From: an uncultured Thermoplasmatales archaeon
Lineage (GTDB): Archaea > Thermoplasmatota > SW-10-69-26
Direction: 5' to 3'
Assembly (NCBI GenBank): GCA_964396185.1
Contig: CAYNEI010000006.1
Coordinates: 11,081 to 75,080 of the forward strand
Length of the DNA stretch: 64,000 nucleotides
Below the pieces are notes generated by a model. It ran no database searches. It was not told where the DNA came from and worked only from the letters and a program-made list of their open reading frames with translations. Below are positions 1-64,000 of this stretch, in pieces. The position numbers were made by a program, and so were the translations under genes. Position 1 is the first letter of the stretch; each line of letters starts with the position of its first letter.

Positions 1-1
1 C

Positions 2-1381
2 CACTCCCCGCGCGCGTTCCAGCACCCCTCCACCTACCTGGAAGACTATCCCGAGGACGCGGTCGCCCTGGAGCTCACCTTCGACCACGACTCGCTGGAG
101 GACGCCGTTGCGGCGGACTGCGAGGCATGGTCCACGGTAGAACCCGGACCCCTCTACTGGGTGCCAGGGACCCGCATCGTCGGCATGGTCAACCCGGTCG
201 GCGGCTGGTCCCAGCACTCCGGCGACGCCAGCGACTTCGAGTTCACGTGCGAGGACATAGGCGAGGCCTGGCCCCCGTACATCAACGGCGGGTCCCATGG
301 AACCATGGTGGCCAGCCGCGGGGCCGGCAACGACCACGGGGCCTGCTCCGAGTGCCTGATCGTCGCCGTCCAGGGCTGCTGCCCGTTCAACAACGGTGTG
401 GCGAATCGGACCATCGTCTGGGCGGCCGACCAACCCTGGATCGACGCCCAATCCAACTCCTGGGGCCTGTCGTGGCCGATGTACTGCCAGGAAGACAACC
501 CCGACGAACGGTGCGGCGCCAAGCCATCCTTCGTGCGCGCCGTCGAGGACGCTGCGTCCCGTCAGCCCGCGTTCTGGGCCTCCGGCAACGGCGTCACGGA
601 CAGCTACAAGATCCCGATCCTCAGGGACGCCAACCTCGTGGGGGATCCAAGCCAGCTTGACCCGCGCAACACCCCCAGCGTCGTGCGCGTCGGCGGCCAC
701 GACTCGGGCTACGTCGAGGTCTGGACTGGCTGGAGCCCGACGATCGTTTCGGATGCCTGCTGGAGCTGGGCGGCCGAGCACGAGTCGATGAACGAGACCA
801 CGCCCCGCACCGGCGGCGGCACCTCGGCGGCCACCCCCTACGCCGCGGGCACGGCGGCCATGATCCTCCTGGAGGCCCGCCGGATCCTCGACCACGACGC
901 GACCGGCGTCCACGACGGAGTGGTCGCAGAGGGGGAGGGCGGGGATGTCGATGCAGGCCCCCTGGCCGATGGCTCATTCACTCTCGAGGAGCTGGAACGG
1001 GTCCTCTACACGACGGCGGAGGCCCGACCGGACCGGATCGAGGAGGACGGCGACGCCTGCCTGCTCCTCGAACCCGAGGACCTGAGCCGGTGGGGCGAAT
1101 CCCGGGTCGTCGAGGATCCCGGACCCCACTTCCATACCTCATCCACCCTCCCGGTCCCTTGGAACCAGATCCCCGACGGCCCTGCCGGCATCCCGATCAT
1201 CGGCTACGGGGCGGTCACGCCAGCCACTGCCGAGCACGCCTTCCAGGTGCTGCGGGGTGAAGAGATGATGCCGGACCGCCCGCAGGCGGACGCGTACTTC
1301 GCGGCGGATTCTGCCTACCGCGAGAGTGTGCACGAGATCTACACATCGGAAGGGTCGTCGGCAGAGGAGGGTCGCCGATGA
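2..1381 (+). CDS. S8 (subtilisin-like) serine peptidase, 5'-truncated by the window edge
   Basis: Frame open from position 2; HGTMVAS (His motif), ASGNG (oxyanion Asn), GGGTSAATPYAAG (catalytic Ser motif). The Asp motif would lie upstream of the window. Confidence 0.75.
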   Translation, partial: HSPRAFQHPSTYLEDYPEDAVALELTFDHDSLEDAVAADCEAWSTVEPGPLYWVPGTRIVGMVNPVGGWSQHSGDASDFEFTCEDIGEAWPPYINGGSHGTMVASRGAGNDHGACSECLIVAVQGCCPFNNGVANRTIVWAADQPWIDAQSNSWGLSWPMYCQEDNPDERCGAKPSFVRAVEDAASRQPAFWASGNGVTDSYKIPILRDANLVGDPSQLDPRNTPSVVRVGGHDSGYVEVWTGWSPTIVSDACWSWAAEHESMNETTPRTGGGTSAATPYAAGTAAMILLEARRILDHDATGVHDGVVAEGEGGDVDAGPLADGSFTLEELERVLYTTAEARPDRIEEDGDACLLLEPEDLSRWGESRVVEDPGPHFHTSSTLPVPWNQIPDGPAGIPIIGYGAVTPATAEHAFQVLRGEEMMPDRPQADAYFAADSAYRESVHEIYTSEGSSAEEGRR

Positions 1382-1633
1382 TGCCTTTAACGGCCCAGGG
1401 CAGCCCGAGAACCGGGTTTGCGTTCTCTCCGCAAACCGAACCCTCTCCACACCCACCCAGGTCGGGAACGATATGATGGGAGCTGCAGACCTTGTCAGCA
1501 TGGATGCCGGGCCAGTGGCCTCACCAGGGGCTCGGGTCCGGGGCACCGGAAGAGTTTTCACCCCCACCGCGAACACGCGGAGGGAGGCGATCCGAATGGG
1601 AGGACCCGATCTCCTGCCCCGGGAGGGAGCCAC

Positions 1634-3907
1634 ATGAAGGGCTGGTTAGCGTTGGCTGCCGTCGGCCTGATGCTAGGCGTGCCGGCAGCTACCGGCGCGA
1701 GCTACACCCAGCCGGGCAACGGGCCCGAGCGCACGGGTGCCATCGATTTCCTGGGTCCCCAGACCAACGACACGGCCTTCGAGGTCCACTTGCCGGGCGT
1801 ACCCTTCGGCACCCCCTCGGTGATCGACGGCCAGGCTTACATCGTGACGCTGGCTGCTGATGCCTGGACGGATTACGAGGGCGCCACCGACGGGCTCACC
1901 GAGACCGCGCTCTGGCGCCTGGACCTCTCCACCGGAGAGACCGAGCGGATCCTCGATGCAGAGGATCGGACCATCCCTATCCCGTTCGGCGGCCTGACGG
2001 CCGAGCGAGCGATGTTCATCGACTTCGGTACCGAGGAGCTGTTCAACGCCGAGATCGCGTCAGGCGAGGAGCTCTGGCGCGTCAGGCCCATGCCAGAGGA
2101 TCCCCGCGACCACCGCGGGTACAACGACCTTGCCCGGGTCGGTAACACGCTCTACATCGCCTTCACAGCATGGGGGGTGGACGCACCCGAGACCCCCGTG
2201 GGCTCCACGACGGTCGGGCTTTCACCCAGTTATGGACTCATGGCCATCGATGCCGGGACGGGAGAGGCGCACTGGACACGAACGATCAACATTCAGGACG
2301 ACAACTTCCCTCCCATCTGTTGCATGAGCCTGGCCGCGGACGAGGACCACGTCTACGTCTACCTGCGTCGCGGCGGCGATGTCGAGGACATCACCGGAGG
2401 CGTGGGAGCAGGCGGCGAGGGGGTCTCCTACTCCGTCTACGAGAGCCAATACGAGATCCGCGCCTACTCGGCCAACGGTGGCTTCCTCTGGAACCGGAGC
2501 GACACAGCCCAGCAGCGTGTCGGGGTCTACACCTCCCGCGCGGGCATCCAACCGCTCTCTGCACAGGGGTGGGGATGCTGTGCCTACCCGGCGGTCGCGG
2601 ACACCGCAGTCCACATCCGGCTGGACTCCTTCGAGGCCATCAACCCAGCCACGGGCGAGTCCGTCTGGACCAGCGAGGCCGGTCGATCGGACCAGGTACA
2701 GTCCCAGGGCTCTGGTGGCATGGGTGTCCGCGGCGATGTCGCTGTCGCCACCTCGACCCAGACGGTCTACCGCCTGGACGCGACGGACGGCGACATGGTC
2801 TGGCAGAACACGGAGACCGACCAGTGGTATGCCGGACTGCCGGTAACTCTCGACGGGGACACGGCCTACGTCCCCCTCTCTTGGCTGGGCGACGACTGCT
2901 TCCTCGACATTGGCATGGAGGCTCGCGATCTGGAAACCGGTAAATTGCTCTGGCGCTGGTGGCACGAGTCCGCCGTGGGTCGGGACAACTGTGGGAGCAA
3001 CCTCCGATCGGCTGACCCCGGGTTCGGTCCCGGCGTGATGGTTTGGGGCGACAAGGACGGCACGGTGACCGTGCTCGGGACCACGAACGCCTCCCTGGGT
3101 GCACCCCCACCGGAGGCCGAGATGTACCCACCCGAGGGTGAGGAGATCACCCTCGAGGTGCCCGAACCCGAGCCCGGCGCCTTCGGCCCTGCCACGCGCT
3201 ACAAGGTAGACTGGGGTGACGGCACCATCTCCGACTGGCAGGATCGCCCGGTCTTCAACCACACCTACCAGGACGCCGAGACGGTCCAAGCCCACCTGAT
3301 GGCCGGCAACGAGGCCAACCAGACGTCCCGCACGATCGTGACGATGAACGTCGGCCAGGAGGCGCCCACCGAGCCCAATTGGATCAGCGAGCGCTTCGCG
3401 CCGGGCAACCAGGACATGACCTTCGGGATCCTTGGCATCCTGGTCGCGGCCACCGGCGGCGCGGTCGGGGTCACCCAGCGCTACCGCAAGCGTTCCCGGT
3501 TGCAGGATGAGCTGGAGGCTGTCGAGCAGGCCTACGAGGCCACCAAGGACCGGCCGCTCGAGTGCGAGGCCCAGCTCACCGAGCGCAAAACACACGCGCG
3601 CGGGCTCGTGCTGGACGGCGAGCTCGACGAGCAGCAGTTCGGTGTGGTCGAGCAGCGCATCGAGGAGCTGCTCAAGGGCGTGCGCATGGGGGCCATGGAG
3701 GACGAGTTCGACTTCCTGCCCCATGGATTGGTCAAGCGGGCGCGCGAGATGCTGGCCGATGGGACCGTGAGCTCGCTGGAGCGGGAGGCCTTCCTGCAGG
3801 CCGTCGAGGAGGACGAGATGCTCAGCTCGCGCCAGAAGGCGGTGGTGCGGGACAGGATCGAGGCGTGGCATGCCAGGGATGCTGGAACGGGGGCTGGTGG
3901 GCGATGA
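1634..3907 (+). CDS. PQQ-like beta-propeller + PKD domain + TM + cytoplasmic helical tail protein (paralog 1)
   Basis: ATG 1634 after GGGAGG; signal peptide MKGWLALAAVGLMLGVPAA; repeated DxxTGExxW propeller motifs; PKD motif VDWGDGT...NHTY; TM FGILGILVAATGGAVGV followed by RYRKR. Confidence 0.85.
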   Translation: MKGWLALAAVGLMLGVPAATGASYTQPGNGPERTGAIDFLGPQTNDTAFEVHLPGVPFGTPSVIDGQAYIVTLAADAWTDYEGATDGLTETALWRLDLSTGETERILDAEDRTIPIPFGGLTAERAMFIDFGTEELFNAEIASGEELWRVRPMPEDPRDHRGYNDLARVGNTLYIAFTAWGVDAPETPVGSTTVGLSPSYGLMAIDAGTGEAHWTRTINIQDDNFPPICCMSLAADEDHVYVYLRRGGDVEDITGGVGAGGEGVSYSVYESQYEIRAYSANGGFLWNRSDTAQQRVGVYTSRAGIQPLSAQGWGCCAYPAVADTAVHIRLDSFEAINPATGESVWTSEAGRSDQVQSQGSGGMGVRGDVAVATSTQTVYRLDATDGDMVWQNTETDQWYAGLPVTLDGDTAYVPLSWLGDDCFLDIGMEARDLETGKLLWRWWHESAVGRDNCGSNLRSADPGFGPGVMVWGDKDGTVTVLGTTNASLGAPPPEAEMYPPEGEEITLEVPEPEPGAFGPATRYKVDWGDGTISDWQDRPVFNHTYQDAETVQAHLMAGNEANQTSRTIVTMNVGQEAPTEPNWISERFAPGNQDMTFGILGILVAATGGAVGVTQRYRKRSRLQDELEAVEQAYEATKDRPLECEAQLTERKTHARGLVLDGELDEQQFGVVEQRIEELLKGVRMGAMEDEFDFLPHGLVKRAREMLADGTVSSLEREAFLQAVEEDEMLSSRQKAVVRDRIEAWHARDAGTGAGGR

Positions 3908-6246
3908 ATCGATGGATCGTGCTGGCTGGGGTGGCGCTCATGCTCCTAGTCCCGGCGGCCTCGGCCGGTCCCTGGGGTCAGCCCGGCCACGATGCGGCCG
4001 CTACCGGGGCGCCCGACATCGAGGGCCCGCTCGTGGGAGACCGCGCCTTCTCACTTGAGCTTCCGGGCCAGGTTCCGGACGGCCCGTTGGTCTTCCTGCT
4101 CGGTGCACCTGCCGAGCCTGTTGTCCTCGACCGGACCGCCTACGTTGCTGTGGAGCCGGCCGACGGCGAGGAGCGGGACCACCAGGGGATCGTGCGCGTT
4201 GACCTCGACACTGCCGAGGTGGATCGTTTCATCGAGACCGAGCGGTTCCCGTACCGGGTCTCAAGCGATACCGAGCGCCTCTTCGTAACCCAGCGGGGCT
4301 TCATCGACGCCTTCGCTGTGGACACGGGCGAGCACCTGTGGCGGGCCCTCCGGCCGGATGCCTACGGCTGCTTGGCCCCGGTCGTCCACGATGGGGTGCT
4401 TTTCGCCCCATGCGTCGAAGACGACGATCCCGACGTCGAGGGCACCGATGCCGAGGCCCCCAACCCGATCAGCGATGCTGGGGGCGTACTCGTCGCACTC
4501 GACACCGAGACCGGGGAGGAGCTCTGGGCGCAGAACGCCTTCCAGATGACAGACACCTCGAGGCCGGTGGAGGGCCGCAACCAGCAAGCTCCGCTTGCCA
4601 GCGCCGGGGCCAGTTACATCCTAGGCGTGAGCCACACGGGCTCGGGCCTGTTCGCCGTGACCGTGGAGCCGTCCCAGCTGTCCTTTTGCGAGATCAACGT
4701 CGGCATCCCGGAGGCGACCACATGCCAGTCCTACCACGAGACCACCTTCACCCTCTGGTCGCTGGACCCGGCCACGGGCCAAGTGCTCTGGACCAACGAG
4801 ACGCGCCCCTACCACCAGTCCATCGTCCGGAACGACGGGATCGGTGAATCCGAGCAGCCCCACGATGACCCATTCCCGCCCTTCTCCTCCCGGGTGACAG
4901 GGGGAGACCAGCTCGTCTACGTGAAGCTCGATGGCCGGCTCACCGCGCTCAACCCGGACCCGGGGGGTCCACAGGAGGTATGGAGCAGGAACCTGGGCCA
5001 GGAGGAGATCAAGCTCCGCCAGGACTGTGCCTACGAGTTGAACTGCTGGATCGGCGCGGACGCCGGATCCGCCCTCGGTGATGGTGCGGTCTACACCGCC
5101 TCGAACCAGTTGGTCCACCGGTTCGATACGGAGGCTCGCGAGATCATCTGGCGCACACCGATCGCAGCGGATGAGCGACTCGCGAAGGGCTCGCTGACCC
5201 TGGCCGATGATGTCCTCTACGCCATGGCCACCGCCCAGCCCGATGCACGTTTCACCGCGTTCTACGCCTTCGATGCGGAAAGCGGCGACCACCTGTGGCG
5301 TCACGAGCTGGCTGGACCCATGAACAGGCCGGACCTCGCCTCGGCCAACGGGTTCGCCTACGGCCTGGCCGAGGGCTCTCTTGTGAGCGTGGACACTGAT
5401 GGCTGGTTCCATGCGATCGGTCGGACCAACGCTTCGCTGGGCGCACCCCCGGTCGAGACCGAGCTGTACCCGCCCACGGGACGCTCTGTGGCCCTGGAGG
5501 TCCCACAACCCGAGCCAGGGGCCATGGGCCCGGCCACGCGGTACATGGTCGACTGGGGAGATGGCACGGTGACTGACTGGCAGGAGGACCCGGTCTTCAC
5601 GCACACCTATGACGAGGAGGGTGAGGTCACCGCCCGTGTCATCGCCGGCAACGACGCCAACCAAACCTCGTCGTCGTTCGTCACGATGAACGTCGGTGAG
5701 GAAACGCCCACCGAACCCACCTGGCTCAGTCAGCGCTTCGAACCGGACAACCAGGACATGACCTTCGGCGTGCTTGGCATCCTCGTCGCCGTCACCGGCG
5801 GCGCCGTCGGGGTGACCCAGCGCTACCGCAAGCGCTCGCGATTGCAGGACGAGCTGGAAGCGATCGACGAGGCTTATGCAGCGACCCACGAGCGCCCGAT
5901 GGAGTGCGAGGCTCAGCTCAATGAGCGCAAGGCTTACGCCCGGGGCTTGGTGCTCAACGGGGAACTCGACGAGCAGCAGTTCAGCGTCATCGAGCAGCGC
6001 ATCGAGGAACTGCTAAAGGGCATCCGCATGGGGGCCATGGAGGACGAGTTCGACTTCCTCCCCTACGGGCTGGTCAAACGGGCCCGCGAGATGCTCGCGG
6101 ATGGCACGGTGAGTTCGCTGGAGCGCGAGGCCTTCCTGCAGGCCGTCGAGGAGGATGACGTACTCAGCTCGGACCAGACGGCCGCGGTGCGCGAGCGCAT
6201 CGAGGCCTGGCATGCTCGGGACCGGCAAGGCGGGGGGAGCGGGTGA
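3904..6246 (+). CDS. PQQ-like beta-propeller + PKD + TM + cytoplasmic tail protein (paralog 2)
   Basis: ATGA overlap with the previous stop; signal peptide MNRWIVLAGVALMLLVPAASA; DTETGEELW/DPATGQVLW repeats; VDWGDGT; same TM and tail as paralog 1. Confidence 0.85.
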   Translation: MNRWIVLAGVALMLLVPAASAGPWGQPGHDAAATGAPDIEGPLVGDRAFSLELPGQVPDGPLVFLLGAPAEPVVLDRTAYVAVEPADGEERDHQGIVRVDLDTAEVDRFIETERFPYRVSSDTERLFVTQRGFIDAFAVDTGEHLWRALRPDAYGCLAPVVHDGVLFAPCVEDDDPDVEGTDAEAPNPISDAGGVLVALDTETGEELWAQNAFQMTDTSRPVEGRNQQAPLASAGASYILGVSHTGSGLFAVTVEPSQLSFCEINVGIPEATTCQSYHETTFTLWSLDPATGQVLWTNETRPYHQSIVRNDGIGESEQPHDDPFPPFSSRVTGGDQLVYVKLDGRLTALNPDPGGPQEVWSRNLGQEEIKLRQDCAYELNCWIGADAGSALGDGAVYTASNQLVHRFDTEAREIIWRTPIAADERLAKGSLTLADDVLYAMATAQPDARFTAFYAFDAESGDHLWRHELAGPMNRPDLASANGFAYGLAEGSLVSVDTDGWFHAIGRTNASLGAPPVETELYPPTGRSVALEVPQPEPGAMGPATRYMVDWGDGTVTDWQEDPVFTHTYDEEGEVTARVIAGNDANQTSSSFVTMNVGEETPTEPTWLSQRFEPDNQDMTFGVLGILVAVTGGAVGVTQRYRKRSRLQDELEAIDEAYAATHERPMECEAQLNERKAYARGLVLNGELDEQQFSVIEQRIEELLKGIRMGAMEDEFDFLPYGLVKRAREMLADGTVSSLEREAFLQAVEEDDVLSSDQTAAVRERIEAWHARDRQGGGSG

Positions 6247-7697
6247 CCGGCGCCTGTGGGGGGCCGGGACCACAGCGTGGACGCGGTGTGGGTGCTTACG
6301 TGCTCGTAGCGCTGCTGCTGGCCGCACCGTTCATCGGCTGCCTGGGCACCGACGATCCGATTGAGACCACTCCACCTTCGGAACCCATGGAAGCCGACGG
6401 CCACGTCGAGGCGTCCGGCCTCAACCCCTGGCAGGCCGGCCTCGACGATACATACCCGACGCCTGATGTCGCTGTCCACCGCTCGGCCGATGAGCGCCGG
6501 GCCAACGTGGCGCCCCCGGGCGATCCGGAGTTCGCCGCGTTCGATGCAACCATGCAGGCCTGGATGGAGCAGCACGACATCCCAACGGGCCAACTGGCCA
6601 TCATGAAGGACGGGGAGCTCCGCTACGAGCGCGGCTACGGTCACACCGACCAGGACGGGACCGAGCAAGCCGACGCGACCACGATGATGCGCATCGCCAG
6701 CATCTCCAAGCCCATGGTGGCCAGGGTCGTTGCCATGATGGTCGAGGAGGAACGCTTGGGCTGGGATGATCCGGTCTTCTGCCTGCCGGGCGAGCCCAGC
6801 GCGGATTGCGTCCTGCCGATCGACCCCCACCCGGATCGGCCCGTGGTGGACGATCGACTCGCGGAGATCACGGTAGCGCACTTGCGCGACCACACCAGCG
6901 GCTGGGCCACCAGCGGCCCCTGCAACGATCCCATCTGGACCTCAGGCGCCGTGCAGGCCGCCGAGACCTTGGGCGTGTCCTCGCCTGCACCGGCCTGGCG
7001 CACCGTCCAGTGGCTCATGGGTGCCGAGCTGGACCACGACCCGGGATCGACCTACGAGTACTGCAACGCTGGCTACATCACGCTCGGCGTGGTGGCCGAG
7101 GCGCTCACGGGTGCGAGCCTGGATGCGCTGCTGGAGGCCTACCTCTTCCGGCCGCTGGAGCTCACCGGCGAGATCGAGGCCGGGGCCACGCTACCCGAGG
7201 ACCGCAACCCGCGGGAGCCGTTCTACGCCTGCGACCACGGCACAACGCAGAGCGTGTTCGACCCCGATGAGGAGGTGTGCTGGGCCGATGGCGGCTGGTC
7301 GATCGAGACCCAGCTTGGCAACGGCGGCATCATCTCCACAGCATCGGCCATCCTCGCCGTGGTCGAGAGCCTGCCCCTTGGGGCCCTCGAGCTCGACCTG
7401 GGCCCAGCCCGCGCCGAGGCGACCCTTTTCTCGTTCTCCGGCAGCATGCCGGGCACGCGGGCCAACACCATGCTCCTGGCAGACGACGGCACGGGCACCG
7501 GCCAGCTCCAGCTCGCCTTCGCGTTCAACACCCGCATCCCGTCGGAGCTTTGTGGTCCCCAGGCCTTCTCCCAGATGATGCCCGGGTGCGATGTCGGCGA
7601 TGTGCGCGACCCGTTGCTTGCGCTGCTGGCAGCGTGGGGTGCCGGCGAGGAGCTGATGATCACACCGACCGATCACGGACGGGAGACCCAACCATGA
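6243..7697 (+). CDS. Serine hydrolase, beta-lactamase/PBP class C-like family, lipoprotein
   Basis: SxxK (ASISKP), YxN (YEYCNAGY), LRDHTSG; lipobox-like FIGC; GTGA overlap at the start (the true start could be a few codons later). Confidence 0.85.
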   Translation: MTGACGGPGPQRGRGVGAYVLVALLLAAPFIGCLGTDDPIETTPPSEPMEADGHVEASGLNPWQAGLDDTYPTPDVAVHRSADERRANVAPPGDPEFAAFDATMQAWMEQHDIPTGQLAIMKDGELRYERGYGHTDQDGTEQADATTMMRIASISKPMVARVVAMMVEEERLGWDDPVFCLPGEPSADCVLPIDPHPDRPVVDDRLAEITVAHLRDHTSGWATSGPCNDPIWTSGAVQAAETLGVSSPAPAWRTVQWLMGAELDHDPGSTYEYCNAGYITLGVVAEALTGASLDALLEAYLFRPLELTGEIEAGATLPEDRNPREPFYACDHGTTQSVFDPDEEVCWADGGWSIETQLGNGGIISTASAILAVVESLPLGALELDLGPARAEATLFSFSGSMPGTRANTMLLADDGTGTGQLQLAFAFNTRIPSELCGPQAFSQMMPGCDVGDVRDPLLALLAAWGAGEELMITPTDHGRETQP

Positions 7698-10030
7698 CAC
7701 GACGTCCGGTACGACCGCGCCCACGGGCCGGAGTGCGACGAGCTCATGAGGGACAAGATCGGAACCGTCCGGTGGTCTTGGTCTGGACCTTGGTCGCGCT
7801 CATGCTCCTGGTCCCTGCGGCATCGGCTGCAGAACCGTGGCTACGCACCGGCTTCGACCCCGGCCGCACGGGTGCCATCCCGTTCGAGGGACCACAGACG
7901 AACGACACGGCGTTCGTGGTGGAGTTGCCGGGCGTACCAGTCGCCAACACGGTCCTGGTGGACCACATCGCATATCTCGCGACGAGAGACGCAGCGGACT
8001 TCGGCTTCGACGGGGACACGGATGGCCTTGACACCGCCGCTCTGTGGCGTATCGACATCTCCAACGGCGATGTGCAGAAGGTGTTGGACTTCCCGGATCG
8101 GACAGGTCCTGAGATGATCACGCCTGAGCTCGTCTTCTACGAAGACGGGGATGATCTCGTGGCTCTGGAGGTCTCCAGCGGGGAAGCGCGGTGGGTCGCG
8201 CAAGTCGCTCAGGACGACCCGCTGGTGACTGACCGTGACTACGTTGGAACCCCCCTCCTGGTGGACGATACCCTCTATGCGGGGTTCACGACGGGCCGGG
8301 GGGCCTCCGTATCGACCCTGGGCGGGGGTTCCATCGGACAACAGGATCCCCCGACCCTAGGGGTCATGGCCCTCGACGTGGCAACCGGGGAGGTTCTCTG
8401 GGAGCAAAACCGGGCTGACGAGCCCCAGCGCTTGGATGGTGACCCCAGGGACCTCTATGGAGAGAGCATGGCGCTGGCAGCCGACGAACAGCGCATCTAC
8501 GCGTACTTCAAGGTAGGCCTTGAGGACGGCTCGCCGATCAACCTAGAGCGGTTGCAGTACGAGATCTGGGGCCTTGACGCTGGCGACGGGGACGTGCTCT
8601 GGAACCGGAGTGACACCGCCCACCGGGAGGTGGGCGTCCACACGCCGCTGGGACCGGGCACGCTCCTGAACGACGCGGGGGACACGTGCTGTACATGGCC
8701 CGTGGTGACCCAGACGGCCGTCCACATCCGCCTCGACGCGTTCTCAGCGCTCAACAAAGCCGACGGGACCGACGTCTGGACCAGCCCCGCCGGTCGCACA
8801 GATCAGATCCGGATGCAGGGCTCCACGGCCATGGGTGCCCGCGACGACGTATTCATCGGCACATCCCCCCAGACGGTGTACCGGCTCGATGCGGTGGACG
8901 GGGAGCTGGATTGGCTCAAGAACGCCGCATCCCCCTCCCAGGTCCGGGTCTACGGCATGGATCCCGTGGCCTTGGATGGGACCACCGCCTACCTCCCGGT
9001 CCTAGAGGATACGTGTGGCCTCGGTGGTGTCGGGTTCGAAGCCCGTGATGTGGAGACGGGCGAGCTCACCTGGGCATGGCGCTACCTCCCGGATGTCGGG
9101 CGTGACGGGTGCTCGATCACCACCCCGAGCCGGGCAGCGTTCGGCCAAGGTATGGCGTTGATCGGCACCAACGACGGTAGCATCCACGTCCTCGGTCGCA
9201 CAGACGCATCCCTCGGCATCCCATCGTTTGAGATCGAGATGTACCCGCCAGAAGGTGAACCGGTTACCCTCGAGGTCCCCGAACCTGAGCCGGGTGCGTT
9301 CGGCCCAGCCACACGCTACATGATGGACTGGGGCGACGGGACGGTCACGGGTTGGCAGGAGGACCCAGTGTTCACCCACACGTACAACGAGACCGGAGAC
9401 GTCACCGCTCGCGTCATCGCTGGCAACGATGCCAACCAAACCTCGTCGTCGTTCGTCACCGTGCACGTCGGCCAGGAAGCGCCCACCGAGCCCAACTGGA
9501 TCAGCGAGCGCTTCGAGCCGGACAACCAGGACATGACCTTCGGGATCCTGGGCCTCTTGGTGGCCGCTACCGGGGGGGCCATCGGTGTGACCCAGCGCTA
9601 CCGCAAACGCTCGCGGTTGCAGGACGAGCTCGACGCCCTGGAGCGCGGTTTCGAGGAGACCCGCGACCGGCCAGGCACGTGCGAGGCGCTGCTGGAGACC
9701 CGCCAGGCCCGGGCCCGCTCGCTGGTGCTGGATGGCGTGCTGGATGAGCAGCAGGCTGCACTCGTGGACGCGCGGGCCGAGGAGCTCAAGCGCCAATTGC
9801 GCACCCGCAGCCTGCAGCAGGAGTTCGGCTTCCTGCCCTACGCGCTGGTACAGAAGGCCCAGGAGATGCTGGAGGACGGACGGGTCACGGCGCTGGAGCG
9901 CGAGGCCTTCCTGCGCGCGGTGGAGGAGGACACGCTGCTCACGTCGGACCAGAAGGCTACGGTGCGCGAGCGCATCGAGGCCTGGCATGCTCGGGATCGT
10001 CAAGGTGGGGGAGGGGGAGCGGGGCCGTGA
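7694..10030 (+). CDS. PQQ-like beta-propeller + PKD + TM + cytoplasmic tail protein (paralog 3)
   Basis: ATGA overlap; hydrophobic signal VWTLVALMLLVPAASA; DVATGEVLW repeats; MDWGDGT; conserved TM block. Confidence 0.85.
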   Translation: MTRRPVRPRPRAGVRRAHEGQDRNRPVVLVWTLVALMLLVPAASAAEPWLRTGFDPGRTGAIPFEGPQTNDTAFVVELPGVPVANTVLVDHIAYLATRDAADFGFDGDTDGLDTAALWRIDISNGDVQKVLDFPDRTGPEMITPELVFYEDGDDLVALEVSSGEARWVAQVAQDDPLVTDRDYVGTPLLVDDTLYAGFTTGRGASVSTLGGGSIGQQDPPTLGVMALDVATGEVLWEQNRADEPQRLDGDPRDLYGESMALAADEQRIYAYFKVGLEDGSPINLERLQYEIWGLDAGDGDVLWNRSDTAHREVGVHTPLGPGTLLNDAGDTCCTWPVVTQTAVHIRLDAFSALNKADGTDVWTSPAGRTDQIRMQGSTAMGARDDVFIGTSPQTVYRLDAVDGELDWLKNAASPSQVRVYGMDPVALDGTTAYLPVLEDTCGLGGVGFEARDVETGELTWAWRYLPDVGRDGCSITTPSRAAFGQGMALIGTNDGSIHVLGRTDASLGIPSFEIEMYPPEGEPVTLEVPEPEPGAFGPATRYMMDWGDGTVTGWQEDPVFTHTYNETGDVTARVIAGNDANQTSSSFVTVHVGQEAPTEPNWISERFEPDNQDMTFGILGLLVAATGGAIGVTQRYRKRSRLQDELDALERGFEETRDRPGTCEALLETRQARARSLVLDGVLDEQQAALVDARAEELKRQLRTRSLQQEFGFLPYALVQKAQEMLEDGRVTALEREAFLRAVEEDTLLTSDQKATVRERIEAWHARDRQGGGGGAGP

Positions 10031-12267
10031 AGCGGTGGATCGTGACCACGGGCCTTGCAGTCATCCTCTTGGCTCCGATCGCCTCGGCCGGCGACTGGAC
10101 CCAGCCCCGTGCGGACCCCCAGAGCACAGGGTTCACAACGGACCCAGGGCCCGCGTGGCCGGACATCGCACTCCGGGTCGAGTTACCGGGCGAAGGGGCA
10201 TGGGGCGGGTTCCCCGTCGTGGACGGCGTGGCCTACGTACAGTACCGCGACCAAGACGACAGCGAGGGCGGCGGGGGCGTGGTCGCCGTGGATATGGACA
10301 CGGGGGCCAAGCGAACCATCATCGAACAGAGCGGGTTCGACTCGATGGCCGCCGACGGGGAGCGCCTCTACGGCCTGGGGAACGGGACACTGGTTGCCTA
10401 TCCCTTGAGTGGTGGTGAGCCTCTATGGATCTGGGCGTGGCCCTTGCTGGAGCGAGAACCCCAATACACGAGGTGCTGGCGCAGCATGACCTTGGCCGAG
10501 GACCACGTGCTCGTCGGCTGCACGCGGAGGTGGTTAGAGGACGGACAAGGTGCAACGTGGAGCTATCAGGCCCTGGTCGCCTTGGTCGAGGCCGACACCG
10601 GCGAGGCGGCGTGGACCTGGAGCGGAGGCGCTGGAACCTACGCCGGGGACGCGCTGCCGGTTCCCGGTGCTGGGGATCCAGCGCCAGAGGGACAGCCGGG
10701 GGCCGCCGTCAACACGGCCTTCCATGGCTTCGCCGTTCTGGGGCCGCGCGTTTTGGTCGCCTACGAAGCCTGGAAGGAGGCGGGCAGATGCAACGAGAGC
10801 GCGTGCGTCGGTGCGTGGCACGCCCGTTCCGTGGTGGACGGACTCGATCTCCAGACGGGCGAGTCCGTGTGGCGATCGTACGTACCCATCGAGGAGAGCC
10901 AAGCGGTTTGGACCTCGTACTACGATACATTGATCGGAGGTCGCCTCCTGTCCGCCGGGCCCACGGGCACCGACCAAGTCGCATTCGTCCTCACGGAGGA
11001 GGGGCTTCAGGCTGTCAGCCCGGCCACAGGGGCCTCGGTCTGGGACGGAACACGGCAGGTCGGCGGCCAAGACACCGACCCGTTCTACGATGCCTCCCCC
11101 GGTATGGCGTACGACGGCGAGGCGCTGTTCGTGCCTAGCGCCCAGACGGTGCACCGCTTCGATCCTGCCTCCGGCGATCTCGCGTGGCGCACGACGCTTC
11201 CTCCGAAGACGGGCGAACGCGTCGAGGAGGACCTCCTTGTGACCCCCGAGCGTCTCTACACCGGCGGGTGGAACCGCGAGGCCGACACCGGGGGCGTGTA
11301 CGCCTTCGACAAGGAGGATGGCAGCCTCCTGTGGCGGTTGCCCGTCGCCGATCCGCAGAAGATGGCGATCTCCGGCGATACGCTCACCTTCGTCAATGTG
11401 GGTCATTCACGGCCTGAGCCGGGATTCCCCGGCCAAGATGAGCTGATCGTCCTCGGTCGCACCCAGGCCTCCCCCACGCCCGTTGCCGATCCTTCCACGA
11501 CTTACCCCGCCCCCGGGGAGACCGTTCGCGTGGACCTCTCCGAGAGCCACGCCGGCATCGAGGGGCCGGTAACTCGCTACAAAGCGGTCTGGGGAGACGG
11601 CACCGAGACCGACTGGAAGGCTGAGCCCATCCTCACGCACAGGTACGACGGGACCGGCGACACGACCGCCCGCTTCATCGTCGGCAATGCCAACCAAACC
11701 AGCAGCACCACGACGACGTTCCACCTGGGCCAAACGGAACCAAACTGGATCAGCGAGCGCTTCGAGCCGGACAACCAGGACATGACCTTCGGCGTGCTCG
11801 GCATCCTCGTGGCCGTCACCGGCGGCGCGGTCGGGGTGACCCAGCGCTACCGCAAGCGCTCGCGGTTGCAGGACGAGCTCGAGGCCCTTGAGGAGGGCTT
11901 CGAGCAGACGAGGAGCAACCCCGGCGAGTGCGAGGCCTTCCTGGACACACGCAAGGCCCGGGCACGGTCGCTGTTGATGGATGGTGATCTCACGGAGGAG
12001 CAGTTCGGCGTCGTCGAACGGCGCGTGGACGACCTCCACCGCGAGCTTCGGACCACGGTGCTCGACGCGCGCTTCCAGTTCCTGCCGCATGGCATGGTCC
12101 AGGCCGTCAAGAAGATGCTCGCGGACGGACGGTTGTCCGCGTGGGAGCGTGACGCGCTCGACGACCTGCTCGGCCGCGAGGAGACACTCAGCGAGGCCCA
12201 GAGGGAAAAGGTCCGGGCCCAGCTGGACCGGTGGTTCAGCGAGGACCGTGGGGGTGGGGCCTCGTGA
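10027..12267 (+). CDS. PQQ-like beta-propeller + PKD + TM + cytoplasmic tail protein (paralog 4)
   Basis: GTGA overlap; signal MKRWIVTTGLAVILLAPIASA; WTQPRADPQSTG propeller start; VWGDGT; conserved TM block. Confidence 0.85.
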   Translation: MKRWIVTTGLAVILLAPIASAGDWTQPRADPQSTGFTTDPGPAWPDIALRVELPGEGAWGGFPVVDGVAYVQYRDQDDSEGGGGVVAVDMDTGAKRTIIEQSGFDSMAADGERLYGLGNGTLVAYPLSGGEPLWIWAWPLLEREPQYTRCWRSMTLAEDHVLVGCTRRWLEDGQGATWSYQALVALVEADTGEAAWTWSGGAGTYAGDALPVPGAGDPAPEGQPGAAVNTAFHGFAVLGPRVLVAYEAWKEAGRCNESACVGAWHARSVVDGLDLQTGESVWRSYVPIEESQAVWTSYYDTLIGGRLLSAGPTGTDQVAFVLTEEGLQAVSPATGASVWDGTRQVGGQDTDPFYDASPGMAYDGEALFVPSAQTVHRFDPASGDLAWRTTLPPKTGERVEEDLLVTPERLYTGGWNREADTGGVYAFDKEDGSLLWRLPVADPQKMAISGDTLTFVNVGHSRPEPGFPGQDELIVLGRTQASPTPVADPSTTYPAPGETVRVDLSESHAGIEGPVTRYKAVWGDGTETDWKAEPILTHRYDGTGDTTARFIVGNANQTSSTTTTFHLGQTEPNWISERFEPDNQDMTFGVLGILVAVTGGAVGVTQRYRKRSRLQDELEALEEGFEQTRSNPGECEAFLDTRKARARSLLMDGDLTEEQFGVVERRVDDLHRELRTTVLDARFQFLPHGMVQAVKKMLADGRLSAWERDALDDLLGREETLSEAQREKVRAQLDRWFSEDRGGGAS

Positions 12268-12674
12268 GGGATGCATCGGTCACTTTGCTCGGGCTTCTGT
12301 TACTGACGGTGGCCTTGACCGGGTGCACAGACGCTGGCGACGGCGCTGACGGGACCCAGGCCACGACGATGGACTGCACCACGACCCGGTACGAGTACAC
12401 CTCCCACGGGGCCGCCGAGGACGACACCTGCTTCCTGCGCGTCGCCGACGGGACCGCCCAGGTCTCAGTTGGGGGACGCGGCACAGGCTCGATCCAGGTC
12501 ACCATCGAGGATCGCGCTGGGTCGCTCTCGTGGACGTTCCAGAAGAGCTTCTCGGGCAGCCAGGGTGAGTTCGACGAGGATGAGCGCCTTCAGGGCAGCT
12601 CGGACAGGTGGACCGTCACCGTGGACTCCGACGGCTGGGAGGGGACGTTCTCGTTGGTCGTCGATGCGTCTTGA
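12264..12674 (+). CDS. Small hypothetical lipoprotein (beta-rich)
   Basis: GTGA overlap with the paralog 4 stop; LLGLLLLTVALTGC lipobox; acidic composition typical of real genes here. Confidence 0.7.
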   Translation: MRDASVTLLGLLLLTVALTGCTDAGDGADGTQATTMDCTTTRYEYTSHGAAEDDTCFLRVADGTAQVSVGGRGTGSIQVTIEDRAGSLSWTFQKSFSGSQGEFDEDERLQGSSDRWTVTVDSDGWEGTFSLVVDAS

Positions 12675-12721
12675 TCCTTACCCAGATCCCCAAGGCCTGG
12701 GGATAGACGCCGCTCGTTCGC

Positions 12722-12979
12722 TCAACCCTGCTCGTACACGTTCTTGCGGTGCCCGACGACCTGCACCCTGATCTCCTCGGCCTGGTGGTCGATCTCGGCG
12801 AGCACGCGGTAGTCCCCCACGCGCATGCGCACGAGGGGCGAGCCGGTGAGGGGCCGGAAGAAGCGCACCGGGTCGTGGCGTGCCTCACGGAGCTTGTCCA
12901 CGATCCTGGCCTGGATGGTTCGTGGGAGCTCAGCGAGGTCCTTGCTCGCCCGCTCCGAGACAAGTACCTGGAAACTCAC
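12722..12979 (-). CDS. relE: RelE/ParE-family type II toxin
   Basis: 85 aa; SERASKDLAEL...RMRVGDYRVLAEID...VGHRKNVYE RelE signature. Confidence 0.9.
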   Translation of the reverse strand: MSFQVLVSERASKDLAELPRTIQARIVDKLREARHDPVRFFRPLTGSPLVRMRVGDYRVLAEIDHQAEEIRVQVVGHRKNVYEQG

Positions 12980-13206
12980 AGGCCGAGCCCCTCACGGACC
13001 TCATCCAGCGTCCGGAACCGCCCCTCCTCGAACTCCTTGCGCGAGGCGTCCAGGGCCTCCTTGGCCCGGGGGCTGAGCTCTGCCTCGTCCTCCTCGAGCC
13101 AGTCGAGCGCCTCCTCGATGACCTCAGCGTAGGGCTGGCGCGGATGGTGCTTGAGGCGCTTGAGCCGCTCCTTGAGCTCGTTGGGGACTTGGATCGTTGT
13201 GGGCAT
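12976..13206 (-). CDS. Antitoxin partner of RelE (ribbon-helix-helix-like N-terminus)
   Basis: MPTTIQVPNELKERLKRLK N-terminus, acidic C-terminal EEGRFRTLDEVREGLGL; 4-nt overlap with the toxin gene. Confidence 0.8.
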   Translation of the reverse strand: MPTTIQVPNELKERLKRLKHHPRQPYAEVIEEALDWLEEDEAELSPRAKEALDASRKEFEEGRFRTLDEVREGLGL

Positions 13207-13239
13207 CTATAGTGACCTATAGTAATCTATAGTATTTAA
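13207..13239 (-). promoter_or_regulatory. Antitoxin promoter: three CTATAG palindromes at 10-bp period plus TATA-like TTAAATA
   Basis: CTATAG at 13207, 13217 and 13227; minus-strand TTAAATA at 13233-13239, about 27 nt upstream of the ATG. Confidence 0.7.
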
Positions 13240-13294
13240 CAGCTTGTGGCCTTCGATCCTCAAGGTCCGGCAGCCTATGGTGATCGCCCCATGG

Positions 13295-13331
13295 CCGAAT
13301 TATAAATACAATTAATGAGTCATGAGATGAT
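13295..13331 (+). promoter_or_regulatory. BRE/TATA promoter of the vapBC module
   Basis: CCGAA-TTATAAAT at 13295-13307, about 25 nt before ATG 13332; AT-rich island in a GC-rich background. Confidence 0.65.
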
Positions 13332-13568
13332 ATGGGTGCCTCCCCCGTCAAGGAGACAACCGTGACCGAGGGATACGCTGCCAGCATCCCCGCGAGCATC
13401 CGGCGCCAGCTGGGCATCGAACCTGGGGACAAGCTCGTGTGGAAGGCTGAGGAAGGTCGGATCCTCGTCCGGGTGAAGAAGCGTCGCCAGGGAGCGTTCC
13501 AGGACTTCGAGCCCTACGACTTGGGCGAGGCCACCAACGCGACCGCGGACCACGACGAGGTGCACTAG
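13332..13568 (+). CDS. AbrB/MazE/SpoVT-family antitoxin (VapB-like)
   Basis: TTVTEGYAASIPASIRRQLGIEPGDKLVW swapped-hairpin motif; directly upstream of a PIN gene. Confidence 0.85.
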   Translation: MGASPVKETTVTEGYAASIPASIRRQLGIEPGDKLVWKAEEGRILVRVKKRRQGAFQDFEPYDLGEATNATADHDEVH

Positions 13569-13584
13569 CCTGGCGCCGACCGCG

Positions 13585-14001
13585 GTGATCGACACCGGTG
13601 TCCTCGTGGGCGCGATGCTGGCACGGGACAGCTACCACGACGAGGCCGTCCCGATCTTCCAAGCTGCCGATGCTGGCACGATCCCGCCCGTTGTGGTCAC
13701 GGAGTTCGTCCTCGCCGAGACCCTGAACTTCCTCGTGAAGAAAGGGAACTCAGCGATCGGACGGGATGCGCTGGCTCGCCTGGAGGCAAGCACAGGCTTC
13801 CAGATCCGAGGCGTGCCCGCCGGCGTCGTCGACCGAGCCAAGGTCGAGGTCTTCCAGCGGTTCGACGGGCTCTCCTTCGTCGACGCGCTGACGGTGGCGT
13901 TCATGCAGGAGCATGGAATCGAGACCCTGTACTCCTTCGATGAGGGGTTCGACAAGGTCCCGAGTATCGCTCGGAGGAGCACGCTCCCGGCGCCCGGGTG
14001 A
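13585..14001 (+). CDS. vapC: PIN-domain VapC toxin
   Basis: IDTGVLV...E...LSFVDALTVA...LYSFDEGFD acidic PIN tetrad. Confidence 0.9.
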   Translation: MIDTGVLVGAMLARDSYHDEAVPIFQAADAGTIPPVVVTEFVLAETLNFLVKKGNSAIGRDALARLEASTGFQIRGVPAGVVDRAKVEVFQRFDGLSFVDALTVAFMQEHGIETLYSFDEGFDKVPSIARRSTLPAPG

Positions 14002-14199
14002 CCCCGAGGGGACCTCATCTGGGGGTCCTGGCCACCGGAAGCAGTCCACGACGTCTCTAGGGATGTGGGGCGGTGAACCGCATTCAGCCTTGCTCCGACC
14101 GGTGAGCACGGATCTCCTGCTCGGCCTCCCTCCTTTCGAGGCCCGCCTGCTTGAACGCGTCGTGGAGCCGGGCCAGGACCGCGGCGAACGTCCCGCGCC

Positions 14200-15039
14200 T
14201 CACTTCGTCCCCACCACGTAGGCCGCCTCGCCAGGGATCACCAGCGCATCCCCGTAGGTGTACGCCTCCAGGTTCTCGCGCGCATCGGCCAGCACGGAGG
14301 CTTGCACGTCCTCGTCCTCTTCCTCGAGGGAGTGGCCCACTGGTGTGCCTTCCAGCATGGTCTCCAGGTACTCATCCGCGCTGGCGAACACGTAGTCGTA
14401 GCTCGCCCGCTCCTCGCGCACGTCCGTGAAGCCAGCGGCTTCCAGCAGCTCGACGAGCTCGCCCTCGCCACCCATCTCGTACGGTGTCGGGATGTAGCCG
14501 GTCTCGTCAGGCTCGGCCAGCTCCAGCATGGGCCCGATGAGCACATGGATGTGTGGCACCCGCTCGCCAGGGGCAGCCCAGACGCTCGTGGCGAACCGGC
14601 CGCCCGGGGCCAGCACGCGGTGGCTCTCGGCGATGGCCTTCTCGGGGTCCGTGAAGATCTGCAGCCCGAACCGGTTGGTCACGAGCTCGAAGGAGCCATC
14701 GTCGAGCTCCAGCTCCTCGGCATCCATGACCTGGAACTCAGCGTTGTCCAGGCCTTGCTGCTTGGCGCGCTCCTTGGCGAGCTCGATCATGCGCTCCGAG
14801 AGATCCACTCCCAGGACCTTGCCCTGAGGTCCGACCATGCGTGCCAGGGTGAGGGCAGGCTCGCCTGGCCCTGTGCCCACGTCGAGCACGCGCTCGCCCT
14901 GGCGTGGGGAGGCGGCACGGAACAGCGGGGGGTTGTACGGGGCCAAGAGCCCCAGGAAGGCCTGGTAGCGGCTTGCGCTCTCGTTCCAGGTGTCCCGCGT
15001 GTACTCCTTGTACCACTCGTCGGTGTAGGTCCAGCTCAT
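14200..15039 (-). CDS. Class I SAM-dependent methyltransferase (UbiE-like fold)
   Basis: VLDVGTGPG motif I, GVDLSERM, MDAEEL, LAPGGRF; AGGAGG RBS. Confidence 0.85.
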   Translation of the reverse strand: MSWTYTDEWYKEYTRDTWNESASRYQAFLGLLAPYNPPLFRAASPRQGERVLDVGTGPGEPALTLARMVGPQGKVLGVDLSERMIELAKERAKQQGLDNAEFQVMDAEELELDDGSFELVTNRFGLQIFTDPEKAIAESHRVLAPGGRFATSVWAAPGERVPHIHVLIGPMLELAEPDETGYIPTPYEMGGEGELVELLEAAGFTDVREERASYDYVFASADEYLETMLEGTPVGHSLEEEDEDVQASVLADARENLEAYTYGDALVIPGEAAYVVGTK

Positions 15040-15264
15040 GGGCGAGGTCCTCCTTGGCTTGGAACGCCAGCGGGGTACATCAGCTTACCCCGGGGATCTC
15101 AGAGGGCTCTGTCAGAGCGGTTGGATCGCGTGTCGCGGGGCTCGGCCCGCTCCGCCCGTTGGGGGTCACGGGCCGGGGCCCCGCGGTTCACCCGAACGCC
15201 CGGCGCAAACCCCGCGGTCGGTGCAGCGCCGGCCGCTCGGGCTCTTGGAGAACCTCCCACCTGG

Positions 15265-17232
15265 TCAATCGATGCGTGGGATGTTCTCCAATGCCTTCGG
15301 GTTCGCGATGCTGCTCAAATCACCCGTGTCCTCCCCGAGCGCCTTGGCGCGGATGGCTCGTCGCAGGATCTTGGCCGTCTTCGTCCTGGGTAGGTCATCG
15401 ACGAAGTGGATGCCGCCAGGCTTGAACGGCTTGCCCAGCCGATCCATGACCGCTTGGGCCAGGCGCCCTCTCGCCTCGTCCTCATCATCGACCCCCACAG
15501 GGATCGCGAAGATGTGCACGCTCTCACCCTTCACATCGTCCGGGATGCCCACAGCCGCGGCCTCGCCCACGATTCCCGTGTCCACCACGGCCGACTCGAC
15601 CTCGGCTGGCCCGACACGCTTGCCGGCCACGGTGATGACGTCGTCGCTGCGGCCGTGCAGGTACCAGAAGCCGTCCTCGTCGACGGATGCGAAATCCCCG
15701 TGGAACCACGTGTCCTCCCAGCGCGACCAGTACGTCTGCTCGTAGCGCTCCGGGTCCTTCCAGAGCCCGCGCGTCATGCCTGGCCACGGGGCGGTGCAAG
15801 CGAGCTCGCCCACGGTCCCATCCGGGACGGGGTCGCCGTCGGCGTCCACGACCTCGGTGGCGATCCCCAGGCTGGGGTGGCCAAGCGAGCACGGCTTGAG
15901 CGGCGTGATGGGCAGCGGGCTGAGGAAGCAGGCGCCCACCTCGGTGCCGCCGCTAAGGTTGATGATGGGCACCTCTCGGTCGCCTGCGTGCTCGAAGAGC
16001 CAGTCGTACGGCTCAGGGTTCCAGGGCTCGCCGGTGGAGCCCATGATGCGCAGGCTCGAGAGATCCTTCTCATCGATCCAATCGTCGCCGTGGGGGATCA
16101 GCGCGCGGATCAGCGTGGGCGAGATGCCCAGCGTGGTGATGCCGTGGCGCTCCACGAGATCCCAGACCCGGCCGGGGTCGGGGTGGGTGGGGCTGCCCTC
16201 GTAGAGGAAGACGCTGGCGCCGAGGCCAAGGGCGCCCACGACCTCCCAGGGGCCCATGATCCAGCCCATGTCCGAGAACCAGAAGAGCAGGTCGTCCTGG
16301 TGGACGTCGGTCTGGTGGGCCACCTCTTGCATGATCTTGACCATGAAGCCACCGTGGACGTGGACAGCACCCTTGGGCTTGCCCGTGGTCCCACTCGTGT
16401 AGATGACCATGAACGGGTCCTCGCTGTCCACCGGGAGGCTCTCGCGCTCCGGCGGCTGGCTGATGGTGAGCTCGTCCCAGCGAAGGTCCCGGGCGGGCGC
16501 CCACGGGATCTCGACGCCCAGGCGGTCGTAGACCACCAGGTGCTCGAGGGTGGGCACGCGCTCGGCGGCCTCGTCGGCGGTCTCCTTCATGATCACCTTC
16601 TTGCCGTTGCGGAAGAAGCCGTCGGCGGTGAGCATGACCCTGGCGTCTGCGTCGTTGAGACGGGTGGCGATGGCCTCAGGCGCGAAGCCGCTGAACAAGG
16701 GGATGAAGATGGCCCCGAGCTTGGCGATGGCCAGCACCGCGGCCACGGTCTCGGGCACCATGGGCATGAACACGCCCACCGCATCCCCCTTCCCGATGCC
16801 AAGGGACTCCAGCCCTCCAGCGAGCCGGTTGGTCTCCTCGTAGAGGCGCTGGTAGGTCCACTGCTCGACCTCGCCATCCTCGCCCTCCCAGACCACGGCG
16901 ATCTCGTCGGCGCGCTCGCCGGTGGCCCAGCGGTCCACGCAGTTGAGCGCGATGTTGGTCTTGCCGCCGGTGAACCACTTGGCCCACGCGATCCCTTCGC
17001 TGGTGTCCAGCACCTGGTCGTAGGGCTCGAACCAGTCGAGCCCGAGGTGCTCCTCGATGGCTCCCCAGAACCACTCTGGATCCTCGCGTGAGCGGTTCAA
17101 GAGCTCCTCGAGGTCCGCGATGCCGTGCTCGCGCATGAAGCGCGTGACGTTGGCGTGCTCGACGTACTCGTCTGACGGGACCCAGACCACGCCGTCGCCA
17201 TGGGGGTCGGGCGCGCGGAGCTTGGAGGGCAT
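15265..17232 (-). CDS. Acetate--CoA ligase-like AMP-binding enzyme
   Basis: YTSGTTGKPKG, SDMGWIMG, SGGTE, GRSDD, PRTKTAKILRR; ACAS N-terminal domain; start taken at MPSKLR. Confidence 0.85.
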   Translation of the reverse strand: MPSKLRAPDPHGDGVVWVPSDEYVEHANVTRFMREHGIADLEELLNRSREDPEWFWGAIEEHLGLDWFEPYDQVLDTSEGIAWAKWFTGGKTNIALNCVDRWATGERADEIAVVWEGEDGEVEQWTYQRLYEETNRLAGGLESLGIGKGDAVGVFMPMVPETVAAVLAIAKLGAIFIPLFSGFAPEAIATRLNDADARVMLTADGFFRNGKKVIMKETADEAAERVPTLEHLVVYDRLGVEIPWAPARDLRWDELTISQPPERESLPVDSEDPFMVIYTSGTTGKPKGAVHVHGGFMVKIMQEVAHQTDVHQDDLLFWFSDMGWIMGPWEVVGALGLGASVFLYEGSPTHPDPGRVWDLVERHGITTLGISPTLIRALIPHGDDWIDEKDLSSLRIMGSTGEPWNPEPYDWLFEHAGDREVPIINLSGGTEVGACFLSPLPITPLKPCSLGHPSLGIATEVVDADGDPVPDGTVGELACTAPWPGMTRGLWKDPERYEQTYWSRWEDTWFHGDFASVDEDGFWYLHGRSDDVITVAGKRVGPAEVESAVVDTGIVGEAAAVGIPDDVKGESVHIFAIPVGVDDEDEARGRLAQAVMDRLGKPFKPGGIHFVDDLPRTKTAKILRRAIRAKALGEDTGDLSSIANPKALENIPRID

Positions 17233-17259
17233 GAGGCCGGGAACGAGGGCGCTCGGGAA

Positions 17260-17298
17260 GAATGTAACGCGAGAACGGGGAATGTAACGCGAGAACGG
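17260..17298. repeat. Tandem direct repeat 2x GAATGTAACGCGAGAACGG (20-bp period) upstream of the acyl-CoA ligase
   Basis: Exact 19-nt copies at 17260-17278 and 17280-17298. Confidence 0.9.
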
Positions 17299-17602
17299 AG
17301 GGAGAGGGTGGCAGACCATGGGCCTGCCCCCATCCCCATACACGTTCGTTCCCCGTCCTGACCCGCTCAAGCTAGGCCGAGCGGGCCGTGGCGCCCCGGC
17401 CGGGGTCAGGTATGGAGGCTTTGCTGGGAGGCGAGCCGATGAGGCAAGGACCTCGGCCCAGGGCGCGTGACAGGGCATGACATCGAGGGTATTTGGACCC
17501 TTCATCTGGGCTCAATGAGCGTTGAGTCTTGACCGCTCTCGGTGTCTCGGACGTGGGTACCGTGGGAGCCCCTGTGCGCGGGCAACGCTTACATCGAGCA
17601 CC

Positions 17603-18964
17603 ATGCCTGGGGGAGATGTGCGCCTGGCCCCCTGGTTGCTCGCGTGCCTCGTCATGACCGCTGGCTGTCTTGGATCCCCGGATCCCGCTGACACGGAGCC
17701 CGAGACCATGGAGCCCAGCGTTGTTGAGCATCAGCTCACCCCCGACGATCACGCTGCCAGCGAGGTCAGCATCGCAGCCGATCCCAGTGACCCCGATCAC
17801 CTGGTCGCCGCCGCCAACAGCGCCGGGCCGGAGGAGGCCGGCTTCGGCGTCTACGAGACACGGGATGCCGGAGGGACGTGGACCGCCTCCATGTTCACCC
17901 CGGATCAAGTCCGCTCGGAGCCCGCCGAAGGCCCCGCCTTCCAGTCCCTCTCGGACCCGGTGGTCGCCTTCGGACCTGGTGGCGAGCTCTACCTGGCGGG
18001 CCTTGCTTTCCTACCCACCTCGGCGGTCTTCGTGGCGGTGAGCCCGGACGGGGATAGCACGTTCGAGGAGAGCCACGTGGCCTTCGAGAGCGACGTGGTC
18101 GCCCGGTTCAACGATAAGGAGTGGATCGCGGCGAGCCCCGCTACGGGCACGCTGCTGCTGACCTGGCAGATGGAGCCCGCCCTCGACCAGCTGCGCTCGG
18201 TGGAGGCGGCCACGGGCCTCGATGTGGATGTGGGCGAGATCGTGGTGGCCCGCTCGACGGACGCGGGAGCCAGCTGGAGCGAGCCCGAGGTGGTCAGCCG
18301 GGGCCTGCACAACAACGGCACCCAGGTCACCTACACCGAGGGCGGCGTGGCCCAGATGGCCTGGGTCAACTACGAGACCCATACCCTCGACCACATCCGC
18401 TCGACCGATGATGGGGTGAGCTGGAGCGACCCGGCTCCCATCGCCACCGTGCGCACCGTGCCACCCTTCGAGCGCTATGCGCGCATGCACACCCTGCCTG
18501 CGCTCGTGAGCCAGCCGAACGGCTCGGGCGTGTATGCAGTCTGGCACGACGCGCGCAGCGGGGATGCGGACATCTACGCGGTGGCTTCCGGTGACGGGGG
18601 CCAGACGTGGGGGCCCGAGGTGCGCGTCAACGACGACACCGTCTCGGAGGCCATCCAGTTCTACCCATGGGCCACCGTGGCCCCGGACGGGGACCTGCAC
18701 GTCACGTGGTACGATGCTCGAGAGGACCCCGACACGCCGGGGTTGCGCTTCTACCACGCCAGCGCCCCTGGCCCCGGGCTCGCGTTCTCCCCCAACGAGC
18801 CCATCTCGAACGCCACCATCCACCCCTTCGCCGATGATCCCGGGGGCTCAGCCATCTCGCTAGGCGACTACACCGGGCTTGCCGCCAGCCAGAGCGGCGT
18901 GTTCCCAGCATGGGCCAGCGTGGCCGACGACCGCGCCGTGGTTCACGCTGCGCGGATCGGGTGA
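17603..18964 (+). CDS. BNR/Asp-box (sialidase-like) beta-propeller lipoprotein
   Basis: Lipobox LVMTAGC; STDAGASW, STDDGVSW, SGDGGQTW Asp boxes; DKEW and GDYTG motifs; start may be GTG 17618. Confidence 0.8.
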   Translation: MPGGDVRLAPWLLACLVMTAGCLGSPDPADTEPETMEPSVVEHQLTPDDHAASEVSIAADPSDPDHLVAAANSAGPEEAGFGVYETRDAGGTWTASMFTPDQVRSEPAEGPAFQSLSDPVVAFGPGGELYLAGLAFLPTSAVFVAVSPDGDSTFEESHVAFESDVVARFNDKEWIAASPATGTLLLTWQMEPALDQLRSVEAATGLDVDVGEIVVARSTDAGASWSEPEVVSRGLHNNGTQVTYTEGGVAQMAWVNYETHTLDHIRSTDDGVSWSDPAPIATVRTVPPFERYARMHTLPALVSQPNGSGVYAVWHDARSGDADIYAVASGDGGQTWGPEVRVNDDTVSEAIQFYPWATVAPDGDLHVTWYDAREDPDTPGLRFYHASAPGPGLAFSPNEPISNATIHPFADDPGGSAISLGDYTGLAASQSGVFPAWASVADDRAVVHAARIG

Positions 18965-19008
18965 TTCTGGCCCTGCCATTCAAGTAGGGGCCCCGGTTAT
19001 CCGCAGGC

Positions 19009-20976
19009 GTGCATGAGATCCTCGTCCCCGACGCCAGCGTGCTCGTCTCCGGCCGCTTGACCCACCTGGTCGAGACCGGCGAGCTGCGCGACGTCGACAT
19101 CGTGGTCCCAGAAGCCGTGCTCGCCCAGCTTGAGTACAACGCAGTCGAGGGCCGCGAGTCCGGCGTGACCGGCATCGACGAGATCGAGCACCTCCAGCGC
19201 CTGGCCGAGACCGAGCCTATCCGCATCTTCTTCCAGGGCGAGCGCCCGCACCCGCGATCGCTGGACAACGAGACCGAGCTGCGCGGCCTGATCCGCCAGG
19301 TCACCGAGCACGAAGGCGGCACGCTGGTCACCAGTGACCGGGTGCAAGCCCACGTCAGCCGCGCCCGGGGCCTGGAAGTCTGGTACCTCCACCCGTGGGG
19401 TGACCAGGAGGAGCCCGACCCCGACGACCTGGAGCTCTTCGGGTACTTCGACGACGAGACCATGAGCGTGCACCTCAAGGCAGACTGCCGCCCCATCGTC
19501 AAGCGGGGCACGCCGGGCACCATGCAGCTCCAACGCCTCGGCGAGGCGCTCATGACCCACGAGGCCATCAGCCGCATGGCCCGCGAGATCATCGAGGCCG
19601 CCCGCCGGGACCCCGACTCCTTCGTGGAGATCGAGCGGCCCGGAGCCACGGTGTGCCAACTCGGCCCCGTGCGCGTGGCCATCAGCCGACCCCCGTTCTC
19701 CGACGGCATCGAGATCACCGCCACGCGCCCCGTCGTGCGCTTAGGGCTCGAGGACTACGATCTGCCCGGCGAGATCCTGCAGCGCACCATCGATGGCTCC
19801 CGCGGCATCTTCATCAGCGGACCACCCGGCTCGGGGAAATCCACCTTCGCCCAGGCCTTGGCCGACCGCCTCCACGAGGAGGACACGGTGGTCAAGACCA
19901 TGGAGTCCCCGCGTGATCTCCAGGTGGACCCAGAGATCACCCAGTACGCGCCCTTGGACGGCTCCATGGAGCTCACAGGCGACGTCCTGCTGCTGGTCCG
20001 CCCGGACTACGTCATCTACGATGAGGTGCGCAAGACCGAGGACTTCTCCACCTTCGCGGACATGCGCCTGGCCGGTGTTGGCCTGGTGGGTGTCACCCAC
20101 GCCAACCGCGCTATCGATGCGGTCCAACGCCTGCTCGGCCGCGTCGAGCTGGGCATGATCCCCCAGGTGGTGGACACGGTCGTCCACATCCACCAGGGCC
20201 AGATCGATCAGATCCTCGAGCTCGAGCTGACGGTCAAGGTACCAGCCGGCATGACCGAGCAGGACCTGGCCCGACCCATCGTGGTGGTCAAGGACCACAA
20301 GACGAAGCGAGCTAGCTACGAGATCTACACGTACGGTGAGCAGACCGTCGTCATGCCCATCGAGAAGATCGGGCAAGGAGGCCAGGCGGACAAGCGGGAC
20401 AAGCTGGCTGGCGACCAGCTCGCCTACCAGCTCAACCGACACATCGAGGGCAAGTTCGACGTCGAGATGACCAGCGCCAACCGGGCCACGATCTACGTCG
20501 AGGACTGGGAGATCGGCAACGTCATCGGCTCCGGCGGCAGCAACGTCAAGCGCCTGGAGAACCAGGTCGGCCTCAAGCTCGACATCCGCACCTTCGCCGA
20601 ACGGCGCGAAGAGCAGCGCAGCCAAGGCGGCGGCAACGCCTCGCCTAGCGGCGGGGACGGCGGTTCTCACGCAGGTGGACGCGGCGACAGCGATGGCGGT
20701 GGCGGTGGCGGGGGTGGCGGGGGAGACTGGGCGGCCAGCGGTGCCCATGGCTACCAGGAGATCCGACCCCAGCCCCGGCAGAGCCGCAAGAACCTGGTGC
20801 TCGTGCTCGACCCCGAGCTCGCTGGCGACAACGGCCAGGTCTGCATCGAGGACGAGGTGCTCTTCGAGGCCACCGTGGGACGCAACGGCGAGATCCGCGT
20901 GCGCCGCAAGAGCCGCGAGGGCCAAGAGCTCGAGCGCGCCTTCGCGGATGGCCGCGACGTGGTTGTGCGGATCTGA
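19009..20976 (+). CDS. PINA-type PIN-domain ATPase with KH domain (archaeal branch-migration ATPase family)
   Basis: N-terminal PIN (VPDASVLV), Walker A GPPGSGKST, ESPRDLQ, RPDYVIYDEVR, KH IGSGG. Confidence 0.9.
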   Translation: MHEILVPDASVLVSGRLTHLVETGELRDVDIVVPEAVLAQLEYNAVEGRESGVTGIDEIEHLQRLAETEPIRIFFQGERPHPRSLDNETELRGLIRQVTEHEGGTLVTSDRVQAHVSRARGLEVWYLHPWGDQEEPDPDDLELFGYFDDETMSVHLKADCRPIVKRGTPGTMQLQRLGEALMTHEAISRMAREIIEAARRDPDSFVEIERPGATVCQLGPVRVAISRPPFSDGIEITATRPVVRLGLEDYDLPGEILQRTIDGSRGIFISGPPGSGKSTFAQALADRLHEEDTVVKTMESPRDLQVDPEITQYAPLDGSMELTGDVLLLVRPDYVIYDEVRKTEDFSTFADMRLAGVGLVGVTHANRAIDAVQRLLGRVELGMIPQVVDTVVHIHQGQIDQILELELTVKVPAGMTEQDLARPIVVVKDHKTKRASYEIYTYGEQTVVMPIEKIGQGGQADKRDKLAGDQLAYQLNRHIEGKFDVEMTSANRATIYVEDWEIGNVIGSGGSNVKRLENQVGLKLDIRTFAERREEQRSQGGGNASPSGGDGGSHAGGRGDSDGGGGGGGGGGDWAASGAHGYQEIRPQPRQSRKNLVLVLDPELAGDNGQVCIEDEVLFEATVGRNGEIRVRRKSREGQELERAFADGRDVVVRI

Positions 20977-21051
20977 TCAGCAGACTTGGCGAAGAAGAGG
21001 GAGACCGGCGAGCCCGGGCCGGGCCCGCCGGTTGTCAGACTGGCTCCCAGC

Positions 21052-23697
21052 TCAGCAGTTCGGTTGGGAGGCCAGGTCCGTGGGCACGAAGCCCAGGTCC
21101 ATCACGAAGCTCGCGGTGGTCGACACAGGATCGACCAGGTAGAGCTCGCTACCGCTGTTCGCCCAGAGCTCACCGTCGCAGTCGAAGGCGAGCCCGTCGA
21201 CGGCGGTGCCTTGGAAGCCGAAGAGGTTCAGGCTCCCGAGGAACGTCTGCTGGCCGGTGGCTTTGTTCACCGTGACCAGGCCCGGGCCCGTCCAGTCGCT
21301 GAACAGGATCGTACCGTACATGACCCCGGTGGATGGGCTCGTGGCGATGTCCCCGCCCAGCACGCCGCCGGCAGCGTCGGTGCCGATGTAGGTGATGGCT
21401 ACGCCTGGCTCGATGCTGTAGAAGTCCGCGGTGTTCGGCTGGCCGAAGTAGAGCAGCCCGTCGCGGCCCTCGCCCAGTGCGGTGCCCTTGAATGTTGGCA
21501 GGGCGTTCATCACGCCGTTGCCGCTGCCGAGGGTGTACTCGTTGAGATCCCCCGGGTGGTCGGCGAAGTAGAGACGGTCAGCGCCCTCGTTGGCCGCGAG
21601 GTTGTACCCGGCGACCGAGGAGGTCTCCTGGACGGTCAGGGCCAGGTTCGTGTCGATGCCGTAGATTGCATCTCCTGGGACGGTGGCGTAGATGGTCGGT
21701 TTGGGTTCGAGGTTCTCGCAGAGGATCAGCGTGAGCTGCAGGTAGTCCACGCTACTGTCGTCGGCGAGGAAGAAGTCGAACCAGCCGTCCTGGTTGAGCT
21801 GGCCAAGCATGCCGGGGATGGTCGAGAGATCCCAGGAGACGTCCTGGTCCCACTGGAAGCCTGGCACGTCCGTGACGCGCCGCTGCTCCCAGAAGTCGCC
21901 GTTCCCATCCATCTTGAGCTTGATCCCGTCGTTGTGGGCCAGGCCGTTTCGCTGGCTGGCCTTGAACGTCAGGATGGCACCCTGGATGCTGCCCGCGTAC
22001 GGGGCCAGATCGAAGGTGTGGCCGAAGCAGCGGTCCCAGGAGGTCCCGTCGAAGTTGGGCGCCGGACCGTTCGAGCAGGTCTGCAAGCGGTTCTGCAGCA
22101 TGGCGCTTGGGTCTGCGGGCTCGGCGCCGTCGCTGGTGTCGAAGTCGTCGACCCGGCCGGCTTGGAGCGTGACGTCACCGACGTCGTCGCAGTCCTGCTT
22201 GCACTTGCCCGCGCTCTCGGCGAAGGAGAGGCGCTCGACCTCCTCGGGGCCCAGTACGCGATCGAAGAGCTCGACCTCGTCGAGCGCGCCGGTGAAGTGG
22301 CCTGGCAGGTACATGTCGCCGGCGCCCAGGGTCAGGGGCTGGCCGTTGGACCAGTCGTTGCCCGGGAGCACGCCGGTGACGGTGTCCACCGGTTGCCCGT
22401 CCACGTAGAACACGATCTCGTTGGCGCCGCGGTCGAAGGTGACAGCCACGAGGCTCCAGTCGCCCGGCGTGAGCTCTGCCGCGCATCCGGTGCACGTGAC
22501 CGTGTTGAACACGTTGGTGGCGGTGGAGTAGCTGAACGCGAGCGTGCCCAGCCAGAGGCTGAACTGGTAGCCGTGAGCGCCGGCGCCGGTCTGGACGTCG
22601 GTGGCCATCTTGTCCACGATGGGGTGGGCGGCCGCCGTCGCGTTGGGTTGGATCCAGGCATCGATGCTGATGCTGCTGGTCCCCATGTCCAGGGCGTTGT
22701 GGTCGGGCACCGTGACCCGGTCATCCACGCCATCGAAGTGGAGCGCGCCGTCCACCATGCCGGTGATGTGCTGGGGGCCGCTCAGCCCTGGCGTGTTGAC
22801 CGGGGAGAGATCCCCGTGGTGGGTGCCGAGCCGGTCGAAGGCCGTGACGCCTTGGCCCTCGTCCATGCTCCACCAGGCGGTCATGCTTGCCGGGGCCTCG
22901 GTGCAGGGGCAGGTGTAGATCGTCAGGCGGATCCAGTCCACGGCCGTGTCGTCGGCGATCCGGACGTCCAGGAACTCGTTCTGGTTGAGACCGTCGATCA
23001 GGCTCGTGGTCCCGCCGCCCTGGCTGATGCGGTTGGGCAGGTTCTTCAGGTTGAGGCTGATCACCGCCTCGTCGACCTGGCCAGGACGCCAGACGCCGTC
23101 GACCAGACCGGGTTGGCCGGTGCGGTCCCCGATGGGGTGGGTCCAGTCGCGCCAGGTGGTCGCGTCCCCGCCGGCGCCGAGCTGGAGGCCATCGTTGGAC
23201 GCAAGGTAGCCCTCTGCGCGCATGTGGATGTCGAGGAACGCCCCGACGATGTAGCCGTCGAGTCCGCTGAAGCTGTGCATGAACTGGACGTCGTTGCCAG
23301 CTTGATCGAAGTCGCGCGATCCCCCTGGATGGGCCTGGGAGAGCGCGGTGCGCGGGGTGGTCTGCTCCCCGGGATCGCCGGCGTGGAAGTCGTCGGCCTG
23401 ACCAGCCGACGTGCCCGAGGCCTCGACAGGCTCAGGGCACGGGCAGATCTCGTGGCCGCCGATGCGCTCGTGCACGGCGTCGAAGAAGGGTAGGAGCTGG
23501 TGGGCGATGGGGCCAGAGATCTTCGCGCCCTCTTCGTCCAAGCTGGCCACGCGCTCGTCGTCCGGCGTCTCGTACGGGTCGACTACGTAGTACGGGTCGA
23601 TCTGGGCCGGTGCAAGCGGCGCGATCAGCCCGGCGGTCAACAGCAGGCTCGCGGCGACCAGGGTCGCCAGGGGTCCGATCCGGTGCTTCTGGATCAT
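21052..23697 (-). CDS. Secreted multidomain protein with a LamG-like jellyroll, a duplicated unknown domain and a C-terminal propeller-like region
   Basis: Signal MIQKHRIGPLATLVAASLLL; GALHFDGVDD...WSLVAVTFD...FYVDG...FTGALDEVELFDRVL LamG signature. Confidence 0.8.
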   Translation of the reverse strand: MIQKHRIGPLATLVAASLLLTAGLIAPLAPAQIDPYYVVDPYETPDDERVASLDEEGAKISGPIAHQLLPFFDAVHERIGGHEICPCPEPVEASGTSAGQADDFHAGDPGEQTTPRTALSQAHPGGSRDFDQAGNDVQFMHSFSGLDGYIVGAFLDIHMRAEGYLASNDGLQLGAGGDATTWRDWTHPIGDRTGQPGLVDGVWRPGQVDEAVISLNLKNLPNRISQGGGTTSLIDGLNQNEFLDVRIADDTAVDWIRLTIYTCPCTEAPASMTAWWSMDEGQGVTAFDRLGTHHGDLSPVNTPGLSGPQHITGMVDGALHFDGVDDRVTVPDHNALDMGTSSISIDAWIQPNATAAAHPIVDKMATDVQTGAGAHGYQFSLWLGTLAFSYSTATNVFNTVTCTGCAAELTPGDWSLVAVTFDRGANEIVFYVDGQPVDTVTGVLPGNDWSNGQPLTLGAGDMYLPGHFTGALDEVELFDRVLGPEEVERLSFAESAGKCKQDCDDVGDVTLQAGRVDDFDTSDGAEPADPSAMLQNRLQTCSNGPAPNFDGTSWDRCFGHTFDLAPYAGSIQGAILTFKASQRNGLAHNDGIKLKMDGNGDFWEQRRVTDVPGFQWDQDVSWDLSTIPGMLGQLNQDGWFDFFLADDSSVDYLQLTLILCENLEPKPTIYATVPGDAIYGIDTNLALTVQETSSVAGYNLAANEGADRLYFADHPGDLNEYTLGSGNGVMNALPTFKGTALGEGRDGLLYFGQPNTADFYSIEPGVAITYIGTDAAGGVLGGDIATSPSTGVMYGTILFSDWTGPGLVTVNKATGQQTFLGSLNLFGFQGTAVDGLAFDCDGELWANSGSELYLVDPVSTTASFVMDLGFVPTDLASQPNC

Positions 23698-23979
23698 GTC
23701 GTTGTCTCCTCCGCCTGCGCCGGCGGGGAGTCGAACGACTCGCTCGCCTCCATGAACGACCGCCATGCGCCTCCCTACTTGCGCAGCCCCTCGGCTGCAC
23801 AGCCCTGTAGTGCCTCCTCAGGCCCCCCGGGGCCTCCCTCAGCGGAAGGGAGAGGGCCCCGAAGCCGCTGAGCCTATATGAAGCTGCGCTACGGCGTGCT
23901 CCACCACTGCGGGACCGGACGATCTCTTCACCGCTGAGGAGCACCGAGCTTTGAAGTACCCTGGCCCGAACCGACATGC

Positions 23980-24876
23980 GTGCCCGTCAGCACGCGCGCT
24001 GGCTCCCCCGCGCCAGCCCTGGTCCTCGCCTTCCTCGTGCTCCTGCCAGCCATCGCTACGGCAGCGACCACGACCGGCCGAGGCATCGCTGGCTCGGGGC
24101 CTCTGGAGATGGCTTACCTGCCGGTGAGCCTGCTCCTCTTCGCCGCGCTCTTGGCCCGCCAGCTCGCCGTGGTCTCCAAGCCGACGCGCCGGGCCATCGC
24201 TGCCGTTCAAGGGGTGGGCGGCGCCTTCGTCGCCTTCGAGGGCGCCCGCGTGCTCTCCACGCTCTGGCTCCTATGGGGTCCTCGGCTGATCCCGGACGAG
24301 ACCCTGGCCTGGACCATGGGCGCCTCCCTGCTCGCCCTGATCGGTGGCCTGGGTGCCATGATCCACGGGATCCGAGCCTCCATCGGCGACAAGCGCCTGC
24401 GACGTGCGAGCCTCTTAGCAGGCATCGGCCTGGCTGCCACGCCGCTGGTCCCCTGGATCCTGCTCACCGGCAACGGGTCGGCGGTGCTCCTGTTCAACGA
24501 CTTCAGTGATCCCGGCTTCTCCGATTTCCCTGGAGATGGCTGGATCCTGGCCGCGCTCTGGACCATCGTGGCTGGCCTGGCCATCATCGTGCTCACCGGG
24601 CTGATCGCAGGGCCCGAGGGCGATCCCGGCGGCGGGGGCCATAGGCTCGCTGGCGGGCTCGGTGTGGCCGCCGTGGTCGCCGCCCACGGGGTGCTCGTCT
24701 GGCGCGTGCTCGACCTGAGCGAAGCCTTCGAGGGAGGATCGCTCTGGCCGGGGTTCAACGCCATCCCCCTGATGCTGGCGCTGGCTGCTGGCTATCTCTT
24801 GTCCAGGCCCCGCAGCGAGCCGGAGCCCGAGCCAGGCACGATGCGCGCTTTCCAGGTCACCTCGCCTGGCCGCTGA
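23980..24876 (+). CDS. Hypothetical multi-pass membrane protein
   Basis: About 8 hydrophobic segments; fills the gap between flanking genes. Confidence 0.65.
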   Translation: MPVSTRAGSPAPALVLAFLVLLPAIATAATTTGRGIAGSGPLEMAYLPVSLLLFAALLARQLAVVSKPTRRAIAAVQGVGGAFVAFEGARVLSTLWLLWGPRLIPDETLAWTMGASLLALIGGLGAMIHGIRASIGDKRLRRASLLAGIGLAATPLVPWILLTGNGSAVLLFNDFSDPGFSDFPGDGWILAALWTIVAGLAIIVLTGLIAGPEGDPGGGGHRLAGGLGVAAVVAAHGVLVWRVLDLSEAFEGGSLWPGFNAIPLMLALAAGYLLSRPRSEPEPEPGTMRAFQVTSPGR

Positions 24877-24893
24877 CCCCTGTGAGCAGAGCT

Positions 24894-25304
24894 TCAAGCC
24901 TCGACCAGATGCCCCTCCAGAGCTTCCCGGAACCGCTTCGGGATAGGGGTGGCCTCGAAGGCGTCATCCACCGTGACCCGGGTCACGTCCCCCTCGGCCA
25001 CCAGCTTGCCCGTGGCCTGCTCGAAAGCCTGGAAGCGGAAGCACATGGAGCTGGTGCCCAGGCGCGAGACGGTCACCTGGATCGTGAGCCGGTCACCGGC
25101 CTTGACCGGGGCCCGGAAGTCCACGTCCACGTTGACCACCGGCACCTTGACCCCCACGTCTGCGAGCAGGTTCTTGTCATCGAAGCCGAGCTCCTCGACG
25201 AAGTCCTCGTAGGCCTGATGGAAGTAGTCGATGTAGTGCGGGTGGTAGATGATACCCGCCCGGTCGATGTGACCGAAGTAGACTTTCTGGGTCTTCGTGA
25301 ACAT
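24894..25304 (-). CDS. Acyl-CoA thioesterase, hotdog fold (4HBT/YbgC family)
   Basis: VYFGHIDRAGIIYHPHYIDYF; VDFRAPVKAGD; LGTSS. Confidence 0.85.
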   Translation of the reverse strand: MFTKTQKVYFGHIDRAGIIYHPHYIDYFHQAYEDFVEELGFDDKNLLADVGVKVPVVNVDVDFRAPVKAGDRLTIQVTVSRLGTSSMCFRFQAFEQATGKLVAEGDVTRVTVDDAFEATPIPKRFREALEGHLVEA

Positions 25305-25388
25305 GGGCGCGGATGCTCCACATCCGCTATCAGGGTCACGGGTTGTCGCAAGCCACCTGCTCGTAGTCTCAGGCTGCGAGGCGACACG

Positions 25389-26534
25389 TCACCCGATCGC
25401 GGCTTCCAGGGCCCCCAGGGGCACCCGCAGGATCCGATCATCCTGGGGGCCAGGCGTTCCTCGGCCATCCTGGTTGCTCGTGCCTACGTAGAGCGCGTCG
25501 TCGGGGCCCCAGCTCACAGCGCGCAACCGGCCGAAGTCCCCCTCGAAGAGCACGTGCTCCTCACCGATCCACGGAGGAGCATCCAGGGTCTCGAAGAGGT
25601 GGAGCTGGGCCGCCTTGAGCGTCGCGAACACGAAGGCACCGTGCAGGGGTGAGCCGGGCGCGTCGATGAACGCCGCGCCTGCAGGGGCCACGGTCCCGCC
25701 TGGCCCACTGGACCAGACCGCTGGCTCGTAGGCCCCGCCACCATCGCTTGGCCCCCTGGCCTCGGGCCAGCCGTAGTTCAGCCCGGCCTGGATCCGGTTG
25801 ACCTCGTCGTGGTTCTCCGGCCCGTGCTCGGTGATCCACACCTCGCCGGTGTCGGGGTGGATGGCCATGCCCTGGGGGTTGCGGTGGCCGATGGTGTAGA
25901 CGGCCGGATCCCAACCCTGGCCGCCTGCTCCTGCCGGGCGACCGTCGGCATGCATCCGCAGTACTTTGCCGTTGCGTGAGCTGGGATCCTGGGCGGTGGA
26001 GCGCTCGGTGGCATCGCCCATGGTGACCAGCAGGCCGCCCTCGGGGTCCCAGGTCAGCCGGCAGCCGTCGTGGAGCGAGGCTGCATCCATCCCGTCCAAC
26101 AGGACCTGGTCCAGGCTTCCCTGGCCGTCGGTGGTGCGGTAGCGAGCCACGACGTTCTCGGCTCCGCCGCCCGCGGGGTCCTCGCGGGTGTAGCAGAGGT
26201 AGATGAACGGTTCGTCGGGGAACCCAGGGTCCAGGGCCATGCCCATCAAGCCTGCCTCGGCGTGCTCCTCTGCAGGCACGCGGGCCCACAGCGTGGGCTC
26301 GTCTGCTCCGGGGGCCAGGGTGAGCACCCGGCCGGCGCGCTCGGTGAAGAACAGCGTACCATCGGGAGCAAACGCGATCTCCCACACCGTGTCCAAGCCC
26401 GTGGCCACGACGCTGACCTCGTCCTCTCCGGCATCCCCTGGTCCAGGCAGCTCACCCGTCTCCGGGCCAGGGGTGCGCAGGCAGCCCTGGAGACCCAGCA
26501 AGAGCACGAGGAGCAGCGCGATCCAGCGACGCAT
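25389..26534 (-). CDS. PQQ-dependent sugar dehydrogenase (GSDH/YliI family) lipoprotein
   Basis: LLLGLQGC lipobox; WEIAFAPDG, HDGCRL, GHRNPQG, EHGP..DEVN, NYGWP, FGRLR. Confidence 0.9.
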   Translation of the reverse strand: MRRWIALLLVLLLGLQGCLRTPGPETGELPGPGDAGEDEVSVVATGLDTVWEIAFAPDGTLFFTERAGRVLTLAPGADEPTLWARVPAEEHAEAGLMGMALDPGFPDEPFIYLCYTREDPAGGGAENVVARYRTTDGQGSLDQVLLDGMDAASLHDGCRLTWDPEGGLLVTMGDATERSTAQDPSSRNGKVLRMHADGRPAGAGGQGWDPAVYTIGHRNPQGMAIHPDTGEVWITEHGPENHDEVNRIQAGLNYGWPEARGPSDGGGAYEPAVWSSGPGGTVAPAGAAFIDAPGSPLHGAFVFATLKAAQLHLFETLDAPPWIGEEHVLFEGDFGRLRAVSWGPDDALYVGTSNQDGRGTPGPQDDRILRVPLGALEAAIG

Positions 26535-26648
26535 CGCTCGATGACGCTCGCCGGGAGGCATGAGGCTTGCTGTCCGCGGGCACCGGGCCCGAGAGCGGCC
26601 GTTCAGGGGCATACCTTGATAACCCATCGAGCCTCCTGGGAGACCACC

Positions 26649-26942
26649 ATGCCTGAGAGCGCGCCGGGCCAGGGCTACGTGCTGGAGCTCTGCGCCAAGA
26701 AGGCGGCCTACGAGGCCACCCCCGAGCGCGAGCTCAGCCTCGACCTCGACCAGGTTGCCGAGGCCCTCGAGGGGGCCGGGATCCCGGTGCTCACCAACGC
26801 TGGCGTGCTCCTGGTGGCCCAAGCCGGGCCCGTGGAGCTCTCCATCTTCGAGTCCGGCCGTCTGCTCCTGAAAACCGACCAGCGCGAGCTGGCCAGCCAG
26901 GTCTCTCAAGCGACCTACGAGCTCCTGGAGGCCGTGGCATGA
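26649..26942 (+). CDS. Small hypothetical protein resembling the C-terminal domain of ThiF/MoeB-type adenylyltransferases
   Basis: LELC...LDLDQVAEAL...LSIFESGRLLLKT pattern; ATGA overlap with the desulfurase gene. Confidence 0.6.
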   Translation: MPESAPGQGYVLELCAKKAAYEATPERELSLDLDQVAEALEGAGIPVLTNAGVLLVAQAGPVELSIFESGRLLLKTDQRELASQVSQATYELLEAVA

Positions 26943-28144
26943 CGCCCAAGGAGTTGCGCGCGCTCATCCCCTTGCTCGAGGCACCCGACCCACCGATCTA
27001 CTTCGACAACGCGTGCATGACCCTCAAGCCTCGACCCGTCATCGAGGCTATCGCCCGGTACTACGAGCAGACCCCTGTCTGTGCGGGGCGCGCGACCTAC
27101 GAGCTCTCTCGCCGGGTCAGCGAGCAGGTGGCCGCCTCCCGTCAGGCCATGGCGGGCCTGCTGGGGGCCGAGAGCCCCGATGAGATCGTCTTCACCCGCA
27201 ACACCACCGAGGCCATCAACCTCGCCCTCCAGGGCCTGGAGCTTCCCACCGGCTCCACGCTGGTCACGACCGATCGCGAGCACAACTCCAACCTGGTGCC
27301 CCTGCAGCGCCTGGCCAAGCAAGGCCACGACCTCGTGGTGCTCCCCTCCACCGACCAGGGAGCCTTCGATCTCGATGCCTTGGAAGCCGTCTTGCGCGAA
27401 CGCGACGTCGCGCTCGTGTCTGTCGTGCACATGAGCAACCTCGACGGCTATGTGACGCCCCTGGCCGAGATCGTCGAGCTCGCCCACGACCACGGGGCCC
27501 TGGTGCTAGCCGACGGTGCCCAGGCGGCCCCCCACCGACCCGTCTCCGTGCGCGATCTGGATGTGGATCTCTACGCGCTGAGCATCCACAAGATGATGGG
27601 CCCCACAGGCGTGGGCGTGCTCTACGGCAGGCACGAGATCCTGGACGGGCTCGAGCCGCTCATCGTGGGCGGCTCCACCATCCGCACCACCACTTACGAA
27701 GGCTACGAGCTCGACGATGTGCCGGCCCGGTTCGAGGCAGGCCTGCAGGACTACGCGGGCCTGGTGGCAGTGGCCCCCACCGTCGATGTGCTCGAGCGCA
27801 TCGGTCTGGACAAGATCCGCACTCACGAACGAGCGCTCAGCCAGCGTCTCGTGGACGGGATCCAGGAGCTCGGGGGGGCCATCATCGGCTCGCCTGAGGC
27901 CCGGGGCAACGGGATCGTCTCCTTCTCCATCGGCTCCCTGGACCCCCAGCAGCTGGCCATCCTGCTCGAGGACAAGGGCAACGCTCTGGTCCGCGCGGGC
28001 CTGCACTGCATGGACAGCTGGTTCCACGCCCAAGGTCTGGAGGGCTCGTGTAGGGCCAGCCTCTACGCCTACAACACGGCCGAGGAGGTGGAGTCGTTCC
28101 TGGCGACGCTCCAAGGGATCACGGGCGCGCTCCAGGGGCGATGA
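26939..28144 (+). CDS. Cysteine desulfurase, SufS-like (class V aminotransferase)
   Basis: YFDNAC, FTRNTTEAIN, EHNSN, DGAQ, SIHKMMGPTG (PLP Lys), RAGLHC catalytic Cys motif. Confidence 0.9.
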   Translation: MTPKELRALIPLLEAPDPPIYFDNACMTLKPRPVIEAIARYYEQTPVCAGRATYELSRRVSEQVAASRQAMAGLLGAESPDEIVFTRNTTEAINLALQGLELPTGSTLVTTDREHNSNLVPLQRLAKQGHDLVVLPSTDQGAFDLDALEAVLRERDVALVSVVHMSNLDGYVTPLAEIVELAHDHGALVLADGAQAAPHRPVSVRDLDVDLYALSIHKMMGPTGVGVLYGRHEILDGLEPLIVGGSTIRTTTYEGYELDDVPARFEAGLQDYAGLVAVAPTVDVLERIGLDKIRTHERALSQRLVDGIQELGGAIIGSPEARGNGIVSFSIGSLDPQQLAILLEDKGNALVRAGLHCMDSWFHAQGLEGSCRASLYAYNTAEEVESFLATLQGITGALQGR

Positions 28145-28773
28145 AACCTCTAAATGGCATCGGTCGCCTCGTCCCTTCCTATGCCACGGAGGCGCAGGGC
28201 CCCAGGGAGCGGGGGGACGAGGATGTGAGCAGGCAGGAGTTGGCTGAGGAGCACCCGGACCGCGTCCAGGAGGAGCTCCAGGAGTCCCTCCTGACGCACC
28301 CGACTCGCCAGAGCATCCTGGAGACGGTCCAGGCGAAGCCCGGCATCAACAGGAACCAAATCGGGGTTGAACTCGATCTGGTGGTCAAGCTCCTCAACTA
28401 CCACGTCACCAAGCTGGAGGACGCCGAGGTCATCGTCCGGATGCCCAGCGCCCAGGGCAAGGAGGCCCTCTACTTCGCCCCGGAGGATGTGGACCTTTGG
28501 GAGAACCCCAGGACCAGGATCCTCTTCGGTCGCAAGCCCACGCGCTATGTAGCCATGTTCATCGCGGACCACCCTGGCACGTCGTCGGCCGCCATCGCGG
28601 AGGCTCTCGACCTCACGCCGGTCACGATCCGTCACCACATCCGCACCCTGAAGGAGCACAACATCATCGTCTCCGCCAAGATCGGTTACGCCGCGGAGTA
28701 CCACCCGCTCACCGAGCTCATGGACTGGGTCGAGGACCTCGGCGACCGGTACGAGCGGCCTTGGGAGTCCTGA
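28141..28773 (+). CDS. Double winged-helix transcriptional regulator
   Basis: HPTRQSILETVQAKPG...NYHVTKLE and ADHPGTS...AEALDLTPVTIRHHIRTL; start may be GTG 28225. Confidence 0.8.
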   Translation: MKPLNGIGRLVPSYATEAQGPRERGDEDVSRQELAEEHPDRVQEELQESLLTHPTRQSILETVQAKPGINRNQIGVELDLVVKLLNYHVTKLEDAEVIVRMPSAQGKEALYFAPEDVDLWENPRTRILFGRKPTRYVAMFIADHPGTSSAAIAEALDLTPVTIRHHIRTLKEHNIIVSAKIGYAAEYHPLTELMDWVEDLGDRYERPWES

Positions 28774-28800
28774 ACCAGGACACCAATCTCACCACAGCCC

Positions 28801-28830
28801 CGTTGTGACCGTTGTGCCTTTGCGGTGAAC
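28801..28830. repeat. Half copy of the heptamer-array element (F)
   Basis: Minus strand GTTCAC-CGCAAAG-g-CACAACG-gt-CACAACG; 25/30 identical to 34725-34754. Confidence 0.7.
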
Positions 28831-28841
28831 GTTCGCGGGTG

Positions 28842-29156
28842 TCAGAGCAGCCGGTTCAGGTGGTCCTTCTCCTTCTCCTCCTCGCCTCCCTGGCAGGTGG
28901 CGTGGATGAAGAAGAAACACTGGCGACAGTCCATCAGGTTGCACCGCTGGCCCAGGTAGCCCTCCTCTTTCAGGCGGGCCACCGCGTAGCGCACGGTGCG
29001 CGGGGGCATCTCGGATACCTCGACGAGGTCCTTGTGGGTGAGCGGACCCTCGGCGGAGAGGATCGTGTAGATCGTCTGCGCCGATGGGGGCAGGCCCTCA
29101 GGGACGCTCGTCGCTTCCTCCAGGGTCTGGGGGATCGGAGCTGTCGCCTCGGACAC
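28842..29156 (-). CDS. Archaeal wHTH regulator (ArsR/MarR-like) with a Cys-rich wing
   Basis: LPPSAQTIYTILSAEGPLTHKDL...RTVRYAVARL typical of euryarchaeal HTH proteins; CNLMDCRQC...C. Confidence 0.8.
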   Translation of the reverse strand: MSEATAPIPQTLEEATSVPEGLPPSAQTIYTILSAEGPLTHKDLVEVSEMPPRTVRYAVARLKEEGYLGQRCNLMDCRQCFFFIHATCQGGEEEKEKDHLNRLL

Positions 29157-29160
29157 AAAT

Positions 29161-29186
29161 GAGACGACTTCCGTCTCAATACATAG
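29161..29186 (-). promoter_or_regulatory. Inverted repeat GAGACG-N5-CGTCTC (putative operator) and TATA-like TATGTATT
   Basis: IR at 29161-29177 directly upstream of GTG 29156; AT-rich box at 29178-29186. Confidence 0.5.
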
Positions 29187-29258
29187 GCGTTGCGTAACAC
29201 CGGTTCGAAGGAGAACCAGGCCAGGCGCGCTGTAGGCGCGCCTTCGTCGGGGCGCGGG

Positions 29259-29726
29259 TCACCGGTCCCGGCCCATCTGGCAGATGATCTCGAACTCCTT
29301 CTCGCGCACGGGCTGGACCGAGAGCCTGGACCGGCGCACCAGCACCATCTCCCCCAGCCGGCCATCCTCCTTGATCTCGCTCAACGGGACCAGTTGGGGG
29401 AAGGTCTCCACGTGCTCGATGTCCACCAGCTCCCACGTCGGGTCGTCCGGATCGCTGTTCTCGTCGTAGTAGGGCGAGTCCTCGTCGAACTGGGTCGGGT
29501 CGGGGTAGCTTTCCTTGACGACCTTGGCGATGCCGGCGACCCCAGAGGGGTTGGCGCTGGAGTGGTAGTACAGGACCAAATCGCCCTCGCGCATCTCCTG
29601 CATGTTGTTGCGCGCCTCGTAGTTGCGCACCTCGACCCACGCCGTCGGCCCATCCTTCTCGAGCTGGTCGATGGGGAACGAGGCCGGGTTCTGCTTGACG
29701 AGCCAGTGCTGTCGGCTGCGGGCCAT
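29259..29726 (-). CDS. EVE domain protein (THYN1-like)
   Basis: HWLVKQNP, WVEVRNYEARN, GDLVLYYHS, YPDPTQFD..SPYYD, RLSVQPV. Confidence 0.9.
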   Translation of the reverse strand: MARSRQHWLVKQNPASFPIDQLEKDGPTAWVEVRNYEARNNMQEMREGDLVLYYHSSANPSGVAGIAKVVKESYPDPTQFDEDSPYYDENSDPDDPTWELVDIEHVETFPQLVPLSEIKEDGRLGEMVLVRRSRLSVQPVREKEFEIICQMGRDR

Positions 29727-29876
29727 CGCGGGTGCATCGGCCCAACACCCAGGAACCTTTCGGCCGTTGGCTTCCGCGCTCGCTCCACCACGAGGCACGA
29801 GAGCCATGCGCAGGTTCAAGAGGAGCGAGCTTGTTGTCCCCCTGCGGGGGCGACAACCCCCTTGGAGGCTGATCGC

Positions 29877-30749
29877 ATGCGAGCGAGTTGGACGGCTATC
29901 GCCCTGGCGGCCTGGACGTTGATGCTGGTGACGAGCGCGAGCGCGCTGCCCTCGAACCCCGTCATGAACGGCGGCTTCGAGCAGCACCGGAACACGGTCC
30001 CGGAGTCCATCGAGGGCGTCGAGGTCTTCGGGGACGGAGGCGCGGCCGACGAGGCGCTCTTCTGGGAGGCCGGCAACGATGCCATGGATGTGACCACGGA
30101 CAAATCGGTGCGGTTCTACGACATCAACGGGGACGGCGACCGGGAGGCCGTCATCGAACCCTGCCCCTCCAAGTGCATGAAGGAGACGCTGGTCCAGCAG
30201 ACCCACAAACTGCCTCGAGCCATGAGCGGGAACTTCCTGACCTACCGGTTCGTGGTCGAGGACGGCACCGTGCCCGAGCAGGCCAAGGTCATCATGCGCC
30301 TCCAGGCCAACCCCAGCGAAAGCCAGCACCCCATGCCTGCCGGTGTCATCAACCGACCGGTCTACGACATCAACCTCGTCTTCCAAGACGAAGACCTCAA
30401 GCCGGACACCATCGGCCATGTCCTGCTCGACCCCGTGACCGAAGGCGAGATCACATGCCCGACGGTGGACATCGACTTCGACGGAGAGCGAGATGATCCC
30501 TGGCCGCCCTGCACGGACTTCCAGGATCGGTGGGGCCAGGCATCCGAGGAGGAGCGCCGGGACATGCTCGGACGCACACGGATGATCGCGCACGGCTTCC
30601 ACCAGTGGGATACGGGCACGGACACCGTCGCCATCGACAACGTGCGCATGACCGGTGCGAAGAACGTCGCCCAGGAGCTGGCCCGCCGCAACGTGCAGGT
30701 CAACGTGTGCCCCTTGGAGGCGTGCGTGCTCGATCCACGCACCGGGTGA
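29877..30749 (+). CDS. Secreted hypothetical protein, family X copy 1
   Basis: Signal peptide MRASWTAIALAAWTLMLVTSASA; NGGFE; shares DREA, EERRDMLGR and IDNV..TGA motifs with 55507 and 56843. Confidence 0.75.
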   Translation: MRASWTAIALAAWTLMLVTSASALPSNPVMNGGFEQHRNTVPESIEGVEVFGDGGAADEALFWEAGNDAMDVTTDKSVRFYDINGDGDREAVIEPCPSKCMKETLVQQTHKLPRAMSGNFLTYRFVVEDGTVPEQAKVIMRLQANPSESQHPMPAGVINRPVYDINLVFQDEDLKPDTIGHVLLDPVTEGEITCPTVDIDFDGERDDPWPPCTDFQDRWGQASEEERRDMLGRTRMIAHGFHQWDTGTDTVAIDNVRMTGAKNVAQELARRNVQVNVCPLEACVLDPRTG

Positions 30750-30822
30750 ACAGGTGTTCACAGGGTCTCTACTGGGTCAAGGTTAAGTCGCCCCCCACCC
30801 CCTACACCCTGAGGCGTCCCCC

Positions 30823-32556
30823 TTGAAGAGGCTCGCGATCCCCCTCGTGCTCTTGCTCCTGGCCAGCGGCTGCATCGCCGGCCAGGGCGACGACGAAGCG
30901 CCCAGCCCCACGGGCTCAGCCGTGGCCGGAGCAGCAGATGGCGTCAACCTCGACGCGCTCAGCCAACCGGTCTTCGAGCTCGACTCCATCACCGAGACGT
31001 TCCTGGAGAGCCACGATGGCACGGTGCTCCATGCCGCTGAGTACCATCCCAACGTGACCGAGGACGACAAGACCCCTGTGGTCATCCAGCTCAGCCCGTA
31101 TTTCGGCAACCTCGCCGGTGAGGCCCAAGCACAGCCGAACGCGTATTTCGTCGAACAGCTCGTCGAGCGCGGCTACACGGTGGTCTTCGCCAGCGTGCGT
31201 GGCACCGGTTACAGCGGCGGCTGCTACCAGCTCGGCGGGCCTACCGAGGTCCAGGACGCCTACGAGCTCGTCAAGCACTACCACGAGGCGGACTGGAGCA
31301 ACGGCAAGGTGGGCCTCATCGGCGTCTCCTACCCTGGCACGACGCCCTGGCAGGCCGCCATCGCGGACCCGCCTGGCTTGGAGACGATCGTGCCCATCGA
31401 GGGCATCTCGGACATGTACCGCTACATGTTCCGCGAGGGAGCCGCCTACACCCACGGCCCGCTCTTCCCGACCTACTACACGGCGCTCACCGACTGGGTC
31501 ATCACGCCCAACAACGCCGACCAGGTCGACCACGTGCTCGGCCCCCTGGGTGCAGCCTGCCCGGATGTCGCCGAGACCATCGCCAACGGCTACCGGACCT
31601 GGGCGGATGGGAACCACGACGCGTTCTGGGACGAGCGGGACTACGAGGCTCAAGCCGACAAGATCAACACCAGCGTCTTCGTCGTCCAGGGCTTCCAGGA
31701 CTGGAACGTCGACCCGGACAACCAGATCCCCCTCTTCGCAGAGCTCGACGTGCCCAAGAAGGCGTGGCTCGGCCAGTGGGCCCACAACATCCCCTTCGGC
31801 AACAGCTACAACAGCGACTGGGACCGCCACGACTGGAACCTCACCATGGTGGCCTGGTTCGACCACTGGCTCAAGGGCATCGACAACGGCATCATGAGCG
31901 AACCCCCGGTGCTAGCCCAGACCAGCCAGGGCGACTGGCACCGTGAGCAGGCCTGGCCGCCTGAGCGCACCCAGACCCACCAGCTCTTCCTGGCACCAGA
32001 CGAGCAGCTCACCAGCGAACCCGACGCTGATGCTGGGTCCATCATGCTTGGGCCCTGGCTTGGCGATTTCGGAGGCGAGATGGGAGAGACGTTGCCTGGC
32101 GAGGAGCAGCTCACGTTCGCTTCTGAGGGGCTCCCCCAGGACACCCTGATCGTGGGCCAGCCCACCCTCACGGTCAACCTCACCACGGACCAGCCCGACG
32201 GTCACCTGGTCGCCTACCTCCACGACCTGGATGCTGAGGAGCACGGTGAGCTCGGGCATGCCATCGTCAACCTGGCCCACCGCGACTCGCGCGACCGGGG
32301 CGAGCTCATGCCCCTTGGTCAGACGACACAGGTCAGCCTCGAGTTCTACCCCCTGGACGCCTGGGTGCCCGCCGGCCACCGGCTCGGGTTCACGGTCCTG
32401 TTGGAGGACGGCAGCCGGATCCACCCCTCACCGTTCACCCCCACCTACGAGATCCATCTCGATGCCGAGCAGCCCTCGGTGCTCAGCTTCGAGGTGCTCC
32501 CGGACCCGGTCTTCGAGCCTGCCCCGGAGCAGGATGAGACGCTGTGGGCGACGTGA
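30823..32556 (+). CDS. CocE/NonD (peptidase S15) hydrolase lipoprotein
   Basis: LLASGC lipobox; VRGTGYSGG, WSNGKVGLIGVSYPG nucleophile elbow, QGFQDWNV, GQWAH. Confidence 0.9.
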   Translation: MKRLAIPLVLLLLASGCIAGQGDDEAPSPTGSAVAGAADGVNLDALSQPVFELDSITETFLESHDGTVLHAAEYHPNVTEDDKTPVVIQLSPYFGNLAGEAQAQPNAYFVEQLVERGYTVVFASVRGTGYSGGCYQLGGPTEVQDAYELVKHYHEADWSNGKVGLIGVSYPGTTPWQAAIADPPGLETIVPIEGISDMYRYMFREGAAYTHGPLFPTYYTALTDWVITPNNADQVDHVLGPLGAACPDVAETIANGYRTWADGNHDAFWDERDYEAQADKINTSVFVVQGFQDWNVDPDNQIPLFAELDVPKKAWLGQWAHNIPFGNSYNSDWDRHDWNLTMVAWFDHWLKGIDNGIMSEPPVLAQTSQGDWHREQAWPPERTQTHQLFLAPDEQLTSEPDADAGSIMLGPWLGDFGGEMGETLPGEEQLTFASEGLPQDTLIVGQPTLTVNLTTDQPDGHLVAYLHDLDAEEHGELGHAIVNLAHRDSRDRGELMPLGQTTQVSLEFYPLDAWVPAGHRLGFTVLLEDGSRIHPSPFTPTYEIHLDAEQPSVLSFEVLPDPVFEPAPEQDETLWAT

Positions 32557-32561
32557 CCAAC

Positions 32562-32676
32562 GACCTTGATCACGAAGGACACGAAGGTCCACCAAGGACG
32601 CGAAGAGCAGACGGGATTATAACCGTTATAATCTTGGTGCCCTTCGAGCTTCTTCGTGTCCTTCGTGATCGAGGTC
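32562..32676. repeat. Palindromic heptamer-array element A
   Basis: Arms 32562-32586 and 32652-32676 are 24/25 reverse-complementary; 4 CRCSAAG-type units per arm; central perfect IR GATTATAAC-C-GTTATAATC. Confidence 0.9.
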
Positions 32677-34459
32677 AACCTTCCTGCCCGACGACCGTCT
32701 TGATCTTCTGGGCCATCTTGGGCCCCACTCCCTCGACCTCGGTGAGCTCGGCCTGGGTGGCCTTGCGCACGCCATCCAGGCTACCGAAGTGGCGAAGCAA
32801 CCGCTTGCGCGTAACCTCGCCGACACCGGGCACGGCGTCCAACAGGCTCGTCGTGAGATCCCGGGTGCGCTTCTTGCGCCCGTAGGTGATGGCGAACCGG
32901 TGGGCTTCGTCCCGAGCCCGCTGCAAGAGCTGGAGGCCCGGGGCGTTCTCTGGGAGCCGGATGGGCGCCTGCCAGCCGGGCCGCCAGAGCTCCTCCTCGC
33001 GCTTGGCGATCCCGAGGATCTCCACCTCCTCCAACCCGAGCTCGCGGGCGGCCTCCCTGGCCGCGTTGGTCTGGGCTTGACCTCCATCGATGAGCAGAAG
33101 ATCCGGCAGGGGTTCGCCCTCTTCGACCAGGCGTCGCAGCCGCCGGGTCACGACCTCTCGGATGGCGGCCACGTCGTCGTTCTTCTCCTGGCTGATCTTG
33201 TAACGGCGGTAGCCTTGCTTGTGGGCGCGACCGTCCTTGAACGTCACGAGCGCTCCTACCACGCCCTTGCCGCTGTGGTGGCTGATGTCGATGCACTCGA
33301 TGCGGCTGGGCGGGGTCTCCAGGCGCAAGCGCTCCTGGAGGTCCACCACGCCGGGGGCCGGGCCACGGGAGCGATGCGCGCGGGCGAGCTGGTAGCCAGC
33401 GTTCTTGGCCGCCAGGTCGAGCAGGCGCTTGTGCTTGCCCCGCTGAGGGACGCGTAGCTCCACCTTGTGGCCAGCCTTGGCGGCTAGAGCCTCGGAGAGC
33501 TCGTCGGGCTGCTGGGGCTGGAAGGGGATGGCCAGGGTGTGGGGGACCGCGGGTCGGTGCTCGTAGTACCGGGCGATGAACTCAGCCAGGAGCTGGGGCT
33601 TGTCCTCCTCGGTGGCTCCCGGCAGGCGGAAGTGCTGGGTGTCCACGATGCGGCCATCACGCCGTGGGAGCACCACGGCCACGCTGCGCTCCGGTGTCCC
33701 CTCCATGGCGATGGCATCGACGTCCTCGCGGTGGCTGGCGAAGACGGCTTGTTTGTCGAAGAGCCGCCGGATGCCCTGGATGCGGTCGCGCAGGCGGGCG
33801 GCCCGCTCGAACTCCAGGTCCTGGCTCGCCTCGGCCATCCGGTCCTCGAGCACCTCGATGGCCGGCTTGGGGTTGCCGCGGAGCACCCGGGTGACCTCAG
33901 CCACGGCCTCGTCGTAGGCCTCGTCGATCTGCTTGAAACAAGGCGCCATGCAGAGACCGATGTCGTGCTTGATGCAGCCCTCCGGCAGCTCGCGCGGGCA
34001 GTCCCGGATGCCGAAGACCTCGCGCAGGATGTTGACGAGCTCCTTTGCTGAGGAGACGTCCGGGAAGGGCCCGTAGTAGTCGCCGGGCTCGCGCTGGTCG
34101 CGCACGATGTCGATGCGTGGGTGGGCCTCGTCGGAGACCAGGATCCAGGGGTAGCGCTTGTCGTCGGTGAGACGCACGTTGTACTTGGGCTGGCGAGCCT
34201 TGATGAGCGAGGACTCCAGCAGGTAGGCCTCCTGCTCGCTGTCCACCAGCACGCTCTCCACATGGTGGGCCTCCGAGAGCATCTTGGCCAGCCGGGGCGG
34301 GTGGTCGGCCGAGAAGTAGCTCATCACCCGGGCGCGCAGGCTGGCCGCCTTGCCGATGTACAGGGGGTCACCGTTCTCGTCCGTGAACGTGTAGACCCCC
34401 GGCTGGCGAGGGAGGTGGCGTGCCTCGCGGCGCAAGCGATCAGGGGGCTCGTCGGCCAA
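32675..34459 (-). CDS. uvrC: Excinuclease ABC subunit C
   Basis: GIY-YIG (PGVY...LYIGKA), PKYNV..DDKRYP, UVR domain, IECIDISH, LIDGG, RDEAHRFA, HhH. Confidence 0.97.
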   Translation of the reverse strand: MADEPPDRLRREARHLPRQPGVYTFTDENGDPLYIGKAASLRARVMSYFSADHPPRLAKMLSEAHHVESVLVDSEQEAYLLESSLIKARQPKYNVRLTDDKRYPWILVSDEAHPRIDIVRDQREPGDYYGPFPDVSSAKELVNILREVFGIRDCPRELPEGCIKHDIGLCMAPCFKQIDEAYDEAVAEVTRVLRGNPKPAIEVLEDRMAEASQDLEFERAARLRDRIQGIRRLFDKQAVFASHREDVDAIAMEGTPERSVAVVLPRRDGRIVDTQHFRLPGATEEDKPQLLAEFIARYYEHRPAVPHTLAIPFQPQQPDELSEALAAKAGHKVELRVPQRGKHKRLLDLAAKNAGYQLARAHRSRGPAPGVVDLQERLRLETPPSRIECIDISHHSGKGVVGALVTFKDGRAHKQGYRRYKISQEKNDDVAAIREVVTRRLRRLVEEGEPLPDLLLIDGGQAQTNAAREAARELGLEEVEILGIAKREEELWRPGWQAPIRLPENAPGLQLLQRARDEAHRFAITYGRKKRTRDLTTSLLDAVPGVGEVTRKRLLRHFGSLDGVRKATQAELTEVEGVGPKMAQKIKTVVGQEG

Positions 34460-34578
34460 CAGGATGGAAGGGGGGGCTCAGAGGGATGAAGCTTCGGATG
34501 GTTCACCGCCCCCTTCCAGGCGGAGGGCTGCGGCAGCTCGAGGTCGGAGGGAGGGTAACAGTTGCTCAAGCCCAGGCG

Positions 34579-34685
34579 GATGACGGCCACAGGGGTCACA
34601 GGGGGTACACAGGGGTCACAGAGAAACATCGGGTCGGTCGTTCCTGTGTCCCCTGTGCTTCTCTGTGTTCTCTGTGTCTATCATC
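34579..34685. repeat. Palindromic heptamer-array element B
   Basis: Left arm 4x CACAGRG, right arm 4x YYCTGTG, outer GATGA...TCATC. Confidence 0.85.
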
Positions 34686-34724
34686 AGCGCTGCCTCGCAC
34701 CCCACCAACCACTCCCGAGCCATC

Positions 34725-34754
34725 CGTCGTGCTCGTTGCGCCTTTGTGGTGAAC
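34725..34754. repeat. Half copy of the heptamer-array element (G)
   Basis: Minus strand GTTCAC-CACAAAG-g-CGCAACG-ag-CACGACG, 5 nt after the stop at 34760. Confidence 0.7.
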
Positions 34755-34759
34755 GCCGG

Positions 34760-35734
34760 TCAGCTCAGGATCGCGTACCCCTCAGGCGCTTGCTGGTTGT
34801 AGAAGGCGCTCAGGTAGTGCGTGAACTCCTGCTGGATGGGCGCGCACGCGCTGACCACGCCGGGCAGGCAGTCGCTGTCCGCGAAGGCCCGGATGATCAG
34901 CGACCAACCGCTGTCCCAAAAGTTGTAACCGCAGAAGTCGTCGTCCTGCTCGGTGTCGTTGATGCCTTGGCAGACGTCGGTGAAGTTCTGGCTGGTCCGC
35001 TCCCAGGCGTCCTTCTCCAGCCGGATGAGATCCCCGTTCTCCAGCCCGGCATCGAACAGGTTGGCCCGGTAGTCGTAGACGAAGCCCTGGATCCACATGT
35101 CCACGGAGAGCATGGTGCTGCCAGCGGGTCCGCCCGAGCCTGGGATCTCGATCTCGTAGACGAGGGTGTCAAGGGGTGCTTCGAGCTCCGGGTACACATC
35201 GAACTTGTCGTTCGTCGAGTTCTCGGCGACGATCTGCGGCACCGCGCACAACGCGACGGCGTTGCTCGTGACGGCGTAGACGGGGCTGGGCCGCGTCGTC
35301 CACCCGACGCCGCACTCGATGAAGCCGCTCATCTCGACGACTTGCTCGAAGGGCTCCTCGATGGCGCCCCTGGCGAGCAGGAAGTCCACGATGGCGGCGT
35401 CGTTGGGCTCCACCGTCACGAGCTGCTGGCTCGAGATGAAGCCGTCGGCGCGGACAGCGACGGTGTACGTGCCGGGATCGATGCGCGAGAACGCGAAGCT
35501 CCCGTCACTGGCGCTCTCGGCCGTCTCCCCCGTCTCGACGAGGGTCACGTTCACGCCCTCGATGGGCTGGATCGCCTCGTCGGTGACGGTGCCTTCGATG
35601 CCGCCCAAATCGCTGGTCACCTGCGCGCGTTGCTTCTGGATCGGGCCATCCGTCTCGGCATCGCTGCCCCCAAGACAGCCAGCCAGGCCGGTGGTCAACA
35701 GCAGCAAGGCCAGGACCAGGATCGTGCGTCGCAT
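34760..35734 (-). CDS. Carboxypeptidase-regulatory-like domain lipoprotein
   Basis: LLLTTGLAGC lipobox; GGIEGTVTDE..PIEGVNV...DGSFAF..IDPGTYTV..RADGF. Confidence 0.85.
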   Translation of the reverse strand: MRRTILVLALLLLTTGLAGCLGGSDAETDGPIQKQRAQVTSDLGGIEGTVTDEAIQPIEGVNVTLVETGETAESASDGSFAFSRIDPGTYTVAVRADGFISSQQLVTVEPNDAAIVDFLLARGAIEEPFEQVVEMSGFIECGVGWTTRPSPVYAVTSNAVALCAVPQIVAENSTNDKFDVYPELEAPLDTLVYEIEIPGSGGPAGSTMLSVDMWIQGFVYDYRANLFDAGLENGDLIRLEKDAWERTSQNFTDVCQGINDTEQDDDFCGYNFWDSGWSLIIRAFADSDCLPGVVSACAPIQQEFTHYLSAFYNQQAPEGYAILS

Positions 35735-35802
35735 CGCGCCTGAGTTCCTGTGAGGAGACTTGAAGCTACCGGTGGCGACATCCAACTGGGGGAGGGTGGG
35801 TA

Positions 35803-35877
35803 ACCTGGATCACGAAGGACACCAAGGGGTCACGAAGGACACGAAAGCAAAGAGGTCACGCGAGGACGATCAAGGTC
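35803..35877. repeat. Degenerate heptamer-array element C (left arm intact)
   Basis: ACCTGGAT-CACGAAG-ga-CACCAAG-gggt-CACGAAG-ga-CACGAAA ... GATCAAGGTC; the ends match those of element A. Confidence 0.8.
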
Positions 35878-35907
35878 TGTGGTGGGCCGCACCAAGCGTT
35901 CTCTGGG

Positions 35908-36651
35908 CTAGTCGGGACGCACGCCCGCCGCCTCTAGCACCTCGACCAACTGTGCCTGCCAATGCCGGCCCCCGTCCTTGTTGGCGTGCGGGTTGGCAGG
36001 GCTCGGGTGCAGAAGGTAGGTCACCTCGATGGCGTGCTCGTCCTCCCGCTTGGCCACCGCGGCAGTGGCCCGGCGCTGGGCGAAGCGCCCGATGCCCACG
36101 ATGGTGGTGGGCTGGAAGTGGTCGATGAGCGCGTCGAGGTGCTCGTCACAGGCCTCGAAGATGCGCTGCCGGTCCGATTTGCGCAACCGCGGGGGGGTGA
36201 GGTTGCCGCCGTCCTCGTCGAAGAAGAGCAGCGGGCAGTAGTTCGCGATGAAGAGGTGCTGGTAGGCTTGCTGGAGGGTCCCGTAAACCTGTTCGAGGCC
36301 CCCGTAGAGGCGGCTGCCGCTGACCTCGTTGCGCTGGCAAGCCAGCCCCTCCACCACGCGGGCATCCCGCGGGTCATCGGGTTGCGCCACGTCGATCTCG
36401 GTGATGCCCATGGCGCGCACCTTGTCCACGTCCCCGAAGGGCACGCCGGTCTGGCCCATGCCCCAGGGGCCCGGGTTCATGCCCAACAGGAGCACAGGGC
36501 GAGGGAGGGGGGTTCCGCCGAAGGCCTCGGCGTACTGGCGGTGGCCGTCCCAGGCGTACGCGAGGGGGTTGTATGTCCAGGCCACCGGGGCCTCGAAGGG
36601 CATGTCGTGGCACCGTTTCGAGAGCTGGCGGGCCGCCTCCACGGGGTGCAT
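35908..36651 (-). CDS. SMUG1-type (family 3) uracil-DNA glycosylase
   Basis: YNPLAYAW, GMNPGPWGMGQTGVPFG (motif 1), EVSGSRL, NYCPLLF, HPSPANP (motif 2). Confidence 0.9.
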   Translation of the reverse strand: MHPVEAARQLSKRCHDMPFEAPVAWTYNPLAYAWDGHRQYAEAFGGTPLPRPVLLLGMNPGPWGMGQTGVPFGDVDKVRAMGITEIDVAQPDDPRDARVVEGLACQRNEVSGSRLYGGLEQVYGTLQQAYQHLFIANYCPLLFFDEDGGNLTPPRLRKSDRQRIFEACDEHLDALIDHFQPTTIVGIGRFAQRRATAAVAKREDEHAIEVTYLLHPSPANPHANKDGGRHWQAQLVEVLEAAGVRPD

Positions 36652-36941
36652 GGGTGGCCCAGCGCGCCGGTGGCCTTGAAGCTCCCGGTCGTCGACGCAT
36701 GTCGCAACGTTGAAGCCCGACCCCGCCCACCATGGCCATGGGCCAAGAGAGAGAGACCTCCTGGCTCGAACAAGTCCATCCTGGAACCCTGTCCTGGGAT
36801 GCGCCCAGGAACCTGGGATCACCGCTTCTAGCCCTTCTGGAGGCGAACTGTGGTCCCTGCCGCTGGCCGCCTTGGCCCAAGGGCGCCTGCCAGGGTGCTA
36901 TGTAGGGGTTGTAAGAGAGCTTGAACCCCGGGAGTACGGTC

Positions 36942-37979
36942 ATGGTCGAGCGCCGCACCCACATCGTCCGCGGAGTCGTCGGTGCAGCCGTCGGCCTCTC
37001 GGTGCTCGCCGTGGTCATCCACGCCGTGGATGCGTCCAAGGTCCTCGCGGCCCTGGCATCGGCGAACTGGATCTGGCTGGCCATGGCGGCGCTTGCCACG
37101 CTCATCCACTACGCGCTTGTCGCCGAGCGCTTCACCGCCTTCATGCGCCTGTTCACCACCGACGTGCCCGACGCAGTCCTGCGCCGCACAGGCATGGTGT
37201 CCAGCGCGCTGGGCCGTGCCATCGGCCTGGCCGGCATCGTGGCCTTCTCCATCGAGCTCGGCGCGGTCAAGCGCTTCGGCGGCCGCGTTCGCGACCTCGT
37301 CGGCGCCTCGCTCGTGAACTCCTCGATGAAGATCGCCATCCGCGGCACCGCCGCGGTGGTGGGCCTGGCCTGGGTCTTCGGCATCCCGACCCTCCAGCCG
37401 GGGGCGCTCACGGCCTCGGTGTCCACCGTACACAGCTTCGAGTACGCGCTGATCGGCTTCGCCGCCGTCATCGGCTTGCTGGCCGTCGGCGGAGCAGTCA
37501 TGTACTTCGGTCGCGCCGCCTGGCACCGCCTCGAGGACGCTGGACGCGCGCAAGACTTCCGGGAGGGGGCAGGCAGCGTGGTCACCGGGATCCAGGCCAT
37601 CCTCCACAAGCCCCGGCGGCTTGCGGTCCCCACCCTGTGGCTGGCCGCCGAGATCCTCGTGCTCACCACCGTGCTCTGGTTCTGCCTCGGTGCACTGGGC
37701 CTGTGGGTCAGCCCAGGCGTGGCCTTCGTGGCTTACGCTGTGGCTGGCTTCTCCCGTATCGTGTCGATCATCCCTGGCAACCTGGGCGTCCAGGAGGCCG
37801 GTGTGACCGCTGCCCTGGCCCTCATGGGCGTCCCGTGGGCAGCTGGCCTCGCCGCTGTGATCCTGGCCCGCACGCTCACCACCTGGCTGCCGGCGCTCAT
37901 CTGCCTCCCCCTGGGCTGGGGCCTGCTCACCGACGGGGGACCAGGCAGCCAACCCGTTGCGGACCCAGCGGTTTTGTAA
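36942..37979 (+). CDS. Lysylphosphatidylglycerol-synthase TM-domain / UPF0104 flippase-like protein
   Basis: Multi-TM; SIIPGNLGVQEAG...LARTLTTWLP signature. Confidence 0.8.
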   Translation: MVERRTHIVRGVVGAAVGLSVLAVVIHAVDASKVLAALASANWIWLAMAALATLIHYALVAERFTAFMRLFTTDVPDAVLRRTGMVSSALGRAIGLAGIVAFSIELGAVKRFGGRVRDLVGASLVNSSMKIAIRGTAAVVGLAWVFGIPTLQPGALTASVSTVHSFEYALIGFAAVIGLLAVGGAVMYFGRAAWHRLEDAGRAQDFREGAGSVVTGIQAILHKPRRLAVPTLWLAAEILVLTTVLWFCLGALGLWVSPGVAFVAYAVAGFSRIVSIIPGNLGVQEAGVTAALALMGVPWAAGLAAVILARTLTTWLPALICLPLGWGLLTDGGPGSQPVADPAVL

Positions 37980-38012
37980 CACCGGAGCGCCATCCAGGCT
38001 CGGTCAGCGCGC

Positions 38013-39035
38013 ATGCGGGATGGAACGAAGCGGTTCATCCGGATCCTCGGCGGCACCCTGCTCGGAGTCGCCGTGCTGGCCCTCCTGGCACGATCCGTGG
38101 ACCCCGCTGCCGTCTGGCGCAACCTGGCCCAGGCCAGCGTCCAGCTCTTGGCCATCGCCTTCGCCGTCACGGCCATCCACTACGTGCTCGTCGGCTACCG
38201 CTTCGCCTCGTTCTTCGAGCTCTTCTCAGACGACGTACCCACCCCCGTGCTCGTGCGCACAGGCATCCTGGCCAGCGCGCTCGGCAGGGCCATCGGGTTC
38301 GCCGGCCTCGCCGGGGCATCGGTCCGGCTGGCCGTCATCAAGCGCCGGGGCGGGCGTGGCCGGGACGTCATCGCGGCCTCCATCGTCAACCACGCGTTCA
38401 AGCTGACCCTTGTGCTCGTGCTGGCACTGGGCGGCTTGCTCTACACGTTCGGCTTCCCCACCGTGCACGCCCTCCCGCTGCCCGGCTCGCTCTTCGGTCT
38501 CGGCGGGGTCGTCCTGCTCAGCATCGCTGTCGGGCTCTGGATCTTCGTTGTCCTGGCCCGAGCCAAGGTCCCCATCCTCGTCGAGCGCGCATGGGAGGCG
38601 CTCTCCAGCGGGCGCCACGGCGAACAAGTCCTCGACCTCCACGCCACGGTCATCACCGGCGTGGACACCATGCGCGACCACCCGGATCGCTTGTACAAAC
38701 CCAGCCTGCTCCTGGCTGGCGAGGTGCTCCTGCTTGTCGGCGTGCTCTACCTCTGCTTCCTTTCCCTGGGCACACCGGTGGCGCCAGGCATCCTGCTCGT
38801 GGGCTACGCGGTCGGCACGCTGAGCCGATCGCTATCCATCGTGCCAGGCGGGCTGGGCATCCAGGAGGGCAGCATCGCCGGGGCGCTCGTGCTCATGGGC
38901 GTGAGCTGGGAGGTGGGCCTGGCAGGCGTGGTGCTCTTCCGCATCGTGACCGACTGGCTCCCCGGCATGGCCTCGCTGCCCCTGGGCTGGGAGCTGTGGA
39001 CCTCCGGGGCCGATGAGGACGCAAGCCGAGCCTGA
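38013..39035 (+). CDS. UPF0104 flippase-like protein (paralog)
   Basis: SIVPGGLGIQEGS...LFRIVTDWLP; shares SALGRAIG.AG with the previous gene. Confidence 0.8.
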   Translation: MRDGTKRFIRILGGTLLGVAVLALLARSVDPAAVWRNLAQASVQLLAIAFAVTAIHYVLVGYRFASFFELFSDDVPTPVLVRTGILASALGRAIGFAGLAGASVRLAVIKRRGGRGRDVIAASIVNHAFKLTLVLVLALGGLLYTFGFPTVHALPLPGSLFGLGGVVLLSIAVGLWIFVVLARAKVPILVERAWEALSSGRHGEQVLDLHATVITGVDTMRDHPDRLYKPSLLLAGEVLLLVGVLYLCFLSLGTPVAPGILLVGYAVGTLSRSLSIVPGGLGIQEGSIAGALVLMGVSWEVGLAGVVLFRIVTDWLPGMASLPLGWELWTSGADEDASRA

Positions 39036-39068
39036 TGGTACACTGAGCCCTGGCGGTCACCCAACCCA

Positions 39069-39815
39069 TCACCCACCACCGGTGGCGCGCCGCATGGCCA
39101 CGGCTGAAGCCCCGATGCTCAGGAAGACGTAGCCCACCAGGACCCCGACAGCGGCCAACAGCGTCGAGGTCTCGCCCACGCCCAGGATGGCGTAGTTCAT
39201 GCCATCAAGCAGGTAGGTCAGCGGGAAGAGCAGCGCCGGGATCTCCAGGTAGATCGGCAGCGCCTCCACGGCCACGAACACGCCACCCAGGATGACCTGA
39301 GGCGTGATCACCAGCGGGATGAACTGGAGCACCTGGAACTCGTTGCGCGCGAACAGCGAGACCACGATCCCCAACCCCAGGGCGGTCAACGCCCCAAGCA
39401 GCTCGAGCGCGAAGAACAGGGCCACGCCGTTCTCGAACGTGAGATCCAAAAACCACGCGCCCGCGGCCAGCAGGACCACGGCCTGGATCAGGGCGAGCAC
39501 GCCGAACCCGAGCACGTAGCCCATCACCACGCCCCAGCGCGAGGCCGGCGAGGCGAACACCCGCTCGATGGTGCCCATCTGGCGCTCGCGCAGGAAGCCC
39601 ACGGCGGTCAGCAGGAAGGTGAGCATGAAGACGAAGACCGCCATCATGGCCGCCTTGGCTGGCCCCAGATCGAAGCCCTGGGCTGGCACGACAGCGAACA
39701 CCTCGCTGAACAGCCAGATGAGCAGGATCGGCGCCCCGAACACCAGGCCCAGGGTGCGCCGGTCCCCGCGCACCGAGCGCAGCACCCGGCTGGCCACGGC
39801 CAGGCTGCCGGTCAC
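39069..39815 (-). CDS. ABC-2 type transporter permease
   Basis: RGDRRTLGL, RERQMGTIERVFASP, ARNEFQVLQFIP, FPLTY. Confidence 0.9.
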   Translation of the reverse strand: MTGSLAVASRVLRSVRGDRRTLGLVFGAPILLIWLFSEVFAVVPAQGFDLGPAKAAMMAVFVFMLTFLLTAVGFLRERQMGTIERVFASPASRWGVVMGYVLGFGVLALIQAVVLLAAGAWFLDLTFENGVALFFALELLGALTALGLGIVVSLFARNEFQVLQFIPLVITPQVILGGVFVAVEALPIYLEIPALLFPLTYLLDGMNYAILGVGETSTLLAAVGVLVGYVFLSIGASAVAMRRATGGG

Positions 39816-40567
39816 GCGATCCCCTCCGGGGCGCCGGCCAGGGCCAGGAAAGCCTCCTCGAGTTCATCCGTGCCCGTGCGGGCGAGCAGCGCGTCCGGGG
39901 TGTCCACCGCCAGCACCCGGCCTTGGCGAAGGAAGACCACCACGTCGCAGCGGCCCGCCTCGCCCAGGTAGTGGGTGGACAGCAGCAGCAGGCTCCCCTC
40001 GTCGCGCAGGTCGCGGAACGCGGACCACATCCGGGATCGAAGCTCGGGATCCACGCCCACGGTGGGCTCATCGAGCACCAGCAGCTCCGGGCTGTGCACG
40101 ATGGTGCTGGCCAGGCTCACCCGGCGCTGCATGCCACCGGAGAGCTCGGCCACTGGGTCATCCACGCGGTCCGAGAGGCCGACCGTCGCCACGGCTTGCT
40201 CCACGGCTTGAGCACGCGTGGCGCGATCGATCCGGTGGAGGCGAGCGAAGAACGTCACGTTCTCGCGCACGGTCAGGTCCAGGTAGATCGCCAGGCCCTG
40301 GGGCATGTAGCCCACCCTCGGGCCGCCGGACCCGAAGAGCTCGCTGGGTCTGCGCCCGAACACCTCAACCTCCCCAGCATCCGGTGCCACCAGGCCAAGC
40401 AGCACCTTGATCAGCGTGGTCTTGCCCGCCCCGTTGGGGCCCACGAGCCCCACGATGGTGGGGCCCTCCAGGTCCAGGGTGAGCTCGTCCAGGGCCGTGA
40501 TCTTGCCGTAGCGTTTGCTGAGCCCATCCACGTGCAGGCTCGGTCCGCTGGTCCCCGCGCCGTCCAT
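39812..40567 (-). CDS. ABC transporter ATP-binding protein
   Basis: GPNGAGKTT, LSGGMQRR, LDEPTVGVDP, STH; start 40567 or 40582. Confidence 0.92.
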   Translation of the reverse strand: MDGAGTSGPSLHVDGLSKRYGKITALDELTLDLEGPTIVGLVGPNGAGKTTLIKVLLGLVAPDAGEVEVFGRRPSELFGSGGPRVGYMPQGLAIYLDLTVRENVTFFARLHRIDRATRAQAVEQAVATVGLSDRVDDPVAELSGGMQRRVSLASTIVHSPELLVLDEPTVGVDPELRSRMWSAFRDLRDEGSLLLLSTHYLGEAGRCDVVVFLRQGRVLAVDTPDALLARTGTDELEEAFLALAGAPEGIA

Positions 40568-40628
40568 GGGGACCGTTAGCATCGCCGGAGCATAAACGAG
40601 ATGTAACGATGCCAGTATCCTGGGTGAC

Positions 40629-41372
40629 ATGGATCCGGCGGTCTCCGTGCTCGAGCGCCTCGGGTTGACAGGCTACGAGGCCAAGACCTACGTCACGCTT
40701 GTGGGGCTTGGTCCAGCCCACGCAGCCGACATCGCCGATGCCGCGGATGTGCCCCGCACACGGATCTACAGTGTGCTCGCCGAACTCGAGGACGAGGGCT
40801 GGGTGCGCTCTGGGAGCGGTCGTCCCAAGACGTTCCAGGCCGAGCGGCCCAAGGACCGGATCGGGGCGTTGCGTGACGGGCTCATCGACGAGGTCGACCA
40901 GGCGATCCCAGCCTTGGAGGCCCAGTTCGAGGAGGAAGCCACCCGGTTCGGGGGACCGATCTGGCTGCTGGACACCGCCCAAGCCGTGGCCCGCCGGACC
41001 CTCGAGATGGTCCGCTCGGCCCGCGAGGAGCTCCTGATGGCCACCATGTTCCCGCTCCCATGCGACGGCGATGCCCTCGAAACGGCCCTCGGTGGTGCCA
41101 TCGATCGGGGCGTGGGCGTCCGGGTCGTGGCACCGGACCGGGAGAGGGCTGCTGGCTACCTCTCTTTGGGGGCCCATGTCCGGACGGCATGGGTGCCGCC
41201 CCGCTTCCTCTTCATGGACGGCCGCCAGGCGCTTTTGGCCTACCGGATGGAGGCATCCAGCGACCAGGGCGAGGTGCGCGGCGTGTGGATCCCGGCCCCG
41301 GAGTTCGTTGAGCACATCGCACCGGTCCAGGAGGCCATCTGGGGGATGGGGGAGCCGCTGGAGCTCGAGTAG
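40629..41372 (+). CDS. TrmB-family transcriptional regulator
   Basis: LGLTGYEAKTYVTL...VPRTRIYSVLAELEDEGWV...RPKTF; divergent from the ABC operon. Confidence 0.9.
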   Translation: MDPAVSVLERLGLTGYEAKTYVTLVGLGPAHAADIADAADVPRTRIYSVLAELEDEGWVRSGSGRPKTFQAERPKDRIGALRDGLIDEVDQAIPALEAQFEEEATRFGGPIWLLDTAQAVARRTLEMVRSAREELLMATMFPLPCDGDALETALGGAIDRGVGVRVVAPDRERAAGYLSLGAHVRTAWVPPRFLFMDGRQALLAYRMEASSDQGEVRGVWIPAPEFVEHIAPVQEAIWGMGEPLELE

Positions 41373-41375
41373 CCC

Positions 41376-44237
<2,862 letters not shown>

Positions 44238-44323
44238 GGTGGTTAGGCGGTCGTAGTCGGGCTCTTCACTTGAGCCTTCCCTCCAGGGGAGCCGGACGGA
44301 AGGTTGGGGTGCGACGGCGACGT

Positions 44324-44536
44324 TCAACACGGAGACACGGAGCCACGGAGCGAACGGAGGACCGGAGGGGGGTCGGCTAGAGGGAAGTGCAAGGGGGACC
44401 CGGGAGGGTGGCGGGTTGGAGTCGCCTCGACCGCCTGGCTGGAGACACTATACCTCTACCGTCGTTGTCTCCCTCTCCTTACAGCCTCTATTCTTGCCCC
44501 CTCCGTTCGCTCCGTGTCTCCGTGCATCCGTGTTGA
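44324..44536. repeat. Palindromic heptamer-array element D
   Basis: 37-nt arms 44324-44360 and 44500-44536, 34/37 reverse-complementary; MACGGAG-type units; purine-rich then pyrimidine-rich interior. Confidence 0.9.
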
Positions 44537-44616
44537 CTCCTCTTGTCCTCCACGGCTGACCGTCTCCCCCAGTTGGTACTGAACAACTATTTAGGACCAG
44601 GTTGTTCCATGGTTCC

Positions 44617-46566
44617 ATGAGGCTAGGGATCGCGTTGTGTGTAGCTCTGCTGCTTACCACGCCCGTTTTGGCAGGCTGCCTCGCGTCGGACGACCCGACC
44701 GCGACACCGGAGGCTCCGGGTGAGCCCAGCGATGACCGCTTGGACCGCGCGACGGTGCCAGGCTTCGAGCCCAACCGATTCCTGCTCGACGGCGCCCGGC
44801 CCCACTCGACGTTCGTCTCTGAGGGCGCCGAGCCCATCATGTTCTCCGATCGCGAGGATGGGGTGCTGCTCATCGGCGACACCCTCGGGGTCCACCGGAG
44901 CACGGACCGTGGCGAGACCTGGGCCCGGGTCACGGACATCTTCGACTTCAAACCCGGCCTCTTCGGCGACGGTCCAGGCATCGCCCAGGACGACGAGGGC
45001 GTGCTCTACGCCGCCGACACCAACGGCCAGATCATCGACGTGGCCCGCTCCACCGACGGCGGCGCCACGTGGACACCGGCCACGGTCCCACCGGACGTCT
45101 CCGGCGTGGCCGACCGACCCTGGATCGCGGCCACCGGGGATGGCATCGTGAGCTTCGTGGTCTTCGAGTTCGAGCAACAACAAGAGACCTGCTACCAGTC
45201 CACCGACGGAGGCCAGACCTTCCCCACCCGCAGCCACATCAACGGCGGGGCACCCAACGCAGGCAACTTGGTCTACACCGACGACGGCGCCCTCTGGTAC
45301 GCCCAAGCCGACAACCTCTGGTGGTGGACCGGCAGCTGCATGGACTTCCCCAACCGGTTGAACCTCCCCGGGAGCCCCGGCCCCCAGATCTTCACCCAGG
45401 TCGACACCGACGGAGACGCGGTCTACGCCGCCTACCCCCTCCACGACAGCTCGGGGCTGCGCGTGGCCGCCACCCAGACCGGCAGCTCGGCCCGCGATAT
45501 CGTTCTCACGCCAGAGGACGGCACGAACGCGCTCGTCACCAACACGTTCACCACCATCAGCGTCACAGACGACGAGGTCGCCATCGGCTGGTACGGCTCC
45601 GAGACCGACGGCAACCCGGCCTCGTCCTCATTCAGCGGCTCGTTCAACGTCTTCACCGCTCAGATCAGCGACTTCTGGACCCGGTCCGACACGGATCTCA
45701 CCTGCACATCCGCTGGTGTCACCTGTACGAGGGTCACGGACGAGCCCAACCACGTGGGCGGCCTGTGCATGAGCGGGACGACCTGCACCGCCGACCGCGA
45801 CCTGCTCGACTATTTCGGCATCGACCACGACCCCGACGGCGCCTTACATGTGGCCTACGGTCACGACGGCGCCGGCAGCAACGCTGTCGTCCGCTACGCC
45901 TGCATCGGGGACGCCTGCACGCCCGACAACCTGCCCCCGACGCCCTCCTTCACCGCTGAGTGCTCCTCGCTCAGCTGCGTCTTCGATGCATCCGCCACGA
46001 CGGATCCCGACGGCGACACCCTGAGCTTCAACTGGGACTTCGGCGATGGCAACACCGCCACCGGCGAGCAGACCAGCCACACCTTCACCACCGGTGGGCC
46101 CCACGAGGTCACCCTCGAGGTCAGCGACGGGACCACCACGGCCACCCTCGTCGAGGAGTTCTTCATCCCCACCAAGGGTGAGGGCAAGCTTGGCGTGGCC
46201 CCCATCAAGCCGAACTTCGACATCGACGAGCCCGTGGAGATCCAGGTCACCGTCACCGACATGGACGACAACCCCATCCCAGGTGTGCCCGTGGACGTGC
46301 TGGCCCACTACGACCCACCAGCCACGAACAGCATCCACCAAGGCCGCACCTTCCTGGTCATGGAAACCCTGGGCATCATGTACCACACTGCAACGGTCAC
46401 TACGGGCGAGGATGGCACCGCCATCTGGACGGTCCCCAGCGATCTGGCCGCCATCAACGAGCAGGCCAGTGGGCCCAGCGGCACCGAGAGCTACCGGGTC
46501 GAAGCCACCGTGGACCCCACCAACCTCTTCGCGTCCACGACCTACACCGTCGGCCCCTCGCTCTAG
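44617..46566 (+). CDS. BNR/Asp-box propeller + PKD domain lipoprotein
   Basis: PVLAGC lipobox; STDRGETW, STDGGATW; LLDYFG; PKD WDFGDG. Confidence 0.85.
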   Translation: MRLGIALCVALLLTTPVLAGCLASDDPTATPEAPGEPSDDRLDRATVPGFEPNRFLLDGARPHSTFVSEGAEPIMFSDREDGVLLIGDTLGVHRSTDRGETWARVTDIFDFKPGLFGDGPGIAQDDEGVLYAADTNGQIIDVARSTDGGATWTPATVPPDVSGVADRPWIAATGDGIVSFVVFEFEQQQETCYQSTDGGQTFPTRSHINGGAPNAGNLVYTDDGALWYAQADNLWWWTGSCMDFPNRLNLPGSPGPQIFTQVDTDGDAVYAAYPLHDSSGLRVAATQTGSSARDIVLTPEDGTNALVTNTFTTISVTDDEVAIGWYGSETDGNPASSSFSGSFNVFTAQISDFWTRSDTDLTCTSAGVTCTRVTDEPNHVGGLCMSGTTCTADRDLLDYFGIDHDPDGALHVAYGHDGAGSNAVVRYACIGDACTPDNLPPTPSFTAECSSLSCVFDASATTDPDGDTLSFNWDFGDGNTATGEQTSHTFTTGGPHEVTLEVSDGTTTATLVEEFFIPTKGEGKLGVAPIKPNFDIDEPVEIQVTVTDMDDNPIPGVPVDVLAHYDPPATNSIHQGRTFLVMETLGIMYHTATVTTGEDGTAIWTVPSDLAAINEQASGPSGTESYRVEATVDPTNLFASTTYTVGPSL

Positions 46567-46650
46567 AGGCGGCCAACGGAGCGCAGGCCTGTGGGGCCGG
46601 CCTGCGCTATCCGATGAGCTCAAGAACCAGTGGCCACTCTGAGGCTTGCT

Positions 46651-47037
46651 ATGGCGCGACAGCTCACGGTCTTCATCGAGAACCGTCCAGGGGCGCTCTC
46701 CGAGATCACCGAGGTCCTCTCCGAGGCAGGGGTCAACATCGTCTCCATCATGGTGGAGGGCGAGCATGACTTCGGCTTCGCCCGGATCCAGGCCCACTCC
46801 TTCCGCGACGCGCTGGCCGCCCTGGAGGATGCTGGCTTCCAGGTCAAAACAGGCGACGTGCTCGTCCTCCAGCTGGCCAACCGGTCCGGCGAGCTCCACG
46901 ATGTGCTGGAGCGCTTGGCCGAGGGTGGTGTGAACGTCCAGAACATGTTCGGCACCGTGGGCGGAGGCGATGCTGGCGAGCTGGTGCTCAGCGTTGACGA
47001 CCCCGAGCGCGCCAAGGCGATCCTCGAGCTCGATTGA
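46651..47037 (+). CDS. ACT-domain protein (two ACT repeats)
   Basis: QLTVFIENRPGAL...AGVNI; LANRSGEL...GVNV. Confidence 0.9.
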   Translation: MARQLTVFIENRPGALSEITEVLSEAGVNIVSIMVEGEHDFGFARIQAHSFRDALAALEDAGFQVKTGDVLVLQLANRSGELHDVLERLAEGGVNVQNMFGTVGGGDAGELVLSVDDPERAKAILELD

Positions 47038-47047
47038 GCCCCTTACG

Positions 47048-47150
47048 AACCTTCCACCGCGGAGGCGCGGAGAGCGCGAAGGACGCGGAGGAACCAGCGG
47101 AGGAAGGCCCTTCACGGTCTCCGCGCCCTCCGCGCCTTCGCGGTGAGGTT
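47048..47150. repeat. Palindromic heptamer-array element E
   Basis: Left AACCTTCCAC + 4x CGCGRAG; right 3x CTYCGCG + GTGAGGTT. Confidence 0.9.
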
Positions 47151-47167
47151 GGTGCTCCCTCGCTCAG

Positions 47168-49174
47168 CTAGGCCTCGACTTGCTTCAGTTGCCGGATCCG
47201 GTCTCTCAGCTTGGCGGCCTGCTCGAACTCGAGCCGGTCGGCATGCTCTTCCATGCGCTTGGTCAAGTGACCGATGAGCGCCCGGCGCTCCTCCTCGGGC
47301 AGCCGGCTGGGATCGTTGACATCAGCGCCCTCGGGCTCGGCGTCCCCGCCGGCGGCGACCACTGGGGCCTCGCGGCCGAAGGGCGTGGGGAACGAGCCGC
47401 CGCCGCGCCCGCTGATCGCACTTGCCGGTGTGACGTCGTTCTCCTGGTTGAAGGCCTCCTGGATCTCGCGCCGGCGCGCGGTCTCGTCCAGGGCCTTCTT
47501 GAGCGCCGGCGTCTTCTCATCCCCGTAGAGGATGACCTTGCCGCTCAAGTGGCGGGCAGCGCGCCCGATGGTCTGCACGAGGCTGGTCTCGCTGCGCAAG
47601 TAGCCCTCCCGGTCGGCATCCAGGATGGCCACCAGGCTCACCTCGGGAAGATCCAAGCCCTCGCGCAGCAGGTTGATGCCCACGAGCACGTCGAACTCGC
47701 CCTTGCGCAGGCCCTCGAGCAGCTCGACCCGGTCGAGGGTGTCCACATCCGCGTGGATGTAGCGCACCCGCACGCCGGCATCCCGGTAGTACTGGGTGAG
47801 CTCCTCTGCCATGCGCTTGGTCAGCGTGGTCACGAGCACGCGCTCGTCCCGGCTGGCACGCTCCCGGATCTCCGCGAGCAGGTCGTCCACCTGGTCGGCT
47901 GTGGGCCTGAGCTCGGTCTCCGGGTCCACCAAGTAGGTCGGCCGAACGATCTGCTCCACGATGTTCTCGGAGACCTCGAACTCGTGGGGGCCCGGCGTGG
48001 CGGACACGAAGACCGCCTGGCCCACGTAGTCGTCGAACTCGGGCCAGCGCAGCGGCCGGTTGTCCAGAGCCGAGGGGAGGCGGAACCCGTGGTCCACCAG
48101 GGTCTCCTTGCGGGCCCGGTCACCGCGGTACATGCCACGCACCTGGGGCACGGCGACGTGGCTCTCGTCGATGATCATGAGGAAGTCGTCGGGGAAGTGG
48201 TCGAGCAGCGTGAACGGCGGCTCGCCTGGCTTGCGGCCGGTGAAGTGCCTGGAGTAGTTCTCGATCCCGTTGCAGTACCCGATCTCCCGGATCATCTCCA
48301 GGTCCATGCGGGTGCGCGTCTCCAGGCGCTGGGCTTCCACCAGCTTGTCCTGGCGCTCCAGCTCAGCCAAGCGCTGATCGAGCTCGGCCTCGATGCCCTC
48401 GAGGATGCGCTCCATCTCCTCCTCTGGCGTGACGAAGTGGCGCGCGGGATGGATGACCATCTCGTCGAGCTCCTGGGTCTCCTTGCCGGTGACAGGGTCG
48501 ATGAGCGAGAGGCGGTCGACCTCGCTGCCCCAGAACTCGATGCGCCAGACGTGCTCGCCGTCCGGGCTTGCCACCTCCACCACATCTCCCTTGGCCCGGA
48601 ACGTGCCCGGCGCCAGCTCGATCTCGTTGCGCTTGTAGAGGATGTCGATGAGATCGTGGAGCAGGGCATCGCGCTCCCGGGCCTCGCCCTTGTCGAGGAA
48701 GATGTGCTGTGCCCGGTACTCCTTGGGATCGCCCAGGCCGTAGATGCAGGAGACCGAGGCGACCACGATGACATCCTCGCGCATGGCCAGGGCCTGGGTG
48801 GCGGCGTGGCGGTACTGCTCGATGGCCTCGTTGACGCTGGTCTCCTTGTCGATGTACGTGTCGCTCTGGGGGACGTAAGCCTCTGGCTGGTAATAGTCGT
48901 AGTAGCTCACGAAGAACTCCACCCGGTTGTCCGGGAAGAGCGACCGGAACTCCTCGAAGAGCTGGGCGGCCAGGGTCTTGTTGGGGGAGAGGACCAGGGT
49001 GGCCTTCTGGGTGGCCTCGATGACGTTGGCCATGGTGAACGTCTTGCCCGAGCCGGTCACGCCCAAGAGGGTCTGTCTCTTCAGCCCGGCCTGGATGCCG
49101 TCCACCAGCTCCTCGATGGCCTTGGGCTGGTCGCCGGCCGGCTCGTAGGGGGCCTGGAGCTTGATGGGGGGCAC
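47168..49174 (-). CDS. uvrB: Excinuclease ABC subunit B
   Basis: PAGDQPKAI, LGVTGSGKT, YYDYYQPEAY beta-hairpin, DESH, LREGLDLPEV, QTIGRAAR, C-terminal UVR domain. Confidence 0.98.
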   Translation of the reverse strand: MPPIKLQAPYEPAGDQPKAIEELVDGIQAGLKRQTLLGVTGSGKTFTMANVIEATQKATLVLSPNKTLAAQLFEEFRSLFPDNRVEFFVSYYDYYQPEAYVPQSDTYIDKETSVNEAIEQYRHAATQALAMREDVIVVASVSCIYGLGDPKEYRAQHIFLDKGEARERDALLHDLIDILYKRNEIELAPGTFRAKGDVVEVASPDGEHVWRIEFWGSEVDRLSLIDPVTGKETQELDEMVIHPARHFVTPEEEMERILEGIEAELDQRLAELERQDKLVEAQRLETRTRMDLEMIREIGYCNGIENYSRHFTGRKPGEPPFTLLDHFPDDFLMIIDESHVAVPQVRGMYRGDRARKETLVDHGFRLPSALDNRPLRWPEFDDYVGQAVFVSATPGPHEFEVSENIVEQIVRPTYLVDPETELRPTADQVDDLLAEIRERASRDERVLVTTLTKRMAEELTQYYRDAGVRVRYIHADVDTLDRVELLEGLRKGEFDVLVGINLLREGLDLPEVSLVAILDADREGYLRSETSLVQTIGRAARHLSGKVILYGDEKTPALKKALDETARRREIQEAFNQENDVTPASAISGRGGGSFPTPFGREAPVVAAGGDAEPEGADVNDPSRLPEEERRALIGHLTKRMEEHADRLEFEQAAKLRDRIRQLKQVEA

Positions 49175-49219
49175 GGTGGCTCACGCTAGTGGTGGCGGGG
49201 ATAAAAACGTGCGTCCAGG

Positions 49220-49846
49220 TTACGCGCCCACGCTGTAGCAGAACGGCGCGCACGGCTTGGGGCCCATGCCGACATGGACAGCCAGCGCCTGGCTAGCTTG
49301 GGCGGGGACGCCGGTCTCCAGGGCCAGGGTGACCTTGTACGTGTAGATGCCATCCACCTCGGGCGTGAACGTGAGCTCCAGGGGGGTCCCGTGGGTTGCA
49401 CCGCTGGCCACCAGCTCAGCACATCCGGGGGTCCAGACCTCGAGGACGAACTCGAAGCCATCCACCTTGGGGTCCAGCAACACGAAGCCCTTCTCGCCGA
49501 TATCCTCCGCGGTGACGTCGACGCCCCACGCGTCCATCGGGTCCTCGTCGGGGAAGAGCTCCCCCTCTGCGAGTTGATCCAACCCGATGATCGGAGCGGG
49601 CTGAGCACAGGTATCGCTGGCATCCTTGCCAGAGCGCCCGTCGTCCTGGAGGTCCTTGAACGGCCCCATCTCGGCTGCGCCGCCAGGGGAGGAGGTCTGC
49701 TGATCTGCCTGTGGTTGGGTGGACGGTTGCTCGATCGGGAGCGCGTCTGCAAGCGGTTGGTCCCCAAGCACGGGGCTGAGCGCGAAACCCATGAGCACCA
49801 TGCACGCCATCGTGACCGCGGTTGACCTCACCCGAGCTGCCTCCAT
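49220..49846 (-). CDS. Secreted hypothetical protein (pre-peptidase C-terminal-like beta-sandwich)
   Basis: Signal-like AVTMACMVLMGFALSPVLG; QDDGRSGKDASDT...GELF..DPMDAW...DGIYTYKV. Confidence 0.6.
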   Translation of the reverse strand: MEAARVRSTAVTMACMVLMGFALSPVLGDQPLADALPIEQPSTQPQADQQTSSPGGAAEMGPFKDLQDDGRSGKDASDTCAQPAPIIGLDQLAEGELFPDEDPMDAWGVDVTAEDIGEKGFVLLDPKVDGFEFVLEVWTPGCAELVASGATHGTPLELTFTPEVDGIYTYKVTLALETGVPAQASQALAVHVGMGPKPCAPFCYSVGA

Positions 49847-49928
49847 GCCACCAAGGCGAGTCGAGGGTATTTGCGCGCTCCGTTGCCACCCCGGTAGGGT
49901 AACCGCCAGGCTCAAGGGGAGGGAGGGC

Positions 49929-50813
49929 TTGGACGCGCGCGTGAGACCGGACGGCGGCGACGGCCTGACCGCGCACATCAGCCTCTCCGGACCCGATCGC
50001 AGCGGGGTCGTGGCCCGCGTCACCCAGTTCCTTTTCGAGCGAGGCGCCAACATCCAGGCCCTCGAGGAGCTCGTCACCCGTGGCCAGTTCCACATGAGCC
50101 TCACCTGCACCTGGCCGGACGGCACCCTGGACGACGACGCCCAGGCCGAAGCCAGAGGCGGGCTGGAGGCCATCGGCGCCGAGGTAGGCATGGAGACCCG
50201 GGTGCGCTTCCAGCAGCCCCAGCGCCGCCAGCGCATGGCCATCCTGGTGACCAAGGAGCCAGGGTGCCTGGAGGCGCTGCTTGAGGCTCACGAGGCCGGC
50301 GAGCTTGCCTGCGACCCCGCGGTTGTCATCGGCAACCGCGATGACCTCCAGGACCGTGCCGAGCAAGCCGGCCTACCGTTCGTCGAGATCCCCTGGGCGC
50401 ACCCCAAGCAGGCCGAGGCCGAGCTCTTGGCCACCCTGGACGACCACGACGTCGACTTCCTCGTGCTGGCCCGGTTCATGCGCATCCTCTCCCCTGAGAT
50501 CTGCTGGCGCTTCCGGAACAAGATCATCAACATCCACCCCTCCCTGCTGCCGGCCTTCCCCGGCGCGCGGGCCTACGCCCAGGCGTACAACAAGGGCGTG
50601 CGCATCGTGGGAGCCACAGCCCACTTCGTGACCCCGGATCTCGACCAGGGCCCCATCATCTTCCAGGATGCCTTCCGCGTGACGCCAGAGGAGGAGATCC
50701 AGGACATCAAGTCCCAGGGCCGGGAGATCGAGGCCAAGGTCCTGCTCGAGGCCGTGCGCCTCTACCTCGCCAAGCGTTTGGACGTGCACTGGGGCCGGGT
50801 CTGGACGAACTGA
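49929..50813 (+). CDS. purU: Formyltetrahydrofolate deformylase
   Basis: N-terminal ACT GPDRSGVVARVT; LARFMRILS, INIHPSLLPAFPGA, GATAHFVT.DLDQGPII; start TTG 49929 or GTG 49941. Confidence 0.9.
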   Translation: MDARVRPDGGDGLTAHISLSGPDRSGVVARVTQFLFERGANIQALEELVTRGQFHMSLTCTWPDGTLDDDAQAEARGGLEAIGAEVGMETRVRFQQPQRRQRMAILVTKEPGCLEALLEAHEAGELACDPAVVIGNRDDLQDRAEQAGLPFVEIPWAHPKQAEAELLATLDDHDVDFLVLARFMRILSPEICWRFRNKIINIHPSLLPAFPGARAYAQAYNKGVRIVGATAHFVTPDLDQGPIIFQDAFRVTPEEEIQDIKSQGREIEAKVLLEAVRLYLAKRLDVHWGRVWTN

Positions 50814-50916
50814 CCATCCGCGCACGGTCCTCTGGCCGTCGGCTCCGCTCGCACTGGATGTTTAGGTTGACCGAATGTGAGGCAAGGCTTTTGCGGGGCC
50901 TGGCGGCTTGGCGCCC

Positions 50917-51156
50917 ATGGCTCGGATCGTCGTTTTGGAAGATACCTCCCCGCTGGTGATCAAGAAGGACGAGATGGAAGGCGATGTCGTCGCCGTGTGC
51001 CGGTGCGGGCTGTCTGCAGGTTGGCCCATGTGCGATGGAAGCCACAACGCGGCCTCCGATGAGGACGAGGCGTCGCTGTCCAAGTACGAGCGTGAGGGCG
51101 GCGAGCTTCAACGGAGCCCTGCAGGGGACGTCGAAGGCGCAGACCCGAGGGCCTAG
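50917..51156 (+). CDS. CDGSH iron-sulfur domain protein
   Basis: VCRCGLSAGWPMCDGSH. Confidence 0.9.
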   Translation: MARIVVLEDTSPLVIKKDEMEGDVVAVCRCGLSAGWPMCDGSHNAASDEDEASLSKYEREGGELQRSPAGDVEGADPRA

Positions 51157-51313
51157 ATCCGGGCAACCGGGCTAGCATCCGAGCACTCTCGCGAGACGAC
51201 GCGATCCCCACGGGCCGGGTCCAACCGAGGCTCGAAGGGGATCGACGCGTTCGCTGTCGGTTCAGACCAAGTGACCGTTCGTAGGAGACGGCGCGGGGGC
51301 ACGCCGGGGGGGA

Positions 51314-51529
51314 TCAGGAGAATGGGCCGGTGGCGTGCTTGTCGGGGTTGAAGCCCTGGTACTCGGAGCGATCCCAGGACTGCTTCTTGGGAGCGCTGCC
51401 GCCGCGCGCCCGGGAAGCCTTCTTCTTGTCGTAGCACGACTTACAGTAGACAGGGCGCCCTTTCGTGGGCTTGAACGGGACAGTCGTTTTCTTCTCGCAC
51501 GCAGAGCAAGTGACCTCGGTTTGGACCAT
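51314..51529 (-). CDS. CxxC-x17-CxxC domain protein
   Basis: CSAC-x17 (VPFKPTKGRPVY)-CKSC, basic tail. Confidence 0.9.
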   Translation of the reverse strand: MVQTEVTCSACEKKTTVPFKPTKGRPVYCKSCYDKKKASRARGGSAPKKQSWDRSEYQGFNPDKHATGPFS

Positions 51530-51678
51530 ACTTCCATCGACGGTCCAATCCTATAAGAGTGTATGGGTACGGCCAACGTGCCCGGTCGGACCCATTGGCC
51601 GTCCCTGAGCGCCATGTACGGCGGCGCTAGAGGGTGGTTGGAGGGACGGGGGGACTGCTGAGGCTGATAGCTAGCACA

Positions 51679-51731
51679 CCCAAAATCGAAGAGAAGGAAG
51701 GAGACGGTTCGCGCCCGCCGTCGGCGGGCGC
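51679..51731 (-). terminator. Putative terminator after EF-1alpha
   Basis: Perfect IR GCGCCCGCCG-T-CGGCGGGCGC (51711-51731) followed on the minus strand by a pyrimidine tract ending in TTTT. Confidence 0.5.
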
Positions 51732-51820
51732 TCCCGTACGTGGTCGAGGGCCGAGCGATCGGTCCTTGATCTCCAAATCTGCCCGGATCGGAGACCCGGG
51801 CACTCTGGACATCGACTGAG

Positions 51821-53080
51821 CTACCGGTCCTCGATCTCCAGACACATGCCAGCAGCGACGGTCTGGCCCATGTCACGGATCGCGAACCGGCTCATGTGCG
51901 GGTTGTCCTTGGTGGTCTCCAAGGCGACCGGGCGCGTCGGGCGGATCTTGACGATGCCGATGTCACCGGTCTTGAGGAAGTCCGGGGACTCCTCCTTGGT
52001 CTGGCCGGTCTTCGGGTCCTTCTTCTCAAGGAGCTCCTCGAACTGGCAGGCCACCTGGCTCGTGTGGATGTGGAACACCGGGGTGTAGCCGACCGCGATG
52101 ACGCTGGGGTGGTTGAGCACCGCGACCTGCGCCTTGAAGGTCTTGGCCACGCGCGGGGGGTCGTCCGGGTGACCGGCGACGTCGCCGCGGCGGATGTCCT
52201 TCTTGCCCACGCCTCGCACGTTGAACCCGATGTTGTCGCCGGGCTCGGCCTTCTCGTACTCCTCGTGGTGCATCTCGATGGACTTGCACTCGCCCGTGGA
52301 GTCCGAGGGCTGGAAGGTCAGCGTGTCGTTGAGCTTGAGGATACCCGTCTCGACACGACCGACCGGGACCGTACCGATGCCCGTGATGCTGTAGACGTCC
52401 TGGATCGGGATCCGGAGCGCCGTGTCCGTGGGCTTGGTGGGCTCTTCAAGGTTGTTGAGGGCCTCGAGCAGGGTGTTCTTGGCCCAGCCCATCTCGCCCT
52501 TCTTCGCGATGTTCTCGCCCTTGAGCGAGGAGATCGGGATGAAGGGGATGGTGTCGGCCTTGATGCCGACCATCTGGGCCAGCTTACCGACTTCCTCCTT
52601 GATCTTGTTGAACTTGGACTCGTCGTAGTCCACCATGTCCATCTTGTTGACGGCCACGATGAGCTGCGGGACACCGAGGGTGCGGGCCAGGAACATGTGC
52701 TCCTTGGTCTGGGCCATGACACCGTCGTTGGCTGCCACGACGAGGACCGCCGCGTCGGCCTGGCTGGTGCCGGTGATCATGTTCTTGACGAAGTCACGGT
52801 GCCCGGGAGCGTCGATGATCGTGAAGAAGTACTTGTCCGTGTCGAACTTCTTGTGGGCGATGTCGATGGTGACACCGCGCTCACGCTCCTCCTTCAGGTT
52901 GTCCATGACGTAGGCGAACTCGAAGCCGCCCTTGCCCTTCTCTTCTGCTTCCTGACGGAGCTTCTCGATCAGGTGCTCTGGGATGTGACCCGTCTCCAGC
53001 ATCAGCCGGCCGACCGTGGTGGATTTGCCATGGTCGACGTGACCGATGAAGACGATGTTAAGGTGGGGTTTGTCGGCCAT
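51821..53080 (-). CDS. tuf: Translation elongation factor EF-1alpha (archaeal)
   Basis: [66 protein letters not shown]; GGAGG RBS. Confidence 0.98.
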
Positions 53081-53287
53081 CGATACGTCCTCCGGTGTCT
53101 CTAAGCCCCCTGGAATCGGGGGAGTTGGCACAGGCATAAGGGGTCCCCTATATCAACGCTGCGGGCGAGCCGGTGGCAGTGGTGCTGGCCAAGGGTGCGC
53201 GCGGCTGCGCCGCGGGCTAGACCAGTCCCCCCCAGCGGCCGACAACCCTTTCCCATCTGGCCCCATGCTCCATCCGAGGCTGAGCTC

Positions 53288-54259
53288 TTGCCACCTAGGA
53301 CCACGATCGCGCTGCTTGCAGCCCTGGCCATGATCGCCACGCCGATGCTGCCAGCAAGCGCCCACAGCCCGGACGACCCCGACAAGTTCCACGCGATCCA
53401 CGAGGACCAACCGGACGCGGACACCTACATCGTGCGCTTCCGCGCCGACGAGGCGTTCAAGATCAAGAACGGCAGCCGACTCCACGTCACCGCCAGCTAC
53501 CCGTCCAACGCCTCGACCCAGGACATCGCTGGCATGCTGGGGGTCGTGCGCTACTTCAGCGGTTCGTGCTCGAGCTGCTTCATCTCCGCCTTCGGCGATA
53601 GCACCAAGGACGACCGCGACTACACCATCGAGACGCGTAGCCCCGCCACGTTGAGCGTGAGCAACGACCCGAACGGGAAGGCGGTTGCCAGCATGACGTG
53701 GAGCATCCTGTGGAACCAGGACGCCTTCTTCGAGGGTCCCGGGTCCGGCGCATCCCAGGTCACCTACCGGATCTTCTTCACCATCCCTACCGCCACCGAT
53801 CTGCGCGTGGACATGCACATGCACACGAACAAGCCCATCGAGCTCGTCGGCGACATCGCCCACGACGGCGGGTTCCTCTTCCGTGGCTCGGACTACCAGC
53901 CTGAGGCCTACCTGGACACAGCGGCCGGCTCGGCCACCCTGGACGGGGAGCGCATCGTCAACCTCCCCGACAACCCGGATGACCGGCTCTACGCTGTGCA
54001 CTCGCCCTCCTGGTACGGCACCAGCGGCCTGTTCGGCTCGATCTACGGCACCTACAACACTTTGGCGGTGGGCAACTACGGCGTCGAGTTCCCCGACGGG
54101 TCGATCAACGCCGGCACCGGCGTGGCCGCCTTCGGTCCCAGTGGGCCGCTGGTCCTCAACGCGCAGGACTCGGGGCCGTACCGGTTCTTCGTCGACGCCC
54201 ACGCCGGGCTTGGGCCCCAGGACATGTACACGGTCGGGTTCAAGGGCCCGCTCGGGTGA
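53288..54259 (+). CDS. Secreted hypothetical protein, family Y copy 1
   Basis: Signal IALLAALAMIATPMLPASA; collinear homology with the next gene; TTG start assumed. Confidence 0.75.
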   Translation: MPPRTTIALLAALAMIATPMLPASAHSPDDPDKFHAIHEDQPDADTYIVRFRADEAFKIKNGSRLHVTASYPSNASTQDIAGMLGVVRYFSGSCSSCFISAFGDSTKDDRDYTIETRSPATLSVSNDPNGKAVASMTWSILWNQDAFFEGPGSGASQVTYRIFFTIPTATDLRVDMHMHTNKPIELVGDIAHDGGFLFRGSDYQPEAYLDTAAGSATLDGERIVNLPDNPDDRLYAVHSPSWYGTSGLFGSIYGTYNTLAVGNYGVEFPDGSINAGTGVAAFGPSGPLVLNAQDSGPYRFFVDAHAGLGPQDMYTVGFKGPLG

Positions 54260-54320
54260 ACCTCCCGGCAAGCCAACGCTTTTTGCCTCCGAGGTCCCTG
54301 GCCACCTCGGAGGCAGCACG

Positions 54321-55418
54321 TTGGGCAAGGCAGTGATCCTGGCGTTGGCGTCGGTGCTCGTGGTCGGATCAGCCCCGTTGCTGCTCCCAGGGAGTCTGAG
54401 CCACACGAGCGGGCAGCCCCTGGCCATCGACCAGGTCACCACGCACGCGGGCGCGGACACGTACATGTTCAGCATCCTCGTGGAGGAGAGCGACGGCATC
54501 GCCTACCCCGCGCGCGATGGCTCTGACACCGTGCCCGGGTTCACCATCCGCAACGGCAGCTTCTTCAAGCTCACCGCGCGGCTCCCGAGCCTGGCTGCAG
54601 CCCAGGATATCGGGATCCTGGCCGGCGTGGTGCGCTTCGAGCGTGACGCGGACTGCCCGGGCTGTTTCATGGACATCTGTGAGGGGACGATCCGCTCTGG
54701 GTCCGGTGTTTTCATCAGCTCGGACAAGGCGTGCACGAGCTCAGCCAAGGACGATGGCGACGTGCGCCTGGGCATCTCGTCTACGGACATCACCCTCGAG
54801 GAGAACCACGTGGGACAGGGGGGCAACGGCACGGATGTGACCGTGCGCATAGACTGGGCTGGACGCCACGACCATCCGATCCCCGGCGACTCCGACCGCA
54901 TCAAGCTCCGCGTCTTCGTCTCGATCCCAGGGGCCACCGAGATCACCGCCCACACCCACATCCACAGCACCGAACCCATCACCGTCCACGACGACATCGC
55001 CCACGACGGCGGGTTCCTTCGCCACGGATCCGACTACCAGCCCGTGGTCCATGCCGATACGGTGGCAGCCTCGGCCATGGTGGCCGGCGAGACCGTTGTG
55101 ACCGTCCCCGAGAGCCCCGCCGGGCAGCGGATGTACGCCACCCAGGCGCCCTCCTGGTTCGGGACCACGGTTGTCAGCCCTCCGTTGTTCAACACGGTCG
55201 CGGTGCTAAGCCACAACACGCTGGCCGTCAGCGACCACGGCGTCGAGAAGCCCAACGGCAACATCCTCTCGACCACGAGCTACGCGGCGCTCGGGACCGG
55301 TGGCATCGACCTGGTCAGCGCGGAGCAGACCGGGGACTACCGGTTCTTCGTCAACGCGCACGCAGGGATCGGTCCCCAGGACCTGTTCGCCGTCGGGTTC
55401 GTAGGGCCTCTGGTCTGA
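54321..55418 (+). CDS. Secreted hypothetical protein, family Y copy 2
   Basis: GGAGG + TTG; signal VILALASVLVVG; shared DIAHDGGFL..GSDYQP and YRFFV.AHAG.GPQD...VGF.GPL. Confidence 0.75.
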   Translation: MGKAVILALASVLVVGSAPLLLPGSLSHTSGQPLAIDQVTTHAGADTYMFSILVEESDGIAYPARDGSDTVPGFTIRNGSFFKLTARLPSLAAAQDIGILAGVVRFERDADCPGCFMDICEGTIRSGSGVFISSDKACTSSAKDDGDVRLGISSTDITLEENHVGQGGNGTDVTVRIDWAGRHDHPIPGDSDRIKLRVFVSIPGATEITAHTHIHSTEPITVHDDIAHDGGFLRHGSDYQPVVHADTVAASAMVAGETVVTVPESPAGQRMYATQAPSWFGTTVVSPPLFNTVAVLSHNTLAVSDHGVEKPNGNILSTTSYAALGTGGIDLVSAEQTGDYRFFVNAHAGIGPQDLFAVGFVGPLV

Positions 55419-55506
55419 CAGCCACGCGGCCCGGCTTGGCTCCGATGCCGGCCACGGTAACACTTATGCTCGCGTCATGTCTGGTCCCACTGGGAGGTTC
55501 GACGTA

Positions 55507-56682
55507 ATGCAACGAGTTGTTACCACGTTCATCATCATCGCACTGTTAGGGGTCGCGATCCCCCAGACCATGGGATCGAGCATCGCACCCGTGGGGGCCA
55601 TCGCCAACGGGGACTTCGAGATCGGGCTCGTCCCGCGCGAGGTCGACCAGAACTTCCAGGACACCGCACTGGACACCTGCACCGGTGTCGGCCACCAGGC
55701 CATCTGGGGGACCGAGACGCTGCAAGCCGAGCTCGTCGGAACCACGCCGTTCCAGGCCGCAGGGCTCGCCCTGGAGCCCGCAGACCGCGCGACCGACGAC
55801 GACGCGTCCAACGACCCACCGGGCCCCACGGTCGACCGCGTCACAGATGGCGACCCGTCCAACGACCCGGAGCCCTCCGATGTCGCCGAGCCGGACCCTG
55901 AAGGCGCGGCTGACCGCTTCGTGGAGAACCCCGAGGACGAGGCCCTGTTCCTGGCAGGCTACGGCCACTGCGTCCACGGTGACGACACCGGCTACGACGC
56001 CGCGTGGATCGCGCCTGCTGGAGGCCAGGGCGGCCGAGCCGCCTTCTGGGGTGGCATGGGCCTGAGCGGATCTGGCGTCAGCGCGCCATCCTCGTCTGAG
56101 GCAGGCTTCGAGTTCGATGACAACCCGTTCGACCGTGAGGTGCGCGTGCTGGCTTGCTCGGACTGCTCGGGCCACAACTTCTGGCAGGTGAGCAACCGCC
56201 ACGTGGCCTACACCGGCAACTTCGATGCCTTCGAGTTCCGCGTTGAGGCCGGGGAGATCTCGGACACGGGCCGCGTCGTGATCTCGTTCAGCGACACCCC
56301 ACTCGGCACGCAATCCCCGTGGGCCGCCGGGTTCGTGCTCTGCGAGCTCAGCTTCCCCTTGAGCGCCATGGAGGCCACGCCCGATGAGAACGGGCTCGTT
56401 TCCGTGGATCCCCTGGACGGTGACTTCCGGTCCCTCTACTCGTCCTGCGACGACGACCAGGCGCTCTGGAACGACCAAGGCACCACGGCCGACGAGAAGC
56501 GCGAGATGCTCGGCCAGCTCCGGATCATCCAGACCAGCTTCTGGAACTTCCACGTGCCACCCAGCCAAGCCTCGGAGGACTGCGACTGCGCCATCGTCAT
56601 CGACGATGTCGCCATCGTGGGAGCCACCACCGCTGCTGAGGAAGCCGCCGCTGGCAACGTGGTCGTCGACCCCAGCGTCTGA
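55507..56682 (+). CDS. Secreted hypothetical protein, family X copy 2
   Basis: GGAGG + ATG; signal peptide; NGDFE, GHQ..WG.ET, ALFL.GYGHC, PFDREVR, EKREMLG. Confidence 0.8.
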   Translation: MQRVVTTFIIIALLGVAIPQTMGSSIAPVGAIANGDFEIGLVPREVDQNFQDTALDTCTGVGHQAIWGTETLQAELVGTTPFQAAGLALEPADRATDDDASNDPPGPTVDRVTDGDPSNDPEPSDVAEPDPEGAADRFVENPEDEALFLAGYGHCVHGDDTGYDAAWIAPAGGQGGRAAFWGGMGLSGSGVSAPSSSEAGFEFDDNPFDREVRVLACSDCSGHNFWQVSNRHVAYTGNFDAFEFRVEAGEISDTGRVVISFSDTPLGTQSPWAAGFVLCELSFPLSAMEATPDENGLVSVDPLDGDFRSLYSSCDDDQALWNDQGTTADEKREMLGQLRIIQTSFWNFHVPPSQASEDCDCAIVIDDVAIVGATTAAEEAAAGNVVVDPSV

Positions 56683-56842
56683 GCGGGGAACCACCGCCGG
56701 ACCCACCTGCGTGCGCGCTGATGCGCGCTTGCTCCCGGATCTGCTGATCCGGTGGCGAGCGCGGTCCGCGCACGCGCAGCCGCCCTCGCCACCGATGCGC
56801 TTATCAGCCAGCGGCGGTTTGGATGGACTGGGAGGCCGTTCC

Positions 56843-57991
56843 ATGAGCTCCAGCCTACGCACAGTTATCCTGCTGCCTCTGGCAGTCGCCAGTTTGTTGA
56901 TCGCCGGTGTTGCCCCTGCCATGGCCAGCCACGGAGGCCTGTCCAGTGCGACGGGTTTCGGCCCCGTGGTGAACGGGGACTTCGAGCTCTCGCCCGTGCC
57001 ACGCACATCGACCTCGGCTCTGGATAACACGCCTGCTGATGAGTGCGTTGGGATCGGGCACCAGGTCTTCTGGGGCTCGGAGACCGCCCAGGCCGACGCA
57101 ACGGACATCCGCCCAGCACCGGACATCATCGGTGCGGCCCTCTTCGAGCGGCTCACCAACGAGGACGCGGAGGACGACCCGCAGCCCGATCCCGCCGCGG
57201 CAGCCGACCGGGTGAGCTCCTCCCCGAGCGAGGAGGCCCTGTTCCTGTCCGGCTACGGTCACTGCGAGTTCTCCTCCCAGAAGGGACAGGACCAAGCCTG
57301 GGTCAACCCCGCCGGCGGTGGCGGTGCCACGGGTAACGAGAAGGCTCCGGGCTGGAGCAACACCGGGAACGACAACTCGCCCACCACGGCCGGGTTCTAC
57401 CACGATGATGACCCGTTCGACCGCGAGGTCCGCATCGTGGCCGACAGCTCGCTGGACAACCACAACATGTGGCAGAGCTTCGGTCCAAGCAACGCGTTCA
57501 CCGCGAACTTCGAGGCCCTCGAGTTCGACGTGGAGGCCGGCAGCATCCCCTCCTCAGCCAACGTCCAGCTCGCCCTGAGCGCCACACCCCTGGAGCGCCA
57601 GAACGGGGAGACTGTGGCTTTCTTCGGTTGCCAGCTCAACTTCCGGGAGGCCGCGCTCGTCCCCGACGACGATGGTCACGTCCGCGTGGACCCCACCATC
57701 GCTGATACGGCGGGCACCACCGGCGTCCAGTTCTTCGACAGGGGCGGCGACGATTGCGACGACATCCATGGCGCCTGGGACGACGCCACGACCCAGGAGA
57801 GGCGCGAGATGCTCGGCCGCCTCTCCATCGTCCAGATCAGCTTCAAGAACTTCAACCGGGGAGCGGATGACATGCTGCTCGACAACATCGCGCTGACCAG
57901 TGCGACCACGGTGGCCGAGGAGCTTGCCGTCCACGGCAACCTGCACGTCTGTCCGGACCCCGATGTGAGCGAGGTCGACTGTCCGAACTGA
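56843..57991 (+). CDS. Secreted hypothetical protein, family X copy 3
   Basis: GGAGG + ATG; signal peptide; same motifs as copy 2. Confidence 0.8.
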   Translation: MSSSLRTVILLPLAVASLLIAGVAPAMASHGGLSSATGFGPVVNGDFELSPVPRTSTSALDNTPADECVGIGHQVFWGSETAQADATDIRPAPDIIGAALFERLTNEDAEDDPQPDPAAAADRVSSSPSEEALFLSGYGHCEFSSQKGQDQAWVNPAGGGGATGNEKAPGWSNTGNDNSPTTAGFYHDDDPFDREVRIVADSSLDNHNMWQSFGPSNAFTANFEALEFDVEAGSIPSSANVQLALSATPLERQNGETVAFFGCQLNFREAALVPDDDGHVRVDPTIADTAGTTGVQFFDRGGDDCDDIHGAWDDATTQERREMLGRLSIVQISFKNFNRGADDMLLDNIALTSATTVAEELAVHGNLHVCPDPDVSEVDCPN

Positions 57992-58136
57992 AGGTCACCA
58001 ACCCGGGGCCCACCTGGCCGTCCACCCACGGTCGGCCGGGTTAACCTTATGGCCTCCCCGTCCGTCAGGGAACGGGGGGCCAGAGGGTTCTAGGACCCGG
58101 GAGGTGGCCCCACCACCGTACGCGGAGGCATTCCAC

Positions 58137-61100
58137 ATGACGCACCCAGGGGGGCAAGAGGACATCCAAGACGCTGGCAGCCCAGCTAGAGCCCAACGCA
58201 TCGGGCTCGTAGCCCTGCTCGCGCTAGCCACGCTCGCGATCCTGGTGATCGCAGCCGCACCCGCCAGCGCGGACACGGTTTCTGTCTGCCAGGACGAGAG
58301 CTGCGACCACGAGACCATCCAGGACGCCATCGACGCGGCCGCGCCCGGGGACACGATCCTCATCGGGACCGGCGTCTACAACGAGGCGATCCAGGTCGAC
58401 AAGGACGAGCTCACCCTCTGCCAGGCCGACGAGGCCTTCACCCAGTGCGGCTCCCAGCCCGGCGCCGTCGTCATCGACCCGCTCGGCAAGGCCCTCTACC
58501 CCGTGTTCATCGGAGACCTCCAAGCGCCCGTCTCGGACATCGTCCTCCAGGGCGTCACCGTCCAGAACCCTCTCTACGACACCGCGGACCAAGACTTCGG
58601 CACCGTCGACCCGAGCCTCGTGGTCATCTACGGCGACCGCGTGACCCTGCGCAACGCCATCCTCCAGGCCGCTGCTGCCCCCCTGGCGCCTGGGGAGAGC
58701 CGCTGGCACACCACCGGCGTGAACATCGGCCACACGCTGGACGGCGCCGAGGACCCCAGCGACGACATCGTCATCGAGGACGTCGTGATCCGAGATCTCC
58801 CCGCCTCCCAAGGCGCAGACAAGACCGTCTGCCCTGCAGCCCCCTGCCGCACCACGGCCATCAACAACTGGGGTGGAGGCGACGGGTTCACCGTGCGCGA
58901 CACCCTCATCGACCTCGGTGGCGGCGGGTGCGATCCCGCCGAAGCCCCGGACGGCCACTGTCGCACCACGGGTGCGACCCTGGGCATCCACGGCAGCGGC
59001 AACACGGACACCCTCATCGAGAACACGCGCATCGACGGTGGCCCCACCGGCGCTGATGCCACGCTTGGCGCAGGCGACGGGATCCGCGGCCACTTCCCCG
59101 ACAGCACGATCCGCGACAACGTCCTCACCGGCTGGGCGAGGCACGGCGCCATCGTTTGGGGTGCTGGCCTTACCGTCGAGGCCAACACGCTCCAGTTCAA
59201 CGGGGACGGTCTCAAGACGTGCGACGACCACCCCGCCATCATCCAGGACAACACCATCGAGCACGCCACCTTCGCGGCCATCGCCATCACCGAGTGCGGT
59301 GGCGGCGACGAGCCCGTTTTCCGTGGCAACCAGATGGGCCCGACCAACACCTTCGCCCTGCGCATCGAGTCCAGCGTGGTCGGCGAGACGTTCGATGCAC
59401 GGCTCAACGACTGGGGCGTGGTCGGCCGCGAGGCCATCGCCGAGCGCATCCAGGACCACGGCCAAGCCAACGCCGTGCTCCAGGTCCCCTACCTCGACGC
59501 CGCCGGCCAGGCCCACCCACCTCTGCCGGCGGTCCACTGTTTCGTGGACACGGACGGGGACGAGGCGCCCGACCGCCTGCACCTGGCCGGCCACGCCATG
59601 GACCTCCAGGCAGCCGTGGATGTGGACCTAACCACCCTGGACCCCGACTGCCGCGAGGGCCACCGGACCCTCGTGCTCTCCGAGGACGCCGAGGCCTACC
59701 GCGGCGCGGTCATCGACAAGAAAGTATCCCTCTTCAGCCAAGCCACCGGCCGCATGAACACCCTGACCGACGGGGCCGCCTCTGGCGGTGCCCGCATCCT
59801 GGCCGAGCCCGGCGCGCCCGCGCTCACGTTCCTGCCAGGCAGTGATGCGACCAACCCGGATCTGCCTGGACGCGACGGGAGCTTCGTCGACGGTCTCGCC
59901 CTCGAGCTGGCACCCGGAGCAACCGGCATCCTGGCCGACGGCCTGGACACCGACGGCCCATCCGTGGCCATCACGAACACGCGCTTGCTGGCCGGGCTGG
60001 ACGCCCACGCCACCACGGGCGTGCTTGCCCGCAACGGCGGCGGGCCCACGCTGGACAGCAACACCCTGCTGGGCATCGAACGGCCCATCATCTACGACGC
60101 CACGACCGGGGGCGCCATCGTCTCCAACCACATCGAGGCCAACGAGGACGTCCCCGGCTTGGGACGCACCTCCCAAGGCCTGCTCCTCCAGGACACCACG
60201 GATGCGCTGGTCTCGGGCAACACCATCGATGTCAACGGTCACCCGGCCTGGACCGGTGCGACCATCCGGGGCGGCGCCGAGGCCACCCTGGAGGACAACA
60301 CGATCACGCGGGGCACGCTTGGCATCAAGGCCACGGGCACCTCCAACGTGCAACTGGAGGCCAACACCGTGCTGGTCTCCAAGCTCGCCATCGATCTCAG
60401 CGGCGTGGAGGGTGCCACGGTCACCGACAACCGTCTCGAAGGGAGCGGTTTCCAGATCAACCCCGCCACACCCTCCTTCGGCGTCCACGTCCACGACGCC
60501 ACCTCCGACTGGGCGATCACCGGGAACGCGCTGTCCAACTGGGACTTCGCGGCCATCAACGTCGCATCGGACGCCGGACCTGGCGGGACCATCGACGCCA
60601 ACACCCTCACCGGCACCTGGCGCTTCGGCGTGCTCATCGGCCAGGCCGACGACGTCTCCATCACAGCCAACGACTTCACGGGCTCCGGGCTCAACGCCAT
60701 CAACCTCGAGCAGAGCACGGGCACGCTGGTGGAGGGCAACACGATCCGGCTTGACCTGGCCCCTGGCTTCGGCGCCCCCAACGCGCTGGACACGCCGGAG
60801 GCGTGCGGCGAGGAGCCCACGGAGGACTGCATCGGCGAGCCGGCTGCTGGCCTCTGGATCCAGGGCGCTCAGGACGCCGTGGTCCGAGCCAACAGCTTCG
60901 CCGGCAGCGTGGACGCCGTGGCGATCACGACGTTCTTCCACACCGAGCCACCCGTCCAGCCCAGCCTCGATGAGATGAGCGACAACCGGCTGCTCTCCAC
61001 GGCCGACAGCCTGCGCATCGGGGAGGATGTCCAGGAGCTCGATCTGGATGCACGCTCCAACGACTGGGGCGCCTACGAGTGCGCCGCGATCCGGGAACGC

Positions 61101-64000
61101 ATCCGGGATCTGGGCACGGACAACCTCGTCCGGATCAACCCGTTCCTCACGCCCGACGGCGAGCTCAAGGGCTGCGAGATCCCCACCGAGCCTGGCGTGG
61201 TGCACAACGCGGCCACTGGCGATGCGTTCTTCTCCATCCAGGACGCCATCGATGCGGCCAGCCAGGACGACACGCTGCTGGTCGGGCCAGGGGCCTACCA
61301 TGAAGCCCTCACCGTCAACACGCACGGGCTCACGATCTGCCAGGCCGACGAGGCCACGGCCACTTGCGGGTCAGACCCTGCAGACGTCGTCGTGGATGCC
61401 ATGGGCACCTCCGACTACACGGTGAGCGTGCGCGGCCTCGACGTGACCCTCCAGGGCATCACCCTCAAGAACACAGGCCTCGAAGGCAACGGTGGCGCGG
61501 TCAAGCTCGAGCGCGACAGCACGGTCCTCGATCGCGTCCACATCGAGCTCGAGGGCCAGCAGGGCAACCTGGTCACAGGGATCGAGGTCAAGGGTGTGGC
61601 CGACGACGCCCTCATCCTGAACAGCGAGCTGCGCGGCCTGCCCGCCGGGCCAGAGGACCGTGGCGCGCGACCGAACAACGGCATCCACGGGGAGCTCACA
61701 GGTGTCACGATCCAAGGGACCCTGTTCCAGGGCTGGGGATCCAACGCGGTCTTCCCAAGCGCCGGCACCCAGGGCATCTCCATCCTCGACAACACGTTCC
61801 GCGCGGTGGGCACCGGCGTGCTCCTGTGCGAGAGCATGGATGATCCCGTGGTCAACGGGAACACGTTCACCGACTCGATCCGGGGCATCCTGCTCTGCGG
61901 GATCCCCGGCCCCGGTGGCGAGATCAACCTCCGCGGGAACACGTTCGCACCCTCGGTCACAACCGCCCTGGGGCTCGATGGCCGCACGCATGAACTGCAC
62001 GTGGACGTTCGCCTCAGCGACTGGGGCGTGAACCACCACAGGCTCATCGACCAGCGCGTGGACGACCAGGGCACGGACAACACCGTGCTCCAGATCCCGT
62101 TCCTGACAGGCGACGGCAGCCCGGAGCCGCCGCTTGTGCGCATCGAGGGCAACGCGCCGAGCTTCCTCTCCATCCAGGAAGCCATCGAGGCTGCTGAGCC
62201 CGGCGCTCGCATCCTGGTGGGTGCCAGCGCGTCGCCGGCCGACCCCACGCCGCGACCTGAGAGCCTCACCCTCTCCACCGAGGACATCGAGGTCTGCGGC
62301 ACCGTGGCCGGCGGACCCATCTGCGCCAGCGACATCGGGACAGGCCACCAGGAGCTCTCCCGAGCCGAGTGGGCCGATGCGCCCGGTCTCGGCGCTGGCG
62401 AGGCGGTGCTCTTCGACAACGCAGGCACGCCCGACCACCGATCCACCAGCCTCTTCCCACCGGATGGCGCGACGATCGAGGACATCGACCGGTTCGCCTT
62501 CGACCTCTACCTCGCCGAAGGCGATTGCAGCGAGATGGACCTGGGCGGGCTCGTGGCCATCGACGAGACCCCCGGGGACGACAGCCATGACCGCGACCGG
62601 CTCGTGGAGATCACGCCTGATCTCGCGGACTGCGTCGAGGGCGAGTGGTTCCACGTCGACTTCTTCGACGAGGATACGCGGTGGAACTTCGCAGGCGACA
62701 CCACGCGCGCTCAGGCCATCGCGAGCATCAACGAGCGGTACCCCAGCGGCGGGTACGAGGTCTCTGCTGTGAACCTGGTCCAGACCGACGGGGCCACGGT
62801 AAGCTACGTGGACAACCAGGTCATCGGCGACACCGTCCTCGGCGAGCGCCAAGACACCACGTGCTTCGTCACCGCTGATACGGCGTGCCGGCAGGACACA
62901 GCCCTTGACCGAACCATCGTGGATGCGACCTCTGTGGCTGATCGCGTGGTCCGGATGGGCGCACGGGGCACCAGCGTGGAGGGGCTCACCCTGCGCTGGA
63001 GCGGGGACGAGGGCGGGGCACTCGCGACGCGGGACAACACGCTCATCGGCGTGCACATCGCAGCCGACGATGTCACGGTGGAAGGCAACCAGATCCGCGT
63101 CGGCAACGTCGACGCCTTCGACTTCGCGCATGGCGTGAAGATCGACAGCGTCGCCGGTGCCAAGGTCCTGGACAACGAGATCCGCGCGGTGCTGGCCGGC
63201 ACAGACCAGCCCGCCGTCCAGACCAATTCCGGCATCATCACGTACAACACCCAGGGCCTTGAGATCCGGGGCAACACCATCACCGGGTGGGTCTCTCATG
63301 GCGGGTTCATCAACACCGACAAGGCGCCGGTGATCGCCGATAACACCTTCGCGGAGAACCAGCGCGGCCTGAGCATCTGCAACAACGAGGACCCCCACCT
63401 GGAAGGCAACCTGTTCACCGGCAACCTGCAGGCCATCTGGTTCTGCGGCTCGCCTGTGGACGCCGACAACGACGGGGCTGGTGCGACCCTCCGCGCGAAC
63501 ACCTTCGGCCTCGACGCTGATCCAGGAACCCTCGTCTTGGACGGCAACGTCCAGGACGCCGTCATCGACGCCCAGTTCAACGACTGGGGGGTCTACAAGT
63601 GCACGCTCATCGAGGCCCGCATCAACGATGCAGGCAGCGGCAACGAGGTCGACTTCACGCCGTACCTCGACGAGTTGGGTGAGGCTCGCTTCGGCTGCGA
63701 GGAGCGAAGCGAGGATGGGGACGTCTTCGTCAACGGGGCCGAGTGGGCCTCGGCCTCCGATCCAGCCGACACGGCCTCCAACCCCGTCACCCAGGCCACC
63801 AGTCCCGTGGTCAACCCCGGCTTCGAGGCCGGCATCAGCGGTTGGCTCCCGTTGGACAACGCCCCTGGCCAGGCCCCGAGCTTGGCCGAGCACGAGATCG
63901 TGGAAGGACCCACCGGCAAGGCGTTCGCCTTGGTCAGCGACGGGAGCGGGGAGACCCGCGTCGAGCAGCGCTTCGACGTCACCGGCGCTGGCCTCCCGGT
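58137..64000 (+). CDS. Giant secreted/surface protein with right-handed parallel beta-helix (pectin-lyase/NosD-like) modules, 3'-truncated by the window edge
   Basis: GGAGG + ATG 58137; signal IGLVALLALATLAILVIAAAPASA; IQDAIDAA..GDTI.I..GVY.E module heads; many I.GNT(F/I) repeats. The frame is consistent at all positions checked through 64000, and the ORF track lists nothing in this frame, as expected for an ORF with no stop in the window. Confidence 0.85.
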   Translation, partial: MTHPGGQEDIQDAGSPARAQRIGLVALLALATLAILVIAAAPASADTVSVCQDESCDHETIQDAIDAAAPGDTILIGTGVYNEAIQVDKDELTLCQADEAFTQCGSQPGAVVIDPLGKALYPVFIGDLQAPVSDIVLQGVTVQNPLYDTADQDFGTVDPSLVVIYGDRVTLRNAILQAAAAPLAPGESRWHTTGVNIGHTLDGAEDPSDDIVIEDVVIRDLPASQGADKTVCPAAPCRTTAINNWGGGDGFTVRDTLIDLGGGGCDPAEAPDGHCRTTGATLGIHGSGNTDTLIENTRIDGGPTGADATLGAGDGIRGHFPDSTIRDNVLTGWARHGAIVWGAGLTVEANTLQFNGDGLKTCDDHPAIIQDNTIEHATFAAIAITECGGGDEPVFRGNQMGPTNTFALRIESSVVGETFDARLNDWGVVGREAIAERIQDHGQANAVLQVPYLDAAGQAHPPLPAVHCFVDTDGDEAPDRLHLAGHAMDLQAAVDVDLTTLDPDCREGHRTLVLSEDAEAYRGAVIDKKVSLFSQATGRMNTLTDGAASGGARILAEPGAPALTFLPGSDATNPDLPGRDGSFVDGLALELAPGATGILADGLDTDGPSVAITNTRLLAGLDAHATTGVLARNGGGPTLDSNTLLGIERPIIYDATTGGAIVSNHIEANEDVPGLGRTSQGLLLQDTTDALVSGNTIDVNGHPAWTGATIRGGAEATLEDNTITRGTLGIKATGTSNVQLEANTVLVSKLAIDLSGVEGATVTDNRLEGSGFQINPATPSFGVHVHDATSDWAITGNALSNWDFAAINVASDAGPGGTIDANTLTGTWRFGVLIGQADDVSITANDFTGSGLNAINLEQSTGTLVEGNTIRLDLAPGFGAPNALDTPEACGEEPTEDCIGEPAAGLWIQGAQDAVVRANSFAGSVDAVAITTFFHTEPPVQPSLDEMSDNRLLSTADSLRIGEDVQELDLDARSNDWGAYECAAIRERIRDLGTDNLVRINPFLTPDGELKGCEIPTEPGVVHNAATGDAFFSIQDAIDAASQDDTLLVGPGAYHEALTVNTHGLTICQADEATATCGSDPADVVVDAMGTSDYTVSVRGLDVTLQGITLKNTGLEGNGGAVKLERDSTVLDRVHIELEGQQGNLVTGIEVKGVADDALILNSELRGLPAGPEDRGARPNNGIHGELTGVTIQGTLFQGWGSNAVFPSAGTQGISILDNTFRAVGTGVLLCESMDDPVVNGNTFTDSIRGILLCGIPGPGGEINLRGNTFAPSVTTALGLDGRTHELHVDVRLSDWGVNHHRLIDQRVDDQGTDNTVLQIPFLTGDGSPEPPLVRIEGNAPSFLSIQEAIEAAEPGARILVGASASPADPTPRPESLTLSTEDIEVCGTVAGGPICASDIGTGHQELSRAEWADAPGLGAGEAVLFDNAGTPDHRSTSLFPPDGATIEDIDRFAFDLYLAEGDCSEMDLGGLVAIDETPGDDSHDRDRLVEITPDLADCVEGEWFHVDFFDEDTRWNFAGDTTRAQAIASINERYPSGGYEVSAVNLVQTDGATVSYVDNQVIGDTVLGERQDTTCFVTADTACRQDTALDRTIVDATSVADRVVRMGARGTSVEGLTLRWSGDEGGALATRDNTLIGVHIAADDVTVEGNQIRVGNVDAFDFAHGVKIDSVAGAKVLDNEIRAVLAGTDQPAVQTNSGIITYNTQGLEIRGNTITGWVSHGGFINTDKAPVIADNTFAENQRGLSICNNEDPHLEGNLFTGNLQAIWFCGSPVDADNDGAGATLRANTFGLDADPGTLVLDGNVQDAVIDAQFNDWGVYKCTLIEARINDAGSGNEVDFTPYLDELGEARFGCEERSEDGDVFVNGAEWASASDPADTASNPVTQATSPVVNPGFEAGISGWLPLDNAPGQAPSLAEHEIVEGPTGKAFALVSDGSGETRVEQRFDVTGAGLP

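Follow-up and report, generated by a model that had tools for sequence, protein, structure and literature searches.

The palindromic intergenic elements A to E found in a 64,000-nt stretch of DNA from an uncultured Thermoplasmatales archaeon (hereafter, the window), along with two further pieces, F and G, are on balance best explained as gene-less members of a dispersed repeat family whose full-length form encodes a docking nuclease and behaves as a selfish insertion. In each arm, three or four degenerate CRCNRAG heptamers with an 8-10-nt period adjoin an outer terminus (consensus ..GAAC.G.TCAC) on its inner side, the other arm is its mirror image, and the full-length form carries a small GxxExxY gene between the arms. 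The heptamers would serve as sequence-specific docking sites, symmetric on both arms and most likely recognized by the GxxExxY nuclease. The unit would be gained and lost between genomes, inserting mainly directly after stop codons, and the short copies would be maintained in the absence of the gene.

All five elements reported in the first-pass annotation were recovered at the same coordinates and with the same heptamer units (Table 1); members F and G are additions to that set. Arms with at least three CRCNRAG-like heptamers, the second arm mirroring the first, are present in A, B, D and E, and C has one such arm; the unit period across the elements is 8-10 nt. Arm complementarity amounts to 80% over 45 nt in A, 92% over 37 nt in D, 81% over 37 nt in E and 78% over 27 nt in B, and the near-perfect arms claimed originally are indeed there, with 24 of 25 positions matching over the outer 25 nt of A (arm sequences compared by eye) and 34 of 37 in D. 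Element A, with the outer inverted termini GACCTTGATCAC and GTGATCGAGGTC, occupies the whole spacer between the stop codon of a peptidase gene (32554-32556) and that of uvrC (32675-32677). The palindrome at its centre is made of the word TTATAA, present twice at a distance of 9 nt, and, at the level of sequence, resembles an archaeal TATA box. Element B, bounded by GATGAC and ATCATC, is located upstream of uvrC, and its unit class and outer GATGAC termini are common to the arms of the GxxExxY gene copy on contig C10. The right array of C, described as lost, is absent; the outer right terminus GATCAAGGTC is retained, and there is no hairpin. Element D, with a 139-nt centre unlike those of other copies, sits between a PKD-domain gene and uvrA, which diverges from it, and E lies between the convergent ACT-domain gene and uvrB. 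In member F, the left terminus TCTCAC-CACAGCC is fused straight to a right arm composed of CGTTGTG, CGTTGTG and CTTTGCG plus GTGAACGTT, and the lone right arm of member G reads CGTCGTG CTCGTTGCG CCTTTGTG GTGAACGCC.

Table 1. Repeat elements of the window and GxxExxY genes of the genome (contigs C10 and C1)
Feature	Position	Strand	Description
Element A	32562..32676	.	CACGAAG/CACCAAG class; left array 32571-32605, right array 32633-32667
Centre of element A	32616..32632	.	AT-rich 17-nt palindrome, ATTATAACCGTTATAAT
Element B	34579..34685	.	CACAGGG/CACAGAG class; left array 34588-34623, right array 34643-34676
Element C	35803..35877	.	CACGAAG class; left array of 4 units, 35811-35846
Element D	44324..44536	.	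CACGGAG class, period 8; left array 44328-44360, right array 44500-44532
Element E	47048..47150	.	CGCGGAG/CGCGAAG class, period 9; left array 47058-47090, right array 47119-47142
Member F	28785..28833	.	Truncated CACAACG-type copy between two convergent genes
Member G	34725..34757	.	Lone CACAACG-type right arm, adjoining B
GxxExxY gene 1	C10:6777-7118		CACAGGG arms
GxxExxY gene 2	C1:154347-154694		CACAAAG/CACAACG arms

Contigs from other soil runs span A (94% alike) and E, so that the elements are not assembly artefacts. No empty site for any of A to E was detected in contigs of four soil runs; the joint 32605>32637 appears in all four, with short sides. Both A and E are still present in strains 92-95% alike and thus give no indication of having moved recently. 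Among family-level relatives, the two genes that flank A abut without an element in one genome (G001), and other genes occupy the site in three more (G002, G003 and G005), these genomes being, at 72-80%, too diverged for exact borders.

The genome (3,168,415 bases in 181 contigs, 66.8% GC, 89.5% complete) contains 130 arrays matching the regular expression put forward in the first-pass annotation and 240 matching a slightly wider one, compared with 43 in the reversed genome and 44-60 in five Markov-3 simulations. An array followed by its reverse complement within 700 nt occurs 50 times, against 0, 0, 0, 1, 0 and 0 in the six controls (the reversed genome and the five simulations), and only 3 inverted pairs in the opposite order were found. 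The counts are far in excess of the chance expectation, and the original claim of one family with a common architecture holds. Altogether, the genome holds about 116 family loci, about 114 gene-less and 2 gene-bearing, that fall into six sub-lineages, A to E being spread over different ones. Full-element identity among copies within the genome is 70-83%, with none near-identical. The centres of the 44 copies compared are unrelated, with 1 weak match, and no gene remnants were detected in the centres of gene-less copies; hence, the short copies are not recognisable deletion derivatives.

With respect to gene ends, 33 of 91 element ends facing the 3' end of a gene are within 30 nt of the stop codon, compared with 4 of 69 ends facing a 5' end that are within 30 nt of the start. 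Spacers between convergent genes are enriched in copies (23 of 80 loci vs 388 of 2090 spacers). Arrays inside called ORFs are mostly located upstream of the likely true start or are chance arrays, so in-frame insertion into genes was dropped from consideration. The 50 paired loci were examined for a target-site duplication, and none of the direct repeats there is consistent among them. An origin of the inverted arrays by telomere-like end addition was ruled out by the conserved outer termini beyond the arrays.

The link to GxxExxY protein genes, which the first-pass annotation had mentioned, turned out to be correct. Only two TIGR04256 matches were found in the genome, and both genes are nested between inverted arrays (Table 1). 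In automatic searches, paired arms were detected around 24 of 30 GxxExxY genes of the class, 45 of 68 genes in the phylum set and 59 of 80 closest bacterial relatives. Within the window, there is no GxxExxY gene and no transposase or integrase family matched among the 43 called ORFs, as had been claimed. Co-location with HUH/RAYT genes, which had been suggested as a point to check, was not observed: no HUH/Y1 gene (PF01797) was detected in the 89.5% complete genome, whereas a control search with the same family gave matches in 6 of the 14 known genomes scanned. The nested unit is polymorphic among relatives. In G000, a 550-nt gene-bearing element separates two genes and lies directly behind the stop codon of the upstream one. 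The orthologous site is empty in G001 and G004, where the corresponding two genes are closer by about 556 and 531 nt, respectively, and the GxxExxY gene is absent.

Across the class, gene and arrays occur together. The 12 of 21 genomes with the gene contain 100, 3, 15, 91, 52, 10, 19, 195, 9, 98, 79 and 56 arrays, whereas the 9 without it contain 0, 1, 0, 0, 0, 0, 0, 7 and 1, a co-occurrence that overstates independence because genomes of one class are kin. The gene is present in 27 of 401 genomes of the phylum, and the nearest relative of the archaeal protein encoded on contig C1 is bacterial (63% identity; 58% for the best archaeal match). We take this patchy distribution to favor a unit that comes and goes between genomes.

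The product of the GxxExxY gene is a protein of about 125 residues that belongs to the PD-(D/E)XK nucleases and has an intact D...ExK triad, in which, across 28 sequences, D61 and K73 are invariant and E71 is nearly so. A sequence search against solved structures yielded nothing relevant, and the AlphaFold model (pLDDT 95.7) produced the best fold matches with minimal PD-(D/E)XK nucleases, namely, the Cas4 protein SSO0001 (Z 8.3), the nuclease domain of BpuSI (Z 8.0) and Hjc (Z 6.9). RNA-cutting versions of the fold are also among the matches, including splicing endonucleases (Z 5.4-6.2) and a cap-snatching endonuclease (Z 5.6). The protein would be the likely binder of the arrays and may also cut, and the copies would spread as a selfish insertion.

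The differing heptamers of A to E had been read as covariation that suggested selection on an ssDNA or RNA hairpin or a symmetric multimeric protein site, as opposed to copy-paste. However, these units all conform to a single degenerate word, CRCNRAG, and differ only where the word is degenerate family-wide. The logo of 538 units from 88 elements is C(96%) R C(98%) N R A(89%) G(84%). Within a sub-lineage, the match between the two arms of a copy is no closer than that between arms taken from different copies. A covariance analysis with RNAalifold on 9 copies of E's class gave a covariation term of +0.56, with a double change in only 2 of 27 pairs and A.C breaks as common as G.U. The first-pass annotation had itself named the absence of compensatory changes as grounds for refutation, so the hairpin-selection half of its proposal fails. 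The protein-site half fits better: in 84 gene-bearing elements, 1700 of 1854 unit positions (92%) are mirrored, compared with 198 of 302 spacer positions (66%), and an earlier count gave 94.5% for units, 57.5% for spacers and 31.6% for random partners. The spacers are nevertheless mirrored above chance (66% vs about 32%), which leaves a place for some constraint on pairing or for a common origin of the two arms. The arrays are near-invariant and the centres unconserved in 8 of 8 CACCAAG-family copies in G020 and in 9 of 9 CACAGAG-family copies in G006. Along the protein tree (88 tips), the unit letters changed at least 14, 26, 10 and 6 times at positions 2, 4, 5 and 7, respectively, and units that accompany proteins 83, 76, 75 and 73% identical differ at position 4 only. 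For relating protein residues to unit letters, 4 supported independent pairs were available, too few for a recognition code.

The relation between gene and repeat is not one to one. The CACGGAG, CGCGGAG, CACGAAG and CACGACG classes, which account for 87 of the 168 classed arrays, have no matching gene-bearing copy in this genome, and G006 (99% complete) contains many CACAGAG arrays, yet none of its three genes has CACAGAG arms. A strict cognate relation between gene and repeat therefore does not hold. The classes without a matching gene also favor an alternative that we regard as unlikely, namely, that the arrays are dispersed sites for a host protein, as in the binding of host factors by REP/BIME in enterobacteria, or sites of another, unseen mobility enzyme, with the GxxExxY gene as a secondary parasite. 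The parasite would be a homing nuclease, free-standing in nature, which cleaves such palindromes at their centre and is copied in with the arms as homology. The consistent location of the gene at the palindrome centre, the great excess of gene-less over gene-bearing copies (about 114 loci vs 2) and the lack of gene remnants in gene-less centres are all compatible with such parasitism. Weighing against it, the class genomes without the gene are nearly array-free (0 in six of them; 1, 7 and 1 in the others), so a gene-independent, host-owned system of sites is not seen, and there is no other candidate enzyme, given the lack of Y1/HUH genes in the genome and of transposases or integrases among the 43 ORFs of the window.

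The predicted hairpins are very stable. As a single strand, A folds at -70.4 kcal/mol (z -10.6, with 0 of 200 shuffles as good), and the z scores are -6.2 for B and -6.65 for E; C, with z +0.13 and 106 of 200 shuffles as good, forms no hairpin, which fits its lost right array. This stability, the clustering of ends near stop codons (33 of 91 vs 4 of 69 near starts), the enrichment in convergent spacers and the RNA-cutting activity of some of the matched PD-(D/E)XK folds would suit elements that act as RNA, that is, long 3' UTR hairpins that stabilise, end or process transcripts, with the nuclease-fold protein as an RNA-binding or RNA-cutting partner. A precedent of sorts is the intervening sequence (IVS) in the 23S rRNA of Coxiella burnetii, described as a selfish, ORF-bearing element excised by RNase III (PMC4990558), and the element stems could be compared with those of such an IVS. 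We nonetheless consider both the RNA function of the elements and the RNA-directed role of the protein improbable. There is no covariation, the spacers are poorly mirrored, and many loci, C among them, consist of one arm and are unable to fold. Of 15 copies located between co-directional genes, according to crude gene calls, 12 have the better fold on the antisense strand. In the sequences inspected by eye, the hairpins of A, D and E lack a downstream T-run, and a terminator function was rejected. A search of positions 28000-50000 against Rfam 15 produced no rRNA match and no family at the gathering score; E yielded only chance-level matches to microRNA hairpins (23-32 bits vs cut-offs of 80-105), and A to D yielded nothing.

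That the elements are ordinary MITEs of an unidentified transposase, with the small nuclease gene as mere cargo, is very improbable: they do have terminal inverted repeats, a high intergenic copy number and several sub-families, but copies have the arms in common and not the interiors, no target duplication is seen, no transposase was found beside the elements, and the cargo would be one gene family across Archaea and many bacterial phyla.

Returning to the docking nuclease, we tentatively consider a broader version of this explanation, possible but doubtful as it stands, in which rows of CRCNRAG are the docking code of GxxExxY nucleases in both Archaea and Bacteria, a hydrolytic counterpart of RAYT/REPIN. 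Since the word is read loosely at positions 2, 4 and 5, several repeat lineages in the same genome could be served by one or two nuclease genes. Near-invariant arrays alongside decaying centres would result from continued cutting by the nuclease and repair of the copies from one another, conceivably by homing or gene conversion among dispersed copies.

The family resembles several known systems. Like REP/REPIN sequences and RAYT, as described by Bertels and Rainey (2011, PMC3116915), it comprises short extragenic palindromes in many copies, including foldable inverted doublets, with several sequence groups per genome and with an enzyme gene that is itself flanked by the repeats, RAYT being a single-copy gene. 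It differs in that the enzyme is a PD-(D/E)XK nuclease of about 125 residues, whereas RAYT is a Y1 HUH transposase of the PF01797 family absent here; in that the arms are rows of a 7-nt word with an 8-10-nt period, whereas REP is single; and in that the host is an archaeon and no transposition intermediate is seen. With the 23S rRNA IVS, it shares the features of a small selfish element, an inverted-end stem around a small ORF and horizontal acquisition (PMC4990558); unlike the IVS, A to E lie between protein genes, outside rRNA, and the IVS ORF belongs to the S23p family (PF05635), which is absent from this genome. As in MITEs with an autonomous parent, the ends are inverted, the location is intergenic, and short gene-less copies outnumber the gene-bearing form, but here the copy interiors are unrelated, there is no target duplication, and the parent encodes a hydrolytic nuclease rather than a transposase. 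Foldback-type transposons of eukaryotes have long inverted ends made of short tandem repeats and thus also use arrays of a short word as arms; given their much longer arms, eukaryotic hosts and unrelated proteins, the likeness is one of layout only. Tandem heptamer repeats with a period of 7 are described as abundant in intergenic DNA, and the account of them offers no explanation (PMC6344855). No description of the gene-plus-array unit was found in the main texts of the literature searched, with a curator remark in the NCBIfam entry being possible, and the partnership of repeat and enzyme seems to be undescribed in print.

In the archaeal genome studied here, about 100 spacers hold such elements, including those around uvrA, uvrB and uvrC. 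PF13366/TIGR04256 is a large family represented in both prokaryotic domains and in viruses, and the one survey to name it lists its function as unknown (PMC3424549). Through a fixed partnership with a DNA word that is simple and countable, this family acquires a testable substrate. If the proposed explanation is true, this would be a second enzyme-plus-repeat system beside REPIN/RAYT, with a different chemistry, and would account for part of the short periodic intergenic repeats in many prokaryotes.

Exactly two genes of the genome match TIGR04256 (GxxExxY; Pfam PF13366, PDDEXK_3), and both are nested between inverted heptamer arrays (table), bearing out the association with palindromes that the first-pass annotation had mentioned. 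The two encoded proteins are 40% identical. An automatic search (at least two units in each arm, at least five in all, at most one mismatch) found paired arms around 24 of the 30 GxxExxY genes of the class; in three of the six missed, one arm is visible or a contig end cuts the element. Paired arms also surround 45 of 68 such genes in the phylum set and 59 of the 80 nearest bacterial relatives. The unit spacings of the left arm mirror those of the right. Partial arms of the same class border the C10 gene-bearing element on both sides, so that elements cluster, and its left border also holds a degenerate copy of a TTATAA palindrome (see below). Between left array and start codon, many archaeal copies, among them class loci L028, L031, L033, L040, L046, L048 and L049, share a ..CCGG(A/G)GAA.. 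motif with a weak AT-rich box a few bases downstream, possibly the gene's own promoter.

Residues D61 and K73 do not vary in the alignment of GxxExxY proteins, and E71 and the G..E..Y residues are nearly invariant. A sequence search of solved structures returned no relative. The structure model (pLDDT 95.7) matches Cas4 SSO0001 (Z 8.3), 3ijm (Z 8.1), the BpuSI nuclease domain (Z 8.0) and Hjc (Z 6.9), and the predicted fold appears to be a minimal PD-(D/E)XK nuclease with no clear nearest family.

Features of the window, its genome (C numbers, contigs) and related genomes
Feature	Location	Units	Arms	Flanks or termini
A	window 32562-32676	CACGAAG/CACCAAG	45 nt, 80%	peptidase gene / uvrC
B	window 34579-34685	CACAGGG/CACAGAG	27 nt, 78%	upstream of uvrC
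C	window 35803-35877	CACGAAG/CACCAAG		
D	window 44324-44536	CACGGAG	37 nt, 92%	uvrA / PKD-domain gene
E	window 47048-47150	CGCGGAG/CGCGAAG	37 nt, 81%	ACT-domain gene / uvrB
F	window 28785-28833	CACAACG/CACAAAG		
G	window 34725-34757	CACAACG/CACAAAG		
GxxExxY gene 1	C10:6777-7118	CACAGGG		GATGAC outer termini as in B
GxxExxY gene 2	C1:154347-154694	CACAAAG/CACAACG		
Partial arms beside gene 1 element (L002)	C10:6440-6560; C10:7290-7370	CACAGGG		
17-nt palindrome	window 32616-32632; C92:5350-5366; C111:1401-1417; C112:3018-3034; C129:562-578; C24:23108-23124; C19:25020-25036; C48:6358-6374; C18:45483-45499; C15:52574-52590			
L185 (genome G006)	C16:2168-2375	CACAGAG type		CAGCCT / AGGCTG runs
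L187 (genome G006)	C21:63923-64132	CACAGAG type		CAGCCT / AGGCTG runs
L205 (genome G003)	C61 ~2485-2960			behind upstream gene
L206 (genome G002)	C40 ~2490-2930, reverse strand			behind upstream gene
ParE-type toxin gene	window 12725-12979 (-)			
PIN-domain gene	window 13585-13998 (+)			

The host genome is archaeal, since it encodes TBP, and aEF-1alpha and TrmB-type and HVO_0163-type regulators lie in the window. Its 3,168,415 bases (181 contigs, 66.8% GC) contain 130 arrays by the expression proposed in the first-pass annotation and 240 by a slightly wider one, which yields 43 in the reversed genome and 44-60 in five Markov-3 simulations. Arrays followed within 700 nt by their own reverse complement number 50, against 0, 0, 0, 1, 0 and 0 in these six controls; three pairs occur in the opposite order. 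By our own crude gene caller (2,262 genes, 79% coding), 154 of the 240 arrays fall outside genes. Loci with two called neighbours (80) comprise 45 tandem, 23 convergent and 12 divergent ones, the background spacers being 1319, 388 and 383, respectively. Of the 91 element ends pointing at a gene's 3' end, 33 are no more than 30 nt from the stop; of the 69 pointing at a 5' end, 4 are within this distance of the start.

Re-reading the sequence upheld the positions and make-up described for the five palindromic elements A-E, including the lost right array of C, which has a single array and retains its outer right terminus; inverted-repeat searches measured the arms of the other four (table), and two further family pieces, F and G, lie in the window. 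The closely spaced ParE-type and PIN-domain genes of the window probably form toxin-antitoxin modules that have nothing to do with the palindromes. Six unit classes account for 168 arrays at 116 loci: CACAACG/CACAAAG (65 arrays), CGCGGAG/CGCGAAG (33), CACGGAG (27), CACGAAG/CACCAAG (21), CACAGGG/CACAGAG (16) and CACGACG (6, none in the window); another 72 arrays, partly chance occurrences, have no class. Beyond the arrays, each class has its specific outer inverted terminus, with a core, ..GAAC.G.TCAC, common to all. The two CACAGAG-type elements L185 and L187 each lie between a run of the hexamer CAGCCT and an inverted run, AGGCTG, which together make a second, outer mirrored tandem-repeat layer.

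The gene is patchy (it occurs in 12 of the 21 class genomes and in 27 of the 401 in the phylum), and arrays track it across the class: the gene-bearing genomes have 100, 3, 15, 91, 52, 10, 19, 195, 9, 98, 79 and 56 arrays, and the nine others 0, 1, 0, 0, 0, 0, 0, 7 and 1, counts that are not independent because these genomes are kin. The closest relative of the C1 protein comes from a Gemmatimonadetes MAG (63% identity; best archaeal, 58%), in agreement with the "multiple transfers, mixed clades" described for PDDEXK_3 in the part of PMC3424549 consulted.

The C1 gene-bearing element (550 nt) lies directly 3' of the upstream gene's stop codon, ahead of the next gene. In two related genomes, G001 and G004, this site has no GxxExxY gene, and the same flanking genes are ~556 and ~531 nt nearer each other. 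In G002 and G003, the spacer holds other hairpin-forming modules (L206 and L205), separated by 2-3 extra copies of the upstream gene's end (its final 20-30 nt with the stop codon, ..GTCGAGTGGGAGTGA..), which looks like repeated insertion duplicating the gene end. At the site of A, the two genes abut in G001; A and E are retained in strains 92-95% alike. No target duplication was found at the elements.

We somewhat favor the view that the elements are a selfish nuclease-associated palindromic repeat, whose heptamer rows would dock a protein symmetrically, the most likely one being the nuclease that the element encodes. The main weakness of this account is the gene-less classes: half of the arrays belong to classes without a matching gene in this genome, a pattern that recurs in G006, which is 99% complete. 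Either recognition of the word is loose, which the unit logo permits, or the gene invaded later and does not own the repeat, an alternative that these classes favor and that we nevertheless regard as unlikely.

An element functioning at the RNA level is more doubtful still, fitting less well than the nuclease-associated repeat. Single-strand folding exceeds that of shuffled sequences in A (z -10.6), B (z -6.2) and E (z -6.65), with 0 of 200 shuffles equal, and C shows no fold beyond shuffles (z +0.13). The unit differences among A-E, previously taken for hairpin covariation, proved to be variants of one word, and the arm, RNAalifold and spacer tests were all unfavorable to that idea. In the logo of 538 units from 88 gene-bearing elements (C 96%, R, C 98%, N, R, A 89%, G 84%), positions 1-3 are inflated by the choice of register by CRC fit, and position 4 is the most variable, within as well as between elements; GxxExxY proteins 83, 76, 75 and 73% identical have units differing at position 4 only. 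Within classes, a left arm is no closer a match to the right arm of its copy than to that of another copy (0.736 vs 0.732 for CACAACG, 0.731 vs 0.767 for CGCGGAG, 0.805 vs 0.839 for CACGGAG, 0.757 vs 0.768 for CACAGGG; the observed value is equalled or exceeded in 796-1965 of 2000 shuffles). For nine copies of the class of E, the RNAalifold covariation term is +0.56, only 2 of 27 pairs show a double change, and A.C breaks occur alongside G.U. Selection on pairing would protect spacers like units, whereas selection on the word would not: in 84 gene-bearing elements, for which only the left arm guided the alignment, 1700 of 1854 heptamer positions and 198 of 302 positions in 1-3-nt spacers are mirrored (in an earlier count, 94.5% for units, 57.5% for spacers and 31.6% for random partners). 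Arrays are almost invariant, and centers are not, in two young families, one with eight copies in G020 and one with nine in G006. An exploratory comparison points the same way, to selection on the word rather than on pairing: of 15 copies lying between genes of the same direction, 12 have an antisense strand that folds better than the sense strand.

The centers of 44 short copies have nothing in common except for one weak match, no GxxExxY gene remnant was found in them, and whole copies within the genome are only 70-83% identical. The short copies are accordingly neither the product of a recent copy-paste burst nor recognizable deletion derivatives, but an old population with only the arms in common. 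An ordinary MITE, the least probable reading, fits more poorly than the nuclease-associated repeat. The center of A is occupied by a 17-nt AT-rich palindrome, RTTATAAYNRTTATAAY, with two TTATAA words 9 nt apart. This genome has 10 exact copies and the 20 others of the class have none; the palindrome is central in elements of three different unit classes, and a few copies are solitary, one of them ~21-30 nt ahead of an ATG. Against the 67% GC of this archaeon, it resembles a TATA box.

From the portions of the sources consulted, REPIN/RAYT (PMC3116915) is the closest known system in layout and logic, but its defining enzyme is missing from this genome and its arm design is unlike, and ORF-bearing 23S rRNA intervening sequences (PMC4990558) share the stem-around-ORF form but not the location. 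No published description of the gene-plus-array unit was found in the literature searched. The window contributes an archaeal case, a genome in which six classes coexist at about a hundred loci. It further contributes tests that distinguish conservation of the word from pairing, and a gene-bearing copy whose orthologous site is empty in relatives.
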